Shown: positions 1 through 64,000, counted from the stretch's first letter. The stretch is 64,000 nt of DNA from an uncultured Pseudomonadota bacterium (GCA_963749075.1 CAVVLJ010000016.1:480001-544000), one strand, 5' to 3'. The notes: generated by a model from the letters alone, not told the origin. Program-made: numbers and translations.

Positions 1-1
1 G

Positions 2-1213
2 CGCGAGGAGGCGCGCCGGCGCATCCTCGCGCGGGCGCGCGAGCTCGGCATCGACACCAGCGGCTGGCTGCGCCTTAAGACCATGAGCCTCGAGCTCGGC
101 GCGCTCGCGGCCATGAGCCTCGCCGTGCCGGCGACGCCCGATCACCCGAACAAGCTCGCCTTCTCGGGCGTGCTCGCCAAGATCGGCGAGCCCTCCGACC
201 GCGCCGCCTGCGGCAGCCTCGGCCGCCGCGTGCAGCTCGCCCCCGCCGCCGTCGAGGCCGCACTCCCCACGCTCCTCGGCATGGCGGTCGATCTCGCTGC
301 CGGCCTCGACGGCCACGACATCGCGCGCAAGATCGGCGTCATCACCGGCGCCAACGTGGCGGGCAACGAGCTCCGCATCGAAGGCTTTTTCTACGCCGCC
401 GACTTCCCGGAGGAGATCGCGCGCATCCGCGCCGACAAGGCCGCCATGGGCTTCAGCTTCGAGGCCCAGCGCATCCTCGTCGAGGATTTGGAAGCCGATC
501 CGCTGGTCATCACGGCGTGCGTCTTCACCGGGGCCGCCGTCTTGAGGAAGGACAAGGCGGCCTTCACCACCACCCGATTGGCGGCGCGCGCCGCAGAGGA
601 GACGGAGATGGATGCGAACGCAGTTCTCGAGAGGATCGAGGCGCTCGGCAAGACGGTCGAGCGCCTCGCGCAGGCGGTTGCCGAGTTGAAGGGCGCCGGG
701 TCCGCCCCGGGCACGCTCGCGGCGGCCGAGGCGAACGGGCGCGTGCGGCCCTACGCCGAGCGGCTGAACGCGCTCGCCGCCGACATGGAAGAGGGCGGCA
801 TCGGCAGCGATCCGAGGCGCGGCCACGCCGCCGCCTTGCGCCAGGTGGCGGACGCGCTCATGGCCGATGCCGCCGAGGGGCGCCTGCCGAGCGTCTATCA
901 CCGCCTCGAGGCGCGCGGCGAGAACGCCGCCGAGGCGCGGCTCGCCCGTCTCGAGGGCAGCGTCGCCAGCTTGGCGACGCTCCTCAAGGATCTCAAGGCG
1001 CAAGGCGCCTCGGCCGCCGGCACCGCGCCCGAGCGCAAGACCATCCCGCCCGCGGTGGGGGCGCTCCTCGCCAAGGCCAACCTCACGCTGCCGCTTGGCG
1101 ACGGCAAGCTCTCGGTGCAGCAGGTCGACGAGGCGCTCGGCAAGACGAACTTCACCGTCAACCAGAAGCTCCAGGTGAAGAACGTGCTGGCCCACGCCGG
1201 CATGCTGCACTGA
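2..1213 (+). CDS. Head maturation protease/scaffold protein (5'-partial)
   Basis: The frame of ORF 83..1213 is open back to position 2 (REEARRRILARARELGIDTSGW). Protease-like core (KIGVITGA, MGFSFE) followed by a coiled-coil region; lies directly before the capsid gene. Confidence 0.7.
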   Translation, partial: REEARRRILARARELGIDTSGWLRLKTMSLELGALAAMSLAVPATPDHPNKLAFSGVLAKIGEPSDRAACGSLGRRVQLAPAAVEAALPTLLGMAVDLAAGLDGHDIARKIGVITGANVAGNELRIEGFFYAADFPEEIARIRADKAAMGFSFEAQRILVEDLEADPLVITACVFTGAAVLRKDKAAFTTTRLAARAAEETEMDANAVLERIEALGKTVERLAQAVAELKGAGSAPGTLAAAEANGRVRPYAERLNALAADMEEGGIGSDPRRGHAAALRQVADALMADAAEGRLPSVYHRLEARGENAAEARLARLEGSVASLATLLKDLKAQGASAAGTAPERKTIPPAVGALLAKANLTLPLGDGKLSVQQVDEALGKTNFTVNQKLQVKNVLAHAGMLH

Positions 1214-1247
1214 TCCGGCTGCGACCCTCAGGAGAAGGAGACACGCC

Positions 1248-2228
1248 ATGGCCGAGTTCATGGAAATCAAGGCCGCAGCCGACTTCCTCGGCAACGGCGC
1301 CATCGAGATCAACCGCTACGAGAGCGAGATCTACGACATCTGCCGGCGCGGCTCGCCGACGCTGCAGCGCCTGCCGAGCGTGCCCGCCTCGGGCGCCCCG
1401 CACCGCTACTTCGAGCAGACCGCTGTGGCGCAGGCGCAGTTCACCGACCCGCGCAACATCTCGGCCACGGCCTCGGGCCCCAACCGCGTCGAGCGCTCGG
1501 CCGTCATCAAGGCGATCGTCGGGCAGACCAACCTCTCGCTCTTCGACGTGGACGTGACGCGCCAGCAGGGCCAGTTCGCCTATGTCGAGGCCAAGGACAT
1601 CGAGGACATCGTGAGCGGCATCGAGCTCGCGCGCGCCTCGAGCGTGTGGAGCGGCAACGACACCTCGCTCACCACGCCCACCACCAACCAGTACATGGGC
1701 CTCCTCTCCCAGATCGCGCAGCAGTTCACCGTGGCTCCGGGCGCCTCGATCATCGACGGCATCAAGGCGGCGGTGGCCCAGATGGTGGCCAACCAGACCT
1801 ACAAGGTGATGCCGAGCTGCATCTACGTGAACCCGCTTCTGGGCGACTACATCGACCGCGAGGCCAAGGCGACCGAGGTGACGCTCGGCCAGATGAACGT
1901 CGGCATCGGCCTCCTGGTCTCGACCATCAACACCCAGGCGGGTGCCCTTCCCATCGTGCCCGATCCCTTCCTTCCCTTCGTCACCACGGCGCAGTATGGC
2001 TTCGCGGCGCCGCCCACCGGCTTCCGCAACTACTTCGTCGCCATCCTGACCGAGGGCGCGGTCGAGATGCCCTACGTGCACGGCGGCGACGGCAACCCCA
2101 ACCCGCGCATCTTCCAGCTCGGGCTGCTCGGCGGCCTGCAGGGCCAGTACATCGGCATCAAGTTCGACTGCGTCATCGCCAAGGGTGCCTCCTACGCCCA
2201 TTCGGTGGTGGCCGTGCAGCGGCCGTGA
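1248..2228 (+). CDS. Major capsid protein (putative)
   Basis: 326 aa, strong RBS (AGGAGAAGGAG), strongly biased codons, position after protease/scaffold. Confidence 0.75.
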   Translation: MAEFMEIKAAADFLGNGAIEINRYESEIYDICRRGSPTLQRLPSVPASGAPHRYFEQTAVAQAQFTDPRNISATASGPNRVERSAVIKAIVGQTNLSLFDVDVTRQQGQFAYVEAKDIEDIVSGIELARASSVWSGNDTSLTTPTTNQYMGLLSQIAQQFTVAPGASIIDGIKAAVAQMVANQTYKVMPSCIYVNPLLGDYIDREAKATEVTLGQMNVGIGLLVSTINTQAGALPIVPDPFLPFVTTAQYGFAAPPTGFRNYFVAILTEGAVEMPYVHGGDGNPNPRIFQLGLLGGLQGQYIGIKFDCVIAKGASYAHSVVAVQRP

Positions 2229-2240
2229 GCCGTCGCTGCT

Positions 2241-2265
2241 GCCCTCTCCCCTCGAGGGAGAGGGC
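2241..2265. repeat. REP-like hairpin GCCCTCTCCC-CTCGA-GGGAGAGGGC
   Basis: 10-bp perfect inverted repeat of the CCCTCTCCC/GGGAGAGGG type seen in proteobacterial chromosomes. Confidence 0.6.
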
Positions 2266-2312
2266 GGGCAACGCGGTTGCGCGGCACCGCGAGCCGTGCC
2301 CGGCCTCGGCCC

Positions 2313-2341
2313 TTGATCGCCGGGGGCGCCCGTCCTAAAAG
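2313..2341 (+). promoter_or_regulatory. Putative sigma70 promoter of Rap1a cassette copy 1
   Basis: TTGATC-N17-TAAAAG; both hexamers and the spacing recur at 3640-3668. Confidence 0.5.
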
Positions 2342-2391
2342 GATAGGCGCCCTCAAGATGCACAACCAGGAACGCGGCCGGGTGCCGCAGA

Positions 2392-2778
2392 ATGAAGAAC
2401 CTCGGGCGCCGAATCTTGCTGACCGCGGCTGTCGTGGGCCTCGTCCTCCCGTGGCGCGCACCGCCGTCGCTCGGCGGCGACAAGTTCGACGGCCGCCAGT
2501 TCCACAGCGGCGAGGAGCTTTACAACTGGTGCCGCTCGAATGATCCGACGGACCGCCAGGCGTGCGAGGTCTACGTGTGCGGTGTCCTGGACACCTGGAC
2601 CACCGCATATCTCGACTCACGTGCTTCGCCTTATCGCATTTGCATTCGCGGTCGGCCGGAATGCCGCGAGCTGAGCGATGCCGTCCTTAAGTACCTTGAA
2701 GAGCATCCGGCCGACCGGCACGCTCCGGCCGCCGAGGTCACGGAATATGCGCTGCAACAAGCGTTCATCTGTCCGTGA
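2392..2778 (+). CDS. Rap1a/Tai-family immunity protein
   Basis: Signal peptide; SGEELYNWC...CEVYVCGVLD...IC...VLKYLEEHP.R.APAA...ALQQAF.C pattern. Confidence 0.8.
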   Translation: MKNLGRRILLTAAVVGLVLPWRAPPSLGGDKFDGRQFHSGEELYNWCRSNDPTDRQACEVYVCGVLDTWTTAYLDSRASPYRICIRGRPECRELSDAVLKYLEEHPADRHAPAAEVTEYALQQAFICP

Positions 2779-2782
2779 GACG

Positions 2783-3165
2783 ATGAAGAAGCGATTGGCG
2801 CGGATCATGCTTCTCGTTGCGGCCGCAAGCACGGCGGCCGCGTCGAGCGGCGCGCAGCTTGGTCACGGCAGCGAAGTCCGGAAGCCTTGGCTCTACGAGA
2901 TGCCGGAATTCTATAGCTGGTGCCGTTCGCCGGACCCGCGCGGCCAGCAGGCCTGCAAGACCTATGTGTGCGCCGTAGCGGACGCATTGGCGGCGGAATG
3001 CCTATTCGCCAAAACTTGGCCTCATCCGTTCTGCCTGCCTGCCGGGAGCTGAGCAAGGTGGTGCTGCGGCACCTCAAGGAGAATCCAATCGAGCTCAACT
3101 CGATCGTGTCTGACGTGGTCGGATACGCGCTCAAGGAGAAGTTTCCCTGCAACGCGGGCAACTGA
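2783..3165 (+). pseudogene. Rap1a/Tai-family immunity protein, frameshifted
   Basis: N-part EFYSWCRSPDP..CKTYVC in one frame and C-part CRELSKVVLRHLKENP..YALKEKFPC in another; about 13 nt missing near 3040 relative to paralog 4114..4506. Confidence 0.7.
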
Positions 3166-3193
3166 CGGCCGGCCCTGCCCAATGCGGCATTGA

Positions 3194-3502
3194 ATGCCTG
3201 AACGATGCCAATCCCCAACGGGACGAGGAACGCGCGGCGGCCCAAGCACGGTGAATGACGGCATCGCGAGGTCGCGCAATATGCTCTACAGCGCGGCATG
3301 GAACGTTCAGCTCGCGGCGACCGTCCCGGCCTGGTTAGCGGTTGCCGCGGCACTACTGGGATTCCTCGAGGCCGCGGTCGAAGATATGCCGGAGTGGTTC
3401 ACCGAACCGCCGGTGTGGCCGGACTTCCCGCATCCTGCTGCCGCGCGGCGCTGGAATCCCGAGAGACCGGCTGGCGGCACGATAACGATCCCGATCCCCT
3501 GA
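3194..3502 (+). CDS. Hypothetical protein, shorter paralog of 4612..5025
   Basis: PSTVNDGIAR/PSTIDEGITR, ALLGFLEAA/ALMGFLEGA and C-terminal TITIPIP/TIIVPIP shared; start uncertain. Confidence 0.5.
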   Translation: MPERCQSPTGRGTRGGPSTVNDGIARSRNMLYSAAWNVQLAATVPAWLAVAAALLGFLEAAVEDMPEWFTEPPVWPDFPHPAAARRWNPERPAGGTITIPIP

Positions 3503-3512
3503 AGGCTCGGCC

Positions 3513-3637
3513 ATGTTCGTCTATCTCCACGGCGCGCGGCAGCAGGTGGGGCGCCGCACGCTCTTCGAGGATCGTCCACGGCGTCGAGGCGGCGGTCGCC
3601 AAAATGGTCGCCGACCGGACGTGCAGCCGGCCGTGGC
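3513..3637 (+). pseudogene. Duplication junction: fused remnants of the 5036 gene start and of the capsid gene
   Basis: 3513-3566 copies ATGTTCGTCTATCTCCA... of 5036; 3570-3621 resembles capsid 1748-1800 (IIDGIKAAVAQMVANQT); 3621-3637 resembles the capsid 3' end. Confidence 0.7.
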
Positions 3638-3639
3638 AC

Positions 3640-3668
3640 TTGATCGCCGGAGGTGCCCGTCCTAAAAG
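3640..3668 (+). promoter_or_regulatory. Putative sigma70 promoter of Rap1a cassette copy 2
   Basis: TTGATC-N17-TAAAAG, paralog of 2313-2341. Confidence 0.5.
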
Positions 3669-3718
3669 GATACGTACCGCAAAGACGCACAACCTGGGAC
3701 GCGGCCGGGTGCTGCAGG

Positions 3719-4117
3719 ATGAAGAACCTCGGGCGCCGAATCTTGCTGATCGCTGTCGCGGCATGCGCGGCGATGACAGCGCATGCGCAGCGGAACGACG
3801 AGCAGGACGGTTGGCCGTATTTCAGCGGCGAGGAGCTTTATGGCTGGTGCCGCTCGGGCGACGTCGCCGATCGCCGGGCCTGCGAGATCTATGTGTGCGG
3901 CCTGAGCGACGGGATGGCCACCGCGCTGATGATCAACCACAAGCGGCCGTACCGCATCTGCCTGCGGCACGGCATGACCTGCGGGCCTGTCAGCGAGGTG
4001 GTCGTGAAGTACCTCGAGGCGCATCCGGCCGACCGCGCGCGGCCGGCGTCCGAATTGGCCGGCGAGGCGCTGAGGGACGCCTTCCCCTGCCACGGCCGTT
4101 TTTGGATCGACGAATGA
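3719..4117 (+). CDS. Rap1a/Tai-family immunity protein
   Basis: MKNLGRRILL start as in 2392; FSGEELYGWC..CEIYVCG..ICL..VVKYLEAHP..ALRDAFPC. Confidence 0.8.
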   Translation: MKNLGRRILLIAVAACAAMTAHAQRNDEQDGWPYFSGEELYGWCRSGDVADRRACEIYVCGLSDGMATALMINHKRPYRICLRHGMTCGPVSEVVVKYLEAHPADRARPASELAGEALRDAFPCHGRFWIDE

Positions 4118-4506
4118 GGAAGCGCCTGCGGCGCATTCTGGTCCTTCTGCTCTTGCTGTGCACGGCATCGAGCGGCCACGCACAACTCGTCCATGCGGGC
4201 GACGTCTTCGACGGGCTTGATTTCTTCAATGGCAAGGAATTCTACGCCTGGTGCCGCTCGCCCGATCCGCGCGACCAGCGGGCCTGCGAGGCATATGTGT
4301 GCGGCGTGCTCGATGCCTGGTCCATGCAATATGCCAAGTTGCATATGAGGCCTTATCCGCTCTGCCTGCCCACCGGCATCACCTGCAAGCGCCTGAGCGA
4401 GCTGGTAACGGAATATCTCACGAAGGACCCGATGGCGCTCGGCGGTGATGGCTCTAGCGCGGTTGGGTATCCGCTCCTACAGATGTTCCGCTGTCTCAGC
4501 AGCTAG
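4114..4506 (+). CDS. Rap1a/Tai-family immunity protein
   Basis: ATGA overlap with upstream gene; signal peptide; NGKEFYAWC..CEAYVCGVLD..LCLP..VTEYL. Confidence 0.8.
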   Translation: MRKRLRRILVLLLLLCTASSGHAQLVHAGDVFDGLDFFNGKEFYAWCRSPDPRDQRACEAYVCGVLDAWSMQYAKLHMRPYPLCLPTGITCKRLSELVTEYLTKDPMALGGDGSSAVGYPLLQMFRCLSS

Positions 4507-4611
4507 CGCTGCTTGGCCGGCGTCAGCGCGGAAGCAACGCTCACTCATCGAAGCTCGTACTGGCCGACCGCTTCGTCAGTCAGCGAATCGCTGTGCGGGG
4601 TGTGCTATCTG

Positions 4612-5025
4612 ATGCCGAAATTATTCGCGGATGTGACCGAGCCAAAATACGATCCTCGCGATGGTCTATGGCACAATCGGATGAGGTGGGTCGATGAAGA
4701 TGGCATCCAGCATGGCGTGACCGTGGAATTCAGCTGTCCCAGGCCGAATGTCTGCCCGAGCACGATCGACGAGGGCATCACAAGACTGCAATGGGCGCTG
4801 CTTCATGGGACGTTGGAAGTCGCGGGCGAGCTCGTCGGACCACGGTGGAAATTGCCGATAAACCTGTTGCACGCGCTCATGGGGTTCCTCGAAGGCGCAT
4901 CCGAGGAAATTCCGAAGCGGCCCACCGATAAACCGGCGTCGAGCGATCGCCCGCATCCACCGGCCAAGGATCACGCGGTCCCCGACGGGCCGGAAGGCGA
5001 CACGATCATAGTCCCGATCCCCTGA
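4612..5025 (+). CDS. Hypothetical protein (third gene of the Rap1a cassette)
   Basis: 137 aa from ATG 4612; paralog at 3194..3502. Confidence 0.55.
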   Translation: MPKLFADVTEPKYDPRDGLWHNRMRWVDEDGIQHGVTVEFSCPRPNVCPSTIDEGITRLQWALLHGTLEVAGELVGPRWKLPINLLHALMGFLEGASEEIPKRPTDKPASSDRPHPPAKDHAVPDGPEGDTIIVPIP

Positions 5026-5035
5026 AGGCTCCCCC

Positions 5036-5278
5036 ATGTTCGTCTATCTCCATGGCGCGCGGCAGCAGGCGGGGCGGCACACGCTCTTCGTGGCGCCGGG
5101 CGCGGAGATCGCCACGGCGGAGTGGCGCACGCCCGAAGGGAAGCCGGTCACCTTTCCCGTGGTCTTCGAGGACGGGCGCGCCTCCGTGCCCGAGCCGCTC
5201 GGGCGCTATCTCGTCGCCCGCGGCATCGCGCACGCGGCGCGCCGCGCAATTCTGCTGCTTCCTGCCATCGGATCCTGA
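5036..5278 (+). CDS. Small phage hypothetical protein
   Basis: 80 aa, phage-operon codon style, start duplicated at 3513. Confidence 0.6.
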   Translation: MFVYLHGARQQAGRHTLFVAPGAEIATAEWRTPEGKPVTFPVVFEDGRASVPEPLGRYLVARGIAHAARRAILLLPAIGS

Positions 5279-5327
5279 GCGAGGAGGATCGGCGTCCCGC
5301 TGACCGCGGCGCGCCCTCCGAAGGCCT

Positions 5328-5362
5328 CCTCACCCCGACCCTCTCCTCCTGAAGGAGGAGAG
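5328..5362. repeat. REP-like element CCTCACCCCGACCCTCTCC...GGAGAG
   Basis: Hairpin CTCTCCTCCT-GA-AGGAGGAGAG preceded by a CCTCACCCCGACC leader typical of this REP class. Confidence 0.55.
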
Positions 5363-5391
5363 CGAGATGTTTTGCCGAGGAGCTGAGCCCC

Positions 5392-5787
5392 ATGCCCCAG
5401 GCCACCACCTTGCCTGAGTTCTACCATGCCGCCGCCTCCGGCCCGGCCTTGCAGCTCCAGGTGCCGGCCTCGCTGCATCAGATGCCGTCGACGGTCGCGG
5501 CCGGCACCACCGCGAGCTCGGCCGTCATCGTGAGCGACGGCTACCAGCGCATCGCCGTCGCCGTGACCTCGTCGCAGGCCGGCACGCTCTCGCTCCAGCG
5601 CTACCTCGACCAGGCGGGCAGCATCGCGCAAGGGGCTGCCATCTCGGCGAGCCTCAGCGCCAACCAGCCCGCGGTGATCAACGCCACGGATGGCCTCCCG
5701 TTCCAGAGCCTCGTCGTGAGCGTCGCCAACAGCGGCAGCGCCGGCGCCAGCCTGAGCGCGCTCGTCATCCTGCTGCAAGGCAATTGA
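5392..5787 (+). CDS. Phage hypothetical (possible head decoration) protein
   Basis: 131 aa, beta-rich Ala/Ser composition, GAGGAG RBS, in the head-neck block. Confidence 0.55.
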   Translation: MPQATTLPEFYHAAASGPALQLQVPASLHQMPSTVAAGTTASSAVIVSDGYQRIAVAVTSSQAGTLSLQRYLDQAGSIAQGAAISASLSANQPAVINATDGLPFQSLVVSVANSGSAGASLSALVILLQGN

Positions 5788-5788
5788 G

Positions 5789-6694
5789 GTGGCATCGCTC
5801 TATCTGCAGCCTGCCGACTATGCCGGCTTCGCCGTCTCCGACGCGAGCGCTGCCCAGGTGCAGCAGGCGAGCATGCTCATCAACGGCTATCTCAGGCGGC
5901 CCGAGGGACTCCTCTGGGGGGCCGACGCGAACGGCACGCCCGCCTACATGGCTGGGCTTCAGCCCAAGCTCGCGCTCGCCGCAGCCGCGGCCATAGCCCC
6001 GGGCAGCAACGTCGCGGTGCCGGTGACGGGCGCCGCCCTCGGCCGCGACTTCGTGGGCGAGGTGGTGACCATCGACCGCGCCAATGCACCGGCCTGCGAG
6101 ACCTGCGTGATCGTCGGCATCGCACCCGGCGAACTCACGCTGCAAACGGTGCTCTTCAGCCACGCGTCGGGTACGGCGCTCGAGCTCGGCATGGCGATCC
6201 TCGAGGAGAGGGCGCTCCCCAAGGACCGCTCGCTGGCGCGCCTCGCGCGCTGGCCCGTTGTGCGGCTCCTCTCGGGCCTCGGGCGCTATGCCTACGGGCG
6301 GCGCGGCAGCCAACAGGCGGGCGAGCTCGCCGAGTTCAATCTACTGGCCGTGGTCTCGAGCTTTGGCGGGCCGCCGCTCTGGATCCCTTTCGATGTGTGC
6401 CAGGCCGACGTGAGCGTCTCGACCGGCGAGGTGTGGGTGCCGGCGGGAGCGCTCCTCGCCTATTATTCAGAGGTGCGGGTGCGCTATCTCGCGGGCTGGA
6501 GCTCGGCCGGCCTGCCGCAGGACGTGAAGCAGGCCTGCGCCAACCTGGTGCGCACGCTGATCGACCAGGGCCTCTCGGCCAACGTCGAGAGCTACAGCGC
6601 GGGCGACACGCGCATCAAGCTCTTCTCCGACACGCTCCTCGACGCCGACACCAAGGCGATGCTCGATCCCTACCGGGCGCGCCTCTTCCTCTGA
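5789..6694 (+). CDS. Putative head-tail connector/neck protein
   Basis: GTG start; ASMLINGYLRR N-terminus and VRVRYLAGW..LPQDVKQAC..LLDADTKAMLDPYR C-terminus typical of connector proteins. Confidence 0.65.
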   Translation: MASLYLQPADYAGFAVSDASAAQVQQASMLINGYLRRPEGLLWGADANGTPAYMAGLQPKLALAAAAAIAPGSNVAVPVTGAALGRDFVGEVVTIDRANAPACETCVIVGIAPGELTLQTVLFSHASGTALELGMAILEERALPKDRSLARLARWPVVRLLSGLGRYAYGRRGSQQAGELAEFNLLAVVSSFGGPPLWIPFDVCQADVSVSTGEVWVPAGALLAYYSEVRVRYLAGWSSAGLPQDVKQACANLVRTLIDQGLSANVESYSAGDTRIKLFSDTLLDADTKAMLDPYRARLFL

Positions 6695-6706
6695 GGAGCG
6701 CCGACT

Positions 6707-7045
6707 TTGAGCTTCCTCTATCCGCGCACGATCGCGATCACGCGGCCGCGCAGCGCCGCGGGCATCGGCGTGCAGACCTACGGCGGCGTTGCCGCGAGTG
6801 CGGAGGATGCCGTCGCGAGCGGCATCGCGGCGAGCATCCAGCTCGTGCGCGTGGGCGGCGAGGGCCCGGCCAAGCTGCCCGCGGATGCCGCGCGCTCGCG
6901 CTGGCGCGTCTTCTTCAAGGGGCCGAGCGCGCTGGTGCGCGACCGCGACGTCATCACCGACGATCTCGGCCTGCGCTACCAGGTCTCCGCCGCCTATTGG
7001 AACGCGCTCGGCTACGCCTGCGAGTGCGAGAGGCTCGAAGTGTAG
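6707..7045 (+). CDS. Putative head closure protein
   Basis: 112 aa, YPRTIAITRP...RDVITDDLGLRYQV; position after connector. Confidence 0.6.
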   Translation: MSFLYPRTIAITRPRSAAGIGVQTYGGVAASAEDAVASGIAASIQLVRVGGEGPAKLPADAARSRWRVFFKGPSALVRDRDVITDDLGLRYQVSAAYWNALGYACECERLEV

Positions 7046-7140
7046 AGGACGGACGACGGATGACGGACGACGGAACGGCGCTCGCTGATCGCGCTCGTCG
7101 CCCGTTTTCCGTCGTCCGTCGTCTGTCGTCCGTCGTCTGA
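7046..7140. repeat. Inverted heptamer-repeat hairpin (GGACGAC)n ... (GTCGTCC)n
   Basis: Tandem GACGGAC/GACGGAT units on the left arm and their complements on the right arm, in an intergenic gap. Confidence 0.65.
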
Positions 7141-7142
7141 CA

Positions 7143-7979
7143 ATGGCCGACCTCGCCGACGTGATGAACGCGCTCGTGGCGGCGGTCGATCGCGTGCTCT
7201 ATCCGAACGGCGACGCAGCGCCTTCGCTGCTCGGCACGCCCTTTCGCATCTATCCGGGCGAGCCGGTGCCGGACCAGCTCGACGCGGATCTCGCGGCCGG
7301 CACCATCAACGTCTCGGTCTTCCCCTTGGACGGCGAGATCAACACCACGCGCTTTCCCCCGGATTGGCACCAGGCGACGCCGCCCGCGGTGACGCTCGCC
7401 GCCGCGGTCGCGGGCAATACGGTGACGCTCTCGGGCAGCGTGTCGACGCCGCAGAACCTGGCCCTCCTCGTCGACGGCAAATCCTACGTCTATGCGGTAG
7501 CAGCGGCGGATACGCTCGCGACCATCGCCGCGGCACTCGCAGCCCTGGTGAGCGCGGACCAAGGGGCCTCGAGCGCCGGACCCGCGCTCACGATCCCCGG
7601 CGCCCACCGCATCGTCGCCCGCGCGGGCGGGGCGGGCACCAGCATCCGCGAGGTCAAGCGCCAGCTCCGCCGCTTCCGCATCAGCTTCTGGTGCAGCGAC
7701 CCCAACGCGCGCAACGCCGCGGCGGCGCCCGTCGATGCGGCGCTCGGCGGCACGACGTTCCTCACGCTCGCCGACGGCACGTTCGGCCGGCTCGTCTACC
7801 ACGCGAGCCCGCTCGTCGACAAAGCCGAGAAGGCGGCACTCTACCGCCGCGACCTCGTCTATTCGGTCGAATACGGCACCACGCAGATCGAGAGCGACAC
7901 CGAGATCATCGTTCTGCAAGAGCTGCTCCAGAGCGGCACCAGCCGGGCGATGCTCGGCAGCATCACGATCAACGAGTAG
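7143..7979 (+). CDS. Putative tail completion/terminator protein
   Basis: MADLADVMNALV...YRRDLVYSVEYGT; directly before the sheath gene. Confidence 0.6.
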   Translation: MADLADVMNALVAAVDRVLYPNGDAAPSLLGTPFRIYPGEPVPDQLDADLAAGTINVSVFPLDGEINTTRFPPDWHQATPPAVTLAAAVAGNTVTLSGSVSTPQNLALLVDGKSYVYAVAAADTLATIAAALAALVSADQGASSAGPALTIPGAHRIVARAGGAGTSIREVKRQLRRFRISFWCSDPNARNAAAAPVDAALGGTTFLTLADGTFGRLVYHASPLVDKAEKAALYRRDLVYSVEYGTTQIESDTEIIVLQELLQSGTSRAMLGSITINE

Positions 7980-8027
7980 GACGGCCCTTACGGGCGGCCG
8001 CGCATATTCCTCGAGGAGGTTTCCGCC

Positions 8028-9584
8028 ATGCCGATCTTCCAGCTCGGTCAGCTCAACACGACGGCGCTCATCGTCCCCGACCTCTACGTCCAGATCGTCC
8101 CGCCGCAGGTGACGCTGTTGAACGGCGTGCCGACCAACGTCCTCGGGCTGGTCGGCACCGCGAGCTGGGGGCCGGCGAACGCGCCGACCATCGTCGGCAG
8201 CATGGCGGACTATGCCAGCCAGTTCGGCCCCATCATCGCGCGCAAATACGACCTCGGCACCGGCGTCGCCGCCGCCGTGCTGCAGGGTGCCGCTAACTTC
8301 CGCTGCGTGCGCGTGACGGACGGCACCGACGCGGCGGCCTCCTTGGCGCTCAAGGACACCACAACGCCCACCGCCGCGACCGGCCTCACGCTTACGGGGA
8401 AATACACGGGCTCGCTCGGCAACCAGCTCGTCGCCAGCGTCTTCAACGGCTCGCAGACCGGCACCTTCCGCATCGTCGTCACCATGCCGGGCTTGGTGCC
8501 CGAGACCTTCGACAATATCCCGGGCACCGGTGCCGCGCTCTGGGCCAACATGGCGAACGCCATCAACTTGGGCCTGGGCGGCCTGCGCGGCCCCTCCCAG
8601 CTCGCGGTCGCGAGTGCGGGGAGTGCCACCAACCCGCCGGCACTCGTCACCAACCAGGCCTTCGCGGGCGGCAGCGACGGCGCCACCACGATTACCGCTT
8701 CCGTGCTGGTCGGCGTCGACACGGTGCCGCGCAAGGGCATGTACGCCTTGAGGAACACCGGGACGAGCATCGCGGCGCTGGTCGATGCCGACGATTCGAC
8801 CGAATGGACGGCGCAGGTCGCCTTCGGCCTCTCCGAGGGCATCTACATGATCATGGTGGGGCCCGCCGGCGACAGCATCGCCAACGCGGTCTCGGTCAAG
8901 GCCACGGCCGGCATCGATTCCTACGCGGCCAAGCTCCTCTTCGGCGACTGGGTCTATTTCAACGATACGGTCAACAACCAGCTCCGCCTCATCTCGCCCC
9001 AGGGCTACATAGCCGGGCTCCTCGCCAATCTGGCACCCCAGGGCTCGAGCCTGAATAAGCAGCTCTACGGCATCGTCGGCACCCAGAAGTCGATGCAGAA
9101 CCAGACCTACTCCTCGGCCGACCTCCAGGCGCTCGTCGAAGCCGGCATCGACCTCATCGCCAACCCGGTGCCGGGCGGCAGCTACTTCGGCGCGCGCGTC
9201 GGCCACAACACCTCCTCGAACGCCGTCATCCAGGGCGACAACTACACGCGCATGACGAACTACATAGCTGCCACGCTCAACGCCGGGATGGGCATCTACG
9301 TGGGCCTCCTTCAGACGCCGACCGTGCGCGCCCAGGCCGCGGCCACGCTCGACAACTACCTCTACAATCTCGAGCAGCAGGGCCAGATCGGCACCGCCGA
9401 CGGCTCGCAGGCCTATTCGGTCGTGCTCGACGATTCCAACAACCCAGCCAGCCGCGTAGCGCTCGGCTACATGCAGGCCGACGTGCAGGTCATCTATCTC
9501 TCGGTCATCGAGAAGTTCCTCGTCAACATCGAGGGCGGCCAGTCGGTGCAGATCGTCAGCCAGGGTGTGACGCCGGTGAGCTGA
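8028..9584 (+). CDS. Contractile tail sheath protein
   Basis: 518 aa; VPDLYVQIVPP, GTASWGP.N.P, NYTRMTNYIA, NNPASRVALGYMQADVQV sheath motifs. Confidence 0.9.
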   Translation: MPIFQLGQLNTTALIVPDLYVQIVPPQVTLLNGVPTNVLGLVGTASWGPANAPTIVGSMADYASQFGPIIARKYDLGTGVAAAVLQGAANFRCVRVTDGTDAAASLALKDTTTPTAATGLTLTGKYTGSLGNQLVASVFNGSQTGTFRIVVTMPGLVPETFDNIPGTGAALWANMANAINLGLGGLRGPSQLAVASAGSATNPPALVTNQAFAGGSDGATTITASVLVGVDTVPRKGMYALRNTGTSIAALVDADDSTEWTAQVAFGLSEGIYMIMVGPAGDSIANAVSVKATAGIDSYAAKLLFGDWVYFNDTVNNQLRLISPQGYIAGLLANLAPQGSSLNKQLYGIVGTQKSMQNQTYSSADLQALVEAGIDLIANPVPGGSYFGARVGHNTSSNAVIQGDNYTRMTNYIAATLNAGMGIYVGLLQTPTVRAQAAATLDNYLYNLEQQGQIGTADGSQAYSVVLDDSNNPASRVALGYMQADVQVIYLSVIEKFLVNIEGGQSVQIVSQGVTPVS

Positions 9585-9617
9585 GGGACTGGGCGTGATG
9601 GACGAGGCGAGGGCGCC

Positions 9618-10046
9618 TCACGCTGCGTCGCGGCTCGCTACCACGAGCGATTTGCCGAGCGCGCGCATGGCGGCCTCGATCTGCTCGATCCCGGAGCGGT
9701 GCCGCAGGTCGAAGACGCGCATGACCTGGGGCATCGCCCAGCCAAGCCGCCGCGCGAGCGCCGCCTTGCTGATGCCCGCGCGGCGAAACTCGAGGTAGAG
9801 AAGTGCCTTGGCGGCCTCGAGCGGCGCCAGATGGACGAGCGGCCGGCCGCGCGCCGGAGACGGCTTGGGCAGCGCGCGCCCGTCGGCCACATAGGCGGAG
9901 ACGATCGTCTCGAGGAGATCGGCGGCGAAGCCGAGTGCCTCCTCCCTGGTCTCGCCGTGGGTGGCTCCGGTTCCGAAGTCGGGGAACGTCACCATGTAGC
10001 TTTTGCCGTCCCGCGCGACGGCTGCCGGATAGGCGAGCGTGGTCAT
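9618..10046 (-). CDS. hicB: HicB-family antitoxin
   Basis: YPA...YMVTFPDF..ATHGETREEAL..A.D.L N-domain plus C-terminal HTH (ISKAALARRLG). Confidence 0.85.
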   Translation of the reverse strand: MTTLAYPAAVARDGKSYMVTFPDFGTGATHGETREEALGFAADLLETIVSAYVADGRALPKPSPARGRPLVHLAPLEAAKALLYLEFRRAGISKAALARRLGWAMPQVMRVFDLRHRSGIEQIEAAMRALGKSLVVASRDAA

Positions 10047-10076
10047 CTAGCGGTTCTCCAGATCGGTCGGCTTCAA
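10047..10076 (-). pseudogene. Possible 3' remnant of hicA toxin
   Basis: LKPTDLENR-stop abuts the hicB ATG (TAGATG); sequence upstream of it is replaced by AT-richer DNA. Confidence 0.35.
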
Positions 10077-10227
10077 GCGGTCGTTTTAAGTGCATAAAAA
10101 TCTAGTTATTTCAATACGTTATAATTCCATCGTCCGATAACGGAAATTTAACAATCGCGAGATTATCACTTCCCGGGTGTCAACCCTATTGTAAAGTGTC
10201 AAGTGGGATGCTAAGTAGGATATTGCA

Positions 10228-11034
10228 ATGGGCAAAAAAATGAGCGACGCGCCGGTCTACTTCGTCCTTGGGCAGGTGCGCTTCAATGCGCTGCTCACTC
10301 TCGAGAGCTATGTGCCAACGATACAGGATTCATTGAGGAAAGTTGGGTATGCAGACTTTGCAAAAGCCACGATAGCAACGATCAATTTGAATATCGGCGT
10401 GCAAGTCGCCGTTAATCAAGTGCCGGTCGCACAAATTCCCCGCTATCAATTCTTAAATCAAGCCAAAACGGCTGGCTTCATTCTTACTCAATCGGCGCTC
10501 AGCTTCGAAACAACGGAATATCATACTTTTGAACCGTTTAGAGATGCATTGCTGTTGGGGCTGAAAACAATCGATGAGGCCACGGGAGGACTTAGCTTTT
10601 CCGAACGCATCGGAATTAGATTTCTTGATGCGGTATGTCCTCGACCGAACGAAAACCTGTCAGACTATCTAGCGCCGTCACTGATCGGACTAAGTGACAA
10701 GCTTAATGGCAGAAAACTCACACGGGCGGTTTCAGAGACGTGGTCCGCCTTAGATAAAACGAACCTTATGTGCCGGGTAGTTATTCATGACCAAGCCGCC
10801 AAAGGGCCTGGCTTTCCTCCCGATCTTCATCCAGAGGCGGTGATTTTTCAAATATCTGAAAAATTTCGCAACATAACCGGGCTATATGCTATTATTGACA
10901 CTGATAGTTGGCATGAAGAGAGGCAAAAATTCTCTATCGACAAAATTAAAGAAATCCTGGGGGGACTTCATGCTACCACGCGTCGATCATTCGACGATAT
11001 GGTCACACCGCACGCTCTCATGGTTTGGGAGTGA
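10228..11034 (+). CDS. TIGR04255-like protein
   Basis: MGKKMSDAPVYFVLGQVRFN, FETTEYHTFE.F, ERIGIRFLDAV, IIDTD, F...VTPHALMVW; AT-richer than flanks. Confidence 0.7.
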   Translation: MGKKMSDAPVYFVLGQVRFNALLTLESYVPTIQDSLRKVGYADFAKATIATINLNIGVQVAVNQVPVAQIPRYQFLNQAKTAGFILTQSALSFETTEYHTFEPFRDALLLGLKTIDEATGGLSFSERIGIRFLDAVCPRPNENLSDYLAPSLIGLSDKLNGRKLTRAVSETWSALDKTNLMCRVVIHDQAAKGPGFPPDLHPEAVIFQISEKFRNITGLYAIIDTDSWHEERQKFSIDKIKEILGGLHATTRRSFDDMVTPHALMVWE

Positions 11035-11041
11035 TTGTGAC

Positions 11042-11644
11042 ATGGAACGTCTAAATCAAACGACTCCATGGCTAGATAAAGACATAGTAGTGTCTTTTCT
11101 CATGCCGGTCACGCTCGCCTTGCAATTGGGCACGGGAGGGTATGAGACAAGAGAATATTACCAGCAGCGTTTACTCGATACGGTGCCAACTTATTATGGG
11201 CGTGCGGACTCCGGGCTTCCTGTCTCTGTGTCGAGGAATAATGCAAGCGACGTGCGCCACGTCCTGGACGTTCTTAAGCCTTCCGTTACAGGGCTTGCGA
11301 GATATTTGGGCGTCTCTCGGACGACGATTTACGACTGGAAGCACGGGAAGCAGGTCGGCGCGGACAATGCTGCGAAGTTGGCGAGCTTTTCGCGAGCGGC
11401 GGATGTCATCGCCGACGCGAATTTGCAGATGTCGCCCCTAGTTCGGGGAAGGAAACTCCCAGGCGGGATGACATTGTTCGAATCCATCGCGAGCGGCGCC
11501 GATGCCGAACAGGCCGCACTAGCGCTCGTCACAATGCTGCGCGAGGAGGCTGCTCGGCGAGATAGGCTCACAGCCCGGTTTTTGGGTCGCATCAAGCCCG
11601 ACACGGAGGGCACACACGATGCTCCTACCGTGTTCAATGAGTGA
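11042..11644 (+). CDS. HTH DNA-binding protein
   Basis: SVTGLARYLGVSRTTIYDWKHG helix-turn-helix. Confidence 0.7.
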   Translation: MERLNQTTPWLDKDIVVSFLMPVTLALQLGTGGYETREYYQQRLLDTVPTYYGRADSGLPVSVSRNNASDVRHVLDVLKPSVTGLARYLGVSRTTIYDWKHGKQVGADNAAKLASFSRAADVIADANLQMSPLVRGRKLPGGMTLFESIASGADAEQAALALVTMLREEAARRDRLTARFLGRIKPDTEGTHDAPTVFNE

Positions 11645-12493
11645 GTGCGATTTGTGGCCGGGCGTCACCCAAGAATCAGTTGGCGCCAGGGTCACGTTCT
11701 AACGGCCGATACCGCCGAGAAACTCGGACTAGCCCATCCAGCGAACCCCACAGAAACTACAGTTGTGGTCGTTTCTCACGACTGCGATCTCGTGCAGAGC
11801 GAAACGAGCGAACCGCTAGTGGAAGTCATTATTGGCCGCGAAATCAACGAAGACGAAGTCAATGGCAATTTCCTCAACGCAAAGGGATCGCGCACGCTTC
11901 ATCTTCCGTTTACCGCTGGGTCTAGTAGGCTTATTCTCGAGTTGTCCGCGACACAGAAACGCCAGATTGATAAGGCCGCGCTGATCCCCCATAACCCATC
12001 GCCGATCGCGCAACTGTCGCTAAGCGGGCGAAGAATTCTGCAGCGATGGCTAGCGGCGCGATACCTACGCGCCGCGTTTCCAGATGAATTTGTGGCTCGC
12101 TTCGGCAATTCAGGTGCTGACGAGCGGCTTAAAAAGATAGTGAAGAAGGCACAATCGCATCTCGTGGCAATCTATTTTGACCTCGATCGAGGGGAAGAAA
12201 AAGAGCGCGCAGGCGACGACGATCTTTATGAATTATCGATTTTCCTGGTACATCCAGTTGACCCCGATCCTGCGATCTCTCGGGAAGCTGCGCACGAGGC
12301 GAAGGTTCTTATCGAGCAAATGTTTGAGACATGTTGTAAGCACGATGGCCAGTGGCGGGGCATCCAGTTGGAAGGGTGCTACGTCCAGTCGGCTGCGGAA
12401 GTGACTTTGCACACAGTCGATTTTTTAAAGAAATGGAATACCGATTATCTAAGTTTCCGCGCCGATCCAGAAGGCCCGATGGTCGCCGTCTAG
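11645..12493 (+). CDS. Hypothetical protein (WRQG...VVSHDCD motif)
   Basis: 282 aa ORF, third gene of the AT-richer island; start uncertain. Confidence 0.65.
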   Translation: MRFVAGRHPRISWRQGHVLTADTAEKLGLAHPANPTETTVVVVSHDCDLVQSETSEPLVEVIIGREINEDEVNGNFLNAKGSRTLHLPFTAGSSRLILELSATQKRQIDKAALIPHNPSPIAQLSLSGRRILQRWLAARYLRAAFPDEFVARFGNSGADERLKKIVKKAQSHLVAIYFDLDRGEEKERAGDDDLYELSIFLVHPVDPDPAISREAAHEAKVLIEQMFETCCKHDGQWRGIQLEGCYVQSAAEVTLHTVDFLKKWNTDYLSFRADPEGPMVAV

Positions 12494-12626
12494 AATTTAC
12501 GGCTTGACCATCGATTATGTGCGGCCTTTTTTGCAATCACTTTTCTGCTCAGGAGACCGTGCGTCGGCTCGCCCCCCGCCGCGAGCCCGCCTTCCATCGT
12601 CGCCCGTCAAGTGAGAGGTGCCAGCC

Positions 12627-13058
12627 ATGCCGTTCAACAATTTCAGCGTCGGCAAGGACGTGACGCTGCAGATCGTCACCCAGCAGGGAGTGCTGCTCTC
12701 CTCGCTCCTCACCAGCTTCACCTCGAAGCAGCGCACCAACGACAAGACCGTCAAGGGCCTCGACGGCGTCATGCGCCCGCTCTTCCTGCCCGACGGCTGG
12801 GAGGGCACCTTCGAGTACGAGCGCGGCAGCTCCGACCTCGACGACTTCATCGCCGCGCTCGAGGCCAACTACTACGCGGGCGAGGCCATCACCGGCGCCA
12901 CCATCCTCGAGACGATCAGCGAGACCAACGGCCTGACCAGCCAGTACCGCTACGAGGGCGTGGTCTTCAAGCTCTCCGACGCCGGCGAATGGAAGGGCGA
13001 TTCGAGCGTCAAGATGCGCCTCGAGTTCTCGGCGAGCACGCGCAGCAAGGTGGTATGA
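12627..13058 (+). CDS. Tail tube protein
   Basis: MPFNNFSVGKD...PDGWEGTFEYER...ILETISE...QYRYEGV; size and position after sheath. Confidence 0.8.
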   Translation: MPFNNFSVGKDVTLQIVTQQGVLLSSLLTSFTSKQRTNDKTVKGLDGVMRPLFLPDGWEGTFEYERGSSDLDDFIAALEANYYAGEAITGATILETISETNGLTSQYRYEGVVFKLSDAGEWKGDSSVKMRLEFSASTRSKVV

Positions 13059-13071
13059 GCAGGCGCCCGCC

Positions 13072-14004
13072 ATGGCGCTGGTTCCCGATACCACGCTCAC
13101 GCTCGGCGACGTGAGCTTCGCCTCCTACGAGGTGCCGGAGCGCATCTCGTTCGGCGGCGCGCAGCGCCTCGCCGTGCACAAGGTCATCGGCGGCGCGCGC
13201 GTCGTCGACGCGCTCGGCCCGGACGATGCGGAGATCTGCTGGTCCGGCCGCTTCCAGAGCCCGAATGCCGGCCCGCGCGCGCGCCACCTCGACTATCTGC
13301 GCCGCCAGGGCACGGCGCTCACCCTAAGCTGGGACCAGTTCAGCTACAGCGTGGTGATCAGCCGCTTCGCGGCGGAGTTCGAGCGCTACTACCAGATTCC
13401 CTACCGCATCGCCTGCCTTGTCGTCGAGGACGACACCCAGCCGGTGACGACGAGCCCGTCGACGCCGGTCGACGAGCTGGTGGCGGAGGACGCGGCCGAG
13501 CTCGCGAGCCTCGCCTCCTCGAGCGGCAATAGCGGGATTGCCGGCAGCACCGGGCAGCTCCAGGCGCTCCTCGCCTCGTCGGCACCTCTCGCCGCGGCCT
13601 CGGCAGGGACGCTCGCCGCACTCGAGAGCCTGCTCGCCGAGCTCGCGGCGCTGATCGCGGCGGCCATTGCCGCGGCGGCCCCCGCCTTCGACGGCGGCGC
13701 CTCAGCGGGCTCGGGGGCGGCGGCGCTGCTCGGCCAGTCGAGTGCCGCCGCGGCACTCGCAATCCTCCTCGAGATGCAGGCGCTCGCCGGCCGCATTGCC
13801 TGCAACCTGCGCCGGGCCTCACCCGCCGCGTCCGGCCGCACCATCACTGTCGCCGGCGGCAATCTCTTCAGCATCGCCGCGGCACTCCTCGGCGACGCCA
13901 CCCAGTGGAGCCGCATCGCGGCCCTGAACGGCCTCACGGACCCGGTGCTCGCCGGCATCACGCAACTGCGCCTGCCGCCCATCGATACGAGCGCGGGCGG
14001 CTAG
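13072..14004 (+). CDS. Tube-initiator-like baseplate protein with C-terminal LysM-like domain
   Basis: FASYEVPERISFGGAQRLAVHK..GGARVVDALG N-domain; ITVAGGNLFSIAA..LGDATQW.RIAALNGLTDP C-domain. Confidence 0.7.
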   Translation: MALVPDTTLTLGDVSFASYEVPERISFGGAQRLAVHKVIGGARVVDALGPDDAEICWSGRFQSPNAGPRARHLDYLRRQGTALTLSWDQFSYSVVISRFAAEFERYYQIPYRIACLVVEDDTQPVTTSPSTPVDELVAEDAAELASLASSSGNSGIAGSTGQLQALLASSAPLAAASAGTLAALESLLAELAALIAAAIAAAAPAFDGGASAGSGAAALLGQSSAAAALAILLEMQALAGRIACNLRRASPAASGRTITVAGGNLFSIAAALLGDATQWSRIAALNGLTDPVLAGITQLRLPPIDTSAGG

Positions 14005-14025
14005 CATTCGGCGCGCCGGAGAACG

Positions 14026-14484
14026 ATGGAGAGAGACAGCATGCCGGACAACGTCAAGCTCACGCTCCACCCCGAGCGCCCGCGCGCCAACGGCGCCGAG
14101 GGTGCTGCCCACGCCGCGACACCGTCCCAGGAGATCCTGGAGCGCGCCAACCGCATCGTGCGCGTCTCCGACGCGCGCGGGCGCACCCTCGGCGTCAAGC
14201 AGCCGAGCCTCCTCGAGCGCTTGCGCATCTACGAGCTGGCCGGCGCGCAGAACGCCGAGAACAAGGTCTATCTCGGACTCGTGGGCACCGTGCTCGCGAT
14301 CGCCGAGCTCGACGGCGAGCGGCTGCCCTTCCCCGCCACCAAGCGCGAGCTCGAGGCGCGGGTGAGCCTGGTCGGCGACGAGGGGCTGGCGGCGGCCGGC
14401 CGCGCGCTCGCCGAGCATTTCAGCGAGCCCGCCGCCGCCGATGACGAGGAGACGGCAAAAAACGCATCGGGCACCCCGGCTTGA
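14026..14484 (+). CDS. Tail assembly chaperone (G-like)
   Basis: VSDARGRTL...GDEGLAA; carries the slippery heptamer A AAA AAC near its 3' end; alternative start 14041. Confidence 0.7.
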   Translation: MERDSMPDNVKLTLHPERPRANGAEGAAHAATPSQEILERANRIVRVSDARGRTLGVKQPSLLERLRIYELAGAQNAENKVYLGLVGTVLAIAELDGERLPFPATKRELEARVSLVGDEGLAAAGRALAEHFSEPAAADDEETAKNASGTPA

Positions 14485-14633
14485 AGCAGGCGCTCTACCT
14501 CGCTTCGAGAGGGGTGCCGTTCGACATCGCCTTCTCGCTGCCGGACCGCGAGCGGACCGGCTGGTGCCGCATGCTTGCCGAGCTCGAGCGGCCGGGCCTC
14601 GTGCGAATCGTCGACGGCCGCCGGCGCAGGTGA
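14457..14633 (+). CDS. Tail assembly chaperone GT extension reached by programmed -1 frameshift
   Basis: In-frame A-AAA-AAC at 14457-14463; the -1 frame reads KKRIGHPGLKQALYLASRGVPFDIAFSLP...RRRR-stop. Confidence 0.7.
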   Translation, partial: KKRIGHPGLKQALYLASRGVPFDIAFSLPDRERTGWCRMLAELERPGLVRIVDGRRRR

Positions 14634-14680
14634 AGACGCCCGCGATAATTATATATGTGTGCCGGCCGCAGAATTCGGAC

Positions 14681-14708
14681 TTGATTTGTTCCTGTCTTGC
14701 GCTATAAT
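14681..14708 (+). promoter_or_regulatory. Putative sigma70 promoter ahead of the immunity/effector cassette
   Basis: TTGATT-N16-TATAAT in a locally AT-rich gap. Confidence 0.55.
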
Positions 14709-14996
14709 GGGTGTAACGACCGTAGGATTTTCAATCTTAGGTCACTGCCCCTTGACGCCGGCCGCCGCCGACGGGCGCAGGAGCGGAAGCTGTCGTGAGG
14801 GGCTCGGCCATCGGACTGTCGGCGGCGTGGGCAGCGTCGGCGACCGGCCGGCCGGCCGCGCGGGAGTCGCTGCCGCTGCTTGCGGGTTGGGCGCAGCGCC
14901 CGTCTCCACAAGCGCGCGGCATCTCGCGACGGCCGGCCGGCCGTCTTTACCGGCGGTGTGGCGCCGTTTGGCGCCCTTGACGCCAGGAGAGCGAGC

Positions 14997-15743
14997 TTGA
15001 GACTGCCGTGGCGCAAGCGGGGGGCGGCGGCGGGCAATGCCGCAGGCCGCGCGCGCAAGCGCCCGCGCGTCATTGCGCGCGTGCTCGCCGGCTCAGCCCT
15101 CCTCCTCATCGCGGCCGTCTTCGGCCACGGCCTTGTGGTGAGCCTCTCGGGACCGAAGGAGGGCGCGCCCGGCCGCGACGGGGCGCCCACCGGCTACACC
15201 TACGATCTTACGCCGCTGATCCTCGAGATCGGCCCCCATAGATTCGTCGTCCCGCGCGGCTACCTCTACGCTTATGACGTAGGCAAGACGCGGCAGAGAT
15301 CGATCGGCATCCAGGTCATGCTGCCCGACTTCGAGCCGATCTCTCCGAGCAACAGCGCCTGCTTCGCCGACCAAGGAACGTGCAACGACATTTTCTGGCT
15401 GGGCCTGAGCCCGGGGCGCGGCGTGCCTGCCGAGCAACAATTGGCCAACGTGCTGCGCGGTGCCGAGGATAATGTTCGGCCTGCCTACGGGTTCGCTCAG
15501 CATTTGAACACGACCTTTGGCAGGCGTGCGGAGATATACACCTCAGGCGAGGGGCACGAGCTCCTGTTCCTCGATTGCGACACGCCCGATGAGCTGCTGC
15601 CTAGCTGCAGCCAAGAGCGCCCGCTCGGGGACGGCCTCGTGCTGTGGTACTATTTTCGCCGCGTCCATCTCGCCGAATGGCCCGACATCGAGCGCAAGGC
15701 GATGGCCTTGATCGCGCGTTTCGAGGGCGGGGACAGCCCTTGA
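14997..15743 (+). CDS. Exported/membrane-anchored immunity-like protein, copy 1
   Basis: TTG start after AGGAG; N-terminal hydrophobic segment; VPRGY..LPDFEP..C..C..YYFRRVHLAEWPDIERK; paralog downstream. Confidence 0.6.
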   Translation: MRLPWRKRGAAAGNAAGRARKRPRVIARVLAGSALLLIAAVFGHGLVVSLSGPKEGAPGRDGAPTGYTYDLTPLILEIGPHRFVVPRGYLYAYDVGKTRQRSIGIQVMLPDFEPISPSNSACFADQGTCNDIFWLGLSPGRGVPAEQQLANVLRGAEDNVRPAYGFAQHLNTTFGRRAEIYTSGEGHELLFLDCDTPDELLPSCSQERPLGDGLVLWYYFRRVHLAEWPDIERKAMALIARFEGGDSP

Positions 15744-16423
15744 AGCAGCCGTGGCCGAAGCGCCCGGGCGGCTGCATAAGACTCCTTGCCGCCTGCGTCC
15801 TCGCGCTCGTCGCGGTCATCTTCGGCCACGGCCTCTTGGGGAACCTCTCGGGACCGAAGGAGGGCGAGCTTGGCCGCGACGGCGCGCCCACCGGCTACAC
15901 CTACGATCTCGGGCCGGTCGCGGTAACGCTCGGCCCCTACGCGCTCCGCATTCCGCACGCCTACATTATCTGGAAGTCCGATCGTGGGCTTGTCGTGCTC
16001 GACGCTATCCTCCCCGACCTCGAGCCGATCCGGCCGGCCACCAGCGGCTGCTTTGCCAGGCCATGGGAATGCCATCGCGTCGTGGGGATCGCGCTTGGAG
16101 AGGAGAAGTTGCTCCCCGCCGACGAGCAGCTCGCGAATATCACCCGCGGCCTTGAGGACAAGACCCGGCCGGTCTTCGGGTTCATCCAGCATATCAATAC
16201 GACCATACGAGCGATGGCGGAGACCTACAGCATGGGCCAGGGACGCGACATGCGCCTTCTCTCTAGCGATCCGCCGGACAAGGCCGATGCCGGTTGCGAC
16301 GAGGATCGGGAAATCAGGGAAGGGTTGGTCATGACTTTCCGGTTCGATCGAGAGCGCCTTGCCGAATGGCCGGAGATCGAGCGCAAGGTGATGGGTCTGG
16401 TTGCGACCTTCATGCGCGAGTAG
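15740..16423 (+). CDS. Exported/membrane-anchored immunity-like protein, copy 2
   Basis: TTGA overlap; shares FGHGL..LSGPKEG..GRDGAPTGYTYDL and LAEWP.IERK.M.L with copy 1, with a divergent middle. Confidence 0.6.
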   Translation: MKQPWPKRPGGCIRLLAACVLALVAVIFGHGLLGNLSGPKEGELGRDGAPTGYTYDLGPVAVTLGPYALRIPHAYIIWKSDRGLVVLDAILPDLEPIRPATSGCFARPWECHRVVGIALGEEKLLPADEQLANITRGLEDKTRPVFGFIQHINTTIRAMAETYSMGQGRDMRLLSSDPPDKADAGCDEDREIREGLVMTFRFDRERLAEWPEIERKVMGLVATFMRE

Positions 16424-16496
16424 CCGGCCTGCGCGCGGCCCACGCCGGCTGATCGACGACCGCGAACCGACGCCCGGGCTCCTGAGGCATCATCCC

Positions 16497-17990
16497 ATGG
16501 ACAAGGAATTGCGGCTGCATCCCGAGGCGCTCGCCGCGGCGAGAGCCTATTGGCGGGCCAAGGATTATGCCGCGATGTACCGCGTGATCGCCCGGGATTT
16601 GCGCAGCCTCGGCGCGGATCACGATACCCAGGTCTGGTACGACCTGGCGGCCGGGATCAACGATCCGAAGTCGGAAAGCTTCCGCGGCGCCTTGGGGCGC
16701 TACTACGTGATGGAGAAGCTCTTCCAAGAGACCGGGCGGCTGATCGCGCCGTTCGGGGACGACTTCAACCGGGTGTCCGACGAGATCGCCTGGAAGGTTG
16801 GAAAATATGCCTACGAGCATGACGGCCTCGTTAGGACTTGGCCGGAAATCATGCAGAGGGATGCGCTGGCCGCAACGGAAGGTTTCCACAGCAGCCCAGA
16901 GGTCTGGCCCGGCTTCGCGGACGCCGAGCTCCTCGACTGGTGGCCGAAGTCGCTGTTCCCAAGGAGCTTCGACGACCATAGCTTTGCTGCCGACCTGCCG
17001 CCGGCCACGGCGACGGAGGTCGGACGCGCGGGCCTGAATGCCTTTTTCGACGAGGTCGAGGCGCCCGCTTGGGGTCCGCTCCGCTTCTACATCGAGGTGG
17101 GGCGCCTTGCCGCCCAGGGCCTCTACTCGACATGGCGCGGCGATTTCCGCGGCCACGACGGCGATTGGCTCGGCACCGGCAAACTCTATTGGCAGGAGCT
17201 CGGCAAGGAGCTCGAGCGTCCGTGGCATTGGGGCGACGACGTGCCGCCCGCGCCAGGTCCGCTCGGCGGGGACCTCCTCTTGCACGGCGCCGGCTCGCGC
17301 CTTTCGCTCATGGCAGCGCCGGACTCCCATTCCGGGCCGGCGCCGTCCGTCGCCGCCTCCTTCGCCGCCGATCGCGCGCGCACCGCCCTGGCGCTCCCCG
17401 GTTCCTTCGAGCCGGATTTAGCGATGCGCGGCTCTTGGATATGGCCGGACGCAGCGGCGCCGGCGACCCCGCCCGCGCCCCCGTTCGCCGCGGACGCCTC
17501 GCCTCTCCTCGCGTTGCCCTATCTGCCGGAGATGCGCGACGGGCTCGAGCTTCGGCATCTCGCGCTGCCTCCCGCCTGGGGCTCCGGGCATCTCTTCCCG
17601 GAGCTGTCGTTTCTTCCCGCGCGCGCCGCCGCCGACGGCTTCGATCCCGAGCCTGGCGACGTGCCGCACTGGCCGGCGGCCGACGAGTTCGTGCCTGACG
17701 GCGAGGCGAGCTTGCACGGTGACGGACCGCCGCCCCAGGGAGAGACCGGCGAGGACGGAAGGCGCCTCGAGCGCGTCGAGGGCGGCATCGGGCGGATCGA
17801 GCAGTCGCTGGCCGAGGTGGTCGCCAAGCTCGAGGCGAGCTACGCGCGGCGCGAGCGGCTCGGCCGCCGCGAGATCATTCGCGTGGTCTCCGAGTGGCTG
17901 GAGTACCAAGCCAACAAGCCGCGCAACATGTCGTGGCGCTACGACTTCCGCCGCACCTACACACCGCCGGGCCCCGTGCCCGCCATGTGA
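16497..17990 (+). CDS. Putative toxin/effector in the tape-measure gene position
   Basis: 497 aa: globular N-domain (YAAMYRVI..WYDLAAGIN..SDEIA..WPG), Pro/Ala linker, C-terminal coiled coil. Confidence 0.55.
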   Translation: MDKELRLHPEALAAARAYWRAKDYAAMYRVIARDLRSLGADHDTQVWYDLAAGINDPKSESFRGALGRYYVMEKLFQETGRLIAPFGDDFNRVSDEIAWKVGKYAYEHDGLVRTWPEIMQRDALAATEGFHSSPEVWPGFADAELLDWWPKSLFPRSFDDHSFAADLPPATATEVGRAGLNAFFDEVEAPAWGPLRFYIEVGRLAAQGLYSTWRGDFRGHDGDWLGTGKLYWQELGKELERPWHWGDDVPPAPGPLGGDLLLHGAGSRLSLMAAPDSHSGPAPSVAASFAADRARTALALPGSFEPDLAMRGSWIWPDAAAPATPPAPPFAADASPLLALPYLPEMRDGLELRHLALPPAWGSGHLFPELSFLPARAAADGFDPEPGDVPHWPAADEFVPDGEASLHGDGPPPQGETGEDGRRLERVEGGIGRIEQSLAEVVAKLEASYARRERLGRREIIRVVSEWLEYQANKPRNMSWRYDFRRTYTPPGPVPAM

Positions 17991-18028
17991 GCCCCGCTGC
18001 CGCGCGCGACGCGGCACCGCGCAAGGCG

Positions 18029-18064
18029 TATATATGCCGTGAGGGATATGCAACCGCGCATGGG
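18029..18064 (+). promoter_or_regulatory. Conserved leader element, copy 1 (degenerate left arm)
   Basis: TATATAT...CAACCGCGCATGGG shared with 21749 and 24301. Confidence 0.45.
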
Positions 18065-18076
18065 AAGGGAGTTGCG

Positions 18077-18838
18077 ATGCGGCCCTACGACGGGGCAGAG
18101 CGCACGAGACGGGAGGGGTTAGGGTTTCGGCGCGGCCTCGCCGCCGCCGCGCTGCTGACGGTCCTCGCCCTAGCAGCGCCGGCTGCCGCGCGCTACGGCG
18201 ATTTCGACTTCTGGGGCCGCACTTGGCCGCTGCCGATCTATGTGCCGGTGTGGAGCGCCGACGCGGCGGTCTGCCAGCGCATCGTGAAGGCGCTCAATGG
18301 TGCCCGGCGGCCGTCGCTGTCGCTATATAGCAATAAGATATTCCTCCGCTGGCATGACCATCCGGCATACCCTCGCAAGAACGGCACTGAGTGGAAGCTG
18401 GGGGAAGACTACGGCCGTTGGATGGAGGTGCCGCTCTTCAACGACGGTAGGCCGGTCATCGCGCTCAAGGTCATCTCTCCAGGCGCGCATTTCGTGCAGG
18501 AGGTCTTCTATGTCTTTGACGATCTCGCCTACTACCGCTCCCAGGACTGGCTGAAGGGCAAGCTGTGGGAAGACCCAAGTGTTCTGCAGCCGATCGAGCC
18601 GTTCCTGGGCAAGCAATTCTACACGCTGATGCCGCTGCCGAGGACAATCAAGGATTACCATTACTGGAGTCTCGATTGGATTGGCAGTGACGAGGAGACG
18701 AATATCGCAGATTTTAATGGCCGATTATACGAAGTCATCAGGAGGCCATCTGATGAGGCCATTCTTATTCTATATTTTTCCGAGGAACGCAGAGGACATG
18801 CGGTTTGTCTCATCGGGCCGAAGAAACTGGTTCGATGA
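18077..18838 (+). CDS. Exported immunity/inhibitor-like protein, pair 1
   Basis: 253 aa; signal peptide ending APAAA; RYGDFDFWGR.WPLPIYVPVWSADAAVC...VCLIGPKK; two conserved Cys. Confidence 0.7.
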   Translation: MRPYDGAERTRREGLGFRRGLAAAALLTVLALAAPAAARYGDFDFWGRTWPLPIYVPVWSADAAVCQRIVKALNGARRPSLSLYSNKIFLRWHDHPAYPRKNGTEWKLGEDYGRWMEVPLFNDGRPVIALKVISPGAHFVQEVFYVFDDLAYYRSQDWLKGKLWEDPSVLQPIEPFLGKQFYTLMPLPRTIKDYHYWSLDWIGSDEETNIADFNGRLYEVIRRPSDEAILILYFSEERRGHAVCLIGPKKLVR

Positions 18839-18880
18839 GGCCTACCAGGCTCTCGATTTACGCGAGAAGAGGACTGCGTC

Positions 18881-20533
18881 ATGGCTGACCTGCCGCCCAC
18901 CGGCAATTACGACAAGGCCGCTCGGTACAAGAGTTTCCGCAACGAGCTCATAGGGCAGGCCGAGAACCCAAATCTCGCAAGGGGACTGATCAGCAGCCCA
19001 CCGTAGTCGACGGCCATCTGACGCTTGGCTTCGGTTACGACCTCGCGACGCGCCGCTCGAATCCCGAGGGGATCCTCGCCGACCTGGCGTTGGCCGGCAT
19101 TGCGCTCACGGTCCAACAGACCGCGGCGATCCTCTACTATGGCGGCAAACCGAATTCGGTCATCCGGGGCTATCTCGACGATCTCGCCGCGTTCGGAACG
19201 ACGGTCACCGACGACGACCGCAAGTTCGTCGAGAATTTGACTGCGCAGGATCGGACAGATGAGGGCCTCGGTCACCTCCTGTCCGACCTCCTGATCACGA
19301 AGCCGCAGGGCACGGCGCTGCTCGAGATCGCCGTCTCGGAGAAGGAGAAGCGGCTCGACAGGATCATCGAGGAGCGTGCGAAGAAGCTCAGGAAGAAGGA
19401 TAAGGGCCCTGAGGCGGAGCGGCTCGAGCAGTTGACGCAGCTCACCGACCGGCGCGCGGTGCTGGTCGATATGCTCTACGAGACGGCGAGCCTCCTCGGT
19501 CCCAGGCTCCTCCACGCGCTCGGTATGGGCGATGCGGCCGCGGCGGCGGTCGAGATCGCCTTCTTCAGCAACAAGGACCCGGTCGACAACAGCGGCGACG
19601 ACCCGCGCGACCGCACGCGCGCCGAGAAGTTCCTCGGCGGCGCGCTCGAGCCGCGCACGGAGGAGGAGGCGCGGGCGTTCCTCCGCGCGCTCGCGGAGCG
19701 CTCCGGCGATCTGGCCGAGGCCCTGGCGAAACGACGATTTGCCAATGAGGGCGTTGAGGGGGATTACCGCGCTGCCGTCGGCAAGCTCGCCAACGTGGCG
19801 CTGCGCCGGCTCGGCGTGGCGGCGACGATCGCTTTGAGCGACCGCGGCCGCCTCGCGGTGCAACAGGCGGTGCCGCTCGACCGCTTCGCCGAGGCCTTCG
19901 GCCTCACGGCGCTCGAGGTGGCGCTCGTCAACCCCGAGCTCTTCCCGACCGCACCCGACCAGTGGGCGCCGACCATGCTGAGCGTGGGCGCCGCCCCGCA
20001 TCTGCCGACCGCGGCGGAGCGGGCGGCGCTCGAGCGGACGCTGCGGGATGCCGGGCCGCTCCTGGCGCCCGAGCGGTACGAGGAGCTGCGCCGGCGCTAT
20101 CTCGACAATCTGCATCCGCCGCCGCGGGGCCAAGCCGAGCTGCCCGGCGGCGGCCCGTCGCTGGCCGTGGTGCCGCGCGCGGCGCCCGGAGCTCGCGCTC
20201 GCGCTCGAGGCGGCGCTGCCGCCGCCGCAGCCGTGGTCCGCGGCCTTTGCGCGCGACGCCGAGCTGATTTGGAGCGCGCCGGTCCAGGCGCTCCTCCCGC
20301 GCGACGTCCGGGACGCCTGGCTTCGCTTTGAGGGCGGGCTCTCCGAGGAGGAGGAGGCAGCACTCCGGGTGCTGCCGGCTCCGCCGCCGCGGGGCTGGGG
20401 TGTTGCCGCCCGCCGGCGCGCGGGACCCCGTCTCGACGTGGCGGCGCTCGACCGCATCATCGCGAAGATTGAGCGGGTGGTGCGCCTCTCCGAGATCCTC
20501 CTCGAGAAGGTCGAGGCGTGGAACCGCGGGTAG
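18881..20533 (+). CDS. Lysozyme-like + LysM-like effector, pair 1 (two frameshifts, near 18980 and 20186)
   Basis: Paralog of 22601..24235 over its full length; one base missing in GCAAGGGG and one extra in GGCGCCCGG relative to paralogs; may be sequencing error. Confidence 0.6.
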
Positions 20534-20608
20534 GGCTCCGCCCGGCTTAGGCGAGGCGTCGGCCCTCGGCAATTCTCCCCATTGAGCGCGCGCAAGGTGC
20601 GGGGCGGC

Positions 20609-21697
20609 ATGAGCGACACCTCATCGAGCGGCACCTCCGCAGGGCGGCGGCCGCGCGCGGCGATCGACGTGGCAGGGACGCGGCTCGGCGGCATCGTCGA
20701 GCTCGAGGTGAGCAGCAACAACCTGCAGTCGCCGGATAGCTTCCGCGCGACGCTTGCGCTCGGCGCGCTGCCGCAATCGCTCGGCCTCGCCTATTGGGCC
20801 CAAGCGAGCGACGTGAGCGTCGAGCTCTTCGCGGGCTTCGCGGTGGACGGCGGGACGGGCGCGGACGCCACGCTCGCGAGCCTCATCCAGGGCAAGGTCG
20901 ACCGCGTCGAGATCGATCCCGTCGCCGCCGAGCTGCACCTCTCCGGCCGCGACCTCTCGGCGCCGCTCTTCGACAACCGCACCAGCGAGAAGTTCGACAA
21001 CCAGACGAGCTCGGAGATCGCCACCACGCTCGCGGCGCGGCGCGGGCTCAATCCGGTCGTGACGGCGACCACCACGCTCGCGGGGCGCTATTACGAGATC
21101 GAGACGGCGCGGCTCACCCGCGAGGTGGTCGAGTGGGACCTCCTCTCCTATCTCGCGCGCGAGGAGGCCTTCGATCTCTTCGTGCGCGGCGGGAGCCTCT
21201 ATTTCCAGCCGCCGGCGGGAGAGGCCGCGGCCACCTATGCGGTGCAGTATACGCCGGCCGCCGGCGGCACGCCTGCGGGGGGCAACTTCATCGACTTGAA
21301 GCTCGCGCGCGACCTCACCCTCGCGGAGGGTGTGAGCGTCACGGTCAAGAGCTGGAACGCCAAGGATGGCACCGGCTTCGCGCTGAGCGCCCCGCAGGCA
21401 GGCACGGGCGGACTCAGCTACAGCTTCGTGCTGCCCGGCCTCAAGCCGAGCCAGGCGCTCAAGTTCGCCTCCTCGCAATATAATGAGATCACGCGGCACG
21501 AGCGCAGCCTCGCGGTGACGCTCCCCGGCGACACCTCGCTCACGCCGCAATCGCGCCTGACGCTCGAGGGCACCGGCAGCGGCTTCGACCAGAGCTACTT
21601 CATCACCGGCATCGAGCGCCGCTTCTCCTTCGAGGGCGGCTTCACAATGACCGTCTGCGCCAAGAACGTCTCGCCCGGCGGCGACCCCGCGGGCTGA
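20609..21697 (+). CDS. Baseplate hub (late control D-like) protein
   Basis: GKVDRVEIDP..LHLSGRDL..DNRTSEKF.NQTSSEIA, EWDLLSYLA.EE.F, VTVKSWN, FDQSYFI. Confidence 0.8.
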   Translation: MSDTSSSGTSAGRRPRAAIDVAGTRLGGIVELEVSSNNLQSPDSFRATLALGALPQSLGLAYWAQASDVSVELFAGFAVDGGTGADATLASLIQGKVDRVEIDPVAAELHLSGRDLSAPLFDNRTSEKFDNQTSSEIATTLAARRGLNPVVTATTTLAGRYYEIETARLTREVVEWDLLSYLAREEAFDLFVRGGSLYFQPPAGEAAATYAVQYTPAAGGTPAGGNFIDLKLARDLTLAEGVSVTVKSWNAKDGTGFALSAPQAGTGGLSYSFVLPGLKPSQALKFASSQYNEITRHERSLAVTLPGDTSLTPQSRLTLEGTGSGFDQSYFITGIERRFSFEGGFTMTVCAKNVSPGGDPAG

Positions 21698-21748
21698 CGG
21701 CAGCACCCCCGGCGCGCGCTCTCGCGCTGGCGGCATCGACGGAAGCGG

Positions 21749-21784
21749 TATATATCCCATGTCGGTTGTGCAACCGCGCATGGG
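21749..21784 (+). promoter_or_regulatory. Conserved leader element, copy 2
   Basis: TATATAT followed by hairpin CCCATG-T-CGGTTG-TG-CAACCG-CG-CATGGG. Confidence 0.5.
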
Positions 21785-21796
21785 GCGGGAGCTTCG

Positions 21797-22558
21797 ATGC
21801 GGCCGGGCGACGGGACGGAGCGCACGGGACGAGAGGGGTTGCGGCTTCGGCGCGGCCTCGCCGCCGCCGCGCTGCTGACGCTCGTCGCCATTGCAGCGCC
21901 CGCTGCCGCGCGCTACGGCGATTTCGACTTCTGGGGCCGCAGCTGGCCGCTGCCGATCTACGTGCCGGTGTGGAGCGCGGACGCGGCGGTGTGCGGGCGC
22001 ATCGTTAAGGCGCTCAACGCTGCCCGGCGGCCGTCGATGTCGCTCTACAGCAACAGGATTTTCCTCCGCTGGCAGGACTATCCGGCGGACGCGCGCACCA
22101 ACGGTCCCGATTGGCACCCATACCAAGACCATGCGCGCTGGATGGAGGTGCCATTCTTCAACGACGGCTGGCCGGTCATCGCGTTCAAGGTTATCTATGA
22201 GAGCAGCCGCTTCATCGACGAGCATCTCTACGTCTTCGACGATTTGGCCTACTACCGCTCCGAGGACTGGCTGACGGACAAGCTGCGGCAGAACCCGCGT
22301 GTATTGATGCCGATCGAGCCGTTCCTGGCCAAGCAGTTCTACACATTGATGCCGCTGCCGAAGACAATGAAGGATTACCATTATTGGAGTCTCGATTGGG
22401 TCGGGTATGATGAGGAGACGAATATAGCGAATATTGATGGCCGATTATATATAGTCATTAGGAGGCCGTCTGGTGAGGCCATTCTCGTATTATTGTTTTC
22501 CGAGGAACGCAAGGGGCGCGCAGTGTGTCTCATCGGGCCAAAGAAACTGGTTCGATGA
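21797..22558 (+). CDS. Exported immunity/inhibitor-like protein, pair 2
   Basis: 253 aa paralog of 18077..18838. Confidence 0.7.
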   Translation: MRPGDGTERTGREGLRLRRGLAAAALLTLVAIAAPAAARYGDFDFWGRSWPLPIYVPVWSADAAVCGRIVKALNAARRPSMSLYSNRIFLRWQDYPADARTNGPDWHPYQDHARWMEVPFFNDGWPVIAFKVIYESSRFIDEHLYVFDDLAYYRSEDWLTDKLRQNPRVLMPIEPFLAKQFYTLMPLPKTMKDYHYWSLDWVGYDEETNIANIDGRLYIVIRRPSGEAILVLLFSEERKGRAVCLIGPKKLVR

Positions 22559-22600
22559 GGCCTGCCGGGCTCTCGATTTACGAGAGAAGAGGGTTGTGGC

Positions 22601-24235
22601 ATGGCTAACTCGGCGCTCACCGGCAATCACGACGAGGCCAAACAGTACAAGAAATTCCGCAACGAGCTCATCGAGCAGGGCGAGAACCGGGACCTCGCAA
22701 AGGGGACTGATCAGCAGCCCACGGTAGTCGACGGTCATGTAACGCTCGGCTTCGGCTACGACCTGGCGACGCGGCGCGCGGATCCCTACGGGATTCTCGC
22801 CGACCTCGCCTCCGCCGGCATCGCCCTCACGGCCAAACAGACCGCGGCCATCCTCTTCTATGGCGGGGCGCCGATCGCCAGCATCCTGCACTATCTCGGC
22901 GTTCTCGCCGTCTGGACGACGGTCACCGACGACGACCGCAAGTTCGTTGAGAATTTGAGCGCGCAGGATCGGACGGATGAGGGCCTTGGCCACCTTCTGT
23001 CCGGCCTCCTGATCACGAAGCCGCAGGGCGTGGCGTTATTCGAGATCGCCGTTTCGGAGAAGGAGAAGAGGTTCGACGGGATCATCGAGGGGCTTCAGAA
23101 GGACCTCAAGAAACACGAGAAGGTCATTGAGGCGCAGCAGCTCGAGCGGCTCAAGCTGCTCTCCGACCAGCGCGCGGTGCTGGTCGATCTGCTCTACCAG
23201 ACGGAGCGTTTCCTCGGGCCGAGGCTCCGCGACGCGCTTATGGCGAACGACGCGATGGCGGCGGCGACCGAGATTGCCTTCTTCACCAATTCGGCAGGGA
23301 CGCAGCACGGCGACGAGCGCAACCTCGCGCGCTCCAGGGCGTTCCTCGGCCATGCCTTCGAGCCGACGACGGAGGCGGAGGCGCGGTCGGTCCTGCATGT
23401 TCTCGCCGAGCGGCAAGGAGACCTGGCGCAGACGCTGGCGTCACGGCGGCGTCACGGCAAGGTTCTGAAGGACTACCGCGACCAGGTGAGCGCCGCGGCC
23501 AACGCGGCGCTGCGCAGGCTCGGCGTGGCGACGACGGTCGCCTTGAGCGATAGCGGCCGCCTCGCGGTGCAACAGGCGGTGCCGGTCGACCGCTTCGCCG
23601 AGGCCTTCGGCCTCACGGCCCTCGAGGTGGCGCTCGTCAATCCCGAGCTTTTCCCGACGGCACCCGACCAGGGGGCGCCGACCATGCTGCGCGCGGGTGC
23701 CGCCCCGCATCTGCCGACCGCGGCGGAGCGGGCGGCGCTCGAGCGGACGCTACGAGATGCCGGACCGCTCCTGGCACCCGAGCGGTTCGAGGAGCTGCGC
23801 CGGCGCTATCTCGACAATCTGCATCCGCCGCGGCGCGGTCATGCCGAGCTGCCCGACGGCGCCCCGTCGCTGGCCGCGGCGCGGCTCGTGGCGCCGGAGC
23901 TCGAGCTCGAGGCGGCCCTGCCGCCGCCGCCGGCCGGGTCTGCCGCCTTCGCGCGCGACGCGGAGCTGACTTCGAGCGCGCCGGTCCAGACGCTCCTCCC
24001 GCGCGACGGCCGGGACGCCTGGCTTCGCCTTGAGAGCGGGCTCTCCGAGGCGGAGGCCGCGGTACTCTGGGCGCGGCCCGTTCCGCCGCCGCGGGGCTGG
24101 GGCGCCGCCGCAGGCCGGCGCGCGGCATCTCGCCTGAGCGCGGAGGCGCTCGACCGCATCATCGCGAAGATCGAGCGGGCGGTGCGCCTTTCCGAAATCC
24201 TCCTCGAGAAGGTCGAGGCGTGGAACCGCGGGTAG
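22601..24235 (+). CDS. Lysozyme-like + LysM-like effector, pair 2 (intact)
   Basis: GHVTLGFGYDL, ITKPQG.AL.E, QRAVLVDLLYQ..LGPRL.DAL..D..AA.EI (T4-lysozyme/GH24-like); FAEAFGLTALEVALVNPEL..MLRAGAAPHLP (LysM-like); Pro/Ala linker; C-terminal coil. Confidence 0.7.
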   Translation: MANSALTGNHDEAKQYKKFRNELIEQGENRDLAKGTDQQPTVVDGHVTLGFGYDLATRRADPYGILADLASAGIALTAKQTAAILFYGGAPIASILHYLGVLAVWTTVTDDDRKFVENLSAQDRTDEGLGHLLSGLLITKPQGVALFEIAVSEKEKRFDGIIEGLQKDLKKHEKVIEAQQLERLKLLSDQRAVLVDLLYQTERFLGPRLRDALMANDAMAAATEIAFFTNSAGTQHGDERNLARSRAFLGHAFEPTTEAEARSVLHVLAERQGDLAQTLASRRRHGKVLKDYRDQVSAAANAALRRLGVATTVALSDSGRLAVQQAVPVDRFAEAFGLTALEVALVNPELFPTAPDQGAPTMLRAGAAPHLPTAAERAALERTLRDAGPLLAPERFEELRRRYLDNLHPPRRGHAELPDGAPSLAAARLVAPELELEAALPPPPAGSAAFARDAELTSSAPVQTLLPRDGRDAWLRLESGLSEAEAAVLWARPVPPPRGWGAAAGRRAASRLSAEALDRIIAKIERAVRLSEILLEKVEAWNRG

Positions 24236-24264
24236 CATGCCGATGGACGCCTTCCTCAACCGGC
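23575..24264 (+). repeat. Near-identical direct repeat, copy A (copy B about 26131-26820)
   Basis: Effector 3' halves plus the first 28 nt of the spike gene are almost base-identical. Confidence 0.85.
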
Positions 24265-24300
24265 CGAGCCCTGCCGCGCTGGCCGCATCGACGTTGACAG

Positions 24301-24336
24301 GATATATCTCATGTCGGTTATACAACCGACTATGGG
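24301..24336 (+). promoter_or_regulatory. Conserved leader element, copy 3
   Basis: GATATAT followed by GTCGGTT-ATAC-AACCGAC inverted repeat. Confidence 0.5.
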
Positions 24337-24348
24337 ATGGAGGTCCCG

Positions 24349-25110
24349 ATGCGGCCGTGCGGCGCGGCGGAACGGACGAAAGGAGAGGGGCTTCGGCGCC
24401 GCCTCGCCGCCGCCGTGCTGCTCGCGCTTCTCGCGGTCGCGGTGCCGGCCGCGGCGCGCTATGGCGATTTCGACTTCTGGGGCCGCACGTGGCCGCTCCC
24501 GATTTATGTGCCGGTGTGGAGCGCCGATGCGGCGGTGTGCCGGCGCATCGTGAAGGCGCTCAACGCGGCGCGGCAGCCATCGCGGTCGCTCTACAGCAAT
24601 AAGATCTTCCTGCGCTGGCAGGACCATCCGGCATACGCTCCCGCCGGCAGCGCCGATCGGAAGCTGGGCGACCCCTACGGCCGTTGGATGGAGGCACCGT
24701 TCTTCAACGACGGCAAGCCGGTCGTTGCGCTCAAAGTCATTTATGAGGGTGACCGCTTTGTCGTCGAGCATTTCTACGTCTTCGATGATCTCGCCTACTA
24801 CCAGTCCCAGGACTGGCTGGAGGGCAAGCTGTGGGAGGATCCGAGCGTGCTTCGGCCGATCGAGCCGTTCTTGAACAAGGCTTTCAACACGTTCATCGCG
24901 CTGCCGAAGACGACAATGGATTACGATTATTGGAACCGCACCGGGATCGGCAGCACCCAGGAGGTCAATCTCGCTCGCCTGGATGACAAGATCTACGCCG
25001 TGGTGAGGATGCCGGCATACGAGCGATTTCTCGTTCTGTATTTCACGGGCGACAGGCAGGGCCACCCGGTTTGTATCATCGGGCCGAAGAAGCGGGTCAG
25101 GTACAAATAG
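24349..25110 (+). CDS. Exported immunity/inhibitor-like protein, pair 3
   Basis: 253 aa paralog with a divergent C-terminal third. Confidence 0.7.
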   Translation: MRPCGAAERTKGEGLRRRLAAAVLLALLAVAVPAAARYGDFDFWGRTWPLPIYVPVWSADAAVCRRIVKALNAARQPSRSLYSNKIFLRWQDHPAYAPAGSADRKLGDPYGRWMEAPFFNDGKPVVALKVIYEGDRFVVEHFYVFDDLAYYQSQDWLEGKLWEDPSVLRPIEPFLNKAFNTFIALPKTTMDYDYWNRTGIGSTQEVNLARLDDKIYAVVRMPAYERFLVLYFTGDRQGHPVCIIGPKKRVRYK

Positions 25111-25152
25111 TGCAGACCCTTACGCGGTCTTTGCTCTAAGGAGGATTGCGGC

Positions 25153-26791
25153 ATGGCTGATCTGCCGCTCACTGGCAATTACGACAAGCCCGAGCGGTAC
25201 AAGAAATTCCGCGATGAGCTTATAGAGCAGGGCGAGAACCCCGATCTCGCAAAGGGGATTGATCAGTCACCCGTCGTGGTCAATGGCCATGTGACGCTCG
25301 GCTTCGGCTATGACCTGGCGACGCGGCGCTCGGAGCCCTACGGGATTCTCGCGGACCTGGCGGCGGCCGGGATCGCGCTCACGGTCCGACAGACCGCGGC
25401 GATCCTCTTCTATGGCGGCAAGTCAAATGCGGTCGTCCGGGGCTATCTCGACGATCTCGCGGCGTTCGGGACGACGGTCACGGACGAGGACCGGAAGTTT
25501 GCGGCGAGCTTGACTGCGCCGGATCGGACGGACGATCGGCTGGGCGATCTCCTGTCCGATCTCATGATCACGAAGCCGCAGGGCGAGGCGCTGCTCGAGA
25601 TTGCCGTTTCGGAGAAGGAGAAGCGGCTCGACAGGATCATCGAGGGGCTTGCGGAGGACCTCGAGAGGCAGGGGAGGGCGGATGAGGCGCGGACGCTCGA
25701 GCAGCGCATGCGGTTCACCGACCAGCGCGCGGTGCTGGCCGATCTGCTCTACCAGACGGAGCATTTTCTGGGGCCGAAGCTCCGCGACGCGCTCGTCGCG
25801 GGCGACGCGATGGCGGCGGCGGCCGAGATCGCCTTCTTCGCCAATTCCGCGGGGACGCAGCACGACGACGAGCGCAACCTCGCGCGCGCCAAGGCGTTCC
25901 TCGGCCATCCCTTCGAGCCGAAGACGGAGGCCGAGGCGCGGTCGGTCCTGCATGTGCTCGCCGAGCGGCAAGGAGACCTGGCGCAGGCGCTGGCGAGCCG
26001 GCGGTACGACGATCGCGTTCGGAAGAACTACAGCGACGAGGTGAGCGCTGCCGCCAATGCGGCGCTGCGCAGGCTCGGCGTGGCGACGACGGTCGCCTTG
26101 ATCGACAGCGGCCGCCTCGCGGTGCACGGAGGCGGTGCCGCTCGACCGCTTCGCCGAGGCCTTCGGCCTCACGGCCCTCGAGGTGGCGCTCGTCAATCCC
26201 GAGCTTTTCCCGACGGCACCCGACCAGGGGGCGCCGACCATGCTGCGCGCGGGTGCCGCCCCGCATCTGCCGACCGCGGCGGAGCGGGCGGCGCTCGAGC
26301 GGACGCTACGAGATGCCGGACCGCTCCTGGCACCCGAGCGGTTCGAGGAGCTGCGCCGGCGCTATCTCGACAATCTGCATCCGCCGCGGCGCGGTCATGC
26401 CGAGCTGCCCGACGGCGCCCCGTCGCTGGCCGCGGCGCGGCTCGTGGCGCCGGAGCTCGAGCTCGAGGCGGCCCTGCCGCCGCCGCCGGCCGGGTCTGCC
26501 GCCTTCGCGCGCGACGCGGAGCTGACTTCGAGCGCGCCGGTCCAGACGCTCCTCCCGCGCGACGGCCGGGACGCCTGGCTTCGCCTTGAGAGCGGGCTCT
26601 CCGAGGCGGAGGCCGCGGTACTCTGGGCGCGGCCCGTTCCGCCGCCGCGGGGCTGGGGCGCCGCCGCAGGCCGGCGCGCGGCATCTCGCCTGAGCGCGGA
26701 GGCGCTCGACCGCATCATCGCGAAGATCGAGCGGGTGGTGCGCCTTTCCGAAATCCTCCTCGAGAAGGTCGAGGCGTGGAACCGCGGGTAG
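25153..26791 (+). CDS. Lysozyme-like + LysM-like effector, pair 3 (frameshift near 26127)
   Basis: ORFs 25153..26589 and 26135..26791 join into a full paralog of 22601..24235; +1 base at GTGCACGGAGG versus GTGCAACAGG. Confidence 0.65.
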
Positions 26792-26792
26792 C

Positions 26793-27392
26793 ATGCCGAT
26801 GGACGCCTTCCTCAACCGGCTGCGGCTCGAGGTGGGCCGCGCGCTCTCGGGCCGCGCCGACCCGCGGCTCGCAACCGTCAGCTCCTTCGACCCGCAGCAC
26901 TATGCCGCCAAGGTCATGGTGCAGCCGGAGAACGTCGAGACCGGCTGGCTCCCGGTGCTGTCGCCCTGGGTCGGCAGCGAGTGGGGGTTCTTCGCACCGG
27001 TAACGCCGGGCGACCAGGTGCTCGTGCTCTTTCAGGAGAACGACCAGGAGGTCGGCCTCGTCCTCTCGCGCCTCTTCAGCAACCAGCAGCGCCCGCTCGC
27101 GGTCAACTCGGGCGAGCTCTGGCTGGTGCACCAGAGCGGCTCGTTCTTGAAGCTCACCAACGCCGACCCGCAGCACAACGTCCCCGCCAAGGTGCTGATC
27201 AACGGCATGATCGAGATCGACGTGACGGCAACCACCATCAACCTCTCGGTGAGCCAGCAGGATTCGAGCAACACGCCGCCCACCATCAACATCACGGCCA
27301 GCGCGAGCTCGCTCACCCCCGCGATCAACATCGCCGCGAACGGCGGCCCGGTCAACGTGACGGGCGCCACCGTCAACCTCAACCCCTCGTGA
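26793..27392 (+). CDS. Baseplate spike (gpV-like) protein
   Basis: VSSFDP..YAAKV..QPE..ETGWLP..SPWVG..PGDQVLVLFQE, GELWLVHQSGS; beta-repeat C-terminus. Confidence 0.85.
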   Translation: MPMDAFLNRLRLEVGRALSGRADPRLATVSSFDPQHYAAKVMVQPENVETGWLPVLSPWVGSEWGFFAPVTPGDQVLVLFQENDQEVGLVLSRLFSNQQRPLAVNSGELWLVHQSGSFLKLTNADPQHNVPAKVLINGMIEIDVTATTINLSVSQQDSSNTPPTINITASASSLTPAINIAANGGPVNVTGATVNLNPS

Positions 27393-27399
27393 GCCGGCC

Positions 27400-27657
27400 A
27401 TGGCCAAGGTGGCGCGGCTCGGCGATACGGCGAGCCACGGCGGCGAGATCGCGACCGCCTCGCCCGACGTGACGGCCAACGGCATCGGGGTGGCGCGCGT
27501 GGGCGACAGCTACGACTGCCCGATCCATGGCGCCAATCCCATTGTGACGGGCTCGGCGACCGTCAAGGCCAACGGCCGGCTCGTCGCGCGCGTGGGCGAT
27601 GCGACCGCCTGCGGCGCCGTGATCACCAGCGGCTCGCCCAACGTCGACGCGGGATAG
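27400..27657 (+). CDS. PAAR-domain spike tip protein
   Basis: Three VAR.GD repeats with HGG, CPIHG and CGA. Confidence 0.9.
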   Translation: MAKVARLGDTASHGGEIATASPDVTANGIGVARVGDSYDCPIHGANPIVTGSATVKANGRLVARVGDATACGAVITSGSPNVDAG

Positions 27658-27660
27658 GCC

Positions 27661-28044
27661 ATGCCGGACATCTACCAGTACTGGGGCAACGACCTCACCT
27701 GGGACGCGAGGGAAGATCTGCTGCCGGTCCATGGCATCCTGCGCGGGCAGCAACGCGTGCTGCGCCGCCTCCTCACCAACCCGGCCGCGAACGGCGTGCC
27801 CGGCGACTATCTCTGGCACCAGGATTACGGCGCCGGCCTGCCGCGCTTCGTGGGCCAGCCCGCCGACGTGCCAGCGATCACCGCCCTCATCCGCAGCCAG
27901 ATCTCCATGGAGGCGGCGGTGGCGCCGGATCCGGCACCCGTCATCGCGGTGACGCCGCTGCTCTCCGGCCTCTTCGTCGAGATCCGCTACGTCGATGCGC
28001 CGACGCGTGAGCCCGTGCTGCTCGACTTCAACCTCGACAGCTGA
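27661..28044 (+). CDS. Baseplate wedge (gpW/gp25-like) protein
   Basis: GQQRVLRRLLTNP..GDYLWH.DYGAGL. Confidence 0.75.
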   Translation: MPDIYQYWGNDLTWDAREDLLPVHGILRGQQRVLRRLLTNPAANGVPGDYLWHQDYGAGLPRFVGQPADVPAITALIRSQISMEAAVAPDPAPVIAVTPLLSGLFVEIRYVDAPTREPVLLDFNLDS

Positions 28045-28096
28045 CGCCGCGCCCCAAGGCGGCGCCCCACCTCCGATCCGAGAGAGCACCACGGCC

Positions 28097-29224
28097 ATGG
28101 CGACGCTCAATACGCGCGACTTCCCGACCCTCGTCCAGGACATGGCGGTGGCGGCCGAGGCCTCGGCGCAGCAGGCGCTCGACTTCACCATCGGCTCGAT
28201 CCTGCGCGCGGTCGTCGAGTCCGTGGCCGCCGTGGCGCTCTTCCTTCAGAGCCTCATCCTCCAGGTCCTCACCCTCACGCGGGCGGCGACCAGCGTGGGC
28301 CCGGACCTCGATACCTGGATGGCCGATTACGGTCTCGCGCGCCTGCCGGCCGTGGCGGCGAGCGGCGCCGTCACCTTCGCGCGCTTCACGCCGACGCTGC
28401 AGGCCGTCGTCCCCGTCGGCGCCCAGCTCATTAGCGCCGACGGCAGCGAGAGCTTCACGGTCACCCTCGATCCCAGCAACGCCGCCTACAGCGCGGCACT
28501 CGGCGGCTATGCCATGGCGCCGGGCACCGCGAGCGTCAACGTGACCGTAGAGGCGAATGCGGCGGGCAGCGCGGGCAACGTCGTGGCGGGCGCCATCTCG
28601 CTCATCGGCTCCGCCATCCCCGGCGTCGATACGGTCAGCAATGCGGCAGCCTTCGTCAACGGCATGGACGCGGAGAGCGACGCGGCGCTGCGCGTGCGCT
28701 TCATCGCCTATATCGCCTCGCTTTCCAAGGCGACCAAGGGTGCCGTCGGCTATGCCGTCACCAGCCTGCGCCAGGGGCTGCAATACACCATCGCCGAGAA
28801 CGCCGACTACAACGGCGCCGCCGACATGGGCTTCTTCTACGTGGTCGTCGACGACGGCAGCGGCTCCCCGGCGCCCGCCCTCCTCACCGCGGCCGCCAAC
28901 GCGATCGACGCGGTGCGGCCCATCGGCTCGCGCTTCGCCGTCTTCGCTCCCGCGATCGTGACGGCAAACGTGAGCATGACGATCGCCACGTCCGCGGGCT
29001 ACGATCATCCGACCGCCGCCGGTGTGGTGGGTGCGGCGCTCGAGACTTTCCTCAGCACCTTGCCGCTCGGCACCCCGCTCGCCTTCACGCGCTTGGCGCA
29101 GGTGGCCTACGACGCCTCGCCCGGCGTGGTCAACGTGAGCGCCCTCCTTCTCAACGGGGGAAGCGCCGATCTCGCGGCGAGCAACCAGCAGGTCATCAAG
29201 CCCGGCACGGTCACGGTGGCGTGA
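28097..29224 (+). CDS. Baseplate J/gp47 protein
   Basis: GSILRA..E, DLDTWMADYGL.RLPA..ASG.VTF, AGSAGNV, G.DAESDAALR.RF. Confidence 0.9.
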   Translation: MATLNTRDFPTLVQDMAVAAEASAQQALDFTIGSILRAVVESVAAVALFLQSLILQVLTLTRAATSVGPDLDTWMADYGLARLPAVAASGAVTFARFTPTLQAVVPVGAQLISADGSESFTVTLDPSNAAYSAALGGYAMAPGTASVNVTVEANAAGSAGNVVAGAISLIGSAIPGVDTVSNAAAFVNGMDAESDAALRVRFIAYIASLSKATKGAVGYAVTSLRQGLQYTIAENADYNGAADMGFFYVVVDDGSGSPAPALLTAAANAIDAVRPIGSRFAVFAPAIVTANVSMTIATSAGYDHPTAAGVVGAALETFLSTLPLGTPLAFTRLAQVAYDASPGVVNVSALLLNGGSADLAASNQQVIKPGTVTVA

Positions 29225-29973
29225 TGGCGACGGGCGATCAGAGCGATTTCGTCTCGCGGCTGCGCATGACGCTGCCGCTGCGCTGGTTCCCCGACACGGC
29301 GCCGGTGCTGACGGCCCTCCTCGCAGGCATCGCAAGCGCCGCCGCCTTCGTCTACGGCCTCATCGTCTATGCGCGCTTGCAGACACGTATTAAGACGGCG
29401 ACGGACGATTGGCTCGATCTCATCTCGGCCGACTTCTTCGGAGGGCGCTTTCCGCGCAAGCCCGGCGAGACGGATGCCTCCTTCCGCAGCCGCATCCTCC
29501 TCGAGATCTTCCGCCAGCGCGCAACGCGCAAGGGCGTCGTGCTGGCGGTCCAGGAGCTGACCGGCACCACGCCCGCCATCTTCGAGCCGGCGCGGCCCGC
29601 CGATACCGGCGTCTACGGCACGCTGGCTGCCGGCCTCTCCGGCTGCCTCTCGACGCTCGGCTACGGGCTCGCGGGCGGCTACGGCTCGCTCCTCTTGCCC
29701 TATCAAGCCTTCGTCACGGTCTTCCCGCCGCTCTCGAGCGGCATCCCCTTCGTCGCCGGCTACGGCGATCCCGCCGCCGGCTACGGCTCGGGCGCCGCCG
29801 AATACGGCAGCCTCGCTCTGGTTTCCGGCTCCCTCACGGAGGCCGACATCTATGCCGCGGTCGACGGGGTAAAGCCGGTCGCCGCCATCCTCTGGACCCG
29901 CATCGCCGCGGGCGAGACGCCGATCAGCCAGATCCTCGACATCGGCACCGCGGGCGGCAGCCCGTTCGAATGA
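29221..29973 (+). CDS. Baseplate wedge (gpI-like) protein
   Basis: MATGDQSDFVSRLR..LP.RWF, QTRIKTATDDWLDLI..DFFG, ETDASFRSRI. Confidence 0.75.
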   Translation: MMATGDQSDFVSRLRMTLPLRWFPDTAPVLTALLAGIASAAAFVYGLIVYARLQTRIKTATDDWLDLISADFFGGRFPRKPGETDASFRSRILLEIFRQRATRKGVVLAVQELTGTTPAIFEPARPADTGVYGTLAAGLSGCLSTLGYGLAGGYGSLLLPYQAFVTVFPPLSSGIPFVAGYGDPAAGYGSGAAEYGSLALVSGSLTEADIYAAVDGVKPVAAILWTRIAAGETPISQILDIGTAGGSPFE

Positions 29974-29995
29974 GCAACCGAGCAGGCCAATCAGC

Positions 29996-30544
29996 ATGAC
30001 GGCTCGTCCCATCGCCTTAGCCCTTGTCGCGGCAGCCCTCGTCCTCCTTGCGCGCGAGGCGAGCGCCCAGGTGAGCTGCCCGCCGGTGCCGGCGCCCGTG
30101 GGTGCCGCCTTTGCACCCACGCCGATCCCATGCCTGCCGAACGCGAGCACGCCCAACGGCACCGAGGTCGTGCCCGGATATCAAAATGGGCGCGAGGTCA
30201 AATTCACCACCGCTCAACTCTGGGCGGGCTTTGTGGTGACCGGTTTCGCGGTGCGGTCCGTCACGTCGGGCACCTCGGACTCCGCCTCGGCGACCGACTT
30301 TCTGGTCAAGTGGACCAGCCCTGCGACCGGCGCCAGGAGTGAGGGCATTCCGGCCTGCGCGTCGGGCAACAAGGGCGCCGGGTTGGTCATCAAGGATGGG
30401 GTCGGGAACGCGGCGACTTACAACATCACCGTTACCGCGGCCGGCAGCAGCACGATCGACGGGCAGGCGAGCTACACGCTCAACACCGACCGGCAAGCCT
30501 TGATGCTGGAATGCGACGGCGCCGGCGACTGGACGATCCTCTAG
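29996..30544 (+). CDS. Hypothetical fibre-region protein with signal peptide
   Basis: MTARPIALALVAAALVLLAREASA-Q; C-domain VIKDG.GNAATYNITV..STIDG. Confidence 0.65.
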   Translation: MTARPIALALVAAALVLLAREASAQVSCPPVPAPVGAAFAPTPIPCLPNASTPNGTEVVPGYQNGREVKFTTAQLWAGFVVTGFAVRSVTSGTSDSASATDFLVKWTSPATGARSEGIPACASGNKGAGLVIKDGVGNAATYNITVTAAGSSTIDGQASYTLNTDRQALMLECDGAGDWTIL

Positions 30545-30558
30545 AGGGAGAATATCTC

Positions 30559-31146
30559 ATGGATAGGCTCCGGCAATTTCTGAGGCCACTCTTCTACGGC
30601 CCGCTGCTCGCGGCGGCACTCGTGATCGCCGCCCAGGCGAGCTACGACACTCCGATCGGCGCCTCCCAGATGCCCGCCATGTCGGGCGACTGCACGAGCT
30701 CGGCTGGCGCCGTCTCGCTCAGCTGCACGAAGACGAACGGCACGGCCTTCGGCACGGCGGCCACGGCGAACACCGGCACCTCCGGCGCCAATGTGCCGCT
30801 CCTCAACGGCAACAACAGCTACAGCGGCGTCTCGACCTTTTCGGGCGCGCTCGTGCTGCCCATGCGGGTCATCACCGCGGCGGGCGACGTCACCGTCTCG
30901 GCCTCGAGCGACTACTTCCTCTGCATCAACAAGACCACGGGTGCGGCAACGACGGTCAATCTCCCCGGCTCGCCGGCGGCCGGCCTCACCTTCGTGGTCA
31001 AGGACTGCAAGGGGGACGCCGCGACCAACAACATCACGATCACGCCCGCCTCGGGCAACATCGACGGTGCCGCCACCTTCGTGCAGAACGTCAACCACCA
31101 GGCGGCCGTGGTGAGCTACGACGGCACGCAGTGGGAGGTCAATTGA
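30559..31146 (+). CDS. Hypothetical fibre-like protein
   Basis: Hydrophobic N-terminus; FGTAATANTGTSGANVPLLNG fibre-type motif; VVKDCKGDAATNNITI..NIDG domain related to the upstream gene. Confidence 0.65.
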   Translation: MDRLRQFLRPLFYGPLLAAALVIAAQASYDTPIGASQMPAMSGDCTSSAGAVSLSCTKTNGTAFGTAATANTGTSGANVPLLNGNNSYSGVSTFSGALVLPMRVITAAGDVTVSASSDYFLCINKTTGAATTVNLPGSPAAGLTFVVKDCKGDAATNNITITPASGNIDGAATFVQNVNHQAAVVSYDGTQWEVN

Positions 31147-31148
31147 CC

Positions 31149-32393
31149 ATGCGGCGCTTCCTCTCCCGCATGGCCCTGCTCGCGCTGGCGCTGGCGCTCT
31201 TCGCCGGCGATCAGCCGAGGGCAGCGCATCTCGAGCTCCCGGCCTTCGTGGCGCCGCAGGGGCGCCTCGTCCCGGCCGCGAGCTCGTGCTCGAGCGCGGT
31301 CCCTGTCCTGACGGCCGACGTGCCGGCCGCCACCGTCATCTGCTACGTGCCGGCGGTCGGGCAGCTCATCGCCGTCAACGGCGCGCCCTACCAGTTCGCC
31401 ACTCTCACGCTGACACTTTCGCAGACGAACCACAGTGCCGGAAGCAATTACGATGTCTGGGCGGTGGTCAGCTCGGGTGCCCCGGCGCTCTGCGCCGAGG
31501 GCTCGCTGTGGTCGTCGACGACGGCGCGCTCCGGCACGCCGGCCTTCTCCGGCGGGGTGCTGAGCAACCCATCCTCGCTCTCGCATTGCTACAACGGCTC
31601 GACGGACCACGGCTCGGTCGCCGCCAACGCAGCTACCTATCTCGGCAGCTTCACGGTGCCGAGTGCCGCCGCGACCACGACCTCGACAACGATGACCAGC
31701 AGCGTCACCACCCTGCCGCTCACCGCGGCGCTCAAGGGTGCAGGCCTGACGGCGAATTACTACGTCGCGGTCGATAGCGGGGCGAACCTCGAATATATGC
31801 TCGTCACCGCCGGCTACGGCACGACGAGCGAGACGGTGACGCGCGCCCAGCTCGGCACCTCGGCTGTCGCGCACTCGAGCGGCGTCGCGATTGCCGTCGC
31901 CGGCGGCCAGACGGCCATGCAGTTCGCGCCCGCCTGCCAGAGCGGCGGGAATGCGCCCCTGCTGGGCGTGTGGAACGCCTACAATAGGGTCCTGACCGCG
32001 TCCTACGACTGCGACAGCGCCAATGACTGGACGTACAACTCCGGGACCATCCGCGCCGCCGATGCCGGCACGCTGACCCAGCGCATCACCTGGATCGACG
32101 GGCTGCAGCGCTCAGCCGTGATCGCCAGCTACTCCGACTACATGTGGATGGCGTCCGGGATATCCGCCAACATCGGCATCGGGCTCAATTCGACCACGAG
32201 CACCACCGCGTGGATGAATTCCTGCGGCTCCGGCAGCACCTCGCAGAATTGCTCAATCACATCGCCCTTAGGATCGGCGCCGCTTCTCGGCTTGAACTTC
32301 GTCTCGGCGAACGAGAAGGCCGGGGACGGAACCGTCAATTTCGCGGGCGCGGGCTATGGCGGAAGCGGCTTCGTTTTCAATGCGGAGATGTAG
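31149..32393 (+). CDS. Hypothetical fibre/receptor-binding-like protein with signal peptide
   Basis: MRRFLSRMALLALALALFA; PQGRL, ATYLGS, GVWNAYNRV; Ser/Thr-rich. Confidence 0.65.
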   Translation: MRRFLSRMALLALALALFAGDQPRAAHLELPAFVAPQGRLVPAASSCSSAVPVLTADVPAATVICYVPAVGQLIAVNGAPYQFATLTLTLSQTNHSAGSNYDVWAVVSSGAPALCAEGSLWSSTTARSGTPAFSGGVLSNPSSLSHCYNGSTDHGSVAANAATYLGSFTVPSAAATTTSTTMTSSVTTLPLTAALKGAGLTANYYVAVDSGANLEYMLVTAGYGTTSETVTRAQLGTSAVAHSSGVAIAVAGGQTAMQFAPACQSGGNAPLLGVWNAYNRVLTASYDCDSANDWTYNSGTIRAADAGTLTQRITWIDGLQRSAVIASYSDYMWMASGISANIGIGLNSTTSTTAWMNSCGSGSTSQNCSITSPLGSAPLLGLNFVSANEKAGDGTVNFAGAGYGGSGFVFNAEM

Positions 32394-32397
32394 GACC

Positions 32398-33003
32398 ATG
32401 CGTGTCGCCAAACTGCTCGCCATTGGTCTTCTCCTCATCGCCGGCCCCGTGCGCGCCCAGGCACCGCCGCAACTCGGCAGCGCTGTGGACAGTGCCGTAA
32501 AGGCGGCCTGCGGCAACTGCACCGTCGGCGTCTCGATCGGCAACCCGTCAGACGAGACGACATGGCGGCTTGACTTCGCTGCCGGCGCGACCGCGGCCCA
32601 ACAGGCGCAAGCCGCTGCGGCAATAGCAGCACTTACGCCAGCGCAGTGGCAGGCGCGCGCGCAGGCTCCGCTGCTTCTCGCGGCGGCGCTCGCGGCCGGC
32701 TGCCAGATCTCCTCGAGCTCGACGCCGGCGCTCAACGGCACCTATGCGATCGACCCGGCGAGCCAGCAGCAGGTGGCGGCGATCTCGCTCTACATCCAGG
32801 TCAACGGCAAGTTCCCGGCCGGAGAGACGGCACTCGCCTGGCCCGATGCGAGCGGCGTCACGCACAGCTTCCCGGCCATGGCGAGCTTCCAGGCCTTCGC
32901 GACCGCACTCGGGGATTATGTGACGGCGCTCGCCCTCGCCTATCAGGCAACGCTCGCCGGGAGCGCCTGGTCGCCGCCGGCAATGCCGGTTGTTATTCCT
33001 TGA
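32398..33003 (+). CDS. Hypothetical fibre-assembly-like protein with signal peptide
   Basis: MRVAKLLAIGLLLIAGPVRA-Q; SSSTPALNGTYAID..FP.G..WPD.SG..H.F. Confidence 0.6.
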   Translation: MRVAKLLAIGLLLIAGPVRAQAPPQLGSAVDSAVKAACGNCTVGVSIGNPSDETTWRLDFAAGATAAQQAQAAAAIAALTPAQWQARAQAPLLLAAALAAGCQISSSSTPALNGTYAIDPASQQQVAAISLYIQVNGKFPAGETALAWPDASGVTHSFPAMASFQAFATALGDYVTALALAYQATLAGSAWSPPAMPVVIP

Positions 33004-33010
33004 TTTTATG

Positions 33011-33038
33011 TTGCGAAAACCTCCGGTTGTGGTACTCT
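33011..33038 (+). promoter_or_regulatory. Putative promoter of the methyltransferase/glycosyltransferase pair
   Basis: TTGCGA-N16-TACTCT with an extended TG. Confidence 0.4.
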
Positions 33039-33069
33039 TGCGGAGGCGTCGCGCCCGGGGAGACTCTCC

Positions 33070-33657
33070 GTGTCCTATCGCGGGATGGAAATGGCCAAAA
33101 TCGCCGAGGAATCGCACCTCGGCGGCAACGTCTGGGTCGGCGACGCCTACACCTTCTGCCCTGCGGTATGGACTTACGTCGTACGAAGATTCTGCATCTT
33201 GAGCGTGCTGGATTTGGGGAGCGGCATGGGACACGCGAGCCGCTTCTTTCACGGCCAGGGGCTCATGACGGTGGCGGTGGACGGGCTCTCGGCGAACGTG
33301 GAGAAGGCGCTCTTCCCCACGGTGCAGCACGACATCGCGAAGGCACCCTTCGTCACCAAGGTCGATCTCGTGCATTGCCAGGAAGTCGTGGAGCACATCG
33401 AGCCGGAGTTCGTCGACAACCTCCTACGGTCGCTGATGGTCGGGCGCATCATCATGATGACGCACGCCTTGCCCGGCCAGGGCGGCTATCACCATGTCAA
33501 CCTGCAGCCCTCGGATTACTGGATCGCTCATATGGCGCACCGCGGTTGCCAGCTTCTCGAGGAGGATACCCGGCGGATCCGCGAGATGGCGCACGCGGAG
33601 GGCGCGAGATATGTCGCGGCATCCGGCCTGCTCTTCGTGAACGAAGCCCACGTCTAG
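33070..33657 (+). CDS. Class I SAM-dependent methyltransferase
   Basis: SVLDLGSGMG, DLVHCQEVVEHI, PGQGGYHHVN.Q..YW. Confidence 0.85.
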   Translation: MSYRGMEMAKIAEESHLGGNVWVGDAYTFCPAVWTYVVRRFCILSVLDLGSGMGHASRFFHGQGLMTVAVDGLSANVEKALFPTVQHDIAKAPFVTKVDLVHCQEVVEHIEPEFVDNLLRSLMVGRIIMMTHALPGQGGYHHVNLQPSDYWIAHMAHRGCQLLEEDTRRIREMAHAEGARYVAASGLLFVNEAHV

Positions 33658-33667
33658 AAGGCCGCCA

Positions 33668-34306
33668 TTGGAGCCCAACGTCACCGTCGTCATCACATCC
33701 TGCGGCCGCTACGACTTGCTTGAGCAGACACTGCGGAGCTTCCGCATCTTCAACACGGATCAGGGTGTCGCGCGTATGCTCGTGGTGGAGGACGGGGATG
33801 GTGAGCCGCGCGAGATCTGCGAGCGCTACCGTGCGGAGCTGATGCGCGTCGGCGAGCAAGTCGGCCAGGCGGCGGCAATCGATCGCGCCTATCGGACGGT
33901 CGGCACGCCATACGTCTTTCACTGCGAGGATGACTGGGAATTCTATCGGGAGGAATTCATCGAGAGAAGCCGTCGCGTTCTCGAGATCGACAAGTCCTGT
34001 GTCTGCGTGTGGCTCAGGGCGTGGGATGATCTGAACGGGCATCCTCTGTCGTTCGCCTCGCGCTGCCGCTCCTTTGGCGTCCTCGCCTACGGCTATCTTG
34101 AGAGGTGGCACGGCTTCACGTGGAATCCAGGCCTCCGTCGCCTCTCGGACTATCTGCAGATCGAATCCTTCGCACGCTTTGCCCGCGACGGCCACGAGGC
34201 CGAGGGCGGGGCGAATGAGGAATATCGCAAGTTGGGCTACCGCGCCGTCATCCTCGATGAGACGGGCTATGTTCGCCACATCGGCTACGGTCGCACGGTC
34301 AGGTAG
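33668..34306 (+). CDS. Glycosyltransferase family 2-like protein
   Basis: VVITSCGRYDLL..TL.SF, YVFHCEDDWEF, GFTWNPGLRR, YVRHIG. Confidence 0.85.
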   Translation: MEPNVTVVITSCGRYDLLEQTLRSFRIFNTDQGVARMLVVEDGDGEPREICERYRAELMRVGEQVGQAAAIDRAYRTVGTPYVFHCEDDWEFYREEFIERSRRVLEIDKSCVCVWLRAWDDLNGHPLSFASRCRSFGVLAYGYLERWHGFTWNPGLRRLSDYLQIESFARFARDGHEAEGGANEEYRKLGYRAVILDETGYVRHIGYGRTVR

Positions 34307-34461
34307 GCAAGTCGATCCATTGCGTGCCCAGGCCGCCCTGCGCGGCCTTTTTGCCGTCCGCGCTCAACGATAGCTGCCGCCTCGGGCAGAGCCGAAGCGC
34401 CGCCGGAGCAGAAGTCGAACGAGGGCCGCCATCGTGCGGCCCGTCTTATTTCGGAGACCCC

Positions 34462-36034
34462 ATGGACCGCGTGATCGTCTATCCGGGCGCCATTCCGCTC
34501 GAGACCGACCTCTTGAACACGAACCGCAACGTGCTGGTGGCGCTCGCCAAGCTGGCCCAGGCGGTATGGGGCACGAGCTCGAGCACGACGCCCTTCGCCC
34601 ACGGACTCGCCTGCGCGCCGACGAGCCCGGCCTCGCTCTCGGTCACCGTGGCGCCCGGCCAGAATCTATGCGGTCGAGGACCTGGATGCCGCCGCCTACA
34701 GCTCGCTCGCGGCCGACACCAGCGACCTCATCCTCAAGCAGGGCGTCATCCTGTCTTCGACGACCTTCACCCTGACCCCGCCGGCGGGCGCCGGCCAGTC
34801 GGTCGTCTATTTGATCGAGGCGGCCTTCGAGGAAGTGGACGGCGGTGCCGTCACCTTGCCCTACTACAACGCCTCCAATCCGGCGCAGGCCTATGCCGGG
34901 CCGAACAATTCCGGCGTTGCGCAAAATACCGTGCGCCAGGGCCAATGCGTGCTGCAGCTCAAGGAGGGCATCGCCGCCAACACGGGCACGCAGGCGGCAC
35001 CCGCCGCCGATCCCGGCTTTCTCCCGCTGTGGACCGTCACGGTCGCGAACGGCCAGACGCAGATCGCCTCACCGAATATCGCCGAGGCGGGCGGGGCTGC
35101 CTTCCTCGCCGGGCTCCTCAATTCCCACCACGGCGGCATTGCCGGAGAGGCGCCCAAGATCCAGCTCTCCGCCTCGGCCGAGGTGCAGGGCGTCCTGCCG
35201 CTCGCCAACCTGCCGGCCTCGGACTCCTCGTCGGCCGCCTACGGCCTGCCGGCCATGACGCTCATCAACGGCAATCCAAATGGCGCCAAGAGCGGCAACT
35301 GCAACGTCAATAATGCATCGGATCTGTGCTTCGACCTGACCAACGGCATCCTTTACGTCTGCGCCCAGACGGGCGGCACCACGACGGCCGTGTGGCGGCG
35401 TCTCACCGGCTTCAACGGACGACAGGTCTACGGCCAAGGTACTTACAGCTTCACCGTGCCGGCCGGCGTCTACACCATCTTCGGTCGCGTGTGGGGTGCC
35501 GGCGGCGGCGGCGGAGGTGCGAATAACAGCAACTTCGGGGATGGCGGCGGCGGCGGCGGCTACGCCGAGGGCTGGTTCTCGGTCACGCCCGGCCAGGTCA
35601 TCACGATCATCGTCGGCGCGGGCGGCGCCGCCGGCTACACGACCGGCGGCAATGGCGGCAATGGCGGCAGCTCGAGCATCGGCTCCTACATGTCGGCGAC
35701 CGGCGGCCTCGGTGGTCCCGGCGATATGTCGGCCGTGTCGACAGGCTCCTTCGCGGTGCCCGCCGGCGGAACGGGCTACGGCGGCGATGAGGAAATGGTG
35801 GGTGGCACGGGCGGCGTGACGATTGGTAGCTACGGCGCTCCCGGCGTCGTGCCGGGCGATGGCGGCGGCGCGCCAAAAGGCGGCCAAGGTGGGACGGCTG
35901 CTTGGAATCAGGAGGGCCAAAACGGCGTGCGACCCGGCGGCGGCGGAGCGGGCGGTGCTGCCGATTACTACAACGGCGGCAGCCCCAACCAAGGCGGCAA
36001 CGGCGCCGACGGCCTTGTCGAGCTCATGTGGTGA
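34462..36034 (+). CDS. Tail fibre protein with glycine-rich C-domain (frameshift near 34664)
   Basis: MDRVIVYPGAIPLETDLL N-terminus continues after a +1 base (CAGAATC) into LPYYNASNP..RQG and FTVPAGV..VWGAGGGGG. Confidence 0.75.
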
Positions 36035-36037
36035 TCC

Positions 36038-36745
36038 ATGGCAAATAAAATCTACGCACGGATCGCGGCCGGAGTGGTCGCCGAGATCGTCACCCTCGAC
36101 GCCGGCATCAACATCGCGAGCGCGTTCCACGCCTCGCTCGCCTTCGTCGAGATCACCAGTCTCTCGCCGCAGCCGGCGGTCGGTTGGACGTACAACGGGA
36201 GCGCCTTTGCGGCTCCGGTGCCGACGCTCGCGGTGGCGCAGGACCTCGCAAATGCAGCCCTCATCGCCGCCTGCGCGAACGCGATCGCGGCCGGCTGCCT
36301 CTCCTCGGCGCTCGGCTCGCCGCACACCTATCCGACCGGCCAGACGGATCAAGCGAACCTCACCGCGAGTGCCGTCGATGCTCAGCGCGTGCCGGCGTCC
36401 TGGCAGGCATCCACCGCCTACACAGTGGGCCAGGACGTGATGGCAGGCGCCGTGCGGCTCATCTGCACTGCGCCGGGCACGTCAGGTGCGACCGTGCCGA
36501 GCGGGCCGGGCGCTGACGCCAGCGTCACCTGGGCGGCGTGGACGACGCCGGTCATGTGCGCCTCGGGCGATCCCACGGTCGCGGCCAACTGGTCGTTGGC
36601 ACCCCACAGCGCGGCGCAGGTCGAGCAGGCGGGCGCCGACGTGAAGGCCATGATCGTGGCGGCGCGCACGAAGCTCGCCCAGCTCAAGGCGCAGCTCGCC
36701 GCGGCCATGACCGCCGCCGCGGCTCAAGCGGTGGTGTGGTCGTGA
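36038..36745 (+). CDS. Tail fibre assembly-like protein with a carbohydrate-binding-like insert
   Basis: YARI..GVVAEI, VGWTYNG, SSALGSPHTYP..TDQANL, WQASTAYTVG, HSAAQV. Confidence 0.65.
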   Translation: MANKIYARIAAGVVAEIVTLDAGINIASAFHASLAFVEITSLSPQPAVGWTYNGSAFAAPVPTLAVAQDLANAALIAACANAIAAGCLSSALGSPHTYPTGQTDQANLTASAVDAQRVPASWQASTAYTVGQDVMAGAVRLICTAPGTSGATVPSGPGADASVTWAAWTTPVMCASGDPTVAANWSLAPHSAAQVEQAGADVKAMIVAARTKLAQLKAQLAAAMTAAAAQAVVWS

Positions 36746-36787
36746 GACGGCAATGCTCCGAGAGGCGCCTCAAAGGAGGCTCGCGCG

Positions 36788-37033
36788 ATGCTGGAAGCTA
36801 ACGGCATCCAGCGCGACCTCGGGCGCCACGAGGCCGAACTCCAGGCGCTGAGCCGCTTCATCGAGAAGATCGAGGAGACCCAGGAGGACCAGATGCGCGC
36901 GATCGACGCCATCAACCGCACGCTCGCGGAGGCGCGCGGAGGATGGCGCACGCTCCTTCTTGTCTGCGGCGCCTCGGGGGCGGTGGGAGCCGCCATGTGG
37001 AAGCTGCTCGCGCTTCTCGGCTACGTGCGCTGA
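36788..37033 (+). CDS. Small coiled-coil membrane protein (holin-like)
   Basis: Coiled coil followed by ARGGWRTLL transmembrane segment, at the start of the lysis block. Confidence 0.55.
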   Translation: MLEANGIQRDLGRHEAELQALSRFIEKIEETQEDQMRAIDAINRTLAEARGGWRTLLLVCGASGAVGAAMWKLLALLGYVR

Positions 37034-37065
37034 GCGGTGCCGACGCGGATAAGGGCTCGATCGCC

Positions 37066-37476
37066 ATGGCGACACCACGCGGCATCCGCAACAATAATCC
37101 GGGCAACCTGCGCCGCTCGGCCGACCGCTGGGCGGGCCTGGCGGAAATCCAGGTCGACGCCGAGTTCCTGCAGTTCGCGGAGCCGGTCTTCGGACTGCGG
37201 GCGCTGGCGCGCACCCTCTATAATTACCAGGCTAAGCATCGTCTCGGAACCATCCGCGCCGTCGTGTCGCGCTTTGCGCCGGCGAGCGAGAACGACACGG
37301 CGGCCTATGCGGCCGCCGTCTCGGCCGACATGCGCGCCTCGGCCGACGAGCCCGTCGATCTCGCCGACCCGGAGGAGCTCGCCGCACTCGTCAAGGCGAT
37401 CGTGCGCCACGAGAACGGCGAGCAGCCCTATTCCGACGATCTCGTCGACCAGGCGGTCAAGCGCGCGCTCGCCTGA
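37066..37476 (+). CDS. Putative endolysin (RNNNPGN family)
   Basis: PRGIRNNNPGNLR...G.RA...RFAPASENDT.AY...AIVRHENG. Confidence 0.75.
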   Translation: MATPRGIRNNNPGNLRRSADRWAGLAEIQVDAEFLQFAEPVFGLRALARTLYNYQAKHRLGTIRAVVSRFAPASENDTAAYAAAVSADMRASADEPVDLADPEELAALVKAIVRHENGEQPYSDDLVDQAVKRALA

Positions 37477-37498
37477 GCGCACCCGGTCCGGTTCCCCC

Positions 37499-38146
37499 AT
37501 GACCCAGCTCGATGCATCGCCGTCTGCACGCGCGGCCGCGGCGGCCGTGCTTGCCGAGGCGGCCTACCGCGAGGCCCCGAGCTACCGCTGGCAGGACGTG
37601 CACGCTCTGCGCAGCGATGCCTGGGGAGCGCCGCTCATCGCCTTCCGCGGCACGACGCGCGATCTCGAGGACTGGCTCCGCGACCTCGAGGCGTGGCCCG
37701 AGCGCTGCCCGCAGCTCGGCTGGTGCCACGCGGGCTTTCTCAAGGGCGCGCGCCAGATCGAGCGCGCGCTCTGGCTCGAGTTCGTACGCAGCGGCGCGCG
37801 GCCGGTGCTCGCCGGGCATTCGCTTGGCGGCGCCCTGGCGCTCCTCACGGGCGCCCTCCTCGCGGCGCACGGAGTAATGCCCCGCGCGATCGTCACCTTC
37901 GGAGCGCCGCGCGCGGGCTTCGCCAAGCTGCGCCGCGTGCTGCGCGCGGTCGCGGTCGAGCAGTACCGCTTCGGCGAAGACGTTGTGCCGACCGTGCCGT
38001 GGGCGCTCTGGCCGCTCCTGCGCTACGCGCACGTGCGGGCGCCCACGCCCGTCGGCACCAGCACGGGCGACGCGCTCGCCGACCATCACATCGCCAATTA
38101 CGTCCGCGTCCTTGGCGCCACGCGCGCCGCCGCGGACGGCGACTAG
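37499..38146 (+). CDS. Lipase class 3-like alpha/beta hydrolase
   Basis: IAFRGT, HAGF, GHSLGG, TFGAPR, DVVPTVP, DHHIANY. Confidence 0.85.
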   Translation: MTQLDASPSARAAAAAVLAEAAYREAPSYRWQDVHALRSDAWGAPLIAFRGTTRDLEDWLRDLEAWPERCPQLGWCHAGFLKGARQIERALWLEFVRSGARPVLAGHSLGGALALLTGALLAAHGVMPRAIVTFGAPRAGFAKLRRVLRAVAVEQYRFGEDVVPTVPWALWPLLRYAHVRAPTPVGTSTGDALADHHIANYVRVLGATRAAADGD

Positions 38147-38177
38147 CAGCAATCGCCTCTCGGAAGGAGCACTCGTC

Positions 38178-38432
38178 ATGAGCATCGATGCACTGCTCGC
38201 CCCTCTCGTAGCAGCCCTCGTCGGCGTGCCGCTGGCCGGGCGCTATCTCGCCTATCTGCCGCAGGCGCTCGCCGTCGCCTCGGCCGTCATCGGCTGCGCC
38301 TCGGCCATCGCCGCGGTGGTGCCGCATCCCGCCAACCTCGACGGCTGGCTCGGCAAGGCGCGCACGCTGCTCAACTGGCTCGCCCTCAACGTCGGCCAGG
38401 CCAAACCCGCCGCGACGCAATCTCGCGAATAG
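38178..38432 (+). CDS. Holin-like membrane protein
   Basis: 84 aa, hydrophobic, LLNWLALNVGQA; AAGGAG RBS. Confidence 0.55.
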   Translation: MSIDALLAPLVAALVGVPLAGRYLAYLPQALAVASAVIGCASAIAAVVPHPANLDGWLGKARTLLNWLALNVGQAKPAATQSRE

Positions 38433-38452
38433 ATCGATAGAAGGAGCATGCC

Positions 38453-38761
38453 ATGACACGTCCATTGCTCAAGTCCCTCGCGCTGGCCGCAGCACTCGCG
38501 CTCGCGGCGTGCGGCAGCGCGCAGCAGGACATCGCTGCGGCCTGCACGGCGCTCACGGCCGGCGACCAGGTCTTCCAGGATTTCGCCACGGCCGGCAAGG
38601 CAAGTGCGGCCGACCAGAAGGCCGAGGCCGAGGCGATGGCCGGCGTGAAGGTCCTCTGCACGCCGCCCTATCCGCAGGACACCGCCGGCGCGGTCGCCGA
38701 GGTGGTGAGCGCCACGGCCGCGGTCGCGGCACTCGCCGCCAACTACAAGAGCGGCCAATGA
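38453..38761 (+). CDS. Lipoprotein
   Basis: Lipobox LAAC; AAGGAG RBS. Confidence 0.7.
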   Translation: MTRPLLKSLALAAALALAACGSAQQDIAAACTALTAGDQVFQDFATAGKASAADQKAEAEAMAGVKVLCTPPYPQDTAGAVAEVVSATAAVAALAANYKSGQ

Positions 38762-38988
38762 CTGCCTATGCCCTCATCGCCGCCGGCCTGCTGCTCGCCA
38801 TTTTCGTCGCCTGGTACGCCTTCCGTCAGGCGCGGCAGGCAGGCTCCGCCGAGGAACAGGCGGCGCTCAGCGCCGACCAGCTCGAGTCCACCAAGGAGAA
38901 GCTCGATGCCGCAGAGGATGCGAGCCTGCGCGCTGCTGGCGATTCTGGCTATGCTGAGCGGTTGCGCCAGCGCTATACCCAGCGTTGA
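38758..38988 (+). CDS. Putative i-spanin (Rz-like)
   Basis: N-terminal TM (MTAYALIAAGLLLAIFVAWYAF) plus coiled coil; ATGA overlap. Confidence 0.6.
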   Translation: MTAYALIAAGLLLAIFVAWYAFRQARQAGSAEEQAALSADQLESTKEKLDAAEDASLRAAGDSGYAERLRQRYTQR

Positions 38989-39121
38989 CGGCTGCCTCGA
39001 GTTCCGCCCGATCACGCCCACGGCCGACGACTGGAAGAGCCTCAGCCGCTCGCTCGCGCGCCAGATCATCGACCACGATGCGCGCTACGACCGCCTCTGC
39101 GCCAAGGAGCCCGTGAAGTGA
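38918..39121 (+). CDS. Putative o-spanin (Rz1-like lipoprotein)
   Basis: Overlaps the i-spanin 3' end; lipobox LSGC; C..FRPI...ARQI..HD..Y..LC. Confidence 0.65.
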   Translation: MRACALLAILAMLSGCASAIPSVDGCLEFRPITPTADDWKSLSRSLARQIIDHDARYDRLCAKEPVK

Positions 39122-39162
39122 GCTAGCGCCGCCCGTCCGCCCGATAGACGACCCCCGACGTC

Positions 39163-39191
39163 GCCCGCGCCCTTCGGGGCGCGGGCTTTTT
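39163..39191 (+). terminator. Rho-independent terminator
   Basis: GCCCGCGCCC-TTCG-GGGCGCGGGC-TTTTT. Confidence 0.85.
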
Positions 39192-39332
39192 GCGTGTCCG
39201 GATGCCGCGCACCCTTGCCAGGCGCTGCGCCTTGCCGTCGCGGCCGGCAGGGTGCATCCTCGGGCTGAGAGCCACGGCCGGCCGGCGATTGCCGGGCGAG
39301 ATCCGACGCCGGCCGGGGAAGGAGTGCTGGGA

Positions 39333-39773
39333 ATGCCGATCGATCCGAAGGACGTCGCGGAGGCCTTCAAGGCCAGGCTCACGCAAGTGCGTGTCGATAA
39401 GACGGCGGCGCCGATGACCGAATTGGAGCTTGTCCAGGACGCCGAGCGGACATTCGCCGATCTCTGGGCGGTCCTGACCGGCATCAACAGCGCGGTGCGC
39501 GAGAAATTCGGCGTCGACGCCGGCATCACCTATCGCTTGAGCCACCTCGATCTCAAGCAGAGAGCGGTCGTCGGAGAGATCGCCGGGACGAAGCCGCTGC
39601 GTCAGCCGTTCCGCCAGACCTTCAAGATTCAGAACGGCCGCATTTGGATGAAGGCATTTCTTTATGACGACGGCAGACGAGGGGCGAAGCGCTACGACTA
39701 CGCGCCCGGCGAGAATCTCGACAAGCTGATCGATCGCCTCATCGAGACGCTGACGATTTATTTCGGCCTCTGA
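39333..39773 (+). CDS. Hypothetical protein
   Basis: 146 aa from ATG after AAGGAG. Confidence 0.6.
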   Translation: MPIDPKDVAEAFKARLTQVRVDKTAAPMTELELVQDAERTFADLWAVLTGINSAVREKFGVDAGITYRLSHLDLKQRAVVGEIAGTKPLRQPFRQTFKIQNGRIWMKAFLYDDGRRGAKRYDYAPGENLDKLIDRLIETLTIYFGL

Positions 39774-39798
39774 GCGCCCCCCGGCATGCCGCTGCCGC

Positions 39799-40776
39799 CT
39801 ATAGATGGAACAGGCGCCTGGCCGTCTCGCCGAGGATCGCCCTTCGCTCGGCTTGGCTGAGCGTTGCGCCCTCGACCACCTCTGTAGGCGCCTCGTCGCC
39901 GATCGGGAAGGGGTGGTCGGAGCCGAGCAGCAGCTTGTCCGCGCCGGCGAGATCGCAGAGGAATTCGAGCGCCCGCGGGTCGAACAGCACGGTGTCGAAA
40001 TAGAGCCGGCGGAAGCCGTCGAGCGCTTGGGCATATTGCCCCGGGTGGATGGCGTTGTTGCGCTGGAGGCGCCCGAGGGCGTAGGGGAGGGCGCCGCCGC
40101 CGTGGGAGACGATGAGATTGGCGCCCGCATATCTCTCGAGATGGCCCGAGTAAAGCAGCCGCGCCACCGCGATGCTGGTATCGGCCAGCCGGCCGACCGC
40201 GTTCAAGAGATCGTAGGCGTCGAGCCGGTCGTCGCCGCAGAGGAACATGGGATGGATGAAGACGGCGCACCGGTGCGCCGAGGCCGCCTCCCAGAACGGG
40301 TTGAGGTCGGGATCGTCGAGCACGCCGCCGGCACCCTTGGGCTGGGTCCCGATCATGACGCCCTTGAAACCCCGGGCGAGCGCCTCCTCGAGCAGGCGCG
40401 CAGCAGCCTCGCCGCTCTGCAGCGGCACCGAGGCCAGCGCGCTCAGCGCGGGAAATCTGCCGGCATCGGAGAGCATGGCCTCGTTCATGAAGCGGCACCA
40501 GTCGGCACCCTCGTCCGGCGGCAGCTCGTAGCCGAAAATGTCGAGCCAGCCGCCGGCCACCTGGCGGTCGATCTTCTGCTTGGCCAGCCACTCCCGCCGC
40601 TGCTCGAGATCGATGAGCTTGGGCGAGACGGGCCGGGTCGGCTTGCCGCCGGCAAAGGCGAGCCGCGCGCCGCCGCCTTCCCGCGTCAGCTTGACCGAGG
40701 GGAAGAGCCGGCGCTGTGCCGCCAGGGCATCGAGGAACGCGGCCGGCACGAAATGGGCGTGGGCATCGACGATCAT
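39799..40776 (-). CDS. Amidohydrolase family (ACMSD-like) protein
   Basis: VDAHAH, VFIHP, SHGGG, LYFDT, LLGSDHPF. Confidence 0.85.
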   Translation of the reverse strand: MIVDAHAHFVPAAFLDALAAQRRLFPSVKLTREGGGARLAFAGGKPTRPVSPKLIDLEQRREWLAKQKIDRQVAGGWLDIFGYELPPDEGADWCRFMNEAMLSDAGRFPALSALASVPLQSGEAAARLLEEALARGFKGVMIGTQPKGAGGVLDDPDLNPFWEAASAHRCAVFIHPMFLCGDDRLDAYDLLNAVGRLADTSIAVARLLYSGHLERYAGANLIVSHGGGALPYALGRLQRNNAIHPGQYAQALDGFRRLYFDTVLFDPRALEFLCDLAGADKLLLGSDHPFPIGDEAPTEVVEGATLSQAERRAILGETARRLFHL

Positions 40777-41600
40777 GGCGTGGGTCCCTGTTTGTCCGCG
40801 GGCTTGTCCTCGGCCTTGTCCTCGGCCTTGTCCTCGGCCTTTTCCTCTGGCCCGTCCGCGAGCGCTTGCAGGATCTCGTAGCGGACGGCCTCGCGTCCCG
40901 CGCATGACAGGTCCTCGGGGATGACGGCCGTATAGGCGATGCGCGCCGGGCGACGGAAGACCAGGATGCGCTCGCCCAATTGCAGCGCCTCGTTGATCGA
41001 ATGGGTGACGAAGATGCTCGTCGTCCCGCTGCCGCGCGTGAGCTCGCGGAACTCGGCGCGCAGCGCCTCGCCGGTCACCTCGTCGAGCGAGGCGAAAGGC
41101 TCGTCGGCAAGCAGGATGTCCGGCTTGCCGGCAAAGGCGCGCGAGATGCTGACCCTCTGGCGCATGCCGCCCGAGAGCGCGTGCGGATAGTCGTTCTCGT
41201 GGCCGCCGAGGCCGAGCCGCTCGAGCCAGTGCAGCGCTATGGCGCGGCGCTCCTCGGGCGGCATGTTGTTGAGCTCAAGCCCGAGCTCGACGTTGGCGCG
41301 CGCCGTGCGCCAGGGCATCAGGCGGTCGCTCTGGAAGACGATGCCGAGCTTGCCGCGGAACCAGGCGAAGTCGCGGTAGGGATCGCGGCCCTTGACGAGA
41401 ATGCGGCCGGCGCTCGGCCGGATGAGGCCGGCAAGGAGATTGAACATGGTCGACTTGCCGCAGCCGGTCTTGCCGAGCACGGCGACGCGCTCGCCGGGTG
41501 CCACCGTGAAGCTCAGCTCGCGCACGGCCTCGAAGGTGCCCCCGCCTTGCCGCGGAAAGGATTTGCTCACGCCCTCGAAGACGATCTCGGGCTCGCTCAA
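40773..41600 (-). CDS. NitT/TauT-type ABC transporter ATP-binding protein
   Basis: GKTGCGKS, LSGGMRQR, LLADEPF, FVTH. Confidence 0.9.
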   Translation of the reverse strand: MSEPEIVFEGVSKSFPRQGGGTFEAVRELSFTVAPGERVAVLGKTGCGKSTMFNLLAGLIRPSAGRILVKGRDPYRDFAWFRGKLGIVFQSDRLMPWRTARANVELGLELNNMPPEERRAIALHWLERLGLGGHENDYPHALSGGMRQRVSISRAFAGKPDILLADEPFASLDEVTGEALRAEFRELTRGSGTTSIFVTHSINEALQLGERILVFRRPARIAYTAVIPEDLSCAGREAVRYEILQALADGPEEKAEDKAEDKAEDKPADKQGPTP

Positions 41601-42391
41601 AGGCCGCGCTCCGCGAGCGGCCGGTAGCGCAGCAGCCGGCCCTCGAGAAGCGTGATCAGGCGCTGGAGGACGAGGACGAAGATGACCAGCACCAGCGTCC
41701 AGGCGATGGCGCCGGCCATGTCGAACATCTGCTGCTGCTGCAGGAGCGCATAGCCGATGCCGCCCGTGGCGCCCACGAGCTCGGCCACCACCACGACGCG
41801 CGAGGCATTGCCCAGATTGACCTTCCACGCCGTGACGATGCCCGGCAGCACGGTCGGCACCACCAGCACGCGGAGGAGATCGTAGCGCGACGGCCGGAAG
41901 AACAGCGTCATCTCGAGCAGGTCCTTCGACATCGCGCGGTAGGCATCGAGCACCTGGAAGCTGAAGGCGGGCAGCGTCGTCACCACCATGATGAAGAAAA
42001 TGCGCACCTCGATGCCCCTGAGCCAGATGATGGAGATGACGACCCAGGAGAGCGCGGGCACGCCCTGGCAGAAGCTCAGGATCGGCTCGGCATAGCGCGC
42101 GAAACGCTCCGAGCGCCCCATCGCGAAAGCGAGGATGCTGCCGAGCACGAAGGCGCCGGCGAGGCCGGCCAGGATGCGGCCTGCCGTCGCGAGCACGTCC
42201 GAGAGGGTGTCCCAGGCGGTGAAGATGGCGATGAAATGCCCGGCCACGTCGGGAAGCGGCGGGAAGAGAAAATGCGGAAAGAAGTAGGAGGCGATCTGCC
42301 AGAGCGCGGCAAGGCCGGCGAGCGACAGCCATCCTTCGTAGCGGACGTGCGGCCGGACTGCCGCGGCAGGCGCCGGCGGAGCGGCCGTCAC
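41597..42391 (-). CDS. NitT/TauT-type ABC transporter permease
   Basis: Multiple TMs; VVVVAELVGATGGIG. Confidence 0.85.
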   Translation of the reverse strand: MTAAPPAPAAAVRPHVRYEGWLSLAGLAALWQIASYFFPHFLFPPLPDVAGHFIAIFTAWDTLSDVLATAGRILAGLAGAFVLGSILAFAMGRSERFARYAEPILSFCQGVPALSWVVISIIWLRGIEVRIFFIMVVTTLPAFSFQVLDAYRAMSKDLLEMTLFFRPSRYDLLRVLVVPTVLPGIVTAWKVNLGNASRVVVVAELVGATGGIGYALLQQQQMFDMAGAIAWTLVLVIFVLVLQRLITLLEGRLLRYRPLAERGL

Positions 42392-43362
42392 GGAATGTCC
42401 TCGCCGTAGATGGACGCACGCGAAGGCATCGCGGGGAGCGCGCCCACGGCGAGCCCGGCACGATAGACGGCCTCGATGGCCCCCGCAAGCTTCGCCGCCG
42501 GCTCGACGTTCATGCCGAGCCGCGTATTGTGGCTGATGAGGTCCTCGAGTGCCTTGCGGCCCGCGTCGCCGGCCTTGGGGCCGGCGATGATCGCCGCCGC
42601 TTCCACCGGATTGGCAAGGACCCATGCCGCCGCCGCGCGGTAGCAATGGTAGAGCGGCGCCACCAGATCGCGGTGCTTCGCGACCCACGCCGCCTGTGCC
42701 GCCATGCCGAGATAGGGGATCGCGTCCTCGTGCGCGAAGCTCCGCCAGCTCTTGGCGATGTCGAGATCGAGCGTGCGGATGTCCGGCTTTTTCGACAGCA
42801 GCACCGAATAGGCCGGCTCCCAGAGCTGCACGGCGTCGGCGCGGTCGGCAAGCGCGTAGCCGACAAGGCCGGGGGTTGCCGTATTGACGACCGAGAAAGA
42901 GGCCGGGTCGACGCCTTGCTGGCGCGCGAGCCACTCGAACATCGCGTAGTTGGTCGTGCCGCGCGCGGCTGCGAGCTCCTTGCCCTTGAGATCGGCGAGC
43001 GTCTTGATCCCGGGCCGGGAGGTCACCACCGCACCCCAATAATCGAAGAGGTTGAAGAGATAGACGGCCTTGACGCCGCGCGTGTCGGCGAGACCCACGG
43101 TCAGCACGGCGCCGCTGCCGCCGAGCTCGAACTCGCCGGAATTGAACTCGGTGGCATAGGCATCGGGCGTGCGCTCGGCAAAGCCGATGTCGAGCCCGTT
43201 CGCCTTGTCGAAGCCCTTCTCCTTGATCACCGGCGGCAGGAAGGCGCCGAGCGAGGGCGCGTTGAAGATCACGATGGTGAGCGGCGCCGCCGCAACGGCC
43301 GCCGCACTTCCGCCGAGCAGCGCCAGCGCCGCCGCGACGATCGAAAGCCGAAATCGAGTCAT
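42388..43362 (-). CDS. ABC transporter substrate-binding protein (NMT1/SsuA-like)
   Basis: Signal peptide; IKTLADLKGK, ADAVQLWEP. Confidence 0.85.
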   Translation of the reverse strand: MTRFRLSIVAAALALLGGSAAAVAAAPLTIVIFNAPSLGAFLPPVIKEKGFDKANGLDIGFAERTPDAYATEFNSGEFELGGSGAVLTVGLADTRGVKAVYLFNLFDYWGAVVTSRPGIKTLADLKGKELAAARGTTNYAMFEWLARQQGVDPASFSVVNTATPGLVGYALADRADAVQLWEPAYSVLLSKKPDIRTLDLDIAKSWRSFAHEDAIPYLGMAAQAAWVAKHRDLVAPLYHCYRAAAAWVLANPVEAAAIIAGPKAGDAGRKALEDLISHNTRLGMNVEPAAKLAGAIEAVYRAGLAVGALPAMPSRASIYGEDIP

Positions 43363-43390
43363 GAGCCGCCTCCTTTCCGCCCGCACCTGG

Positions 43391-45799
43391 TCAGCCGGCA
43401 TGATCCTCGTCCTTCGTGGCAAGCAGCGCACCGAGCGCGCCGATACTCATCGGCAGCGATGCGGTATGCAGGCCGAGCGGCGCCAGCGCATCGTTGACCG
43501 CACTCGCAACCGCCGCCGGTGCGCCGAGATAGCCCGCCTCGCCCGAGCCCTTCTGCCCGAAGGTGGTGAGCGGGGAAGGGGTGGCGTGGTCGACGATGGC
43601 GATGTCGGGCACCTCGTGCGAGGTGGGAATGAGATAGTCCATGAACGAGCCATTCAGGAGCTGGCCGTTGCCGTCGTACTCGAAGCGCTCGTAGAGCGCA
43701 GCGCCGATGCCGTGCGCGATGCCGCCGCAGGTCATGCCGTGGACGATGTCGGGATTGATCATCACGCCGCAGTCGTGGCCGACGAAATATCTCTTGAGCT
43801 TGGTCTGGCCGGTGATGCGGTCGACCTCGGCATAGACGAGGTGCGCCTCGAAGGCGTAGCAGGGATACATCTGCACGCGCCCGTCCGGCCCCGGCAAGCC
43901 GCCGCCGCCCGGCACCTGCCAGACCGAGAGCGCCTGCAGCCCCGGCTCGGCGCCGGGCGGCAGCGCGTGGAAGCGGCGATGCGCGATGTCGACGAGCTGG
44001 CTCCAGGCGAGCTTGCGCGCGGCATCGCCGCGGGCGCTCACGTCACCGTCGGCATAGAGGCAGGCCTCGGGTGCCAGGCCGAGATTGTGCGCGGCGATGG
44101 CGACGAGCTGCGTTTTCAGCTTGCGCGCGGCCTCCGCCGCGGCACCGCCCAGCATGATCGCCATGCGGCTGCCGACCGGGCTGTTGCTGGGGAGTGCAGC
44201 GAGGGAGTCGGCATGGACCACGCGGATGCTCTCCGGATCGCGCTCGAGGATCTCGCCGACCACGGTCGCGACCAGCGTCTCGTGGCCCTGGCCGGAGGAT
44301 GACGTCGCCATCGCGGCCACCACCGCTCCGGTCAGGTCGATCTTCACCTGACAGGATTCCATCCAGGTGGTGGTCTGGTTCTTGGGGTTGAGAAGCGGCT
44401 CGAAGGCGGCATTGCCGCCGCTCGGCTCGAGACAGCAGGAAAGACCGATGCCGGCAAGCCGGCCGGCCGTGCGCGCGGCGTCCCTCTCGCGGACGAGCGC
44501 CGGCCAACCGGCGGCGGCGAGCAGCTTCTCCAGCACTGCATGGTAATCGCCGCTGTCGTAGGTGCTGCCGCTCGGGATCCTGTAGGGGAACTCCTCCTTG
44601 CGGATGAAATTGCGGCGGCGCAGCTCGACGCGGTCCAAGCCGAGCCGGCGCGCCACGAGGTCCATGCCCGTCTCGATGGCGAAGTTGGTCGGCGACTGGC
44701 CGAAGCCGCGCACCGCCTCCTGCGGCGTCTTGTTGGTGCTGACGGAGATCGGCTCGTATTCCACGCTTGCGATGCGATAGGGCCCGACAATGGCGCCGAT
44801 GGGCTTGCCGAGCTGGAGCGGCGCGCGGCCGGCGTAGGCGCCCACGTCGTCGAGCGCCCGCATCCTCATGGCGCGCACGATGCCGTCGCCGTCGAAGGCC
44901 ATCTCTATGTCGAAGATGCGGTCGGGTCCGTGCGCGTCGCCGCCGCGCATGTTGTCGAGGCGGTCCTCCAGGAGGCGCACGGGCCGGCCGAGCTTGCGCG
45001 CGAGATAGCCCGCGAGGATGGCGTGCTTGAGCCCGCGCTTGACGCCGTAGCTGCCGCCCACGTCGACGTCGAAATGAACGCGCACGGCGCTTCCCGGCAG
45101 GCGCAGATGGCGGGCCAGGTGATCGGGGAATTTCGGCATCTGGATGGAGGCCCAGACGTCGAGGAGCTGCTGCGCCGGGCTCCAGCGCGCGAGCACCCCG
45201 AAGGTCTCGATCGGCACGGTGGCGCTGCGGTGCCAGCGCGCGCGATAGGCGATCCTGTGCGCCGCCGCGGCGAAGTCGTCCTCGACCGGGCCCCAGACGA
45301 ACTTGCGCCGGTAGAAGAGGTTGCTGCCGTGATCGGGATGGACGGGCGGCGAGGTGTCGAGCAGCGCCGCCTCGGGGTCGACGACGTGGGGCAGCGGCTC
45401 GTAGTCGACCTCGACCATCTCGGCCGCATCCTCGGCGAGCGCGCGGCTCGCAGCCACGACGGCCGCCACCCATTCGCCGACGTAGCGCGCGGAGCCGCGC
45501 GCGAGCGGATAGCGGCGCACATTGGGAAGGTCGATGCCGCTGAAGATCGCTTCGGTCGAGCGGGCGAGCTCGTCGCCGGTGAGCACGGCCGCGACGCCGG
45601 CAAGGCGCAGTGCCGGCGAGGCATCGATCGAGAGGATGCGCGCGGCAGGGTAGGGGCTTGCCACCAGCGCCACGTGCAAGGTGCCGGGAAGGGCGATGTC
45701 GGCGACGAAGCGGCCGGCGCCCGCGACGAAGCGGCGATCCTCCTTCGCCCGCCGCTTGCGGCCGATATAGCGGAAGGCGCCTGGGGCTTCAGCGCTCAA
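43391..45799 (-). CDS. Xanthine dehydrogenase/CoxL-family molybdopterin subunit
   Basis: [42 protein letters not shown]. Confidence 0.9.
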
Positions 45800-46299
45800 T
45801 GGCAGCCTCCCGCGGCTCGTTGGCGCCGCGCAAACGCTCGGCCGCAAGGGCGATCGCCTCGACGATCTGCTTGTAGCCGGTGCAGCGGCAGAGATTGCCG
45901 CCGATCGCCTCCCGGATCTCCTCTTCGCTCGGAGCGCCGTTTCGCGCAAGCAGCGCGTGCGCCGCGATCAGCATGCCGGGCGTGCAATAGCCGCACTGCA
46001 AGGCATGGGTTTCGCAGAACGAGTTCCTGCAGCACGGAGAGCCCCTCCGCGTCGGGTGCCAGGCCCTCCACGGTGACGACGGCGCTGCCGTCGAGCTGGG
46101 CCGCGAAGAGGAGGCAGGCGCGCACCGGCTCGCCGTCGAGCAGCACGGAGCAGGCGCCGCAGACGCCGTGCTCGCAGCCGACATGCGTGCCGGTGAGTGC
46201 CAACGTCTCGCGCAGGAAATCGACCAGGGTGAGCCGCGCCGCCACGCGCGCGCGCTGCAGCTTGCCGTTCACGTTCAGCGCGATGTCATGCTCCGACAC
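45789..46299 (-). CDS. (2Fe-2S) subunit, CoxS-like (frameshift near 46024)
   Basis: [10 protein letters not shown] in one frame; QCGYCTPGM and GNLCRCTGY in the next. Confidence 0.85.
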
Positions 46300-46303
46300 C
46301 GGA

Positions 46304-47188
46304 TCAGCTCCTCTCCGCGCGCGCTTCGGCGCGCGCTTCGGCGAGTGCCCTCGCGACCAGCGCCGCCGCCATGCGCCGACGGTGGGCGGCACTCGCGTGG
46401 AGATCGTCCGTCGCCTCGATGGTCTCGCGCGCGAGGCGCGCGGCCTCGGCGATCGCCGCGTCCTCGAGCCGCGTCCCGAGCAGCATGGCCTCGACCGCGG
46501 CAAGCCGCACCGGCGTGGCGCCGGTGCCGCCGACCGCGACGGCGAGGCTTCGGCAGACGCCGCCGCCGTCGAGCCCAAGCTCGACCGCCGCGGCCGCCAG
46601 CGCGAAGTCGCTCCGCCGGATGCTGGTCTCCTGGAAGCCCGTGCCGCGGGCGCCGCCGCCCTCGGGCAGAGGAAAGCGCACCGCGGTCAGGCACTCGTCG
46701 GGCTCGAGGGCCGTGACCAGCGGGCCTGCGAAGAAGCGGGCGGCCGGGATGGTGCGTGCGGCTGCTGCCGACCGCACCTCGATCTCGGCATCGAGTGCGA
46801 GTGTCGCGAGCCCGATCTCGGCCGCGGGATCGCCGTGTGCCAAGCTTCCGCCGACGGTGCCGCGGTTGCGCGTCTGAACATGGCCCACGAAGCGAAGCGC
46901 CTTGGCGAGGAGCGGCAGGCGCCGGCGCACCGTGGCGTCGGCCAGCGCGCGCGCCTGGCGCGTGCAGGCGCGGATGGCGACGAAGCCGGCCGCTTCCTCG
47001 ATTCCCGCGAGCTCGGGGATGCGGTTGATGTCGATGAGAAGTGCGGGCCGTGCCAAGCGCATTGCCAGAAGCGGCACCAGCGTCTGGCCGCCGGCGATGA
47101 TCTTGGCGTCGTCCTTGGCTGCCGCCAGCAGGCCGCAAGCCTCGGCGAGAGTGTCGGGGCGCCGGTAATCGAAATCGATCGCCTTCAT
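46304..47188 (-). CDS. FAD-binding subunit, CoxM-like
   Basis: IAGGQTLVP, QTRNRGTVGGSLAHGDP. Confidence 0.9.
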   Translation of the reverse strand: MKAIDFDYRRPDTLAEACGLLAAAKDDAKIIAGGQTLVPLLAMRLARPALLIDINRIPELAGIEEAAGFVAIRACTRQARALADATVRRRLPLLAKALRFVGHVQTRNRGTVGGSLAHGDPAAEIGLATLALDAEIEVRSAAAARTIPAARFFAGPLVTALEPDECLTAVRFPLPEGGGARGTGFQETSIRRSDFALAAAAVELGLDGGGVCRSLAVAVGGTGATPVRLAAVEAMLLGTRLEDAAIAEAARLARETIEATDDLHASAAHRRRMAAALVARALAEARAEARAERS

Positions 47189-47458
47189 GGCGGCTCACTA
47201 TAGTGCGCGGGAACCCGATGGGCGAACACGAGGACCTTCCGGCATCATGCGACATCATAGACTGGATTTTCATCATACGAAAGAAGACCCGGAAAGGAGG
47301 TACTCAGGTGGCGAGCACCCCTGGCTTGCCGGCCGTGAGCCTCACTTGCCTGGCGCCCACTTATTTTACATTGCCGTGTGATATGCCATTATGCGGAAGG
47401 CAGCAGCCGCAGCCGTGGATGGCCGCGCATACAAGCCAGGAGCGGAGGGCAAGCGAGC

Positions 47459-49256
47459 ATGGCGCGCATGAAGGGTGGCGAGCTCATCGCCGAGTTCCTG
47501 ATCCGCGAGAAGATACCGTATCTTTTCGGCATCTGCGGCCATGGCAACGTCGGACTTCTGGACGCGCTCTACGACGTGCGCGACAAGATCAAGCTGGTCT
47601 CGCCGCGCCACGAGCAAGTCGCCGGCCATATGGCCGACGGCTATTTCCGCGTCAAGCACCGGCCGGCGGCGACGCTCACCTCCTGCGGCCCGGGATCGGC
47701 CAACCTGGTGATGGCGCTCGCGGTCGCCCAGACGGATTCCTCGGCGTTCTTGGCCCTCACCGCCAATGTGCCGACCTCGCAGTTCAACCGCAGCCCGTTC
47801 CAGGAGCTCAACCGCCACAACCAGGCGGACTTCCCAAACGTGGTCCGGCCGGTGGTGAAGCGCAGCTTCCAGCCCTCGCGGGTCGACATGCTGCCGCTGG
47901 CCCTGCGCCAGGCGGTGACGACGATGACGAGCGGCCGGCCCGGGCCGGTCAACGTCGACATTCCCTTCAATCTCTTCCAGGAGGAAGCCGAGGTCACCCT
48001 CGAGCCCGTCTGGGACGGTTTCAACAAGCGGCGCAGCGGGGCGGCACCCGACGACATCAGGCGCTCTGCGGACATGATCCTCGCGGCGCGCCGCCCGGCC
48101 GTCTTCATCGGCCATGGCGTGACACTCTCGGAGGGCGGCAAGGAGCTGACCGAGCTCGCACACAAGTTGGCACTGCCGGTGCTGAGCTCGCCCAACGGCA
48201 TGGGCTGCCTCGATATGGCCGACCCGCTCTCGCTCGGCTTCATCGGCCGCAACGGCGCCTATCCCGCGAACCAGGCTGGGCGCCACGCCGATCTCGTGCT
48301 CGCTATCGGCGTGCGTTTCGACGACCGCTCCTCCTCCTCGTGGCTGCCCGGTTATTCGTGGAATTTCCCCGCGACCCAGCTCATTCACGTCGACCTCGAC
48401 CACGCCGAGCTCGGACGCAACTACGCCCCCGATCTCGCCATCCTCGCCGACGCGCGCACCTTCCTCCAGCAGCTCCTCGCCGAGCTCGCCGCGCGTAAAG
48501 CCCCGGCACCGGCCGAGCTCGCCCCCTGGCATGCCGAGATCGCCAAGTGGCGCTCCGAGTGGGAGGCCTTCGTGCGGCCCAATTTCGCCATCCATGCCTC
48601 GCCCATGCGGCCGGAGCGCGTCGTCGCGGATTGCCGGGCCGTGCTTCCCGACGACGCCATCCTGTCGCTCGATTTCGGGCGTCCATCACAATTGGTACAT
48701 GCAGTTCTGGCAGGCGCGCCAACCGCAGACCATGCTCAACACCTGGGGCTTCTCCGGCATGGGCTTCGGCCCCTCTTCGATCCTCGGCGCCAAGCTCGCG
48801 GCACCCGAGCGCGCTTGCGTGGCCGTGTGCGGCGACGGCGGCTTCACCATGGTGCCGCACGTGCTCTGCACCGCGGTCGAGTACGACATCCCCGTCGTGT
48901 GGGTGGTGTGGAACAATTTCTCCTGGGCTGCCATCCGCGACATCCAGTACGGCCTCTTCGACGGGCGCGAGCTCGGCACCGCCTTCTACCAGGGCCCCAA
49001 CAACAAGCCCTACAATCCGGATTTCGCCGCCTGGGCGCGCGCGTGCGGGGTCGAGGGCGTCACGGTCGCCAAGTCGGAGGACTTCAAGGGCGCTCTCGAG
49101 CACGCGGTCAAGCTCGGCAAGCCGTGCCTGATCGACGCCCACGTCGACGCCAACATCCGGCCGCCCTCGACCGGGACCTGGGCGCTGCCGCCGACGCCGC
49201 ACAAGGATCCCGTGTTCGGCAGCAAGCACCTGCCCGCGGCCGCCGGGGGAGAGTGA
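47459..49256 (+). CDS. Thiamine-pyrophosphate-dependent enzyme (acetolactate synthase-like; frameshift near 48674)
   Basis: GICGHGN, RHEQ.A.HMADGY, GPG..N; GDGG...NN TPP motif in the second frame. Confidence 0.85.
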
Positions 49257-49287
49257 GCGCCGAGTGCGGCGGCAACAGGAGACCGTC

Positions 49288-49674
49288 ATGGCAAAGAGAA
49301 TTCAGCGAGCCCTCGTCCGCAACATCGCCGAGGTGCCGTGGGACGAGCTTCCCGGCCACTTCGGCGGCGCCCTGTCGAAGCTCCTGGTCGATCCCGGCAG
49401 CGCCGGCTCGCGCCATCTCGACCACCGCATCTCGACCTACCAGCCGAGGGCGTACGTGGCGCCCCATCGCCACAAGGTGCAGGAGCAGGTCTATCACCTG
49501 CTCGCCGGCGAGGGGCTCATGGAGATCGACGGCGAGCGCCGGGTGGTGCGCGCGCACGACGTCATCTTCATCCCGCCGGGAGTCGAGCATGCCATCTACA
49601 ATACCGGCCTGGCACCCTTGACCTTCATCGTCGTCACCTCGCCGGTGAGCGACGACGAGCCGGTCGAGGTCTAG
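49288..49674 (+). CDS. Cupin domain protein
   Basis: PHRH..QEQVY..L.GEG, IPPGVEHAI.NTG. Confidence 0.85.
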   Translation: MAKRIQRALVRNIAEVPWDELPGHFGGALSKLLVDPGSAGSRHLDHRISTYQPRAYVAPHRHKVQEQVYHLLAGEGLMEIDGERRVVRAHDVIFIPPGVEHAIYNTGLAPLTFIVVTSPVSDDEPVEV

Positions 49675-49702
49675 CGCCGCCCGGCGCGGCAGGCAGAAGG
49701 AG

Positions 49703-50575
49703 ATGACCGAAGTGAAGAAAGCCGCCGACGCGCACAGCTTGGCCGAGGACGAGGCGGACGCCGGCGGCGGCCGCGAGCGCGGCGGCATCCAGTCGCTCGA
49801 GCGCGCCTTCGCCCTTCTCGAGGAGATCGCCGAGAGCCGCGACGGCATCAGCCTCGCGGAGCTCAGCAAGCGCGTCGGGCTGCACAACAGCACGACCTTT
49901 CACCTGGTCAAGACGATGGTCTCGCTCGGTTACGTCGAGCAGCTCCGCCAATCGAAGCGCTACCGCGTCGGGCGCCGCCTCTTCACCCTGGCCGCCGGCG
50001 CTCTGAACGAGATCGAGCTGGTCGGGCTCGCCACGCCCGCGCTCGAGAGGTTGACGCGGGAGACCGGGGAATGCAGCCACTTCGCCGTGCGCTCGGGCGA
50101 CAATATCGTCGTGCTCGCGCGGACCGCCGGCAGCGGCATCTTCCAGATGGCGGACCGCATCGGCGTGGTGCGCCCCGCCCATTGCACGGCCCTCGGCAAG
50201 GTCCTCCTCGCAGCACTCTCCCCCGAGCAGCTCGAGCGCTACTTGCGCGCCCATCCGCTGGAGCGCTTCACGGCCAAGACGATCGTCGAGCACGAGCCGT
50301 TGTTGCGCGAGATCGACGGCGTGCGACGCGACGGCATCGCCTTCGACGACGGCGAGTTCGACGCCGAAGCGCGCTGCGTCGCCGTCGCGGTGCGCGACTT
50401 CACGGGCAAGGTCGCGGGCGCCATCGGCATCTCGGGACCGATCTGGCGCCTCTCGATCCAGGCGCTCCATGAGAAGGCCCAGCAGGTGCGCCTCGCCGCC
50501 GCCGGCCTCTCGCAGGAGCTCGGCTTCGCGGCCAAGCCCGCAGCCTCGGCCGAGGCGGCGCGCGCGACGAGCTGA
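49703..50575 (+). CDS. IclR-family transcriptional regulator
   Basis: IQSLERAFALLE HTH, PAHCTALGKVLLA, DDGE..RCVAV. Confidence 0.9.
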   Translation: MTEVKKAADAHSLAEDEADAGGGRERGGIQSLERAFALLEEIAESRDGISLAELSKRVGLHNSTTFHLVKTMVSLGYVEQLRQSKRYRVGRRLFTLAAGALNEIELVGLATPALERLTRETGECSHFAVRSGDNIVVLARTAGSGIFQMADRIGVVRPAHCTALGKVLLAALSPEQLERYLRAHPLERFTAKTIVEHEPLLREIDGVRRDGIAFDDGEFDAEARCVAVAVRDFTGKVAGAIGISGPIWRLSIQALHEKAQQVRLAAAGLSQELGFAAKPAASAEAARATS

Positions 50576-50604
50576 GCACCCTCGGGCGCGGCCCAGCCGC
50601 GGAC

Positions 50605-51033
50605 TCACCCCGGGCGCCGCAGCACCACGCGGCGCGAGAGCCGCAGCACGTTGCGGCCGCCGGTGCGGCTGTAGCACACCTCGTCCGCGAGCTCGCGCAC
50701 GATATGGAGGCCGAGGCGGCCGATCGGCCGCGCCTCGAGCGGGCGGTCGAGCTCCGGCGGCGGCTCGGCGAGCGGGTCGAACGCCGTGCCGTCGTCCGAG
50801 AACACGAGGGTCAGCCGGTCGCCCTCGAGCGACAGCATGAGCTCGGCCTCGAGGACCGGCATGCCCTCGGCGCGGCCGTATTTCATCACGTTGGTGAGGA
50901 GCTCGTCGGCGACGATCAGGAGGCGCGCGCGATCGGCGTCGTCGAGGCCGTGCTCGGCGGCGAAGGCGGCGATGAAGTCGCGCGCCTGCGACGTGGCGTT
51001 GCCCTCGGTGCGAAGGGCGAGGCGTGCCTGCAT
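50605..51033 (-). CDS. Anti-sigma factor/Ser kinase (RsbW-like)
   Basis: DELLTNVMKYG, DDG.AFDP, GRLGLHIVR. Confidence 0.85.
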   Translation of the reverse strand: MQARLALRTEGNATSQARDFIAAFAAEHGLDDADRARLLIVADELLTNVMKYGRAEGMPVLEAELMLSLEGDRLTLVFSDDGTAFDPLAEPPPELDRPLEARPIGRLGLHIVRELADEVCYSRTGGRNVLRLSRRVVLRRPG

Positions 51034-51190
51034 CCCCTGCTGCGCTCCCCTCGGAGCCGTACCCCCGCTGCCGCGGCGGCGCTCCAATAGCCAGTTTATC
51101 CGCCAGCGCCACCGCATTCCAACGGCCTTGCGCTGGATTCCGTCCCGACAACGCGCTAGCCTCTCGGAGCAACGAGCCGGGGAGAGCAGG

Positions 51191-51679
51191 ATGTCCGTCG
51201 TCCGCATGGTCGCGCGAGGCTGGCCGGGCTTGGTCGTGGCGGGCCTGGCCGCCGCGGTGCTCATGACGCTCTGCCTCGGGCCGGCCGTGGCCGCCGGGCC
51301 GCAGATCGGCATGGTGAAGACCGTGGCAGGAGACGCCGCGCTCTTGCGCGGGGGCAGCAAGCTCGCCGTCAAGGTGGGCGACCCGGTGTTCGAGAAGGAC
51401 ACGGTCGAGACCGGCCCGAACGGCACGATCGGCATCACCTTCATCGACAACACCGTGCTCTCGGCCGGCCCGAACAGCCGCCTCTCGCTCGAGGACTACA
51501 AGTTCGATTCGAGCAATTTCAAAGGCAGCATGCTCGCCGACATGCGCCAGGGCACGCTGGCCGTGGTCTCCGGCGACATCGCGCGGAGCTCGCCCGACGC
51601 CATGAAGATCAGGACGCCCGAGGCGATGCTCGCCGTGCGCGGCACGCGCTTCGTCGTCGAGGTGGGCGGGGGGCATTGA
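51191..51679 (+). CDS. FecR-domain exported protein
   Basis: IGMVKTVAG, GITFIDNT..S.GPNS, IRTP.A.LAVRGTRF. Confidence 0.8.
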   Translation: MSVVRMVARGWPGLVVAGLAAAVLMTLCLGPAVAAGPQIGMVKTVAGDAALLRGGSKLAVKVGDPVFEKDTVETGPNGTIGITFIDNTVLSAGPNSRLSLEDYKFDSSNFKGSMLADMRQGTLAVVSGDIARSSPDAMKIRTPEAMLAVRGTRFVVEVGGGH

Positions 51680-51682
51680 GCC

Positions 51683-52282
51683 ATGCGGCGGCTTCTCTCA
51701 GGCGTGCTCGCGGCACTGGCGCTCGCGGCGCTCGGAGCCTGCACGGCGCCCCGGCAGGAGCTCGTGGTCGTGCTGCCCAACCCGGGCGGCGGCTCGGGCG
51801 CGGTCACCCTCATCGAGGGCGGCACCTCGGTCCTCCTCGATCAGCCCTATGCCGCGGGCGAGGTGCGCGGCGGCGCTGCCGCCGCCGCCGCCGTCGGTCC
51901 CAACGACGTGCAGCAGATCTTCGGCCAGGCGCTCGCCGCAAGGCCCATTCTGCCGCGCCATTTCCTCCTCTATTTCATCAGCGACACGGACAAGCTCACG
52001 CCCGCCTCGATCCCGCAATACCGCGAGGTCTTCGCGGACATCAAGCGCCGCCCGGCCTACGAGGTCGAGGTCATCGGCCATACCGATACCCTCGGCGACA
52101 AGAGCTACAACCAGGCGCTCTCGCTCAAGCGGGCAGAGGCCATCCGCGACCAGCTCGTGCGCGACGGGCTCAACGCCAAGGCCATCTCGGTCGCCGGGCG
52201 CGGCGAGCTCGACCTCGCGGTCAAGACCGCCGATCAGGTTTCCGAGCCGCGCAACCGCCGAGTCGAGATCACGGTGCGCTGA
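51683..52282 (+). CDS. OmpA-family lipoprotein
   Basis: Lipobox LGAC; GHTD..G..YN.ALS.KRA, NRRVEI. Confidence 0.9.
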   Translation: MRRLLSGVLAALALAALGACTAPRQELVVVLPNPGGGSGAVTLIEGGTSVLLDQPYAAGEVRGGAAAAAAVGPNDVQQIFGQALAARPILPRHFLLYFISDTDKLTPASIPQYREVFADIKRRPAYEVEVIGHTDTLGDKSYNQALSLKRAEAIRDQLVRDGLNAKAISVAGRGELDLAVKTADQVSEPRNRRVEITVR

Positions 52283-54446
52283 TCAGCCTTCGTTCTGCGC
52301 CGGGCCGATCCAGTGCACCGCGAGCATGGTGATGTCGTCGGCCGGCTCGGCTTCGGCGGCGAAGCCGCGGATCTCGTCGCGCACGCAGTCCACGATCGCC
52401 TTGGCGCCGATCTTCGGTGCTGCGGCCAGGACACGCTGGAGGCGCTCCGAGGTGAAGAGGGCGCCCGTGGGGTCCATGGCCTCGGTGACGCCGTCGGTAT
52501 AGAGGAGGACGAGATCGCCGGCCTCGAGCTGGTGGCGGCCGACGGTATAGGGAAAGCCGTCGACGGTGCCGAGCGGCGGCCCGCCCTCCGTCGTGAGATG
52601 GCGGGGAGGTGCTCCCTCGCTGAGGACGAAGGGCGCGTCGTGTCCGGCATTGGCATAGACGACCACGCCGGTCTCCAAATCGAGCACGGCCGCGAAGGCG
52701 GTCACGAACATCATGTTGCCGCCGTCGGCGGCCAAGTCGTTGCTGGCGGCGGCGATGCGCGCGTTCGCCTCGGCCAGCACGAGGTCGAGCGCCTCGCCCT
52801 GCCGCGCGGTCGCCGGGCGCAGCACGCCCATGCTCATCGCCATGAGAAGGGCTGCCGGCACGCCGTGGCCCGAGACGTCGGCGATGACGAAGAAGAGGCG
52901 CTGCCCGTCGAGCATCACGGCGTCGTAGAGGTCGCCTCCCACCATGACGGCCGGCTCGATCAGGGCGTGAATCTCGAACGTCGTGCCGCTCGGGCGGGCC
53001 GGGGAAGCGCCGCGGCACGAGCCCCATCTGGATGGCGCGCGCCGCATCGAGCTCGCCTTCGAGGCGCAATTTGCCGGCATGCTCCTGGGCCAGCTCGACG
53101 GCGAGGCGCCGGCGCGCCGCCTCGGCGACGCGCAGTCCGGCTCCCAGCATGACGGCGAAGGTCGCGATCGACGCCAGGGCCGGATAGAGGCCGTCGAGCA
53201 GCAGGTTGCCGAAGCGGAAGGCCGCGAACTCGGAGCCGAGCAGCAGCACCACGATCCCGATGAGCGCAGCACTCGCAAGCTGCGGCCGCCAGTAGGGCAC
53301 GAGGAAGATCGTCGCCAGGCCGCCGGCGGCCGCGAGCAGTATCTCGACGCGGCCGAGCAGCGGGAAGCGGCGGAGAAGGTCTCCCGCGAGCATGGATTCG
53401 GCAAGCTGCGCGTGCACGACGACGCCCGGCATCGGGCCGAGCGGGGTCTGCCATACGTCGCTCAGCGCGAGACCCGTCACGCCGAGCAGCACGATCTGCC
53501 CTTCGAGGCCGGCGGGATCGTAGCGCCCGTCGAGAAGCTCCGCCGCGGGAACGTAGCCGACCGTTTGCGACGGCCTGAAGTGCGGATAGGCACGGGCACG
53601 GCGGTCCGTCGGGAGAAAGAAGTTGCCGAGTGTCACACCCTCGACGCCGTCGGCCAACGTCACGACCTCGAGCGAGCGAAATCCGAGCGCCACGCGGAGC
53701 GCCTCGAGGGCAAAGGCCGGCACCAGGTGGCCCTCGCCCTCGACGACGAGCGGAATGCTCCGCACGACGCCGTCGAAATCGGGCTCCGCGACCAGAGCGC
53801 CGCGCCCTTGCTCCGCGGCGGTGATCTCCGGCAGGTCGCGCACGAGCGTGCTGTAGGTGAAGAGGAATTTCCCCGGGTCCCCGCCCCTCTGCCGGATCAT
53901 CGTGACAGAGCTCGGCCCTCTTGCCGCCGGCGCCGGTCCGTTGGTCGGCAGGAGCCCGAGGACGGTCGGCACCATGCGCAGCGCGTACGCGAGGGCGGCT
54001 TCGTTCGGCGGCAATTGCGCGAGCTCGTGGGCGATCGGCGCCGGTATCTCCGGCACCGCCTCGACCAGCCGCGACGGCGACAGGCGGTCCGGCTCGAGAA
54101 AGGCGATGTCGACCGCAAGGACGCGCGGGTGGCCGGCCGCGATCGCCCGCACCAGCCGCGCCACGAGCGTGCGCGGCCACGGCCATTGGCCGAACTGGCG
54201 CAGGCTCGTCTCGTCGATGGCGACGATGTGCACGGGCAAGGTCTCGGCCGGCCGCGGGCGGAGTCGCGCCTCGATGTCGAAGCCGCGCAGCCTGATCTCG
54301 CCGAGAATGGCCGGATCGATGAAGCGCAGGAGCACGACGAGCGCCAGCACCGCGAGCGCCGCCAGGCGTCCGGGTGCCGCGAGGCCGTCGCGCAGGCGTG
54401 CCAGCAGCCGTGCCGCGCGCCCCCAGCCCTTGCCCTCAGAGACCAA
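52283..54446 (-). CDS. CHASE2 sensor + SpoIIE (PP2C) phosphatase (frameshift near 52977)
   Basis: IVAIDE.SL..GQWPWPR, DFDGVVR, MPGV.VHA; VGGDLYD, IADVSGHG, NAGH, YTDGVTEA, DDIT. Confidence 0.85.
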
Positions 54447-55401
54447 TCTCGAGCCCGTCGTAAGCGGTGCTGACGATCACCTTGTGCTTGACCCGGCTGA
54501 TCTCCTCGTAGCGGCGCGTCTCGGCGAGGATGGTCTCGATCGCGCGGTCGTCGAAGGCCGGCTCGTGGTGGTAGAGCACGAGGTGCTTGACCCGGGCGAG
54601 CTGTGCCAGCTCGACCGCGATCATGTTGCTCGAGTGGCCCCAGTCCTCCTTGACCGAGACCACGTCGGCAAGCGAGTACATGGCATCGAAGATCAGGAGG
54701 TCGGCATCGCGGTAGAAGCCGATGAAGGGGTAGCTCTCGTCGAGCACGTCGAACTTGTGCTCGCAGTCCGTCGAATAGACGACGCTCTTGCCCGCCTTCG
54801 AGAAGCGGTAGCCGTAGGAATCGCCGGCGTGGCGCTGCAGGAGCGCCCTGACCGAGAGCCCGGCGATCTCGTAGTCGCGCCCGGGCTCGAGCTCGACGAA
54901 CTCGATGGTCGCCCCGAGGGCGCTGAAATGCACGGGAAAGCACGGGTCCGATTGCTGGCGCAGGAGCGCCTCGCGCAGCACCTTGTGGCAGCCGTGGATG
55001 CGGATGACGTTGCCGGGAATATAGGCCGGCGTGAAGAACGGGAACCCCATGATGTGGTCCCAATGCACGTGGGAGAGGAAGACGTTGAAGCGGTGCTTGC
55101 GCGCCGGCCCGTGCTCGCCGAGCACGCGGTTGCCGAACTCGCGCACGCCGGTGCCGAGGTCGCAGAGCACGTACTCCTGGCCGCCGACGATCTCGACGCA
55201 GCTCGAATTGCCGCCGAAGGTGCCGCCGATCGAGAAGGGCAGCTCGCGCTCGATGAAGGCGTCGATCGCAGCCGGCCCGTCGAGGTGGCGGCCGCGCGCC
55301 GCGAGCAGCGCCTCGCGGAGCTTGTTGCGGAACGCCTGGTTGGTGAGCGGCGTCGGCAGCGAGCCGCGGGTGCCCCAGAAGCGGATCAGCATGGCCGTCA
55401 A
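54436..55401 (-). CDS. MBL-fold metallo-hydrolase
   Basis: FWGTRGS, GGNSSCV, D.GTG, SHVHWDH, WGHS, YHHEP. Confidence 0.9.
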   Translation of the reverse strand: MTAMLIRFWGTRGSLPTPLTNQAFRNKLREALLAARGRHLDGPAAIDAFIERELPFSIGGTFGGNSSCVEIVGGQEYVLCDLGTGVREFGNRVLGEHGPARKHRFNVFLSHVHWDHIMGFPFFTPAYIPGNVIRIHGCHKVLREALLRQQSDPCFPVHFSALGATIEFVELEPGRDYEIAGLSVRALLQRHAGDSYGYRFSKAGKSVVYSTDCEHKFDVLDESYPFIGFYRDADLLIFDAMYSLADVVSVKEDWGHSSNMIAVELAQLARVKHLVLYHHEPAFDDRAIETILAETRRYEEISRVKHKVIVSTAYDGLEIGL

Positions 55402-55760
55402 CCCTTGTGCTGCGCCCCGTCCGGCGCACCGAGCGCCAGCATCGCCTCGGCCGGAGTCTCGAACACCCGCACGACGTAGGAGAAGCGGCTGATCGCGAAG
55501 ATCTCCCTGACCACCGGCCGCAGCCCGGTCACGGCCAGTCGGCCGCCCTTCGCCTTCGATTGCCGGGCTCCCGCCATGAGGGCGCGCAGGCCGGCACTCG
55601 ACATGTACTCCACCCCGGCCAGGTCGACCAGCACGGCGGCACCCTCGGCACCGACGGCGGCGAGCAGCCTGCTCTGGAAGTCCGGGCTGGTGTCGTTGTC
55701 GACGCGGCCCTCCGGGCTCAGCACCACCACGCCGCTCTGCCGCCGCTCAGCGATCTCCAC
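55398..55760 (-). CDS. STAS anti-anti-sigma factor
   Basis: GRVD, VDLAGVEYMSSAGLRAL. Confidence 0.9.
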   Translation of the reverse strand: MEIAERRQSGVVVLSPEGRVDNDTSPDFQSRLLAAVGAEGAAVLVDLAGVEYMSSAGLRALMAGARQSKAKGGRLAVTGLRPVVREIFAISRFSYVVRVFETPAEAMLALGAPDGAQHKG

Positions 55761-55940
55761 GGCCTCCCCCTCGGCACTTTGCCCCGGCGCACCCCTGGGC
55801 GCATCTCCGGCCGGCCAATTCTCGACGGTTCTTCGGTCTTATACAAGCGCGCGGCTCAGATTTCGGCGGGCTCGCCACAGCAGCCCCGGGCGGCGGAGGG
55901 GTGCCGCCGGGGGTGCTTGCATCGCGCTGGCGCGGCGCCG

Positions 55941-57185
55941 TTATTTCCAGCCCTTCATCGGCCATTCGAGCTTGGCGGTCGCCCACTTCTGCGGCCAGAC
56001 CGCCTTGTATTCGCTGCCTTGCAGCTGGATGAGATAGGTCGCCGCGAGGGTGTTCTGGCCGCTCGTGTCGAACTTGACGCCGCGGTAGCCGATCATGAGC
56101 TGCCCGGGCTTGAGATCGGTCGCCGCGAGGGCCTTCTGGATCTTATCGGGCGCCGTCGAGCCGGCGCGGTTGATGGCGTCCGCCAAGACGAGGAAGCCCT
56201 GCATCCAGCGCGCGCTGGTGTCGTCCATCTCGCGGCCGGTCTTCGCCTTGTACATCTCGTTGATGCGGTAGCTGGCGCTGCCGGGCTTGCCGACCGACCA
56301 GGCGCTGCGGTTCATGACGCCTTGCACGATGCTGCCGACCGCGGGCACGAAGGACGGATCGGAGAAGCCGGCATCGTCGCCGATGATCATTGGCGGCAGG
56401 TAGCCGAGCTCCTTCATCGTCTTCATGTAGAGGATGGCGTCCGAGGTGTAGCTCACGAAGATCACCACGTCGGGGTTCTTCTCCTTGAGCTGCAGGACCT
56501 GCGCGGATACGTCGGCGCCGTTGGCGTTGTACGGTATCTGAGCCGCCACGTTGAGGCCGACCCGCTTCGCCGCCTCGAGAATGCTGCCGGCGACGGAGGT
56601 GCCGTAGTCGGTGTTCTCGTTGACCACCGCGATGCTGTCGATCTTCCTCCCCTCATGCTTGAGCTCGCTCAGGAACTCGGTATAGGCCTTGGCGAAGTCG
56701 CTGGCGATCGGCCCCGTGCGGAAGACCCACTTGAAGCCGCGCTGGGTGATGTTGAGCGCCACCGAATCGGCGACCAGGAACGGAATGCCGTAGCGCTCGG
56801 AGGCCGCCGTCGCGGTCAGCGCCACCGACGAGTGATAGGCGCCGAGCATCGCCACCACATGCTCCTGGGTGATCAGGCGGACGGTCTCGCTCTGGCCGAC
56901 CACCGGATTGCCCTGGTGGTCGACGCTGATGAGCTCGATCTTGGCGCCGCCGAGCGCGGGCAGCCCGGCCGCGGGTCCGAGCGGGATGGTTGCGAGCTCC
57001 GGATGCGCCTCGTTGACGATCGCGGCGCCGACCTCGACGGCGTCCTTGGCGGCCTTGCCGGCCGCGGCGGCATTGCCGGTGAGCGGGTAGATGACGCCGA
57101 TCTTGACCGCATCCGCGGCATGCGCAGGTGCGGCGAGCGCTGCTGCGGCAAATGCCGCGGCCACGATGCGAGCTCTCATCCTCAT
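55941..57185 (-). CDS. Branched-chain amino acid-type ABC substrate-binding protein
   Basis: Signal peptide; KIGVIYPLTG, GAYHSS, ENTDYG. Confidence 0.85.
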   Translation of the reverse strand: MRMRARIVAAAFAAAALAAPAHAADAVKIGVIYPLTGNAAAAGKAAKDAVEVGAAIVNEAHPELATIPLGPAAGLPALGGAKIELISVDHQGNPVVGQSETVRLITQEHVVAMLGAYHSSVALTATAASERYGIPFLVADSVALNITQRGFKWVFRTGPIASDFAKAYTEFLSELKHEGRKIDSIAVVNENTDYGTSVAGSILEAAKRVGLNVAAQIPYNANGADVSAQVLQLKEKNPDVVIFVSYTSDAILYMKTMKELGYLPPMIIGDDAGFSDPSFVPAVGSIVQGVMNRSAWSVGKPGSASYRINEMYKAKTGREMDDTSARWMQGFLVLADAINRAGSTAPDKIQKALAATDLKPGQLMIGYRGVKFDTSGQNTLAATYLIQLQGSEYKAVWPQKWATAKLEWPMKGWK

Positions 57186-57336
57186 GCGATCCTCCCTGTC
57201 GTCCGGCTTTGTGCGGGTTATGGCCTCCGAGGCCTGCCTTGCGGCCTTGCCGGATCGCGCGAGCTTAACGGGATTCGGCCTCCCCGGCCATAGCGCAGCC
57301 GGAGCGGAGCCGAGCGCAGCGGGAGCTCGACCCGCC

Positions 57337-60105
57337 TCAGCCGCTGTTGCGCAATCCCGCGGCGAGTCCGTTGATGGTGAGCCGGATGCCTTCCAAGACC
57401 CGCTCGTCGCCATCGCCGGCGCGGTGGCGCTTCAGGAGCTCGATCTGCACGTGGTTCAAGGGATCGAGGTAGGGAAAGCGGTTGCGGATGGAGCGTGCCA
57501 GGAGCGGATTGCGCTCGAGGAGCGTCTTTTGCTCCATGACGTCCAAGAGGCCATCGACCGCGTCCTGCCACTCGGCGCGCAGCCGCGGAAAGACCGCCTC
57601 GCTGAGCGCCGCGTCGCCGACGAGCTCCGCATAGCGCGAGGCGATCGCGATGTCGCTCTTGGCCAGCACCATGTCCATGTTGGAGAGGAGGCTCTGGAAG
57701 AACGGCCACTCGCGATACATGGCCCGCAGCATGGCGAGGCCGTCGTGCGGACGGGCGGCGCACCAGGCCTTCACCGCGGCGCCGAAGCCGTACCAGCCCG
57801 GCAGCATGAGCCGGCACTGGGCCCAGCCGAAGACCCAGGGGATCGCCCTCAGGTCCTCGATGCGCGTCGATTTCCGCCGCGAGGCGGGCCGGCTGCCGAT
57901 ATGGAGGTTGGCGATCTCGCCGACGACGGTCGTCTCCCAGAAGTAGCGCTCGAAGCCGGGCGTCTCGTAGACCAGGCCGCGATAGCTCCTGTAGGCGTGG
58001 GCCGAGAGCTCCTCCATCGCGGCGAGATAGGCCTCGCGGGGGGCGGCTTCGCGAGGCTGCAGCAGTGTCGCCTCGAGGGTCGCGGCGGCGAGTATCTCGA
58101 GATTGCGCCGGCCCACTTCGGGGTTGCCGTATTTCGCGGCGATCACCTCGCCCTGCTCGGTGATGCGGATGGCGCCCTCGACGGCACCGCCCGGCTGCGC
58201 GAGGATCGCCTGGTAGCTCGGGCCGCCGCCGCGCCCGACCGAGCCGCCGCGGCCGTGGAAGAGACGCAGCCTCACGCCGCGGCGCCGGAACGCCTCGATC
58301 AACGCGATCTCCGCCTTGTAGAGCTCCCAGCCGGAGGTGAGGAAGCCGCCGTCCTTGTTGCTGTCGGAGTAGCCGAGCATCACCTCCTGAGCGTTTCCGC
58401 GGCTGCCGAGGAGGCGCCGGTATGCGGGGAGTGCCAAGAGCTCGTCCATCAGCCGGGCGCAGTTGCGCAAATCATCGATGGTCTCGAAGAGCGGCACGAT
58501 GTTCACGTCGAGCTCGCCCGCGTGGGGCCTGAGGAGACCGGTCTCCTTGAGCAGCAGCGCCACCTCGAGCACGTCGGAAACGCTGTCGGCCTTGGAGATG
58601 ACGCAATTGGGCACCGCCGCCTTGCCGTATTGGCGCAGCGCCTCGGCGGCGGCGCGGAAGATCGCCAGCTCCGAGGCGGTCTCCGCCGAATAGGCGAGGA
58701 AGGGCGAGGCGAGGGGGCGAGGCGTCTCGAGCTCTTCGAGGAGGAGGGCCGTGCGCCCTGCCTCGGCGAGCTTGCCATAGGCCGTGCCCGGCCGCGTGCT
58801 CTCGAAGAGCTCGCCCACCGTACGCTCGTGCACGTCCGAATTCTGCCTCAGATCGATGCCCGCCAAGTGGAATCCGAAGACGTTGACCGCGCGGCGCAAG
58901 CTGCGCAGCCGGCCGCGCGCCAGCGCCGCCGATCCGTTGGCGGCAAGCGAGCGGCCGATGACGTCGAGGTCGGCGCGCAATTCGCCGGCCTCGCCATAGG
59001 GCGGCGCCTCGCCCACCGCATGGCGTGCCACCTCGAGCTGGTCGAGCGTGCGTGCGGTCGCGGCAAGCCGCGCATAGAGGCCGGCGATGGCGCGCCGGTA
59101 GGGTTCCTCGCGGCGGTGTGCCGAGGTATCGGGCGAGCGCGCGGCCAAGGCCTCGAGCTCGCCGGATACCTCGACAAGGCGCCCGTCGAGCGAAAGCTCG
59201 CCGCCCAGGAGGTGCAGCTCCTCGAGATAGAAGCTCAAGGCGCGCCCGCTCTGGAGACGCAGCGCCTGCTTGAGCGCCCCGGCCGTGACGAAGGGATTAC
59301 CGTCCCGGTCGCCGCCGATCCAGCTTCCCATGCGGAGGAAGGAGGGCAGCTCCATGCCGGCGCACGCCGGCTCGGCGGCGGCGAGCTGGTCCTCCAGTGC
59401 CGCATAGAAGCGCGGCAGCTCGCTCAAGAAGGTCTGGTCGTAATGGGAGAGGGCGTTCGCCACCTCGTCGGCGACGGCGAGCTCGCTGCGGCGGAGGATG
59501 CTGGTCTGCCAGAGCGTGAGCACGGCGCGGCGCAACGCCTCCTCGACCGCCGCTTCCTCCTCCGGCGTGAGCGCTCCGCGGTCGCGCGCCTCGAGCAGCC
59601 GCGCCACCTCCATCTCGCGCTCGATGGTGCTCTTGCGCCGCACCTCGGTCGGGTGGGCGGTGAGGACGGGGCTGACCAGGGCGTCTCTGAAAAACGCCGC
59701 GAGCCGGTCGGGTGGAATCGCCGCTTCGCGGGCGCGGGCGAGCGCGTGGGCGATGCTGCCTTCGCGCGGCGCCGAGGCGAGGAGCGCGTGGGCGCGCGTG
59801 CGGCGGATGTGATGGCGGTCCTCGGCGATGTTGGCCAGGTGCGAGAAGTAGCTGAAGGCGCGGATGATCCGGATGGTCTCGCCGGGCGGCAGGCTGTTCA
59901 GCACCAGGGCAAGCTCGTGGCGAGCCGTCTCATCCTCGTCGCGGCGGAAGCGCACCGAGGTCCGGCGGATGCGCTCGACGGTCGCGAAGACCGCCTCGCC
60001 CTCCTGCTCGCGCACCGTGTCGCCGAGGATGCGCCCGAGCAGGCGGATGTCGTCGCGCAGCGGCAGGTCCTTGTCGGGGACCTCGTGCGGACTGAGCGCC
60101 GTCAT
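57337..60105 (-). CDS. ppc: Phosphoenolpyruvate carboxylase
   Basis: [64 protein letters not shown]. Confidence 0.97.
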
Positions 60106-60332
60106 GACTCGCACGCGTCCGCCGCGGCCGCGCGGCATGCGCGGCACGGCGCTGCGCTTAAGCGGTTGACGGCCTTGCGAAGAACGATGAGCATGACCCC
60201 CTCGTCGACGAGTGTTGCATGGGGTCGCCGGAGCGGCCAACCGAATATTGGCAAAGCGCCTCGGGAGTGCCCAATGCTCCTCGTCCGCAGCCGTTCGGCG
60301 CGCGCCGCGCTCGACAAGGGGAGTGATGCCCG

Positions 60333-61091
60333 ATGCCGCGTCTTAGCGATTTCACCACGCTCACCTTCGACTGCTACGGCACGCTCATCGATTGGGAGCG
60401 CGGCATCTTGGCCGAGCTCAGGCCCTGGGCGGCGCGGCACGGCTTGGCGGTCGGCGACGACGCCTTGCTCGAGGCGTTCGGCGCCGCCGAATCCCGCGCC
60501 GAGGCGGAGACCCCGGGAAAGCTCTACCCCGCGATCCTCGCGGACGTGCTGCAGGTGCTTGCCCGGCAGTGGTCCGTGCCGACGGATGACGCGGAGGCGG
60601 CGGCCTTCGGCGGCTCGGTCGGGCGCTGGCCGGCCTTTGCCGACAGTCCGGCGGCGCTGCAATATTTGAAGCGCCACTACAAGCTCGTCATCGTCTCGAA
60701 CGTGGACCGCGCCTCCTTCGCCGAGAGCCGCGAGCGGCTCGGCGTCGCCTTCGACCGCGTCATCACGGCGGAGGACGTGGGCTCCTACAAGCCGGACCTG
60801 CGCAATTTCGAGTACGCGCTCAATGACATCAAGGAGGCCCTCGGCGTCGAGCCGCACGAGGTGCTGCACACGGCGCAGAGCATCTACCACGACATCGTGC
60901 CGGCGAAATCGCTCGGCCTCGCCACCATGTGGATCAACCGGCGCAAGGGCCGCGGCGGCTGGGGTGCCACGCCGGCGCCCGGCGGCGGCGGCCGCGCGGC
61001 AAAACCGGATTTCGAGGCCGCCAGCCTTGCGGATTTCGTGGTACTCCACGAGTTGCGCGAGGCCACGCCGCCGCGCGGGAGCGGCCCGTGA
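60333..61091 (+). CDS. HAD-family hydrolase (haloacid dehalogenase type II-like)
   Basis: [28 protein letters not shown]. Confidence 0.9.
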
Positions 61092-61711
61092 GCACCTTTG
61101 CACCCGCGTTGGCGCCGGCGCTGGCACTCGCTTTCTTCCCGCTCGCGGCATGGGCGGAGGCGAAACCGCTCCTCGAGAAGATCGAGGCTGTCACCTTTTC
61201 GGCCGAGCTCAGCGATAGCGAGGCGAAGGATTGTCCGGTCGACCTCAAGGACGTGGCGTCGACGATCAAGTTCTACGGCGGCCAGTCGCGGCTGCGCTGG
61301 TACGACCTCGACGAGGCACGCGCGCGATTGCGCAACGCGCCGGCCGGCGAGAAAGAGCCGCCGCCGCCCTCCCTTTCGGCCGACCAGCGCGCGTGGGACG
61401 GCTGGCTCGCGGGGCGCGAGGCCCTGCAGCGCGAGCACGACCGCAAGTTCGCCCTCCCGCTCTTCGAGCTCACCGTCTATCCGACGCGCTCGGGCGGCGA
61501 CTGCACGGCCTTCGTCCACGTGGGCGTCAGCGCCCCCTTGCGCGGCGCGCACATCGCCGAGACCGGCGTCTCCTTCAACGGCAGCGCCGAGATCTGGGAC
61601 AAATATTACTATCTCAAAGGCACTGCCGACTCCTTCGCCGGCCAGGTCAAGGAGGCGGCGGAGCGCGCGGTGCGCGATTTCGTGAACGACTGGAACGACA
61701 GCAATCGCTGA
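61088..61711 (+). CDS. Hypothetical exported protein
   Basis: GTGA overlap; signal-peptide-like N-terminus (AAWA-E); host-like codon usage. Confidence 0.55.
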   Translation: MSTFAPALAPALALAFFPLAAWAEAKPLLEKIEAVTFSAELSDSEAKDCPVDLKDVASTIKFYGGQSRLRWYDLDEARARLRNAPAGEKEPPPPSLSADQRAWDGWLAGREALQREHDRKFALPLFELTVYPTRSGGDCTAFVHVGVSAPLRGAHIAETGVSFNGSAEIWDKYYYLKGTADSFAGQVKEAAERAVRDFVNDWNDSNR

Positions 61712-61763
61712 GGCCCCGAGGGCCGCGGCCCGAAGCGCCGAGGCGAGGGCGGGAAGGAGAGCC

Positions 61764-62696
61764 GTGCAATTGGCGGCGGCGACGCGGGGCTTCGGCGTGC
61801 CCGCGGGTTCCTTCTCGGCCGAGGTCGCGGCGGTCTATCGCGGCGCCTGTCTCATGGCGCTCGACGACGGCGCGCTCGTGACGCTCGCCGTCCGTGAGCT
61901 CGGCAGCCTGCCGCACGGCTTTTCCCTCAAGCGCGCGCGCGGCTTCGACTTCAGGGGCAGGCTCCTTCGCGGCATGCCCGCGAGTGCCAGAGGCGGCGTG
62001 CTGCGCTTTGCCGGCTCGGCGCTTGCCGTCGACCTCCGCCCGGCGCGCCCATGGCGGAGCAACCTTGCCGGCCTCGGCTTGACGCTCGACCATGCGGCGC
62101 AACAGGGTGCCTGGCAGGCCGCCCACGACGAGCTCGCGCGCGACGGACGAGCCGCGGACTTCGCCGTGGCTGCCGGGCAGCAGATCGCGGAGCTCTCGGC
62201 CACGGCCCGCGCGCTCGACGCCGGACGCACCATGGCGGCCGCCGGCCGCCTCATCGGCCTGGGCAAGGGCTCGACGCCCGCGGGCGACGATTTGCTCGTG
62301 GGCTTCCTTGCCGGCCTGTGGGCGAGCGCCGCTGCGGAACCCGCGCGCAGCACCTTCCTCTCGAGGCTCCACGGTCCGCTCGGCGAGGCGGCGGCGCGCA
62401 CCAGCCGCTTGAGCCGCCTCTATCTCATGGCGGCGGCGGCGGGCGAGGTGTCGGAGCGCCTGACGCGCTTAGCTGCGGCCGTGGCCGCGGGCGCCGCCGA
62501 GCCGCTCGCGCGCGCTCGCACGCGCCGGGCGCTCGCCGTCGGCCACAGCTCGGGCGCCTCGGGCGTGCTCGGCTTCCTCGCGGCGAGTGCCGCCTTCTCG
62601 CCCGCCGCTATGCTGCGTCTCGGCCTGGCACCTTACGTCGCCGCTGCCTCCTCGCGCATGCCGACCACCAGGCAGATTAGGCCGAGCAGCACGTAG
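61764..62696 (+). CDS. DUF2877-like protein
   Basis: LIGLGKGSTPAGDDLLVG and VGHSSG motifs. Confidence 0.7.
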   Translation: MQLAAATRGFGVPAGSFSAEVAAVYRGACLMALDDGALVTLAVRELGSLPHGFSLKRARGFDFRGRLLRGMPASARGGVLRFAGSALAVDLRPARPWRSNLAGLGLTLDHAAQQGAWQAAHDELARDGRAADFAVAAGQQIAELSATARALDAGRTMAAAGRLIGLGKGSTPAGDDLLVGFLAGLWASAAAEPARSTFLSRLHGPLGEAAARTSRLSRLYLMAAAAGEVSERLTRLAAAVAAGAAEPLARARTRRALAVGHSSGASGVLGFLAASAAFSPAAMLRLGLAPYVAAASSRMPTTRQIRPSST

Positions 62697-64000
62697 CCGA
62701 GCGCCACCATCGGCGAGGCGCCCACCGCGAGCTGCAGGCCGTGGATGAAGCCGAAGTACGAGAGCACGGCGCCGGCAAAGGCGTAGATCGTCGCCTTCTT
62801 GAACTGGCGGTCGATGATGAAGGCGGCAATGGCGCCGAGGATGAGGCCAGCGAGCACGGCACCGCCGCCGAGCAGCTGCATCCCGCGGTAGACGACGCCA
62901 GAGCCCATCAGTTTGTCGAGGCCGACCTTGTCCGCCGAGGTGCCGGCGGCATTGAGCGCGCCGTCGATCTGGATCTGCCCCCAGGCGGCGATGTTGGGGA
63001 TGATGGCGAGGACCACGGCCGGGGCGTGCTTGGACGGGCTCGCCTGGAAGGCCTGGGCACCGATCACGAGACCGATATAGAGAAGGATCGGCAGGATGGC
63101 GACGAGGGGCACCACGGCGAGGAGGAAGGCCGTGAGCCCGAGGAAGCAGACGAGTGCTATGACGACGCCCGTCGCGAGCGAATAGCCGATGCGGCCGCCG
63201 ACCGCCTTCCAGCCCGGATGGCCGATATAGACCGCCGGCGGGAAGGGGCTGCCGAGGATGGAGCCCACCACGGCGCCCACTCCGTCGGCAAGGAGGATGT
63301 GGCGCAGGTTGTAGCTGTCCCCGGCGGCAGAGGCACTCTCGACGTTGTTCATGCCCTCGGTGAAGTTATAGATGCCGAGCGGGATGGCGGTGACGAGGAG
63401 CGGCCCGATGTCGGAGAGCCCGGAGAACACATCGCCGCTCGGCCACGGCAGATAGAGGCCGAATTGCCCGAGTGCTGCGTGGACCTCGGCTGCCTTGACC
63501 ACGTCGCTCCAGCCGAAGGCCGAGACCACCCAGGCGATCACCGTGCCGACGATGACGGCGGCGAGCCCGCCCGGAATGCCGAAGGGCAGGCGCACGTTGG
63601 CGGTCCAGCTGATCAGCACGATGCCGAGCGAGACGAAGGAGATCCACGGCAGCTCCCACATCTGGAAGGCGGGCCGCATCGAGATGAAGGCGATCGAGAT
63701 GCCGGCGAGCGTTCCCAGCATCGCCGCGCGCGGCGTGAAGCGGCGCACGGCGGGTCCCACGAAGGCGCCGAGCAGCACGATGATGCCGATGATGAAGGCC
63801 CAGGCGAGGCCGGCGCGCCAGGCGAGGAGCGCATCGTGGGTCTTGAGGTAGACCGGCAGCATGATCACGAAGACGACGATGAACATGTGCGGCACGCTCG
63901 GCCCGTAGGGCATGGCCGCCACGTCGCTACGGCGCTCCGCCCGGGCGAGCCGGTAGGCGAGATAGGCGTAATAGAGATTGCCGATCGGCAGCGCTATGCC
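62633..64000 (-). CDS. Nucleobase (xanthine/uracil) permease-like membrane protein, 5'-partial
   Basis: Many TMs; PYGPSVPH, TPRAAMLGTLAG, NNVESA..AGD, VYIGHPGWK; frame continues to the window end. Confidence 0.8.
   Translation of the reverse strand, partial: GIALPIGNLYYAYLAYRLARAERRSDVAAMPYGPSVPHMFIVVFVIMLPVYLKTHDALLAWRAGLAWAFIIGIIVLLGAFVGPAVRRFTPRAAMLGTLAGISIAFISMRPAFQMWELPWISFVSLGIVLISWTANVRLPFGIPGGLAAVIVGTVIAWVVSAFGWSDVVKAAEVHAALGQFGLYLPWPSGDVFSGLSDIGPLLVTAIPLGIYNFTEGMNNVESASAAGDSYNLRHILLADGVGAVVGSILGSPFPPAVYIGHPGWKAVGGRIGYSLATGVVIALVCFLGLTAFLLAVVPLVAILPILLYIGLVIGAQAFQASPSKHAPAVVLAIIPNIAAWGQIQIDGALNAAGTSADKVGLDKLMGSGVVYRGMQLLGGGAVLAGLILGAIAAFIIDRQFKKATIYAFAGAVLSYFGFIHGLQLAVGASPMVALGYVLLGLICLVVGMREEAAAT

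Follow-up and report, generated by a model that had tools for sequence, protein, structure and literature searches.

A tape-measure-like C-terminal module with exchanged N-terminal domains in a prophage tail region: a candidate tail payload with membrane-anchored partners

The window, that is, the whole 64,000-nucleotide stretch of DNA analysed here, comes from an uncultured Pseudomonadota bacterium and carries a prophage tail module. Between the tail tube gene and a gpD-like baseplate hub gene, where a tape measure would be expected, lie chaperone homologs, two membrane-anchored paralogs and a modular protein of 497 aa, p497. The features are the following.

12618..13058, plus strand: tail tube gene (146 aa; phrog_12993, E 5e-42), given for context
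13072..14004, plus strand: p310, Raharianne gp42 homolog of the hub or tube-initiator type, with a LysM-like C-end
14026..14484, plus strand: p152, tail assembly chaperone homolog, its function taken from gene position in relatives
14481..14633, plus strand: p50, a 50-aa ORF overlapping the p152 stop codon; putative second chaperone product or partner
14681..14708, plus strand: sigma-70-like promoter site (TTGATT, 16-nt spacer, TATAAT) in an AT-rich gap
14715..14996, plus strand: GC-rich leader that separates par1 from the promoter-like site and contains a long hairpin
14997..15743, plus strand: par1, TTG start, 248 aa, membrane-anchored paralog
15740..16423, plus strand: par2, TTG start, 227 aa, membrane-anchored paralog
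16497..17990, plus strand: p497, ATG start, stop at 17990, 497 aa
16497..17276, plus strand: p497 N-domain, residues 1-260, helical
17277..17771, plus strand: p497 spacer, residues 261-425, Pro/Ala-rich
17772..17990, plus strand: p497 C-module, residues 426-497 plus stop codon; conserved, putative tape-measure-like anchor
18077..20533, plus strand: second-kind cassette, an exported 253-aa protein (18077-18838) and a p544-family copy with a broken frame
20582..21697, plus strand: gpD-like baseplate hub gene, far boundary of the tape-measure slot

The elements that the initial annotation had described (chaperones, promoter, paralogs and 497-aa protein) are all present at or near the positions given there. 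Its claim that no conventional tape measure occupies the slot after the chaperones was borne out, with 0 tape-measure profile matches. The tube protein is 77% identical to the tube ORF of a metagenome contig (L007), and the gpD-like gene matches phrog_52 (E 1e-30) and Raharianne gp43 (E 8e-86). The p310 protein falls in phrog_21362 (E 3.5e-78) and resembles Raharianne gp42 (blastp E 1e-62), phiKX1_720 (E 2e-22) and phiKX1_730 (E 1.5e-12); in the window its gene separates the tube gene from the chaperone gene, and in relatives it is found 3′ of the tape measure. In the nearest syntenic prophage (G079) the order is sheath, tube, chaperone, small ORF, 471-aa slot protein, p310 homolog, gpD, gpV, gpJ and gpI; a membrane-protein gene also lies there between the chaperone and slot genes, on the opposite strand. 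Around the gpD-like gene of the window we found three more cassettes, each with an exported protein and a large protein, which had gone unmentioned. The 253-aa protein of the second-kind cassette has a signal-peptide-like segment, and 2 of the 3 p544-family copies compared by tblastn are frame-broken.

The p152 protein resembles Raharianne gp38, whose gene directly follows the tube gene (blastp E 3.7e-19), as well as phiKX1_580 (E 2.5e-7) and phrog_20383 (E 3.2e-19), and a paralog upstream of the window is 44% identical to it. The small p50 resembles phiKX1_590 (E 0.002), and in the G079 prophage its counterpart likewise follows the chaperone (tblastn E 3.6e-6). The promoter-like site at 14681-14708 is a consensus match only, at 10 of 12 positions; 2 such sites occur in 5 kb, versus 0.5 +/- 0.7 in shuffles. 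The predicted RNA fold of 14715-15010 reaches -171.4 kcal/mol (z -2.9), an equally good fold being obtained in 1 of 200 shuffles, and no Rfam family was found in 9000-28000. Among the sequencing runs listed as carrying the region, none is of RNA.

The two genes overlap where par1 stops and par2 starts, and their products share 46% identity over 222 aa (E 1e-71). Both proteins have one hydrophobic segment only, at the N-terminus (Kyte-Doolittle 19-window maximum of 2.24 for par1 and 2.55 for par2), and the same holds for each of the three par paralogs of the upstream cassette described below. The word ‘exported’, which had been applied to the two paralogs, must therefore be read as membrane-anchored with the bulk outside. 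A periplasm-facing orientation, as predicted from this topology, is a supported part of the earlier interpretation. The description of conserved ends and a variable middle was right only in part, the identities per 30 alignment columns being 8, 18, 15, 11, 10, 16, 9 and 17; the best block at the DNA level (132 nt, 83%) covers the membrane helix and the motif after it. Over its full length, par2 is 31-33% identical to the three upstream paralogs. No family was accepted for par1 or par2 in Pfam (E <= 0.01), PHROGs or NCBIfam, and a type IV secretion inhibitor family of NCBIfam, which scored 18 bits with par2 for a 500-bit cutoff, was treated as noise. A word-indexed search of 5.8 billion clusters with par2 returned par1 and par2 only. 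The AlphaFold2 model of par2, built on a 5-row alignment, had a mean pLDDT of 41.8 and was therefore too poor for a fold search; when p497 residues 1-215 and par2 residues 36-227 were modelled as a complex, without control runs, the median was 0.30 for a mark of 0.32.

Translation and composition confirmed the three-part build proposed for p497, with an N-domain, a Pro/Ala linker and the C-terminus that had been quoted: residues 261-425 comprise 18% Ala, 16% Pro, 12% Leu and 10% Gly. In the AlphaFold2 model residues 1-145 form a confident helical bundle and residues 146-260 are of low confidence (pLDDT 75-98 in 10-residue blocks to residue 140, below 52 beyond). The suggested likeness of the N-domain to RTX/hemolysin-type proteins found no support, with 0 Pfam families, only chance-level rows in the profile search of solved structures (E 0.033 and 0.61) and no Foldseek match of the model in the PDB at E <= 0.001. 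Moreover, p497 belongs to 0 families in Pfam and PHROGs (E <= 0.01) and in NCBIfam, the best hits of the N-domain model by VIA-align (wide) are generic helical bundles (best Z 5.4), the ESM Atlas held no usable match to residues 1-260, and neither family, fold nor profile searches recognised a toxin or enzyme in residues 1-270. Eight relatives of the N-domain lack the C-module (P0007-P0014, E 4e-9 to 1e-4); their alignment A6 found no locus in the scan of genomes and viral contigs. No match to p497, p544 or P0009 was obtained by tblastn in the phage collection, nor to P0009 in plasmids.

The C-module is common to p497, p440 and P0003-P0006 (E 7e-15 to 5e-10), which form the six rows of alignment A1. 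We compared it with A3, a three-row alignment of the C-ends of tape-measure-slot proteins (P0015-P0017) from the G079 prophage and two relatives. In this single profile comparison of shallow alignments, hhalign matched 42 columns with P 1.3e-4 and a probability of 54%, and both matched stretches stop within a few residues of the C-terminus. None of 300 column shuffles attained the score of 26.9 (their mean was 9.4 with an sd of 2.0, and their maximum 20.3), and reversing the alignment gave 11.8. The idea that the p497 tail resembles the tape-measure C-ends of a related prophage is thus sustained, for the last ~42-70 residues. When 823 ORFs from three related phages were searched with A1 by plain hmmsearch, the G079 protein came only second, with E 0.7, and the matches listed to E 10 did not include the tape measures of Raharianne and phiKX1. 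The C-module alone matched 0 families (Pfam E <= 0.1, PHROGs E <= 1), and for p497 no tape-measure profile was matched in Pfam or PHROGs at E <= 0.01. Hydrophobicity also sets these proteins apart: by a crude rule, the maximum Kyte-Doolittle 19-window is 0.83 in p497 versus 1.62-2.35 in Raharianne gp41, phiKX1_610 and P0015-P0017, and a segment of at least 1.6 is found in 0/4 C-module proteins versus 5/5 tape-measure-slot proteins of relatives. Two other candidates were rejected, namely the P0009 C-end, which by eye looked like a tape-measure end (P 0.21 with A3 and 0.27 with A1), and that of the p544 family (P 0.078 with A1 and 0.054 with A3).

The unit occurs a second time upstream of the window, between the portal and head genes of the prophage, in the order portal, 102-aa ORF, chaperone paralog, three par paralogs and p440 with its C-module. 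Both this duplication and the fact that the chaperone belongs to the unit had been missed in the initial annotation. The G+C content of this upstream cassette is 0.54-0.65 versus 0.70-0.74 in its flanks, and a strong terminator-like hairpin lies 3′ of p440. Furthermore, six soil metagenome contigs carry the C-module. A chaperone homolog is found on four of them, the other two beginning inside the partner gene, and the unit is placed 3′ of a gpV fragment (L011), before the tube gene (L007) or before p310 (L008), with phage structural genes in every context seen. Full-length ORFs on L007, L009 and L010 show the three-module architecture independently.

The C-module is joined to at least three types of N-domain: that of p497, that of p440 and P0003, which is not detectably related to it (hhalign P 0.29), and a class-3 lipase (Pfam PF01764, 29 bits for a cutoff of 22, in P0006 and the L011 ORF), the lipase-bearing relatives lying on L009-L011. 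The variable domain is thus N-terminal on a conserved C-module, in inverted order as compared to classical polymorphic toxin systems. The partners also change, with par proteins accompanying the p497 and p440 types and a membrane-anchored WD40/PD40 propeller accompanying the lipase (L011, Pfam E 7e-19). That par proteins are common to two N-domain types not detectably related to each other weakens a strict partner specificity. The family is rare in the collections covered: of the 401 genomes from the class only the window's own carries the C-module, none of the scanned species genomes and viral contigs does, the word-indexed search of 5.8 billion clusters returned p497 and p440 only, and p497 used as query against 60 relatives did not find it.

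We propose that p497 is a payload that can be exchanged, that it is borne on a tape-measure anchor and loaded by a chaperone of its own, and that periplasm-facing partners match it for immunity or superinfection exclusion, and we put the probability of this reading at about 0.5. Counted in its favour were the C-module similarity, the canonical G079 order, the exchange of N-domains, the recurrence of the unit, the changing partner, the topology, the hydrophobic segment missing from C-module proteins and the HK97 and T4 precedents; counted against it were the p497 N-domain with no recognisable toxin or enzyme fold, the lack of a second tape-measure candidate, the resemblance of p497 in length and middle part to the G079 slot protein, the rarity of the C-module, the shallow A1 and A3, the hmmsearch E of 0.7, the shared par proteins and the unbridged join from chaperone to par1. 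On this proposal, the protein in the tape-measure slot would consist of an exchangeable N-domain (a helical bundle of ~145 aa), a Pro/Ala spacer of ~165 aa and a C-module of ~70 aa derived from the tape-measure C-end of the same phage lineage, and would form a mobile unit together with a chaperone homolog and one or several membrane-anchored proteins. During tail assembly the chaperone and the C-module would put p497 into the tube lumen, and the contracting tail would then drive it into the envelope of the struck cell. The lysogen would make par1 and par2 from their own promoter, and these proteins, in the inner membrane and facing the periplasm, would neutralise the incoming N-domain, thereby providing immunity and superinfection exclusion together. 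The N-domain itself may kill or may merely aid entry.

Several known systems resemble parts of this scheme. The HK97 moron gp15, transcribed independently, lies between the genes for the tail chaperone and the tape measure and codes for a protein of the inner membrane; made by the prophage, this protein prevents entry in a manner depending on the tail of the incoming phage (PMC3594210). Likewise, par1 and par2 encode membrane proteins between the chaperone and slot genes, with their own promoter-like site (by consensus only). However, gp15 is small, YebO-like and from a siphophage, whereas par1 and par2 are of 227-248 aa, duplicated, with a large outside domain and no family, and the protein encoded downstream of them is itself modular and multi-copy; among the Pfam profiles searched (E <= 0.01), no family linked them to gp15 or YebO. 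A T4 study (bioRxiv 10.64898/2026.03.06.709160) describes the phage-encoded membrane protein Imm as binding the tape measure and stopping secondary infection. It also places the C-terminal loop of the tape measure at the distal tube and hub and its N-end next to the DNA. In gp29, the T4 tape measure, a transmembrane helix and a helical bundle form the channel; p497 differs in having no hydrophobic segment and an exchangeable N-domain.

Modular cargo related to tape measures has a precedent in the Sle1/Tme proteins of actinobacterial contractile injection systems, which carry diverse functional domains, one effector being paired with an adjoining immunity gene (PMC13277306; PMC11126660). These systems are headless, with a DUF4157 partner, a coiled-coil N-part and the variable domain at the C-end. 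In contrast, the element bearing p497 has terminase and portal genes upstream, the variable domain is N-terminal, and the unit includes periplasm-facing partners and a travelling chaperone; no DUF4157 was found by Pfam among 19 scanned neighbour proteins. The MuF polymorphic toxins, prophage-encoded with immunity genes, similarly reuse a virion protein as carrier (PMC5576092; PMC12226406; PMC3482391). In them the N-terminal part is the head protein MuF, which carries a C-terminal toxin, whereas p497 has no MuF domain (Pfam). The Tle lipases of type VI secretion systems with their periplasmic Tli proteins, and the T4 gp5 lysozyme with Spackle, are envelope-attacking enzymes of contractile devices that are neutralised by a periplasm-facing protein of the producer or lysogen. 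The carriers differ, and a recognisable enzyme domain is found in the L009-L011 relatives but not in p497.

Could p497 be an ordinary tape measure, short and divergent, that sets the tail length and the DNA path with a structural N-domain, par1 and par2 being unrelated exclusion morons? Its gene lies 3′ of p152 and p50, with par1 and par2 intervening, its C-end is like that of tape-measure-slot proteins, and the 471-aa G079 slot protein has a long low-complexity middle too. Moreover, the stretch from the tube gene to gpD yielded no further tape-measure candidate, so that p497 may be nothing other than the tape measure of the phage; the membrane-protein gene at the same place in G079, though on the opposite strand, and the HK97 gp15 precedent (PMC3594210) would fit this reading. 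Such a role nevertheless accounts poorly for a second chaperone-par-C-module unit in this prophage's head region, for units at several non-tape-measure positions on related contigs and for exchanged N-domains, one of them a lipase; the hydrophobic segment present in 5/5 related slot proteins is also missing from p497, and no tape-measure profile was matched. On balance we regard it as rather unlikely. A conventional toxin-immunity moron outside the virion, released by lysis or another route and bearing a C-module whose likeness is functionless or due to chance, appears improbable. It would agree with the lower G+C of the upstream cassette and the hairpin after p440, with the promoter-like site and with the plain HMM searches, in which no link between C-module and tape measure emerged, but not with the chaperone homolog that accompanies the unit in the window, upstream and on 4/6 contigs, with the structural genes in every context seen, or with the conservation of the C-end, whose register agrees with that of tape-measure C-ends.

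We also considered that the arrangement might be an assembly artefact, with strain variants wrongly joined in the bin of a soil metagenome, or might represent what is left of a decaying prophage. The genome is a soil metagenome assembly in 23 contigs with 5.15% contamination, and 2/3 p544 copies have frame breaks. Co-existing variants are shown by contigs that end loosely at 14320 and 14531 and by a joint in run X2 that leads from 27113 to 14041. Among the runs examined, no listed contig bridges the chaperone-par1 join (14484-15090). On the other hand, a 2,225-nt Logan contig of run X1, which may be the sample behind the assembly, covers 15090-17314, from par1 through the N-half of p497, with 2 differing letters, and another contig covers the tube-p310 junction. 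The reading frames of par1, par2, p497, p440 and both chaperones are intact, and the three-module build recurs independently on three of the metagenome contigs. Artefact or decay appears very improbable.

A more general picture is possible, though doubtful as a whole. One lineage of temperate myophages of soil Alphaproteobacteria would possess mobile three-part cassettes, composed of a dedicated tail chaperone, one or several periplasm-facing immunity proteins and an effector on a tape-measure anchor, and their tail lumen would deliver exchangeable payloads attacking the envelope (lipase, possibly muramidase, helical domains). Polymorphic toxins would then be borne by a phage, with several effectors sharing the tape-measure position or competing for it and with lysogens guarded against particles of their kin.

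Modular effectors related to tape measures have been described before, in actinobacterial injection systems (PMC13277306; PMC11126660). The usual view of the tape measure is that there is one per phage, acting as a ruler and channel former. A tape-measure anchor with swappable domains, present in several copies per prophage together with its own chaperone and periplasm-facing partners, would alter this view. If the proposal is true, the tube lumen carries modular cargo in complete phages and not in headless injection systems alone, and superinfection exclusion is tied to toxin immunity. The last ~70 residues would then give a direct handle on the part of a tape measure that is sufficient for loading, and the units would represent a natural design for putting foreign proteins into contractile tails.

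The 497-aa protein p497 is a fusion whose two modules are distributed independently of each other. The initial annotation had described chaperones, a promoter, two paralogs and this protein in succession, and the window sequence bears this out. Searching 1.84 billion representatives exhaustively with HMMER gave 14 proteins at E <= 0.001: five (p440 of a second cassette and the database relatives P0003-P0006) share only the last 70-100 residues of p497, the C-module, and eight (P0007-P0014) share only residues ~8-150. It is these two non-overlapping groups that argue for a fusion. A Pro/Ala-rich stretch covers residues 261-425. In the AlphaFold2 model (9-row alignment) residues 1-145 form a confidently predicted helical bundle, and confidence is low beyond. 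The likeness of the N-domain to RTX/hemolysin proteins proposed earlier is unsupported, since none of the family, fold and structure searches identifies it. One N-domain relative, P0009 (498 aa), has a different, Ala-rich C-half, whose end recalls tape-measure C-ends by eye but is not significant against either C-end alignment described below (A1 or A3).

Judged from its genes, the window up to 35000, together with 10 kb upstream, is a myovirus-type prophage. It stands closest, among described phages, to Ralstonia phage Raharianne and Komagataeibacter phage phiKX1, and among genomes to a prophage in G079 (sheath identity 61%).

Prophage genes and cassettes (window coordinates unless stated)
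Upstream of the window: terminase large subunit (phrog_979, E 1.6e-31)
Upstream of the window: portal (phrog_2662, E 1.5e-39)
L005 (G000:C16:462001-480000) 13079-17309, about 0.7-5 kb upstream of the window start: second cassette, between portal and head genes
In the window: head-tail adaptor
8028-9584: sheath (phrog_23, E 6e-49)
12618-13058: tube
13072-14004: p310, hub or LysM-type gene
14026-14484: p152, chaperone homolog
14715-15010: leader
14997-15743: par1
15740-16423: par2
16497-17990: p497
18077-20533: p544-type cassette, copy 1
20582-21697: gpD-like hub
21797-24235: p544-type cassette, copy 2
24337-26791: p544-type cassette, copy 3
26793-27392: gpV-like spike
Downstream, with the gpD-like and gpV-like genes: gpJ and gpI

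The window (G000:C16:480001-544000) belongs to a genome that is a metagenome assembly of 23 contigs, and the runs containing the window stretch are soil metagenomes. Contigs of runs X1 and X2 back 12000-13197 and 15090-17314; the chaperone-par1 join has no bridging contig in these two runs, and X1 may be the source sample of the assembly, hence non-independent support. An insert at 9618-12493 separates sheath from tube. Its minus strand encodes a HicB-like antitoxin that has an HTH; its three plus-strand genes, one of which has an HTH, are much lower in G+C (0.47-0.58).

Raharianne, phiKX1 and G079 share one gene order: after the sheath and tube come a chaperone-position gene (phrog_20383), a small ORF, the tape-measure-slot gene (636, 742 and 471 aa, respectively), the p310 homolog and gpD. 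Weak matches to tape-measure PHROGs are found for Raharianne gp41 (E 1.5e-4) and phiKX1_610 (E 1.3e-6), and P0017, a relative of the G079 slot protein, matches phrog_167 (E 0.0065). In the window the tube is followed directly by p310, which thus lies in the tube-chaperone interval instead of after the tape measure, and then by p152, the small ORF p50, a gap, the leader, par1, par2 and p497. The AT-rich gap 3' of p50 holds TTGATT-16-TATAAT. A long GGCCGGCC-rich hairpin gives the GC-rich leader a fold more stable than those of shuffled sequences (z -2.9), and the leader matched no Rfam family. The interval between the chaperone and slot genes of the G079 prophage (L012, G079:C37, 12032-12787, opposite strand) codes for a 251-aa protein that has hydrophobic helices, so that a membrane-protein gene occupies the same junction there too.

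The C-module is likely, on shallow support, to be related to the C-ends of tape-measure-slot proteins. When its alignment (A1, 6 rows) was compared by hhalign with the last 67 residues of G079-type slot proteins (A3, 3 rows), they matched over 42 ungapped columns (P 1.3e-4, probability 54%), stopping a few residues short of the C-terminus in both families. The alignments scored 26.9; column shuffles scored 9.4 +/- 2.0 (max 20.3), and 0/300 reached the real value. A plain hmmsearch with A1 among 823 ORFs of three related phages put the G079 slot protein second, without significance (E 0.7), and the Raharianne and phiKX1 tape measures were absent among the matches listed up to E 10. In T4 the distal tube and hub are described as holding the tape measure by its C-terminal loop (10.64898/2026.03.06.709160, section 8), which fits an anchoring role for the C-module.

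The chaperone, membrane partner and C-module protein together form what is, by gene content, a repeated, movable cassette. In the second copy the portal and a 102-aa ORF are followed by a chaperone paralog (phrog_20383, E 8e-15; identity to p152 44%), three par paralogs and p440. Its G+C is below that of the flanking DNA, and p440 is followed by a terminator-like hairpin (L005 17412-17433). Six soil metagenome contigs also carry the C-module, their genes being checked by tblastn and Pfam.

C-module contigs
L006: C-module protein, chaperone homolog, small ORF
L007: 593-aa C-module protein (p440-type N-domain), tube (77% identical), chaperone (51% identical to p152)
L008: C-module protein, chaperone homolog directly followed 3' by the p310 start
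L009, L010: propeller gene, within which both contigs begin, then lipase protein with C-module
L011: gpV fragment, chaperone homolog, membrane-anchored WD40/PD40 propeller, Lipase_3 protein with C-module

A chaperone homolog accompanies the cassette on four of the six, the remaining two being incomplete at the propeller gene, and the cassette occupies at least four different positions among structural genes. Contigs of runs X1 and X2 also show variant joints. One X2 contig, for example, runs from the gpV gene at 27113 back to the chaperone start at 14041, with 37 other letters between; this joint mirrors the order on L011 and suggests that variants of the prophage co-exist in one soil.

Three tandem p544-type cassettes flank the gpD-like gene, each with an exported 253-257-aa protein and a ~540-aa protein, the large gene being frame-broken in copies 1 and 3. 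The p544 family resembles neither A1 nor A3, and its large protein has no relative among 400 genomes of the class. For its N-part, ESM Atlas pointed only weakly to domains of lysozyme or pesticin type, at scores of 0.80-0.85 that lie below the trust line.

Could p497 be a plain tape measure? The tube-gpD interval holds no other candidate, and the G079 slot protein is similar in length and has a low-complexity middle. However, a predicted transmembrane helix is given as a common tape-measure feature (10.64898/2026.03.06.709160, section 9), and a hydrophobic segment is found in all five slot proteins of the relatives and in none of the four C-module proteins. Of the earlier proposal of a tape-measure anchor repurposed to load a toxin, an anchor bearing an exchangeable domain stands as likely; 'toxin' and 'immunity' are putative, plausible roles, and every function given here for the cassette is inferred.

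The paralogs had been said to have conserved ends and a variable middle. Their conservation is a mosaic and not simply one of the ends. Homology extends over the full length of par1, par2 and the three paralogs upstream (31-46% identity). Each of the five has one N-terminal hydrophobic helix that follows a basic stretch, and the bulk of each probably faces the periplasm. Since tail proteins are made and assembled in the cytoplasm, par proteins, if they act on the N-domain, must meet it on a protein entering from outside. The same logic applies to HK97 gp15, an exclusion protein described at the genomic position of the par genes (PMC3594210), and to T4 Imm, reported to bind the tape measure (10.64898/2026.03.06.709160, section 9).

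In actinobacterial injection systems, modular effectors are described that are related to tape measures and carry diverse functional domains (PMC13277306, sections 5 and 10; PMC11126660), one of them adjoining an immunity gene (PMC13277306; PMC11126660), and in MuF toxins a head protein is reused as carrier (PMC5576092; PMC3482391). Among the papers that full-text searching listed, none describes a phage cassette of the p497 kind. Unlike these systems, the p497 cassette lies within a complete prophage, has an inverted domain order, travels with a chaperone, has partners that probably face the periplasm, and occurs in several copies.

Follow-up and report, generated by a model that had tools for sequence, protein, structure and literature searches.

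Three two-gene units are arrayed in a phage-derived element of a soil bacterium, and in each of them the gene for an exported protein (A) is followed by a gene for a distant relative of phage lysozymes (B). The units lie on both sides of the baseplate hub gene and directly adjoin the spike gene of this element, which is of the myovirus type. A and B might represent a delivered muramidase (B) and its cognate periplasmic protector (A), like T4 gp5 and Spackle or effector/immunity pairs, a tentative reading to which we give a probability of about 0.45. The unit appears to be an accessory two-gene cassette of a myovirus-type (pro)phage lineage of soil Alphaproteobacteria.

Organization of the array

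All features described here lie on the plus strand of the window, i.e. the whole stretch of 64,000 nucleotides that was analysed. Three paralogous units had been proposed in a preliminary description, and their extents, 18077–20533, 21797–24235 and 24349–26791, are borne out by DNA alignment and by the repeat families D1–D8. Each unit opens, as described, with a 253-aa ORF, in which a basic n-region and a hydrophobic h-region precede an AAA/RY site. In the first unit, A1 (18077–18838; ORF and export-signal scan), an intact gene for an exported protein of a new family, precedes B1 (18881–20533), a GH24-like pseudogene. The baseplate hub gene follows (20582–21697; gpD/gp27-like), which matches phrog_52 (1.2e-30) and is related to VgrG (VgrG_rel). 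The second unit consists of A2 (21797–22558), intact according to its ORF and model, and B2 (22601–24235), the sole intact B, defined by ORF, profile and model and encoding 544 aa. In the third unit, A3 (24349–25110) is also an intact gene for an exported protein, which would have 257 aa if read from the ATG at 24337, and is followed by B3 (25153–26791). The stop codon of B3 (26789–26791) ends 1 nt ahead of the ATG of the spike gene (26793–27392), which encodes a gpV-like OB domain (PF04717, TIGR01644); this junction and the identities of hub and spike agree with the preliminary description. The next gene (27400–27657) encodes a PAAR tip protein as assigned by Pfam.

The stop codon of A and the start of B are about 43 nt apart. 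A conserved AT-rich motif (ATATAT...CAACCG), detected by pattern search, lies 5' of A1 (18030–18056), A2 (21750–21776) and A3 (24302–24328), and might serve as a cassette promoter or operator. These are the three matches to the pattern in the window, each 5' of an A gene, where 0 would be expected from 100 shuffles, and the motif core also precedes A in three metagenome loci. Only 2 of 691 positions differ between 23574–24264 and 26130–26820, and the frame of the B3 tail (26135–26791) hardly differs from the tail of B2. A duplicate of the first 28 nt of the spike ORF is found 3' of B2 (24237–24264), apparently as a scar of duplication or gene conversion.

A divergent GH24 domain in B

Residues 10–269 of B are, as judged from profile comparisons, a very divergent GH24 (T4-lysozyme-type) domain, a kinship that had been suspected from motifs. 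An exhaustive search of 1.84 billion representatives with the B profile retrieved 46 proteins. Of the 37 distant matches to this profile, 36 were scanned, P0052 being left out for its length, and PF00959 was detected at E ≤ 0.01 in 24 of these 36, with 21 over the Pfam cut-off. Alignment of the B profile with 12 carriers of PF00959 by hhalign gave a probability of 98.6% (E 9e-16) spanning B2 residues 10–269. The PF00959 model itself placed none of six B members over its cut-off and one of them at E 0.044, a search of the PDB with the B-only profile found no lysozyme, and Foldseek with the full B model yielded nothing at E ≤ 0.001.

The motifs TLGFGYDL and RAVLVD.LY are present in all three B regions, as had been reported. 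Glu28 falls inside the IEQGEN stretch, near which a catalytic Glu had been predicted. Together with Gly52 it is invariant in all 24 aligned sequences, in which Gly50 is nearly so. Thr48, within TLGFG, is invariant across the B family; Glu28 and Thr48 are equivalent to Glu11 and Thr26 of T4 lysozyme. The B family has an invariant Val43 where T4 lysozyme has Asp20, in a loop where the alignment is uncertain, suggesting that the chemistry of B may differ or that the domain may bind without cutting.

The B model has a pLDDT of 62.6 overall and of 70–87 over residues 30–150. When its residues 10–253 were superposed by VIA-align on six GH24-type chains, Z scores of 4.7–5.7 were obtained, each short of the Z 8 below which the tool advises caution; the chains include P22 lysozyme (Z 5.0, 135 of 146 residues aligned), DLP12 endolysin (Z 5.1, 140 of 165) and pesticin (4epf; Z 5.6, rmsd 5.0, 172 aligned). 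These placements cover most of each target chain. B2 has neither a signal peptide nor a hydrophobic stretch, it contains no Cys, and B is predicted to be made in the cytoplasm.

The exported partner A

The export signals originally noted on A are shared by its family: according to a signal-peptide heuristic, 12 of 13 members combine an n-region rich in K/R with a hydrophobic core and an AxA-like site, and the mature part of these, about 213 aa in A, has exactly two Cys, which are conserved. A is thus predicted to be Sec-exported and periplasmic, and it is probably disulfide-bonded. The A2 model (pTM 0.74; pLDDT 80–95 over residues 50–253) is mainly beta. Searches of Pfam, even at E 10, and PHROG assigned A to no family and to no known inhibitor or immunity protein, and comparison of the model with known folds gave no clear match. 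A Rap1a-like protein of the same element was aligned with the A profile at a probability of 0.3%. A distant homologue of A occurs without B in an ordinary chromosomal neighbourhood of another genome, and therefore A-like proteins can exist independently of B.

Distribution and insertion of the cassettes

Both families are very rare, with about 13 members of A and six full-length members of B. Nine metagenome loci were found in all; A is directly 5' of B in each of the six that have sequence upstream of B, and the same order is seen in all three units of the window. Every readable context of the cassettes is a phage structural module, with hub and spike here and with portal or scaffold/capsid in loci L018 and L019. 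The bracketing of hub and spike by the units, which the preliminary description had emphasized, is not a conserved feature, because related metagenome cassettes precede portal or scaffold/capsid genes.

Phage Raharianne and all of 10 related IMG/VR contigs have the spike gene next to the hub gene, 12–120 nt away, and both A and B are absent from these 11 phages; thus, the A and B cassettes are insertions. The window hub is 38% identical to Raharianne gp43. B proteins of different phages are 40–49% identical, and all six full-length B genes, B2 included, have open frames of about 545–565 codons in a background of 65–70% G+C.

Asymmetric decay of B and A

A protein of about 545 aa had been reported to follow each A, which would make three working pairs, but B2 alone has such an open frame, B1 and B3 being frameshifted. 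With the ATG at 18881 as its start, B1 is open for 41 codons, and the stop falls after the catalytic Glu but ahead of the TLGFG motif, as a result of a 1-nt deletion near 18979; B1 also has a second break, a 7-nt insertion near 20190. B3 keeps its GH24-like part in frame to about codon 325, where a 1-nt insertion near 26127 causes a +1 frameshift. A public short-read contig (run X1) covers 18850–19227 without gaps and, of the three breaks, reaches the first of B1 only; this break is therefore not peculiar to the present assembly, although run X1 may be the assembly's own sample.

Frameshifted, truncated or cut copies account for six of the 13 B copies examined (B1 and B3 of the window, those of L022, L023 and L024, and the first B of L020), while none of nine A copies is broken, a comparison of few and partly related copies in which B has roughly double the length of A. 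One more B is divided into pieces of 376 and 182 aa on one contig. The dN/dS ratio is 0.26–0.33 for A pairs and 0.52–0.65 for B pairs. An intact A beside a broken B is what would be expected of a protector and an enzyme.

The element and its lineage

The tail module has sheath, tube, hub, spike and baseplate J in the conserved order, which fits a myovirus-type prophage. No PAAR match other than its tip protein occurs in the genome, and none was found in the 10 related viral contigs. A second exported protein in the element is a Rap1a homologue (PF18602, 5e-18) of the type that confers immunity to peptidoglycan effectors, and this homology shows that the lineage collects putative periplasmic protectors. 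Host genes lie on both sides of the element. Neither integrase nor repressor was recognized within it and the tape-measure region is spread over three frames, suggesting that the element itself may be defective.

Possible roles of A and B

In the protector reading, B would arrive from outside in the periplasm of a different cell, the likeliest route being phage entry with B on or inside the particle, and would cut the wall of that cell. A, residing in the periplasm of the carrier cell, would bind and neutralize incoming B of its own type, by which the carrier would be protected and related phages excluded. The array would then be a repertoire of three working protectors and one working enzyme (B2), with two decayed enzymes (B1 and B3). 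We infer the activity of B, its binding by A, the delivery route and the timing of expression. In favour of this reading are the GH24 kinship of B, the export signals of A, the constant pairing of the two genes, the inserted nature of the cassettes, the uneven decay and the Rap1a homologue. Against it count the failure of PF00959, the B-only PDB search and Foldseek to reach B, the Val43 replacement, the lack of kinship between A and known inhibitors, the A homologue without B, the variable position in relatives and the possibly defective element. It is conceivable, though not likely, that the cassettes form a lock-and-key entry code, in which diverging B proteins would be loaded at the spike and the newly acquired PAAR at the tail tip, and matching A proteins, as blockers of a new fold, would be stockpiled by lysogens, so that the array would record past arms races between related phages. 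The three intact A proteins would exclude three B types, and one B would be kept for the phage's own entry. Such a code would amount to a modular, diversifying form of superinfection exclusion by lysozyme inhibition, of which, to our knowledge, T4 Spackle/gp5 is the one pair described to date.

The cassettes might instead be morons for interbacterial competition, encoding an antibacterial muramidase effector and its immunity protein for release by the host T6SS or otherwise, with the prophage as a mere carrier. We regard this as unlikely. Two TssC matches reveal a T6SS in the genome, although on contig C20 rather than on C16 with the cassettes, and the Rap1a-type homologue of T6SS immunity proteins is in the same element, yet all readable contexts are phage structural modules. 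RTX secretion repeats occur in seven and a PT-HINT polymorphic-toxin module in one of the 36 scanned distant relatives with the GH24 domain. Decayed toxins beside intact immunity genes are typical of effector/immunity arrays, and the A model gives fold leads to Tni2 (Z 4.7) and Tsi1 (Z 3.9), both far below significance. Against delivery of this kind, Pfam reveals no known T6SS adaptor or marker domain in B, and the C-terminal half of B (about 270 aa) is found in no other protein among the 1.84 billion representatives and is therefore not a shared delivery module.

It is rather improbable that B2 is the host-lysis endolysin of the element and A an unrelated exported accessory protein or lysis regulator, considering that B has 544 aa including the 270-aa extra half, that two of its three copies are broken, and that the cassettes interrupt the hub-spike junction, translationally abutting the spike gene. 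They adjoin no holin-like small membrane gene, and the Raharianne endolysin comes after the fibre genes. GH24 plus a wall-binding module is nevertheless a common endolysin layout, the genome is without matches to PF00959 or PF05838 and has its only Amidase_2 match far off at C16:115683, and no other lysin was recognized by Pfam and PHROGs in the element ORFs scanned, an argument weakened because the SLT, GH19, GH25 and M15 families were outside the search. Least probable of all is that the units are selfish duplications that decay within a defective prophage, B having no present function and A being kept for a periplasmic role independent of B. Two broken B genes out of three in the window, the unrecognized integrase and repressor between flanking host genes, the three-frame tape-measure region and the lone A-like protein of another genome would fit such decay, whereas the six long open B frames in high G+C background, the conservation of B across phages with dN/dS below 1 and the A-then-B order in every readable locus would not.

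Comparison with known systems

T4 gp5, as outlined in PMC7677548, is a GH24-type lysozyme at the spike, and Spackle (gp61.3), a 75-aa helical bundle with a signal peptide and disulfide, is its periplasmic blocker that excludes superinfecting phage. Similarly, B3 and the scar behind B2 border on the spike gene, and A is an exported protein in which two Cys are conserved. On the other hand, the mature A is mostly beta, about 213 aa long and without a PHROG or Pfam match, which sets it apart from Spackle as the latter is described. The T4 lysozyme is fused inside the spike protein while B is a separate protein of 544 aa, and the single T4 pair contrasts with arrays of diverged pairs here, most with a decayed enzyme.

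In the accounts of pesticin with Pim and of T6SS spikes that bear pesticin-type domains (TssI2/TsiI2), given in PMC3390615 and PMC9620997, an imported T4-lysozyme-like muramidase is countered by a periplasmic immunity protein. The B model resembles pesticin weakly (4epf, Z 5.6), but B has no Pfam Pesticin match, receptor-binding or translocation domain or VgrG fusion, and A and B, unlike both systems, are situated in a phage structural module. With GH24 endolysins (PF00959; T4 E, P22 gp19 and lambda R type), B shares the catalytic Glu, the T-[IL]-G-x-G turn, a region with the EI..SN...G..R motif and C-terminal helices. It differs from them in falling below the Pfam threshold, in insertions of roughly 60 and 25 aa, in lacking an Asp20 equivalent, in having EN(x)DL in place of EG, and in the additional C-terminal half. 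Ivy, MliC/PliC, PliG, PliI, Tsi1, Tsi3 and Rap1a are, like A, small, exported and mostly beta, and they guard peptidoglycan from hydrolases as A might do, although A has no sequence relation to them (Pfam to E 10) and its fold matches are insignificant.

Should A block B, it would be only the second kind of inhibitor of phage entry lysozymes known to be encoded by phages, having a new fold and arranged as a diversifying array, and a 3x3 matrix would allow the specificity of superinfection exclusion to be tested directly. Otherwise, an unannotated lysozyme relative and a linked exported protein remain. With B, GH24 gains a very divergent subfamily that escapes standard annotation, and the cassettes show that a conserved tail module can accept cargo-like genes, along with a PAAR tip, where hub and spike meet.

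The C-terminal half of B

Behind the GH24-like part (about 10–269), B2 has a beta-alpha-alpha-beta region (about 313–365), a poorly modelled region (411–512) and a long C-terminal helix (514–543). The LysM-like segment proposed earlier for B finds no support in sequence and is hinted at weakly by structure alone. Residues around 313–372 have no Pfam match to LysM (PF01476), a profile of this segment retrieved no LysM chain from the PDB, and hhalign of the segment with a LysM-like tail protein of the same element gave a probability of 0.1%. Residues 313–362 are modelled as strands and two helices with a pLDDT of about 87–90. VIA-align matched the segment weakly to residues 21–61 of 4xcm_B (Z 4.7, rmsd 1.6, 41 aligned) and to OsCEBiP (Z 5.2–5.4); the matched parts of these chains are presumably LysM modules. 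As a lead only, Atlas feature matches associate B with Phage_lysozyme+LysM clusters at a score of 0.87.

The array of paralogous units

The window is rich in G+C (64-73%) except for a low-G+C stretch around 10-12 kb, and its coding frames are marked by third-position G+C. From 18.0 to 26.8 kb, DNA alignment identifies three paralogous units (repeat families D1-D8), as the preliminary description had claimed. In each unit, an upstream motif (ATATAT...CAACCG) is followed by the gene for a predicted exported protein (A), a spacer of about 43 nt that contains a Shine-Dalgarno sequence, and the gene for a lysozyme-like partner (B). The motif has three matches in the window, each upstream of an A gene, where none is expected by chance. 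The ORFs of A1 (18077-18838), A2 (21797-22558) and A3 (24349-25110) each encode 253 aa. Unit 1 precedes the gene for the baseplate hub (20582-21697), and the other two units are located between this gene and the spike gene (26793-27392), which is followed by PAAR, W-like and baseplate J genes. The genome holds no A or B copies beyond these three units. A scan for sigma-70 signals and terminators gave results at chance level, and the consensus fold of the A leader RNA has a predicted energy of only -4 kcal/mol.

The end of unit 2 (23574-24264) and that of unit 3 (26130-26820) differ at 2 of 691 positions, and both tracts contain the initial 28 nt of the spike ORF. This near-identity, extending into the start of the spike ORF, suggests that an ancestral 'A-B-spike' arrangement was recently duplicated or subject to gene conversion. 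The frameshift of B3 coincides exactly with the left boundary of the converted tract. The three A copies of the window form one clade (support 100/99), and by this phylogeny they are a lineage-specific expansion; the A copies of a metagenome-assembled genome (MAG) and of a 611-kb contig belong to different clades.

Kinship of B to lysozymes

Neither A nor B has a family match in Pfam, PHROGs or NCBIfam, Pfam giving nothing useful at E 10 either, and a profile made from B only detects no lysozyme in the PDB. An exhaustive search of 1.84 billion representatives with the B profile retrieves 46 proteins, in which the matches beyond the B family are confined to profile positions of roughly 8-290. 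When 36 of the 37 distant matches were scanned (leaving out one of 3205 aa), 24 were found to carry PF00959 (Phage_lysozyme), the Pfam family of the T4-lysozyme type (GH24), 21 of them above the Pfam cut-off; RTX repeats are present in seven and a PT-HINT module in one. By hhalign, the B profile matches 12 of the PF00959 carriers with a probability of 98.6% (E 9e-16) over residues 10-269 of B2. All 24 jointly aligned sequences share Glu28, within the IEQGEN motif pointed out in the preliminary description, and Gly52 of the TLGFG turn, and Gly50 is nearly invariant. At the position of the aspartate in the YxD of the family, B has an invariant Val43 in this alignment. The joint profile matches solved GH24 lysozymes (8app, 4.8e-11; T4 lysozyme, about 1e-6 to 5e-5), although these matches are driven by the bona fide members included in the profile.

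The AlphaFold model of B2 (mean pLDDT 62.6, pTM 0.45) is good at residues 30-150 and 250-410 and poor at 172-204 and 411-544. Foldseek finds no match in the PDB at E<=0.001 for the A2 and B2 models. With VIA-align, residues 10-253 of the B2 model align to six GH24-type chains with Z scores of 4.7-5.7 (aligned residues: 135/146 for P22 lysozyme, 140/165 for DLP12 endolysin and 172 for pesticin); every row is below the caution line of the tool, and the best one (Z 6.0) is an unrelated protein. We conclude that the N-terminal half of B is a highly divergent GH24-like domain, in which the catalytic Glu is kept and the second carboxylate appears to be absent. The lysozyme kinship proposed earlier is real.

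The LysM-like segment that had also been described in B is without sequence support, and its profile finds nothing relevant in the PDB by sequence. In the B2 model, residues of about 313-362 form a confident beta-alpha-alpha-beta unit, which VIA-align superposes on the N-terminal region of 4xcm (41 residues, rmsd 1.6 Å, Z 4.7) and also aligns to OsCEBiP (Z 5.2-5.4); the aligned parts of both are presumably LysM modules. Atlas features of a B homologue point toward LysM at lead level only, and a LysM module is possible in B. The last 130 or so residues of B2 are poorly modelled save for a long terminal helix (514-543), and the C-terminal half of B does not occur outside the B family among the 1.84 billion representatives. 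A docking helix shared between the C-terminus of B and a 498-aa protein encoded upstream of A1 was considered and rejected (hhalign probability 12%).

A as a predicted exported protein without known relatives

The mature part has exactly two cysteines in 12 of the 13 A members, and the same 12 show a basic n-region, a hydrophobic core and an AxA-like site. B2 has neither a hydrophobic stretch nor a cysteine. In the A2 model (pTM 0.74), the mature part is confident and mostly beta (pLDDT 80-95 at residues 50-253), without a clear fold: the best VIA-align row (Z 5.8) corresponds to propeller blades of prolyl oligopeptidases, and the insignificant rows include the small immunity or resistance proteins CarG (5.2), Tni2 (4.7) and Tsi1 (3.9). 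Pfam gives no match to A at E 10 either, and the A profile finds nothing relevant in the PDB by sequence. Given the export signals and the lack of a Pfam, Foldseek or clear fold match, A is predicted to be exported and to represent a new family, possibly with a new fold.

Broken B genes beside intact A genes

B2 (22601-24235, 544 codons) is the sole open B frame of the window, so that the claim of three working pairs does not hold. B1 has lost one base near 18979, and translation from its own ATG ends after 41 codons, past the conserved Glu but short of the TLGFG motif; a second break is an insertion of 7 nt near 20190. In B3, a 1-nt insertion near 26127 puts the last 218 codons out of frame. 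A short-read contig from a public soil run, which may be the sample of the assembly itself, spans 18850-19227 without a gap, covering the first break of B1 and neither the site at 20190 nor that at 26127; the first break is thus not peculiar to this assembly. Programmed frameshifting was rejected because the positions of the breaks differ between copies.

Six of the 13 B copies examined are frameshifted, truncated or cut, namely B1, B3, those of the metagenome loci L022, L023 and L024, and the first B of locus L020, which consists of the GH24 part only; five are full length, and two reach contig ends unbroken. One contig carries an additional B divided into pieces of 376 and 182 aa. None of nine A copies is broken, and pairwise dN/dS is lower for A (0.26-0.33) than for B (0.52-0.65), in a comparison of few and partly related copies and of genes that differ about twofold in length, B being the longer. 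In L023, the B fragment (49-195, residues 12-60) is followed by an unrelated 277-aa ORF (240-1073), which resembles an IS-family transposase as judged by eye.

Distribution and genomic context

Both families are very rare. A search of 5.8 billion proteins yields six of the B family, including the B1 fragment of the window itself, and the A family counts 13 proteins. No match to A2 or B2 was obtained by tblastn against INPHARED phages and PLSDB plasmids, nor any relative of either family by pattern scans of IMG/VR and GTDB representatives. The B profile finds nothing in the 10 other genomes of the order and one chance-level match (21.5 bits) in 400 genomes of the class, in which the A profile finds one distant homologue; a further 400 genomes of the phylum give only marginal matches to A. 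The distant homologue (L040 9441-10187, minus strand, on contig C10 of another genome of the class, G046; hhalign 97.7%, E 2.4e-12) has a signal peptide and retains both cysteines. It stands by itself among metabolic genes of a chromosomal region that is not of phage type, next to a gene resembling those of class-III aminotransferases.

B is found on nine metagenome contigs, and A lies directly upstream of B in all six that include the sequence upstream of B. One metagenome contig matches a MAG with the order A, B, small ORF, A, B, small ORF and portal gene. In metagenome locus L019, B is followed by genes for a DUF6582 protein, an SU10-type capsid protein and a Rap1a-like protein, and the order of the head genes is the same as in the window. 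Other phages of the lineage thus also have several cassettes, which in their case are placed in the head module. In relatives of the tail module, which were identified through baseplate J, the hub and spike genes are adjacent, 12-120 nt apart (10 of 10 IMG/VR contigs and the related Ralstonia phage Raharianne), and A, B and PAAR are absent from all of them. A conserved tail module has thus gained the cassettes and the PAAR gene.

Possible role of the cassettes

The putative wall-cutting B, made in the cytoplasm, would act from outside on the periplasm of another cell, and A would be a periplasmic protector in the carrier cell. A cytoplasmic B tightly linked to an exported A, insertion into virion-structure modules (in the window abutting the spike gene), and intact A beside decayed B fit such a mechanism. 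This general mechanism is given a probability of about 0.45, and within it delivery by the particle is favoured over other routes. The closest precedent is the gp5 lysozyme of T4 and Spackle, a disulfide-containing protein of the periplasm whose binding to the lysozyme domain of gp5 causes superinfection exclusion (PMC7677548); A is similar to it in its predicted export and two cysteines. Pesticin and Pim, a muramidase toxin and its immunity protein, follow the same protective logic (PMC3390615). A is a plausible candidate inhibitor of B. The co-divergence of A and B (r = 0.73, 21 pairs) is not taken as evidence, because shared ancestry accounts for it. Searches of the literature, supplementary files aside, yielded no account of such cassettes.

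The same pair might instead serve competition through a type VI secretion system (T6SS). The genome does have a T6SS, on a contig other than that of the cassettes, and secreted RTX forms are among the nearest GH24 relatives of B; we regard this explanation as unlikely. It is less likely still that B is a plain endolysin, an explanation in keeping with a non-exhaustive search of the element that revealed no second lysin. Even less probable is that the units are decaying duplicates in which A has a role independent of B, an explanation to which the broken B copies and the solitary A homologue among metabolic genes of another genome would conform. Delivery of B by a particle, with A protecting the carrier, remains the preferred reading.

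Other features of the element

The element extends over about 469,200-519,800 of the contig (the sequence left of the window and window positions 1-39,800), from before the large terminase gene to a Lipase_3 gene, and is flanked on each side by metabolic genes of the host. None of the ORFs scanned was recognised as an integrase, repressor or replication gene, and the element may therefore be a defective or domesticated prophage. After the capsid gene, it encodes an exported homologue of Rap1a (3644-4117, plus strand; PF18602, 5e-18) with a signal peptide (...TAHA|Q), and a gene assigned to the same PHROG (phrog_3870) occupies the same relative place in L019. Rap1a is a T6SS immunity protein, and from these homologues the phage lineage seems to be equipped with protectors that act in the periplasm against effectors targeting peptidoglycan. 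The Rap1a-like protein was considered as a relative of A, and no relationship was found.

A low-G+C island (9556-12600; 51% versus about 69%) is inserted between the sheath and tube genes, and encodes a HicB-like antitoxin (9618-10046, minus strand) and ORFs with weak GP3_package or HTH matches. The gene order at 12615-17990 is unlike that of every relative. A LysM-like gp42-type gene (13072-14004) directly follows the tube gene, whereas it lies just before the hub gene in relatives. At the place of the single tape-measure ORF of relatives (637-726 aa), there are three ORFs (14880-15743, 15644-16423 and 16494-17990, in frames 0, 2 and 0) with no similarity to the tape measures of relatives, and judged from this gene content the tail of the element may be defective. 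The PAAR gene (27400-27657, plus strand), between the spike and W-like genes, is absent from 10 related viral contigs and is the only PAAR match in the genome, despite the presence of T6SS sheath genes on another contig (C20). The Lipase_3 gene, for a class 3 lipase, lies after the fibre genes (37037-38146, plus strand), where Raharianne has a GDSL esterase.
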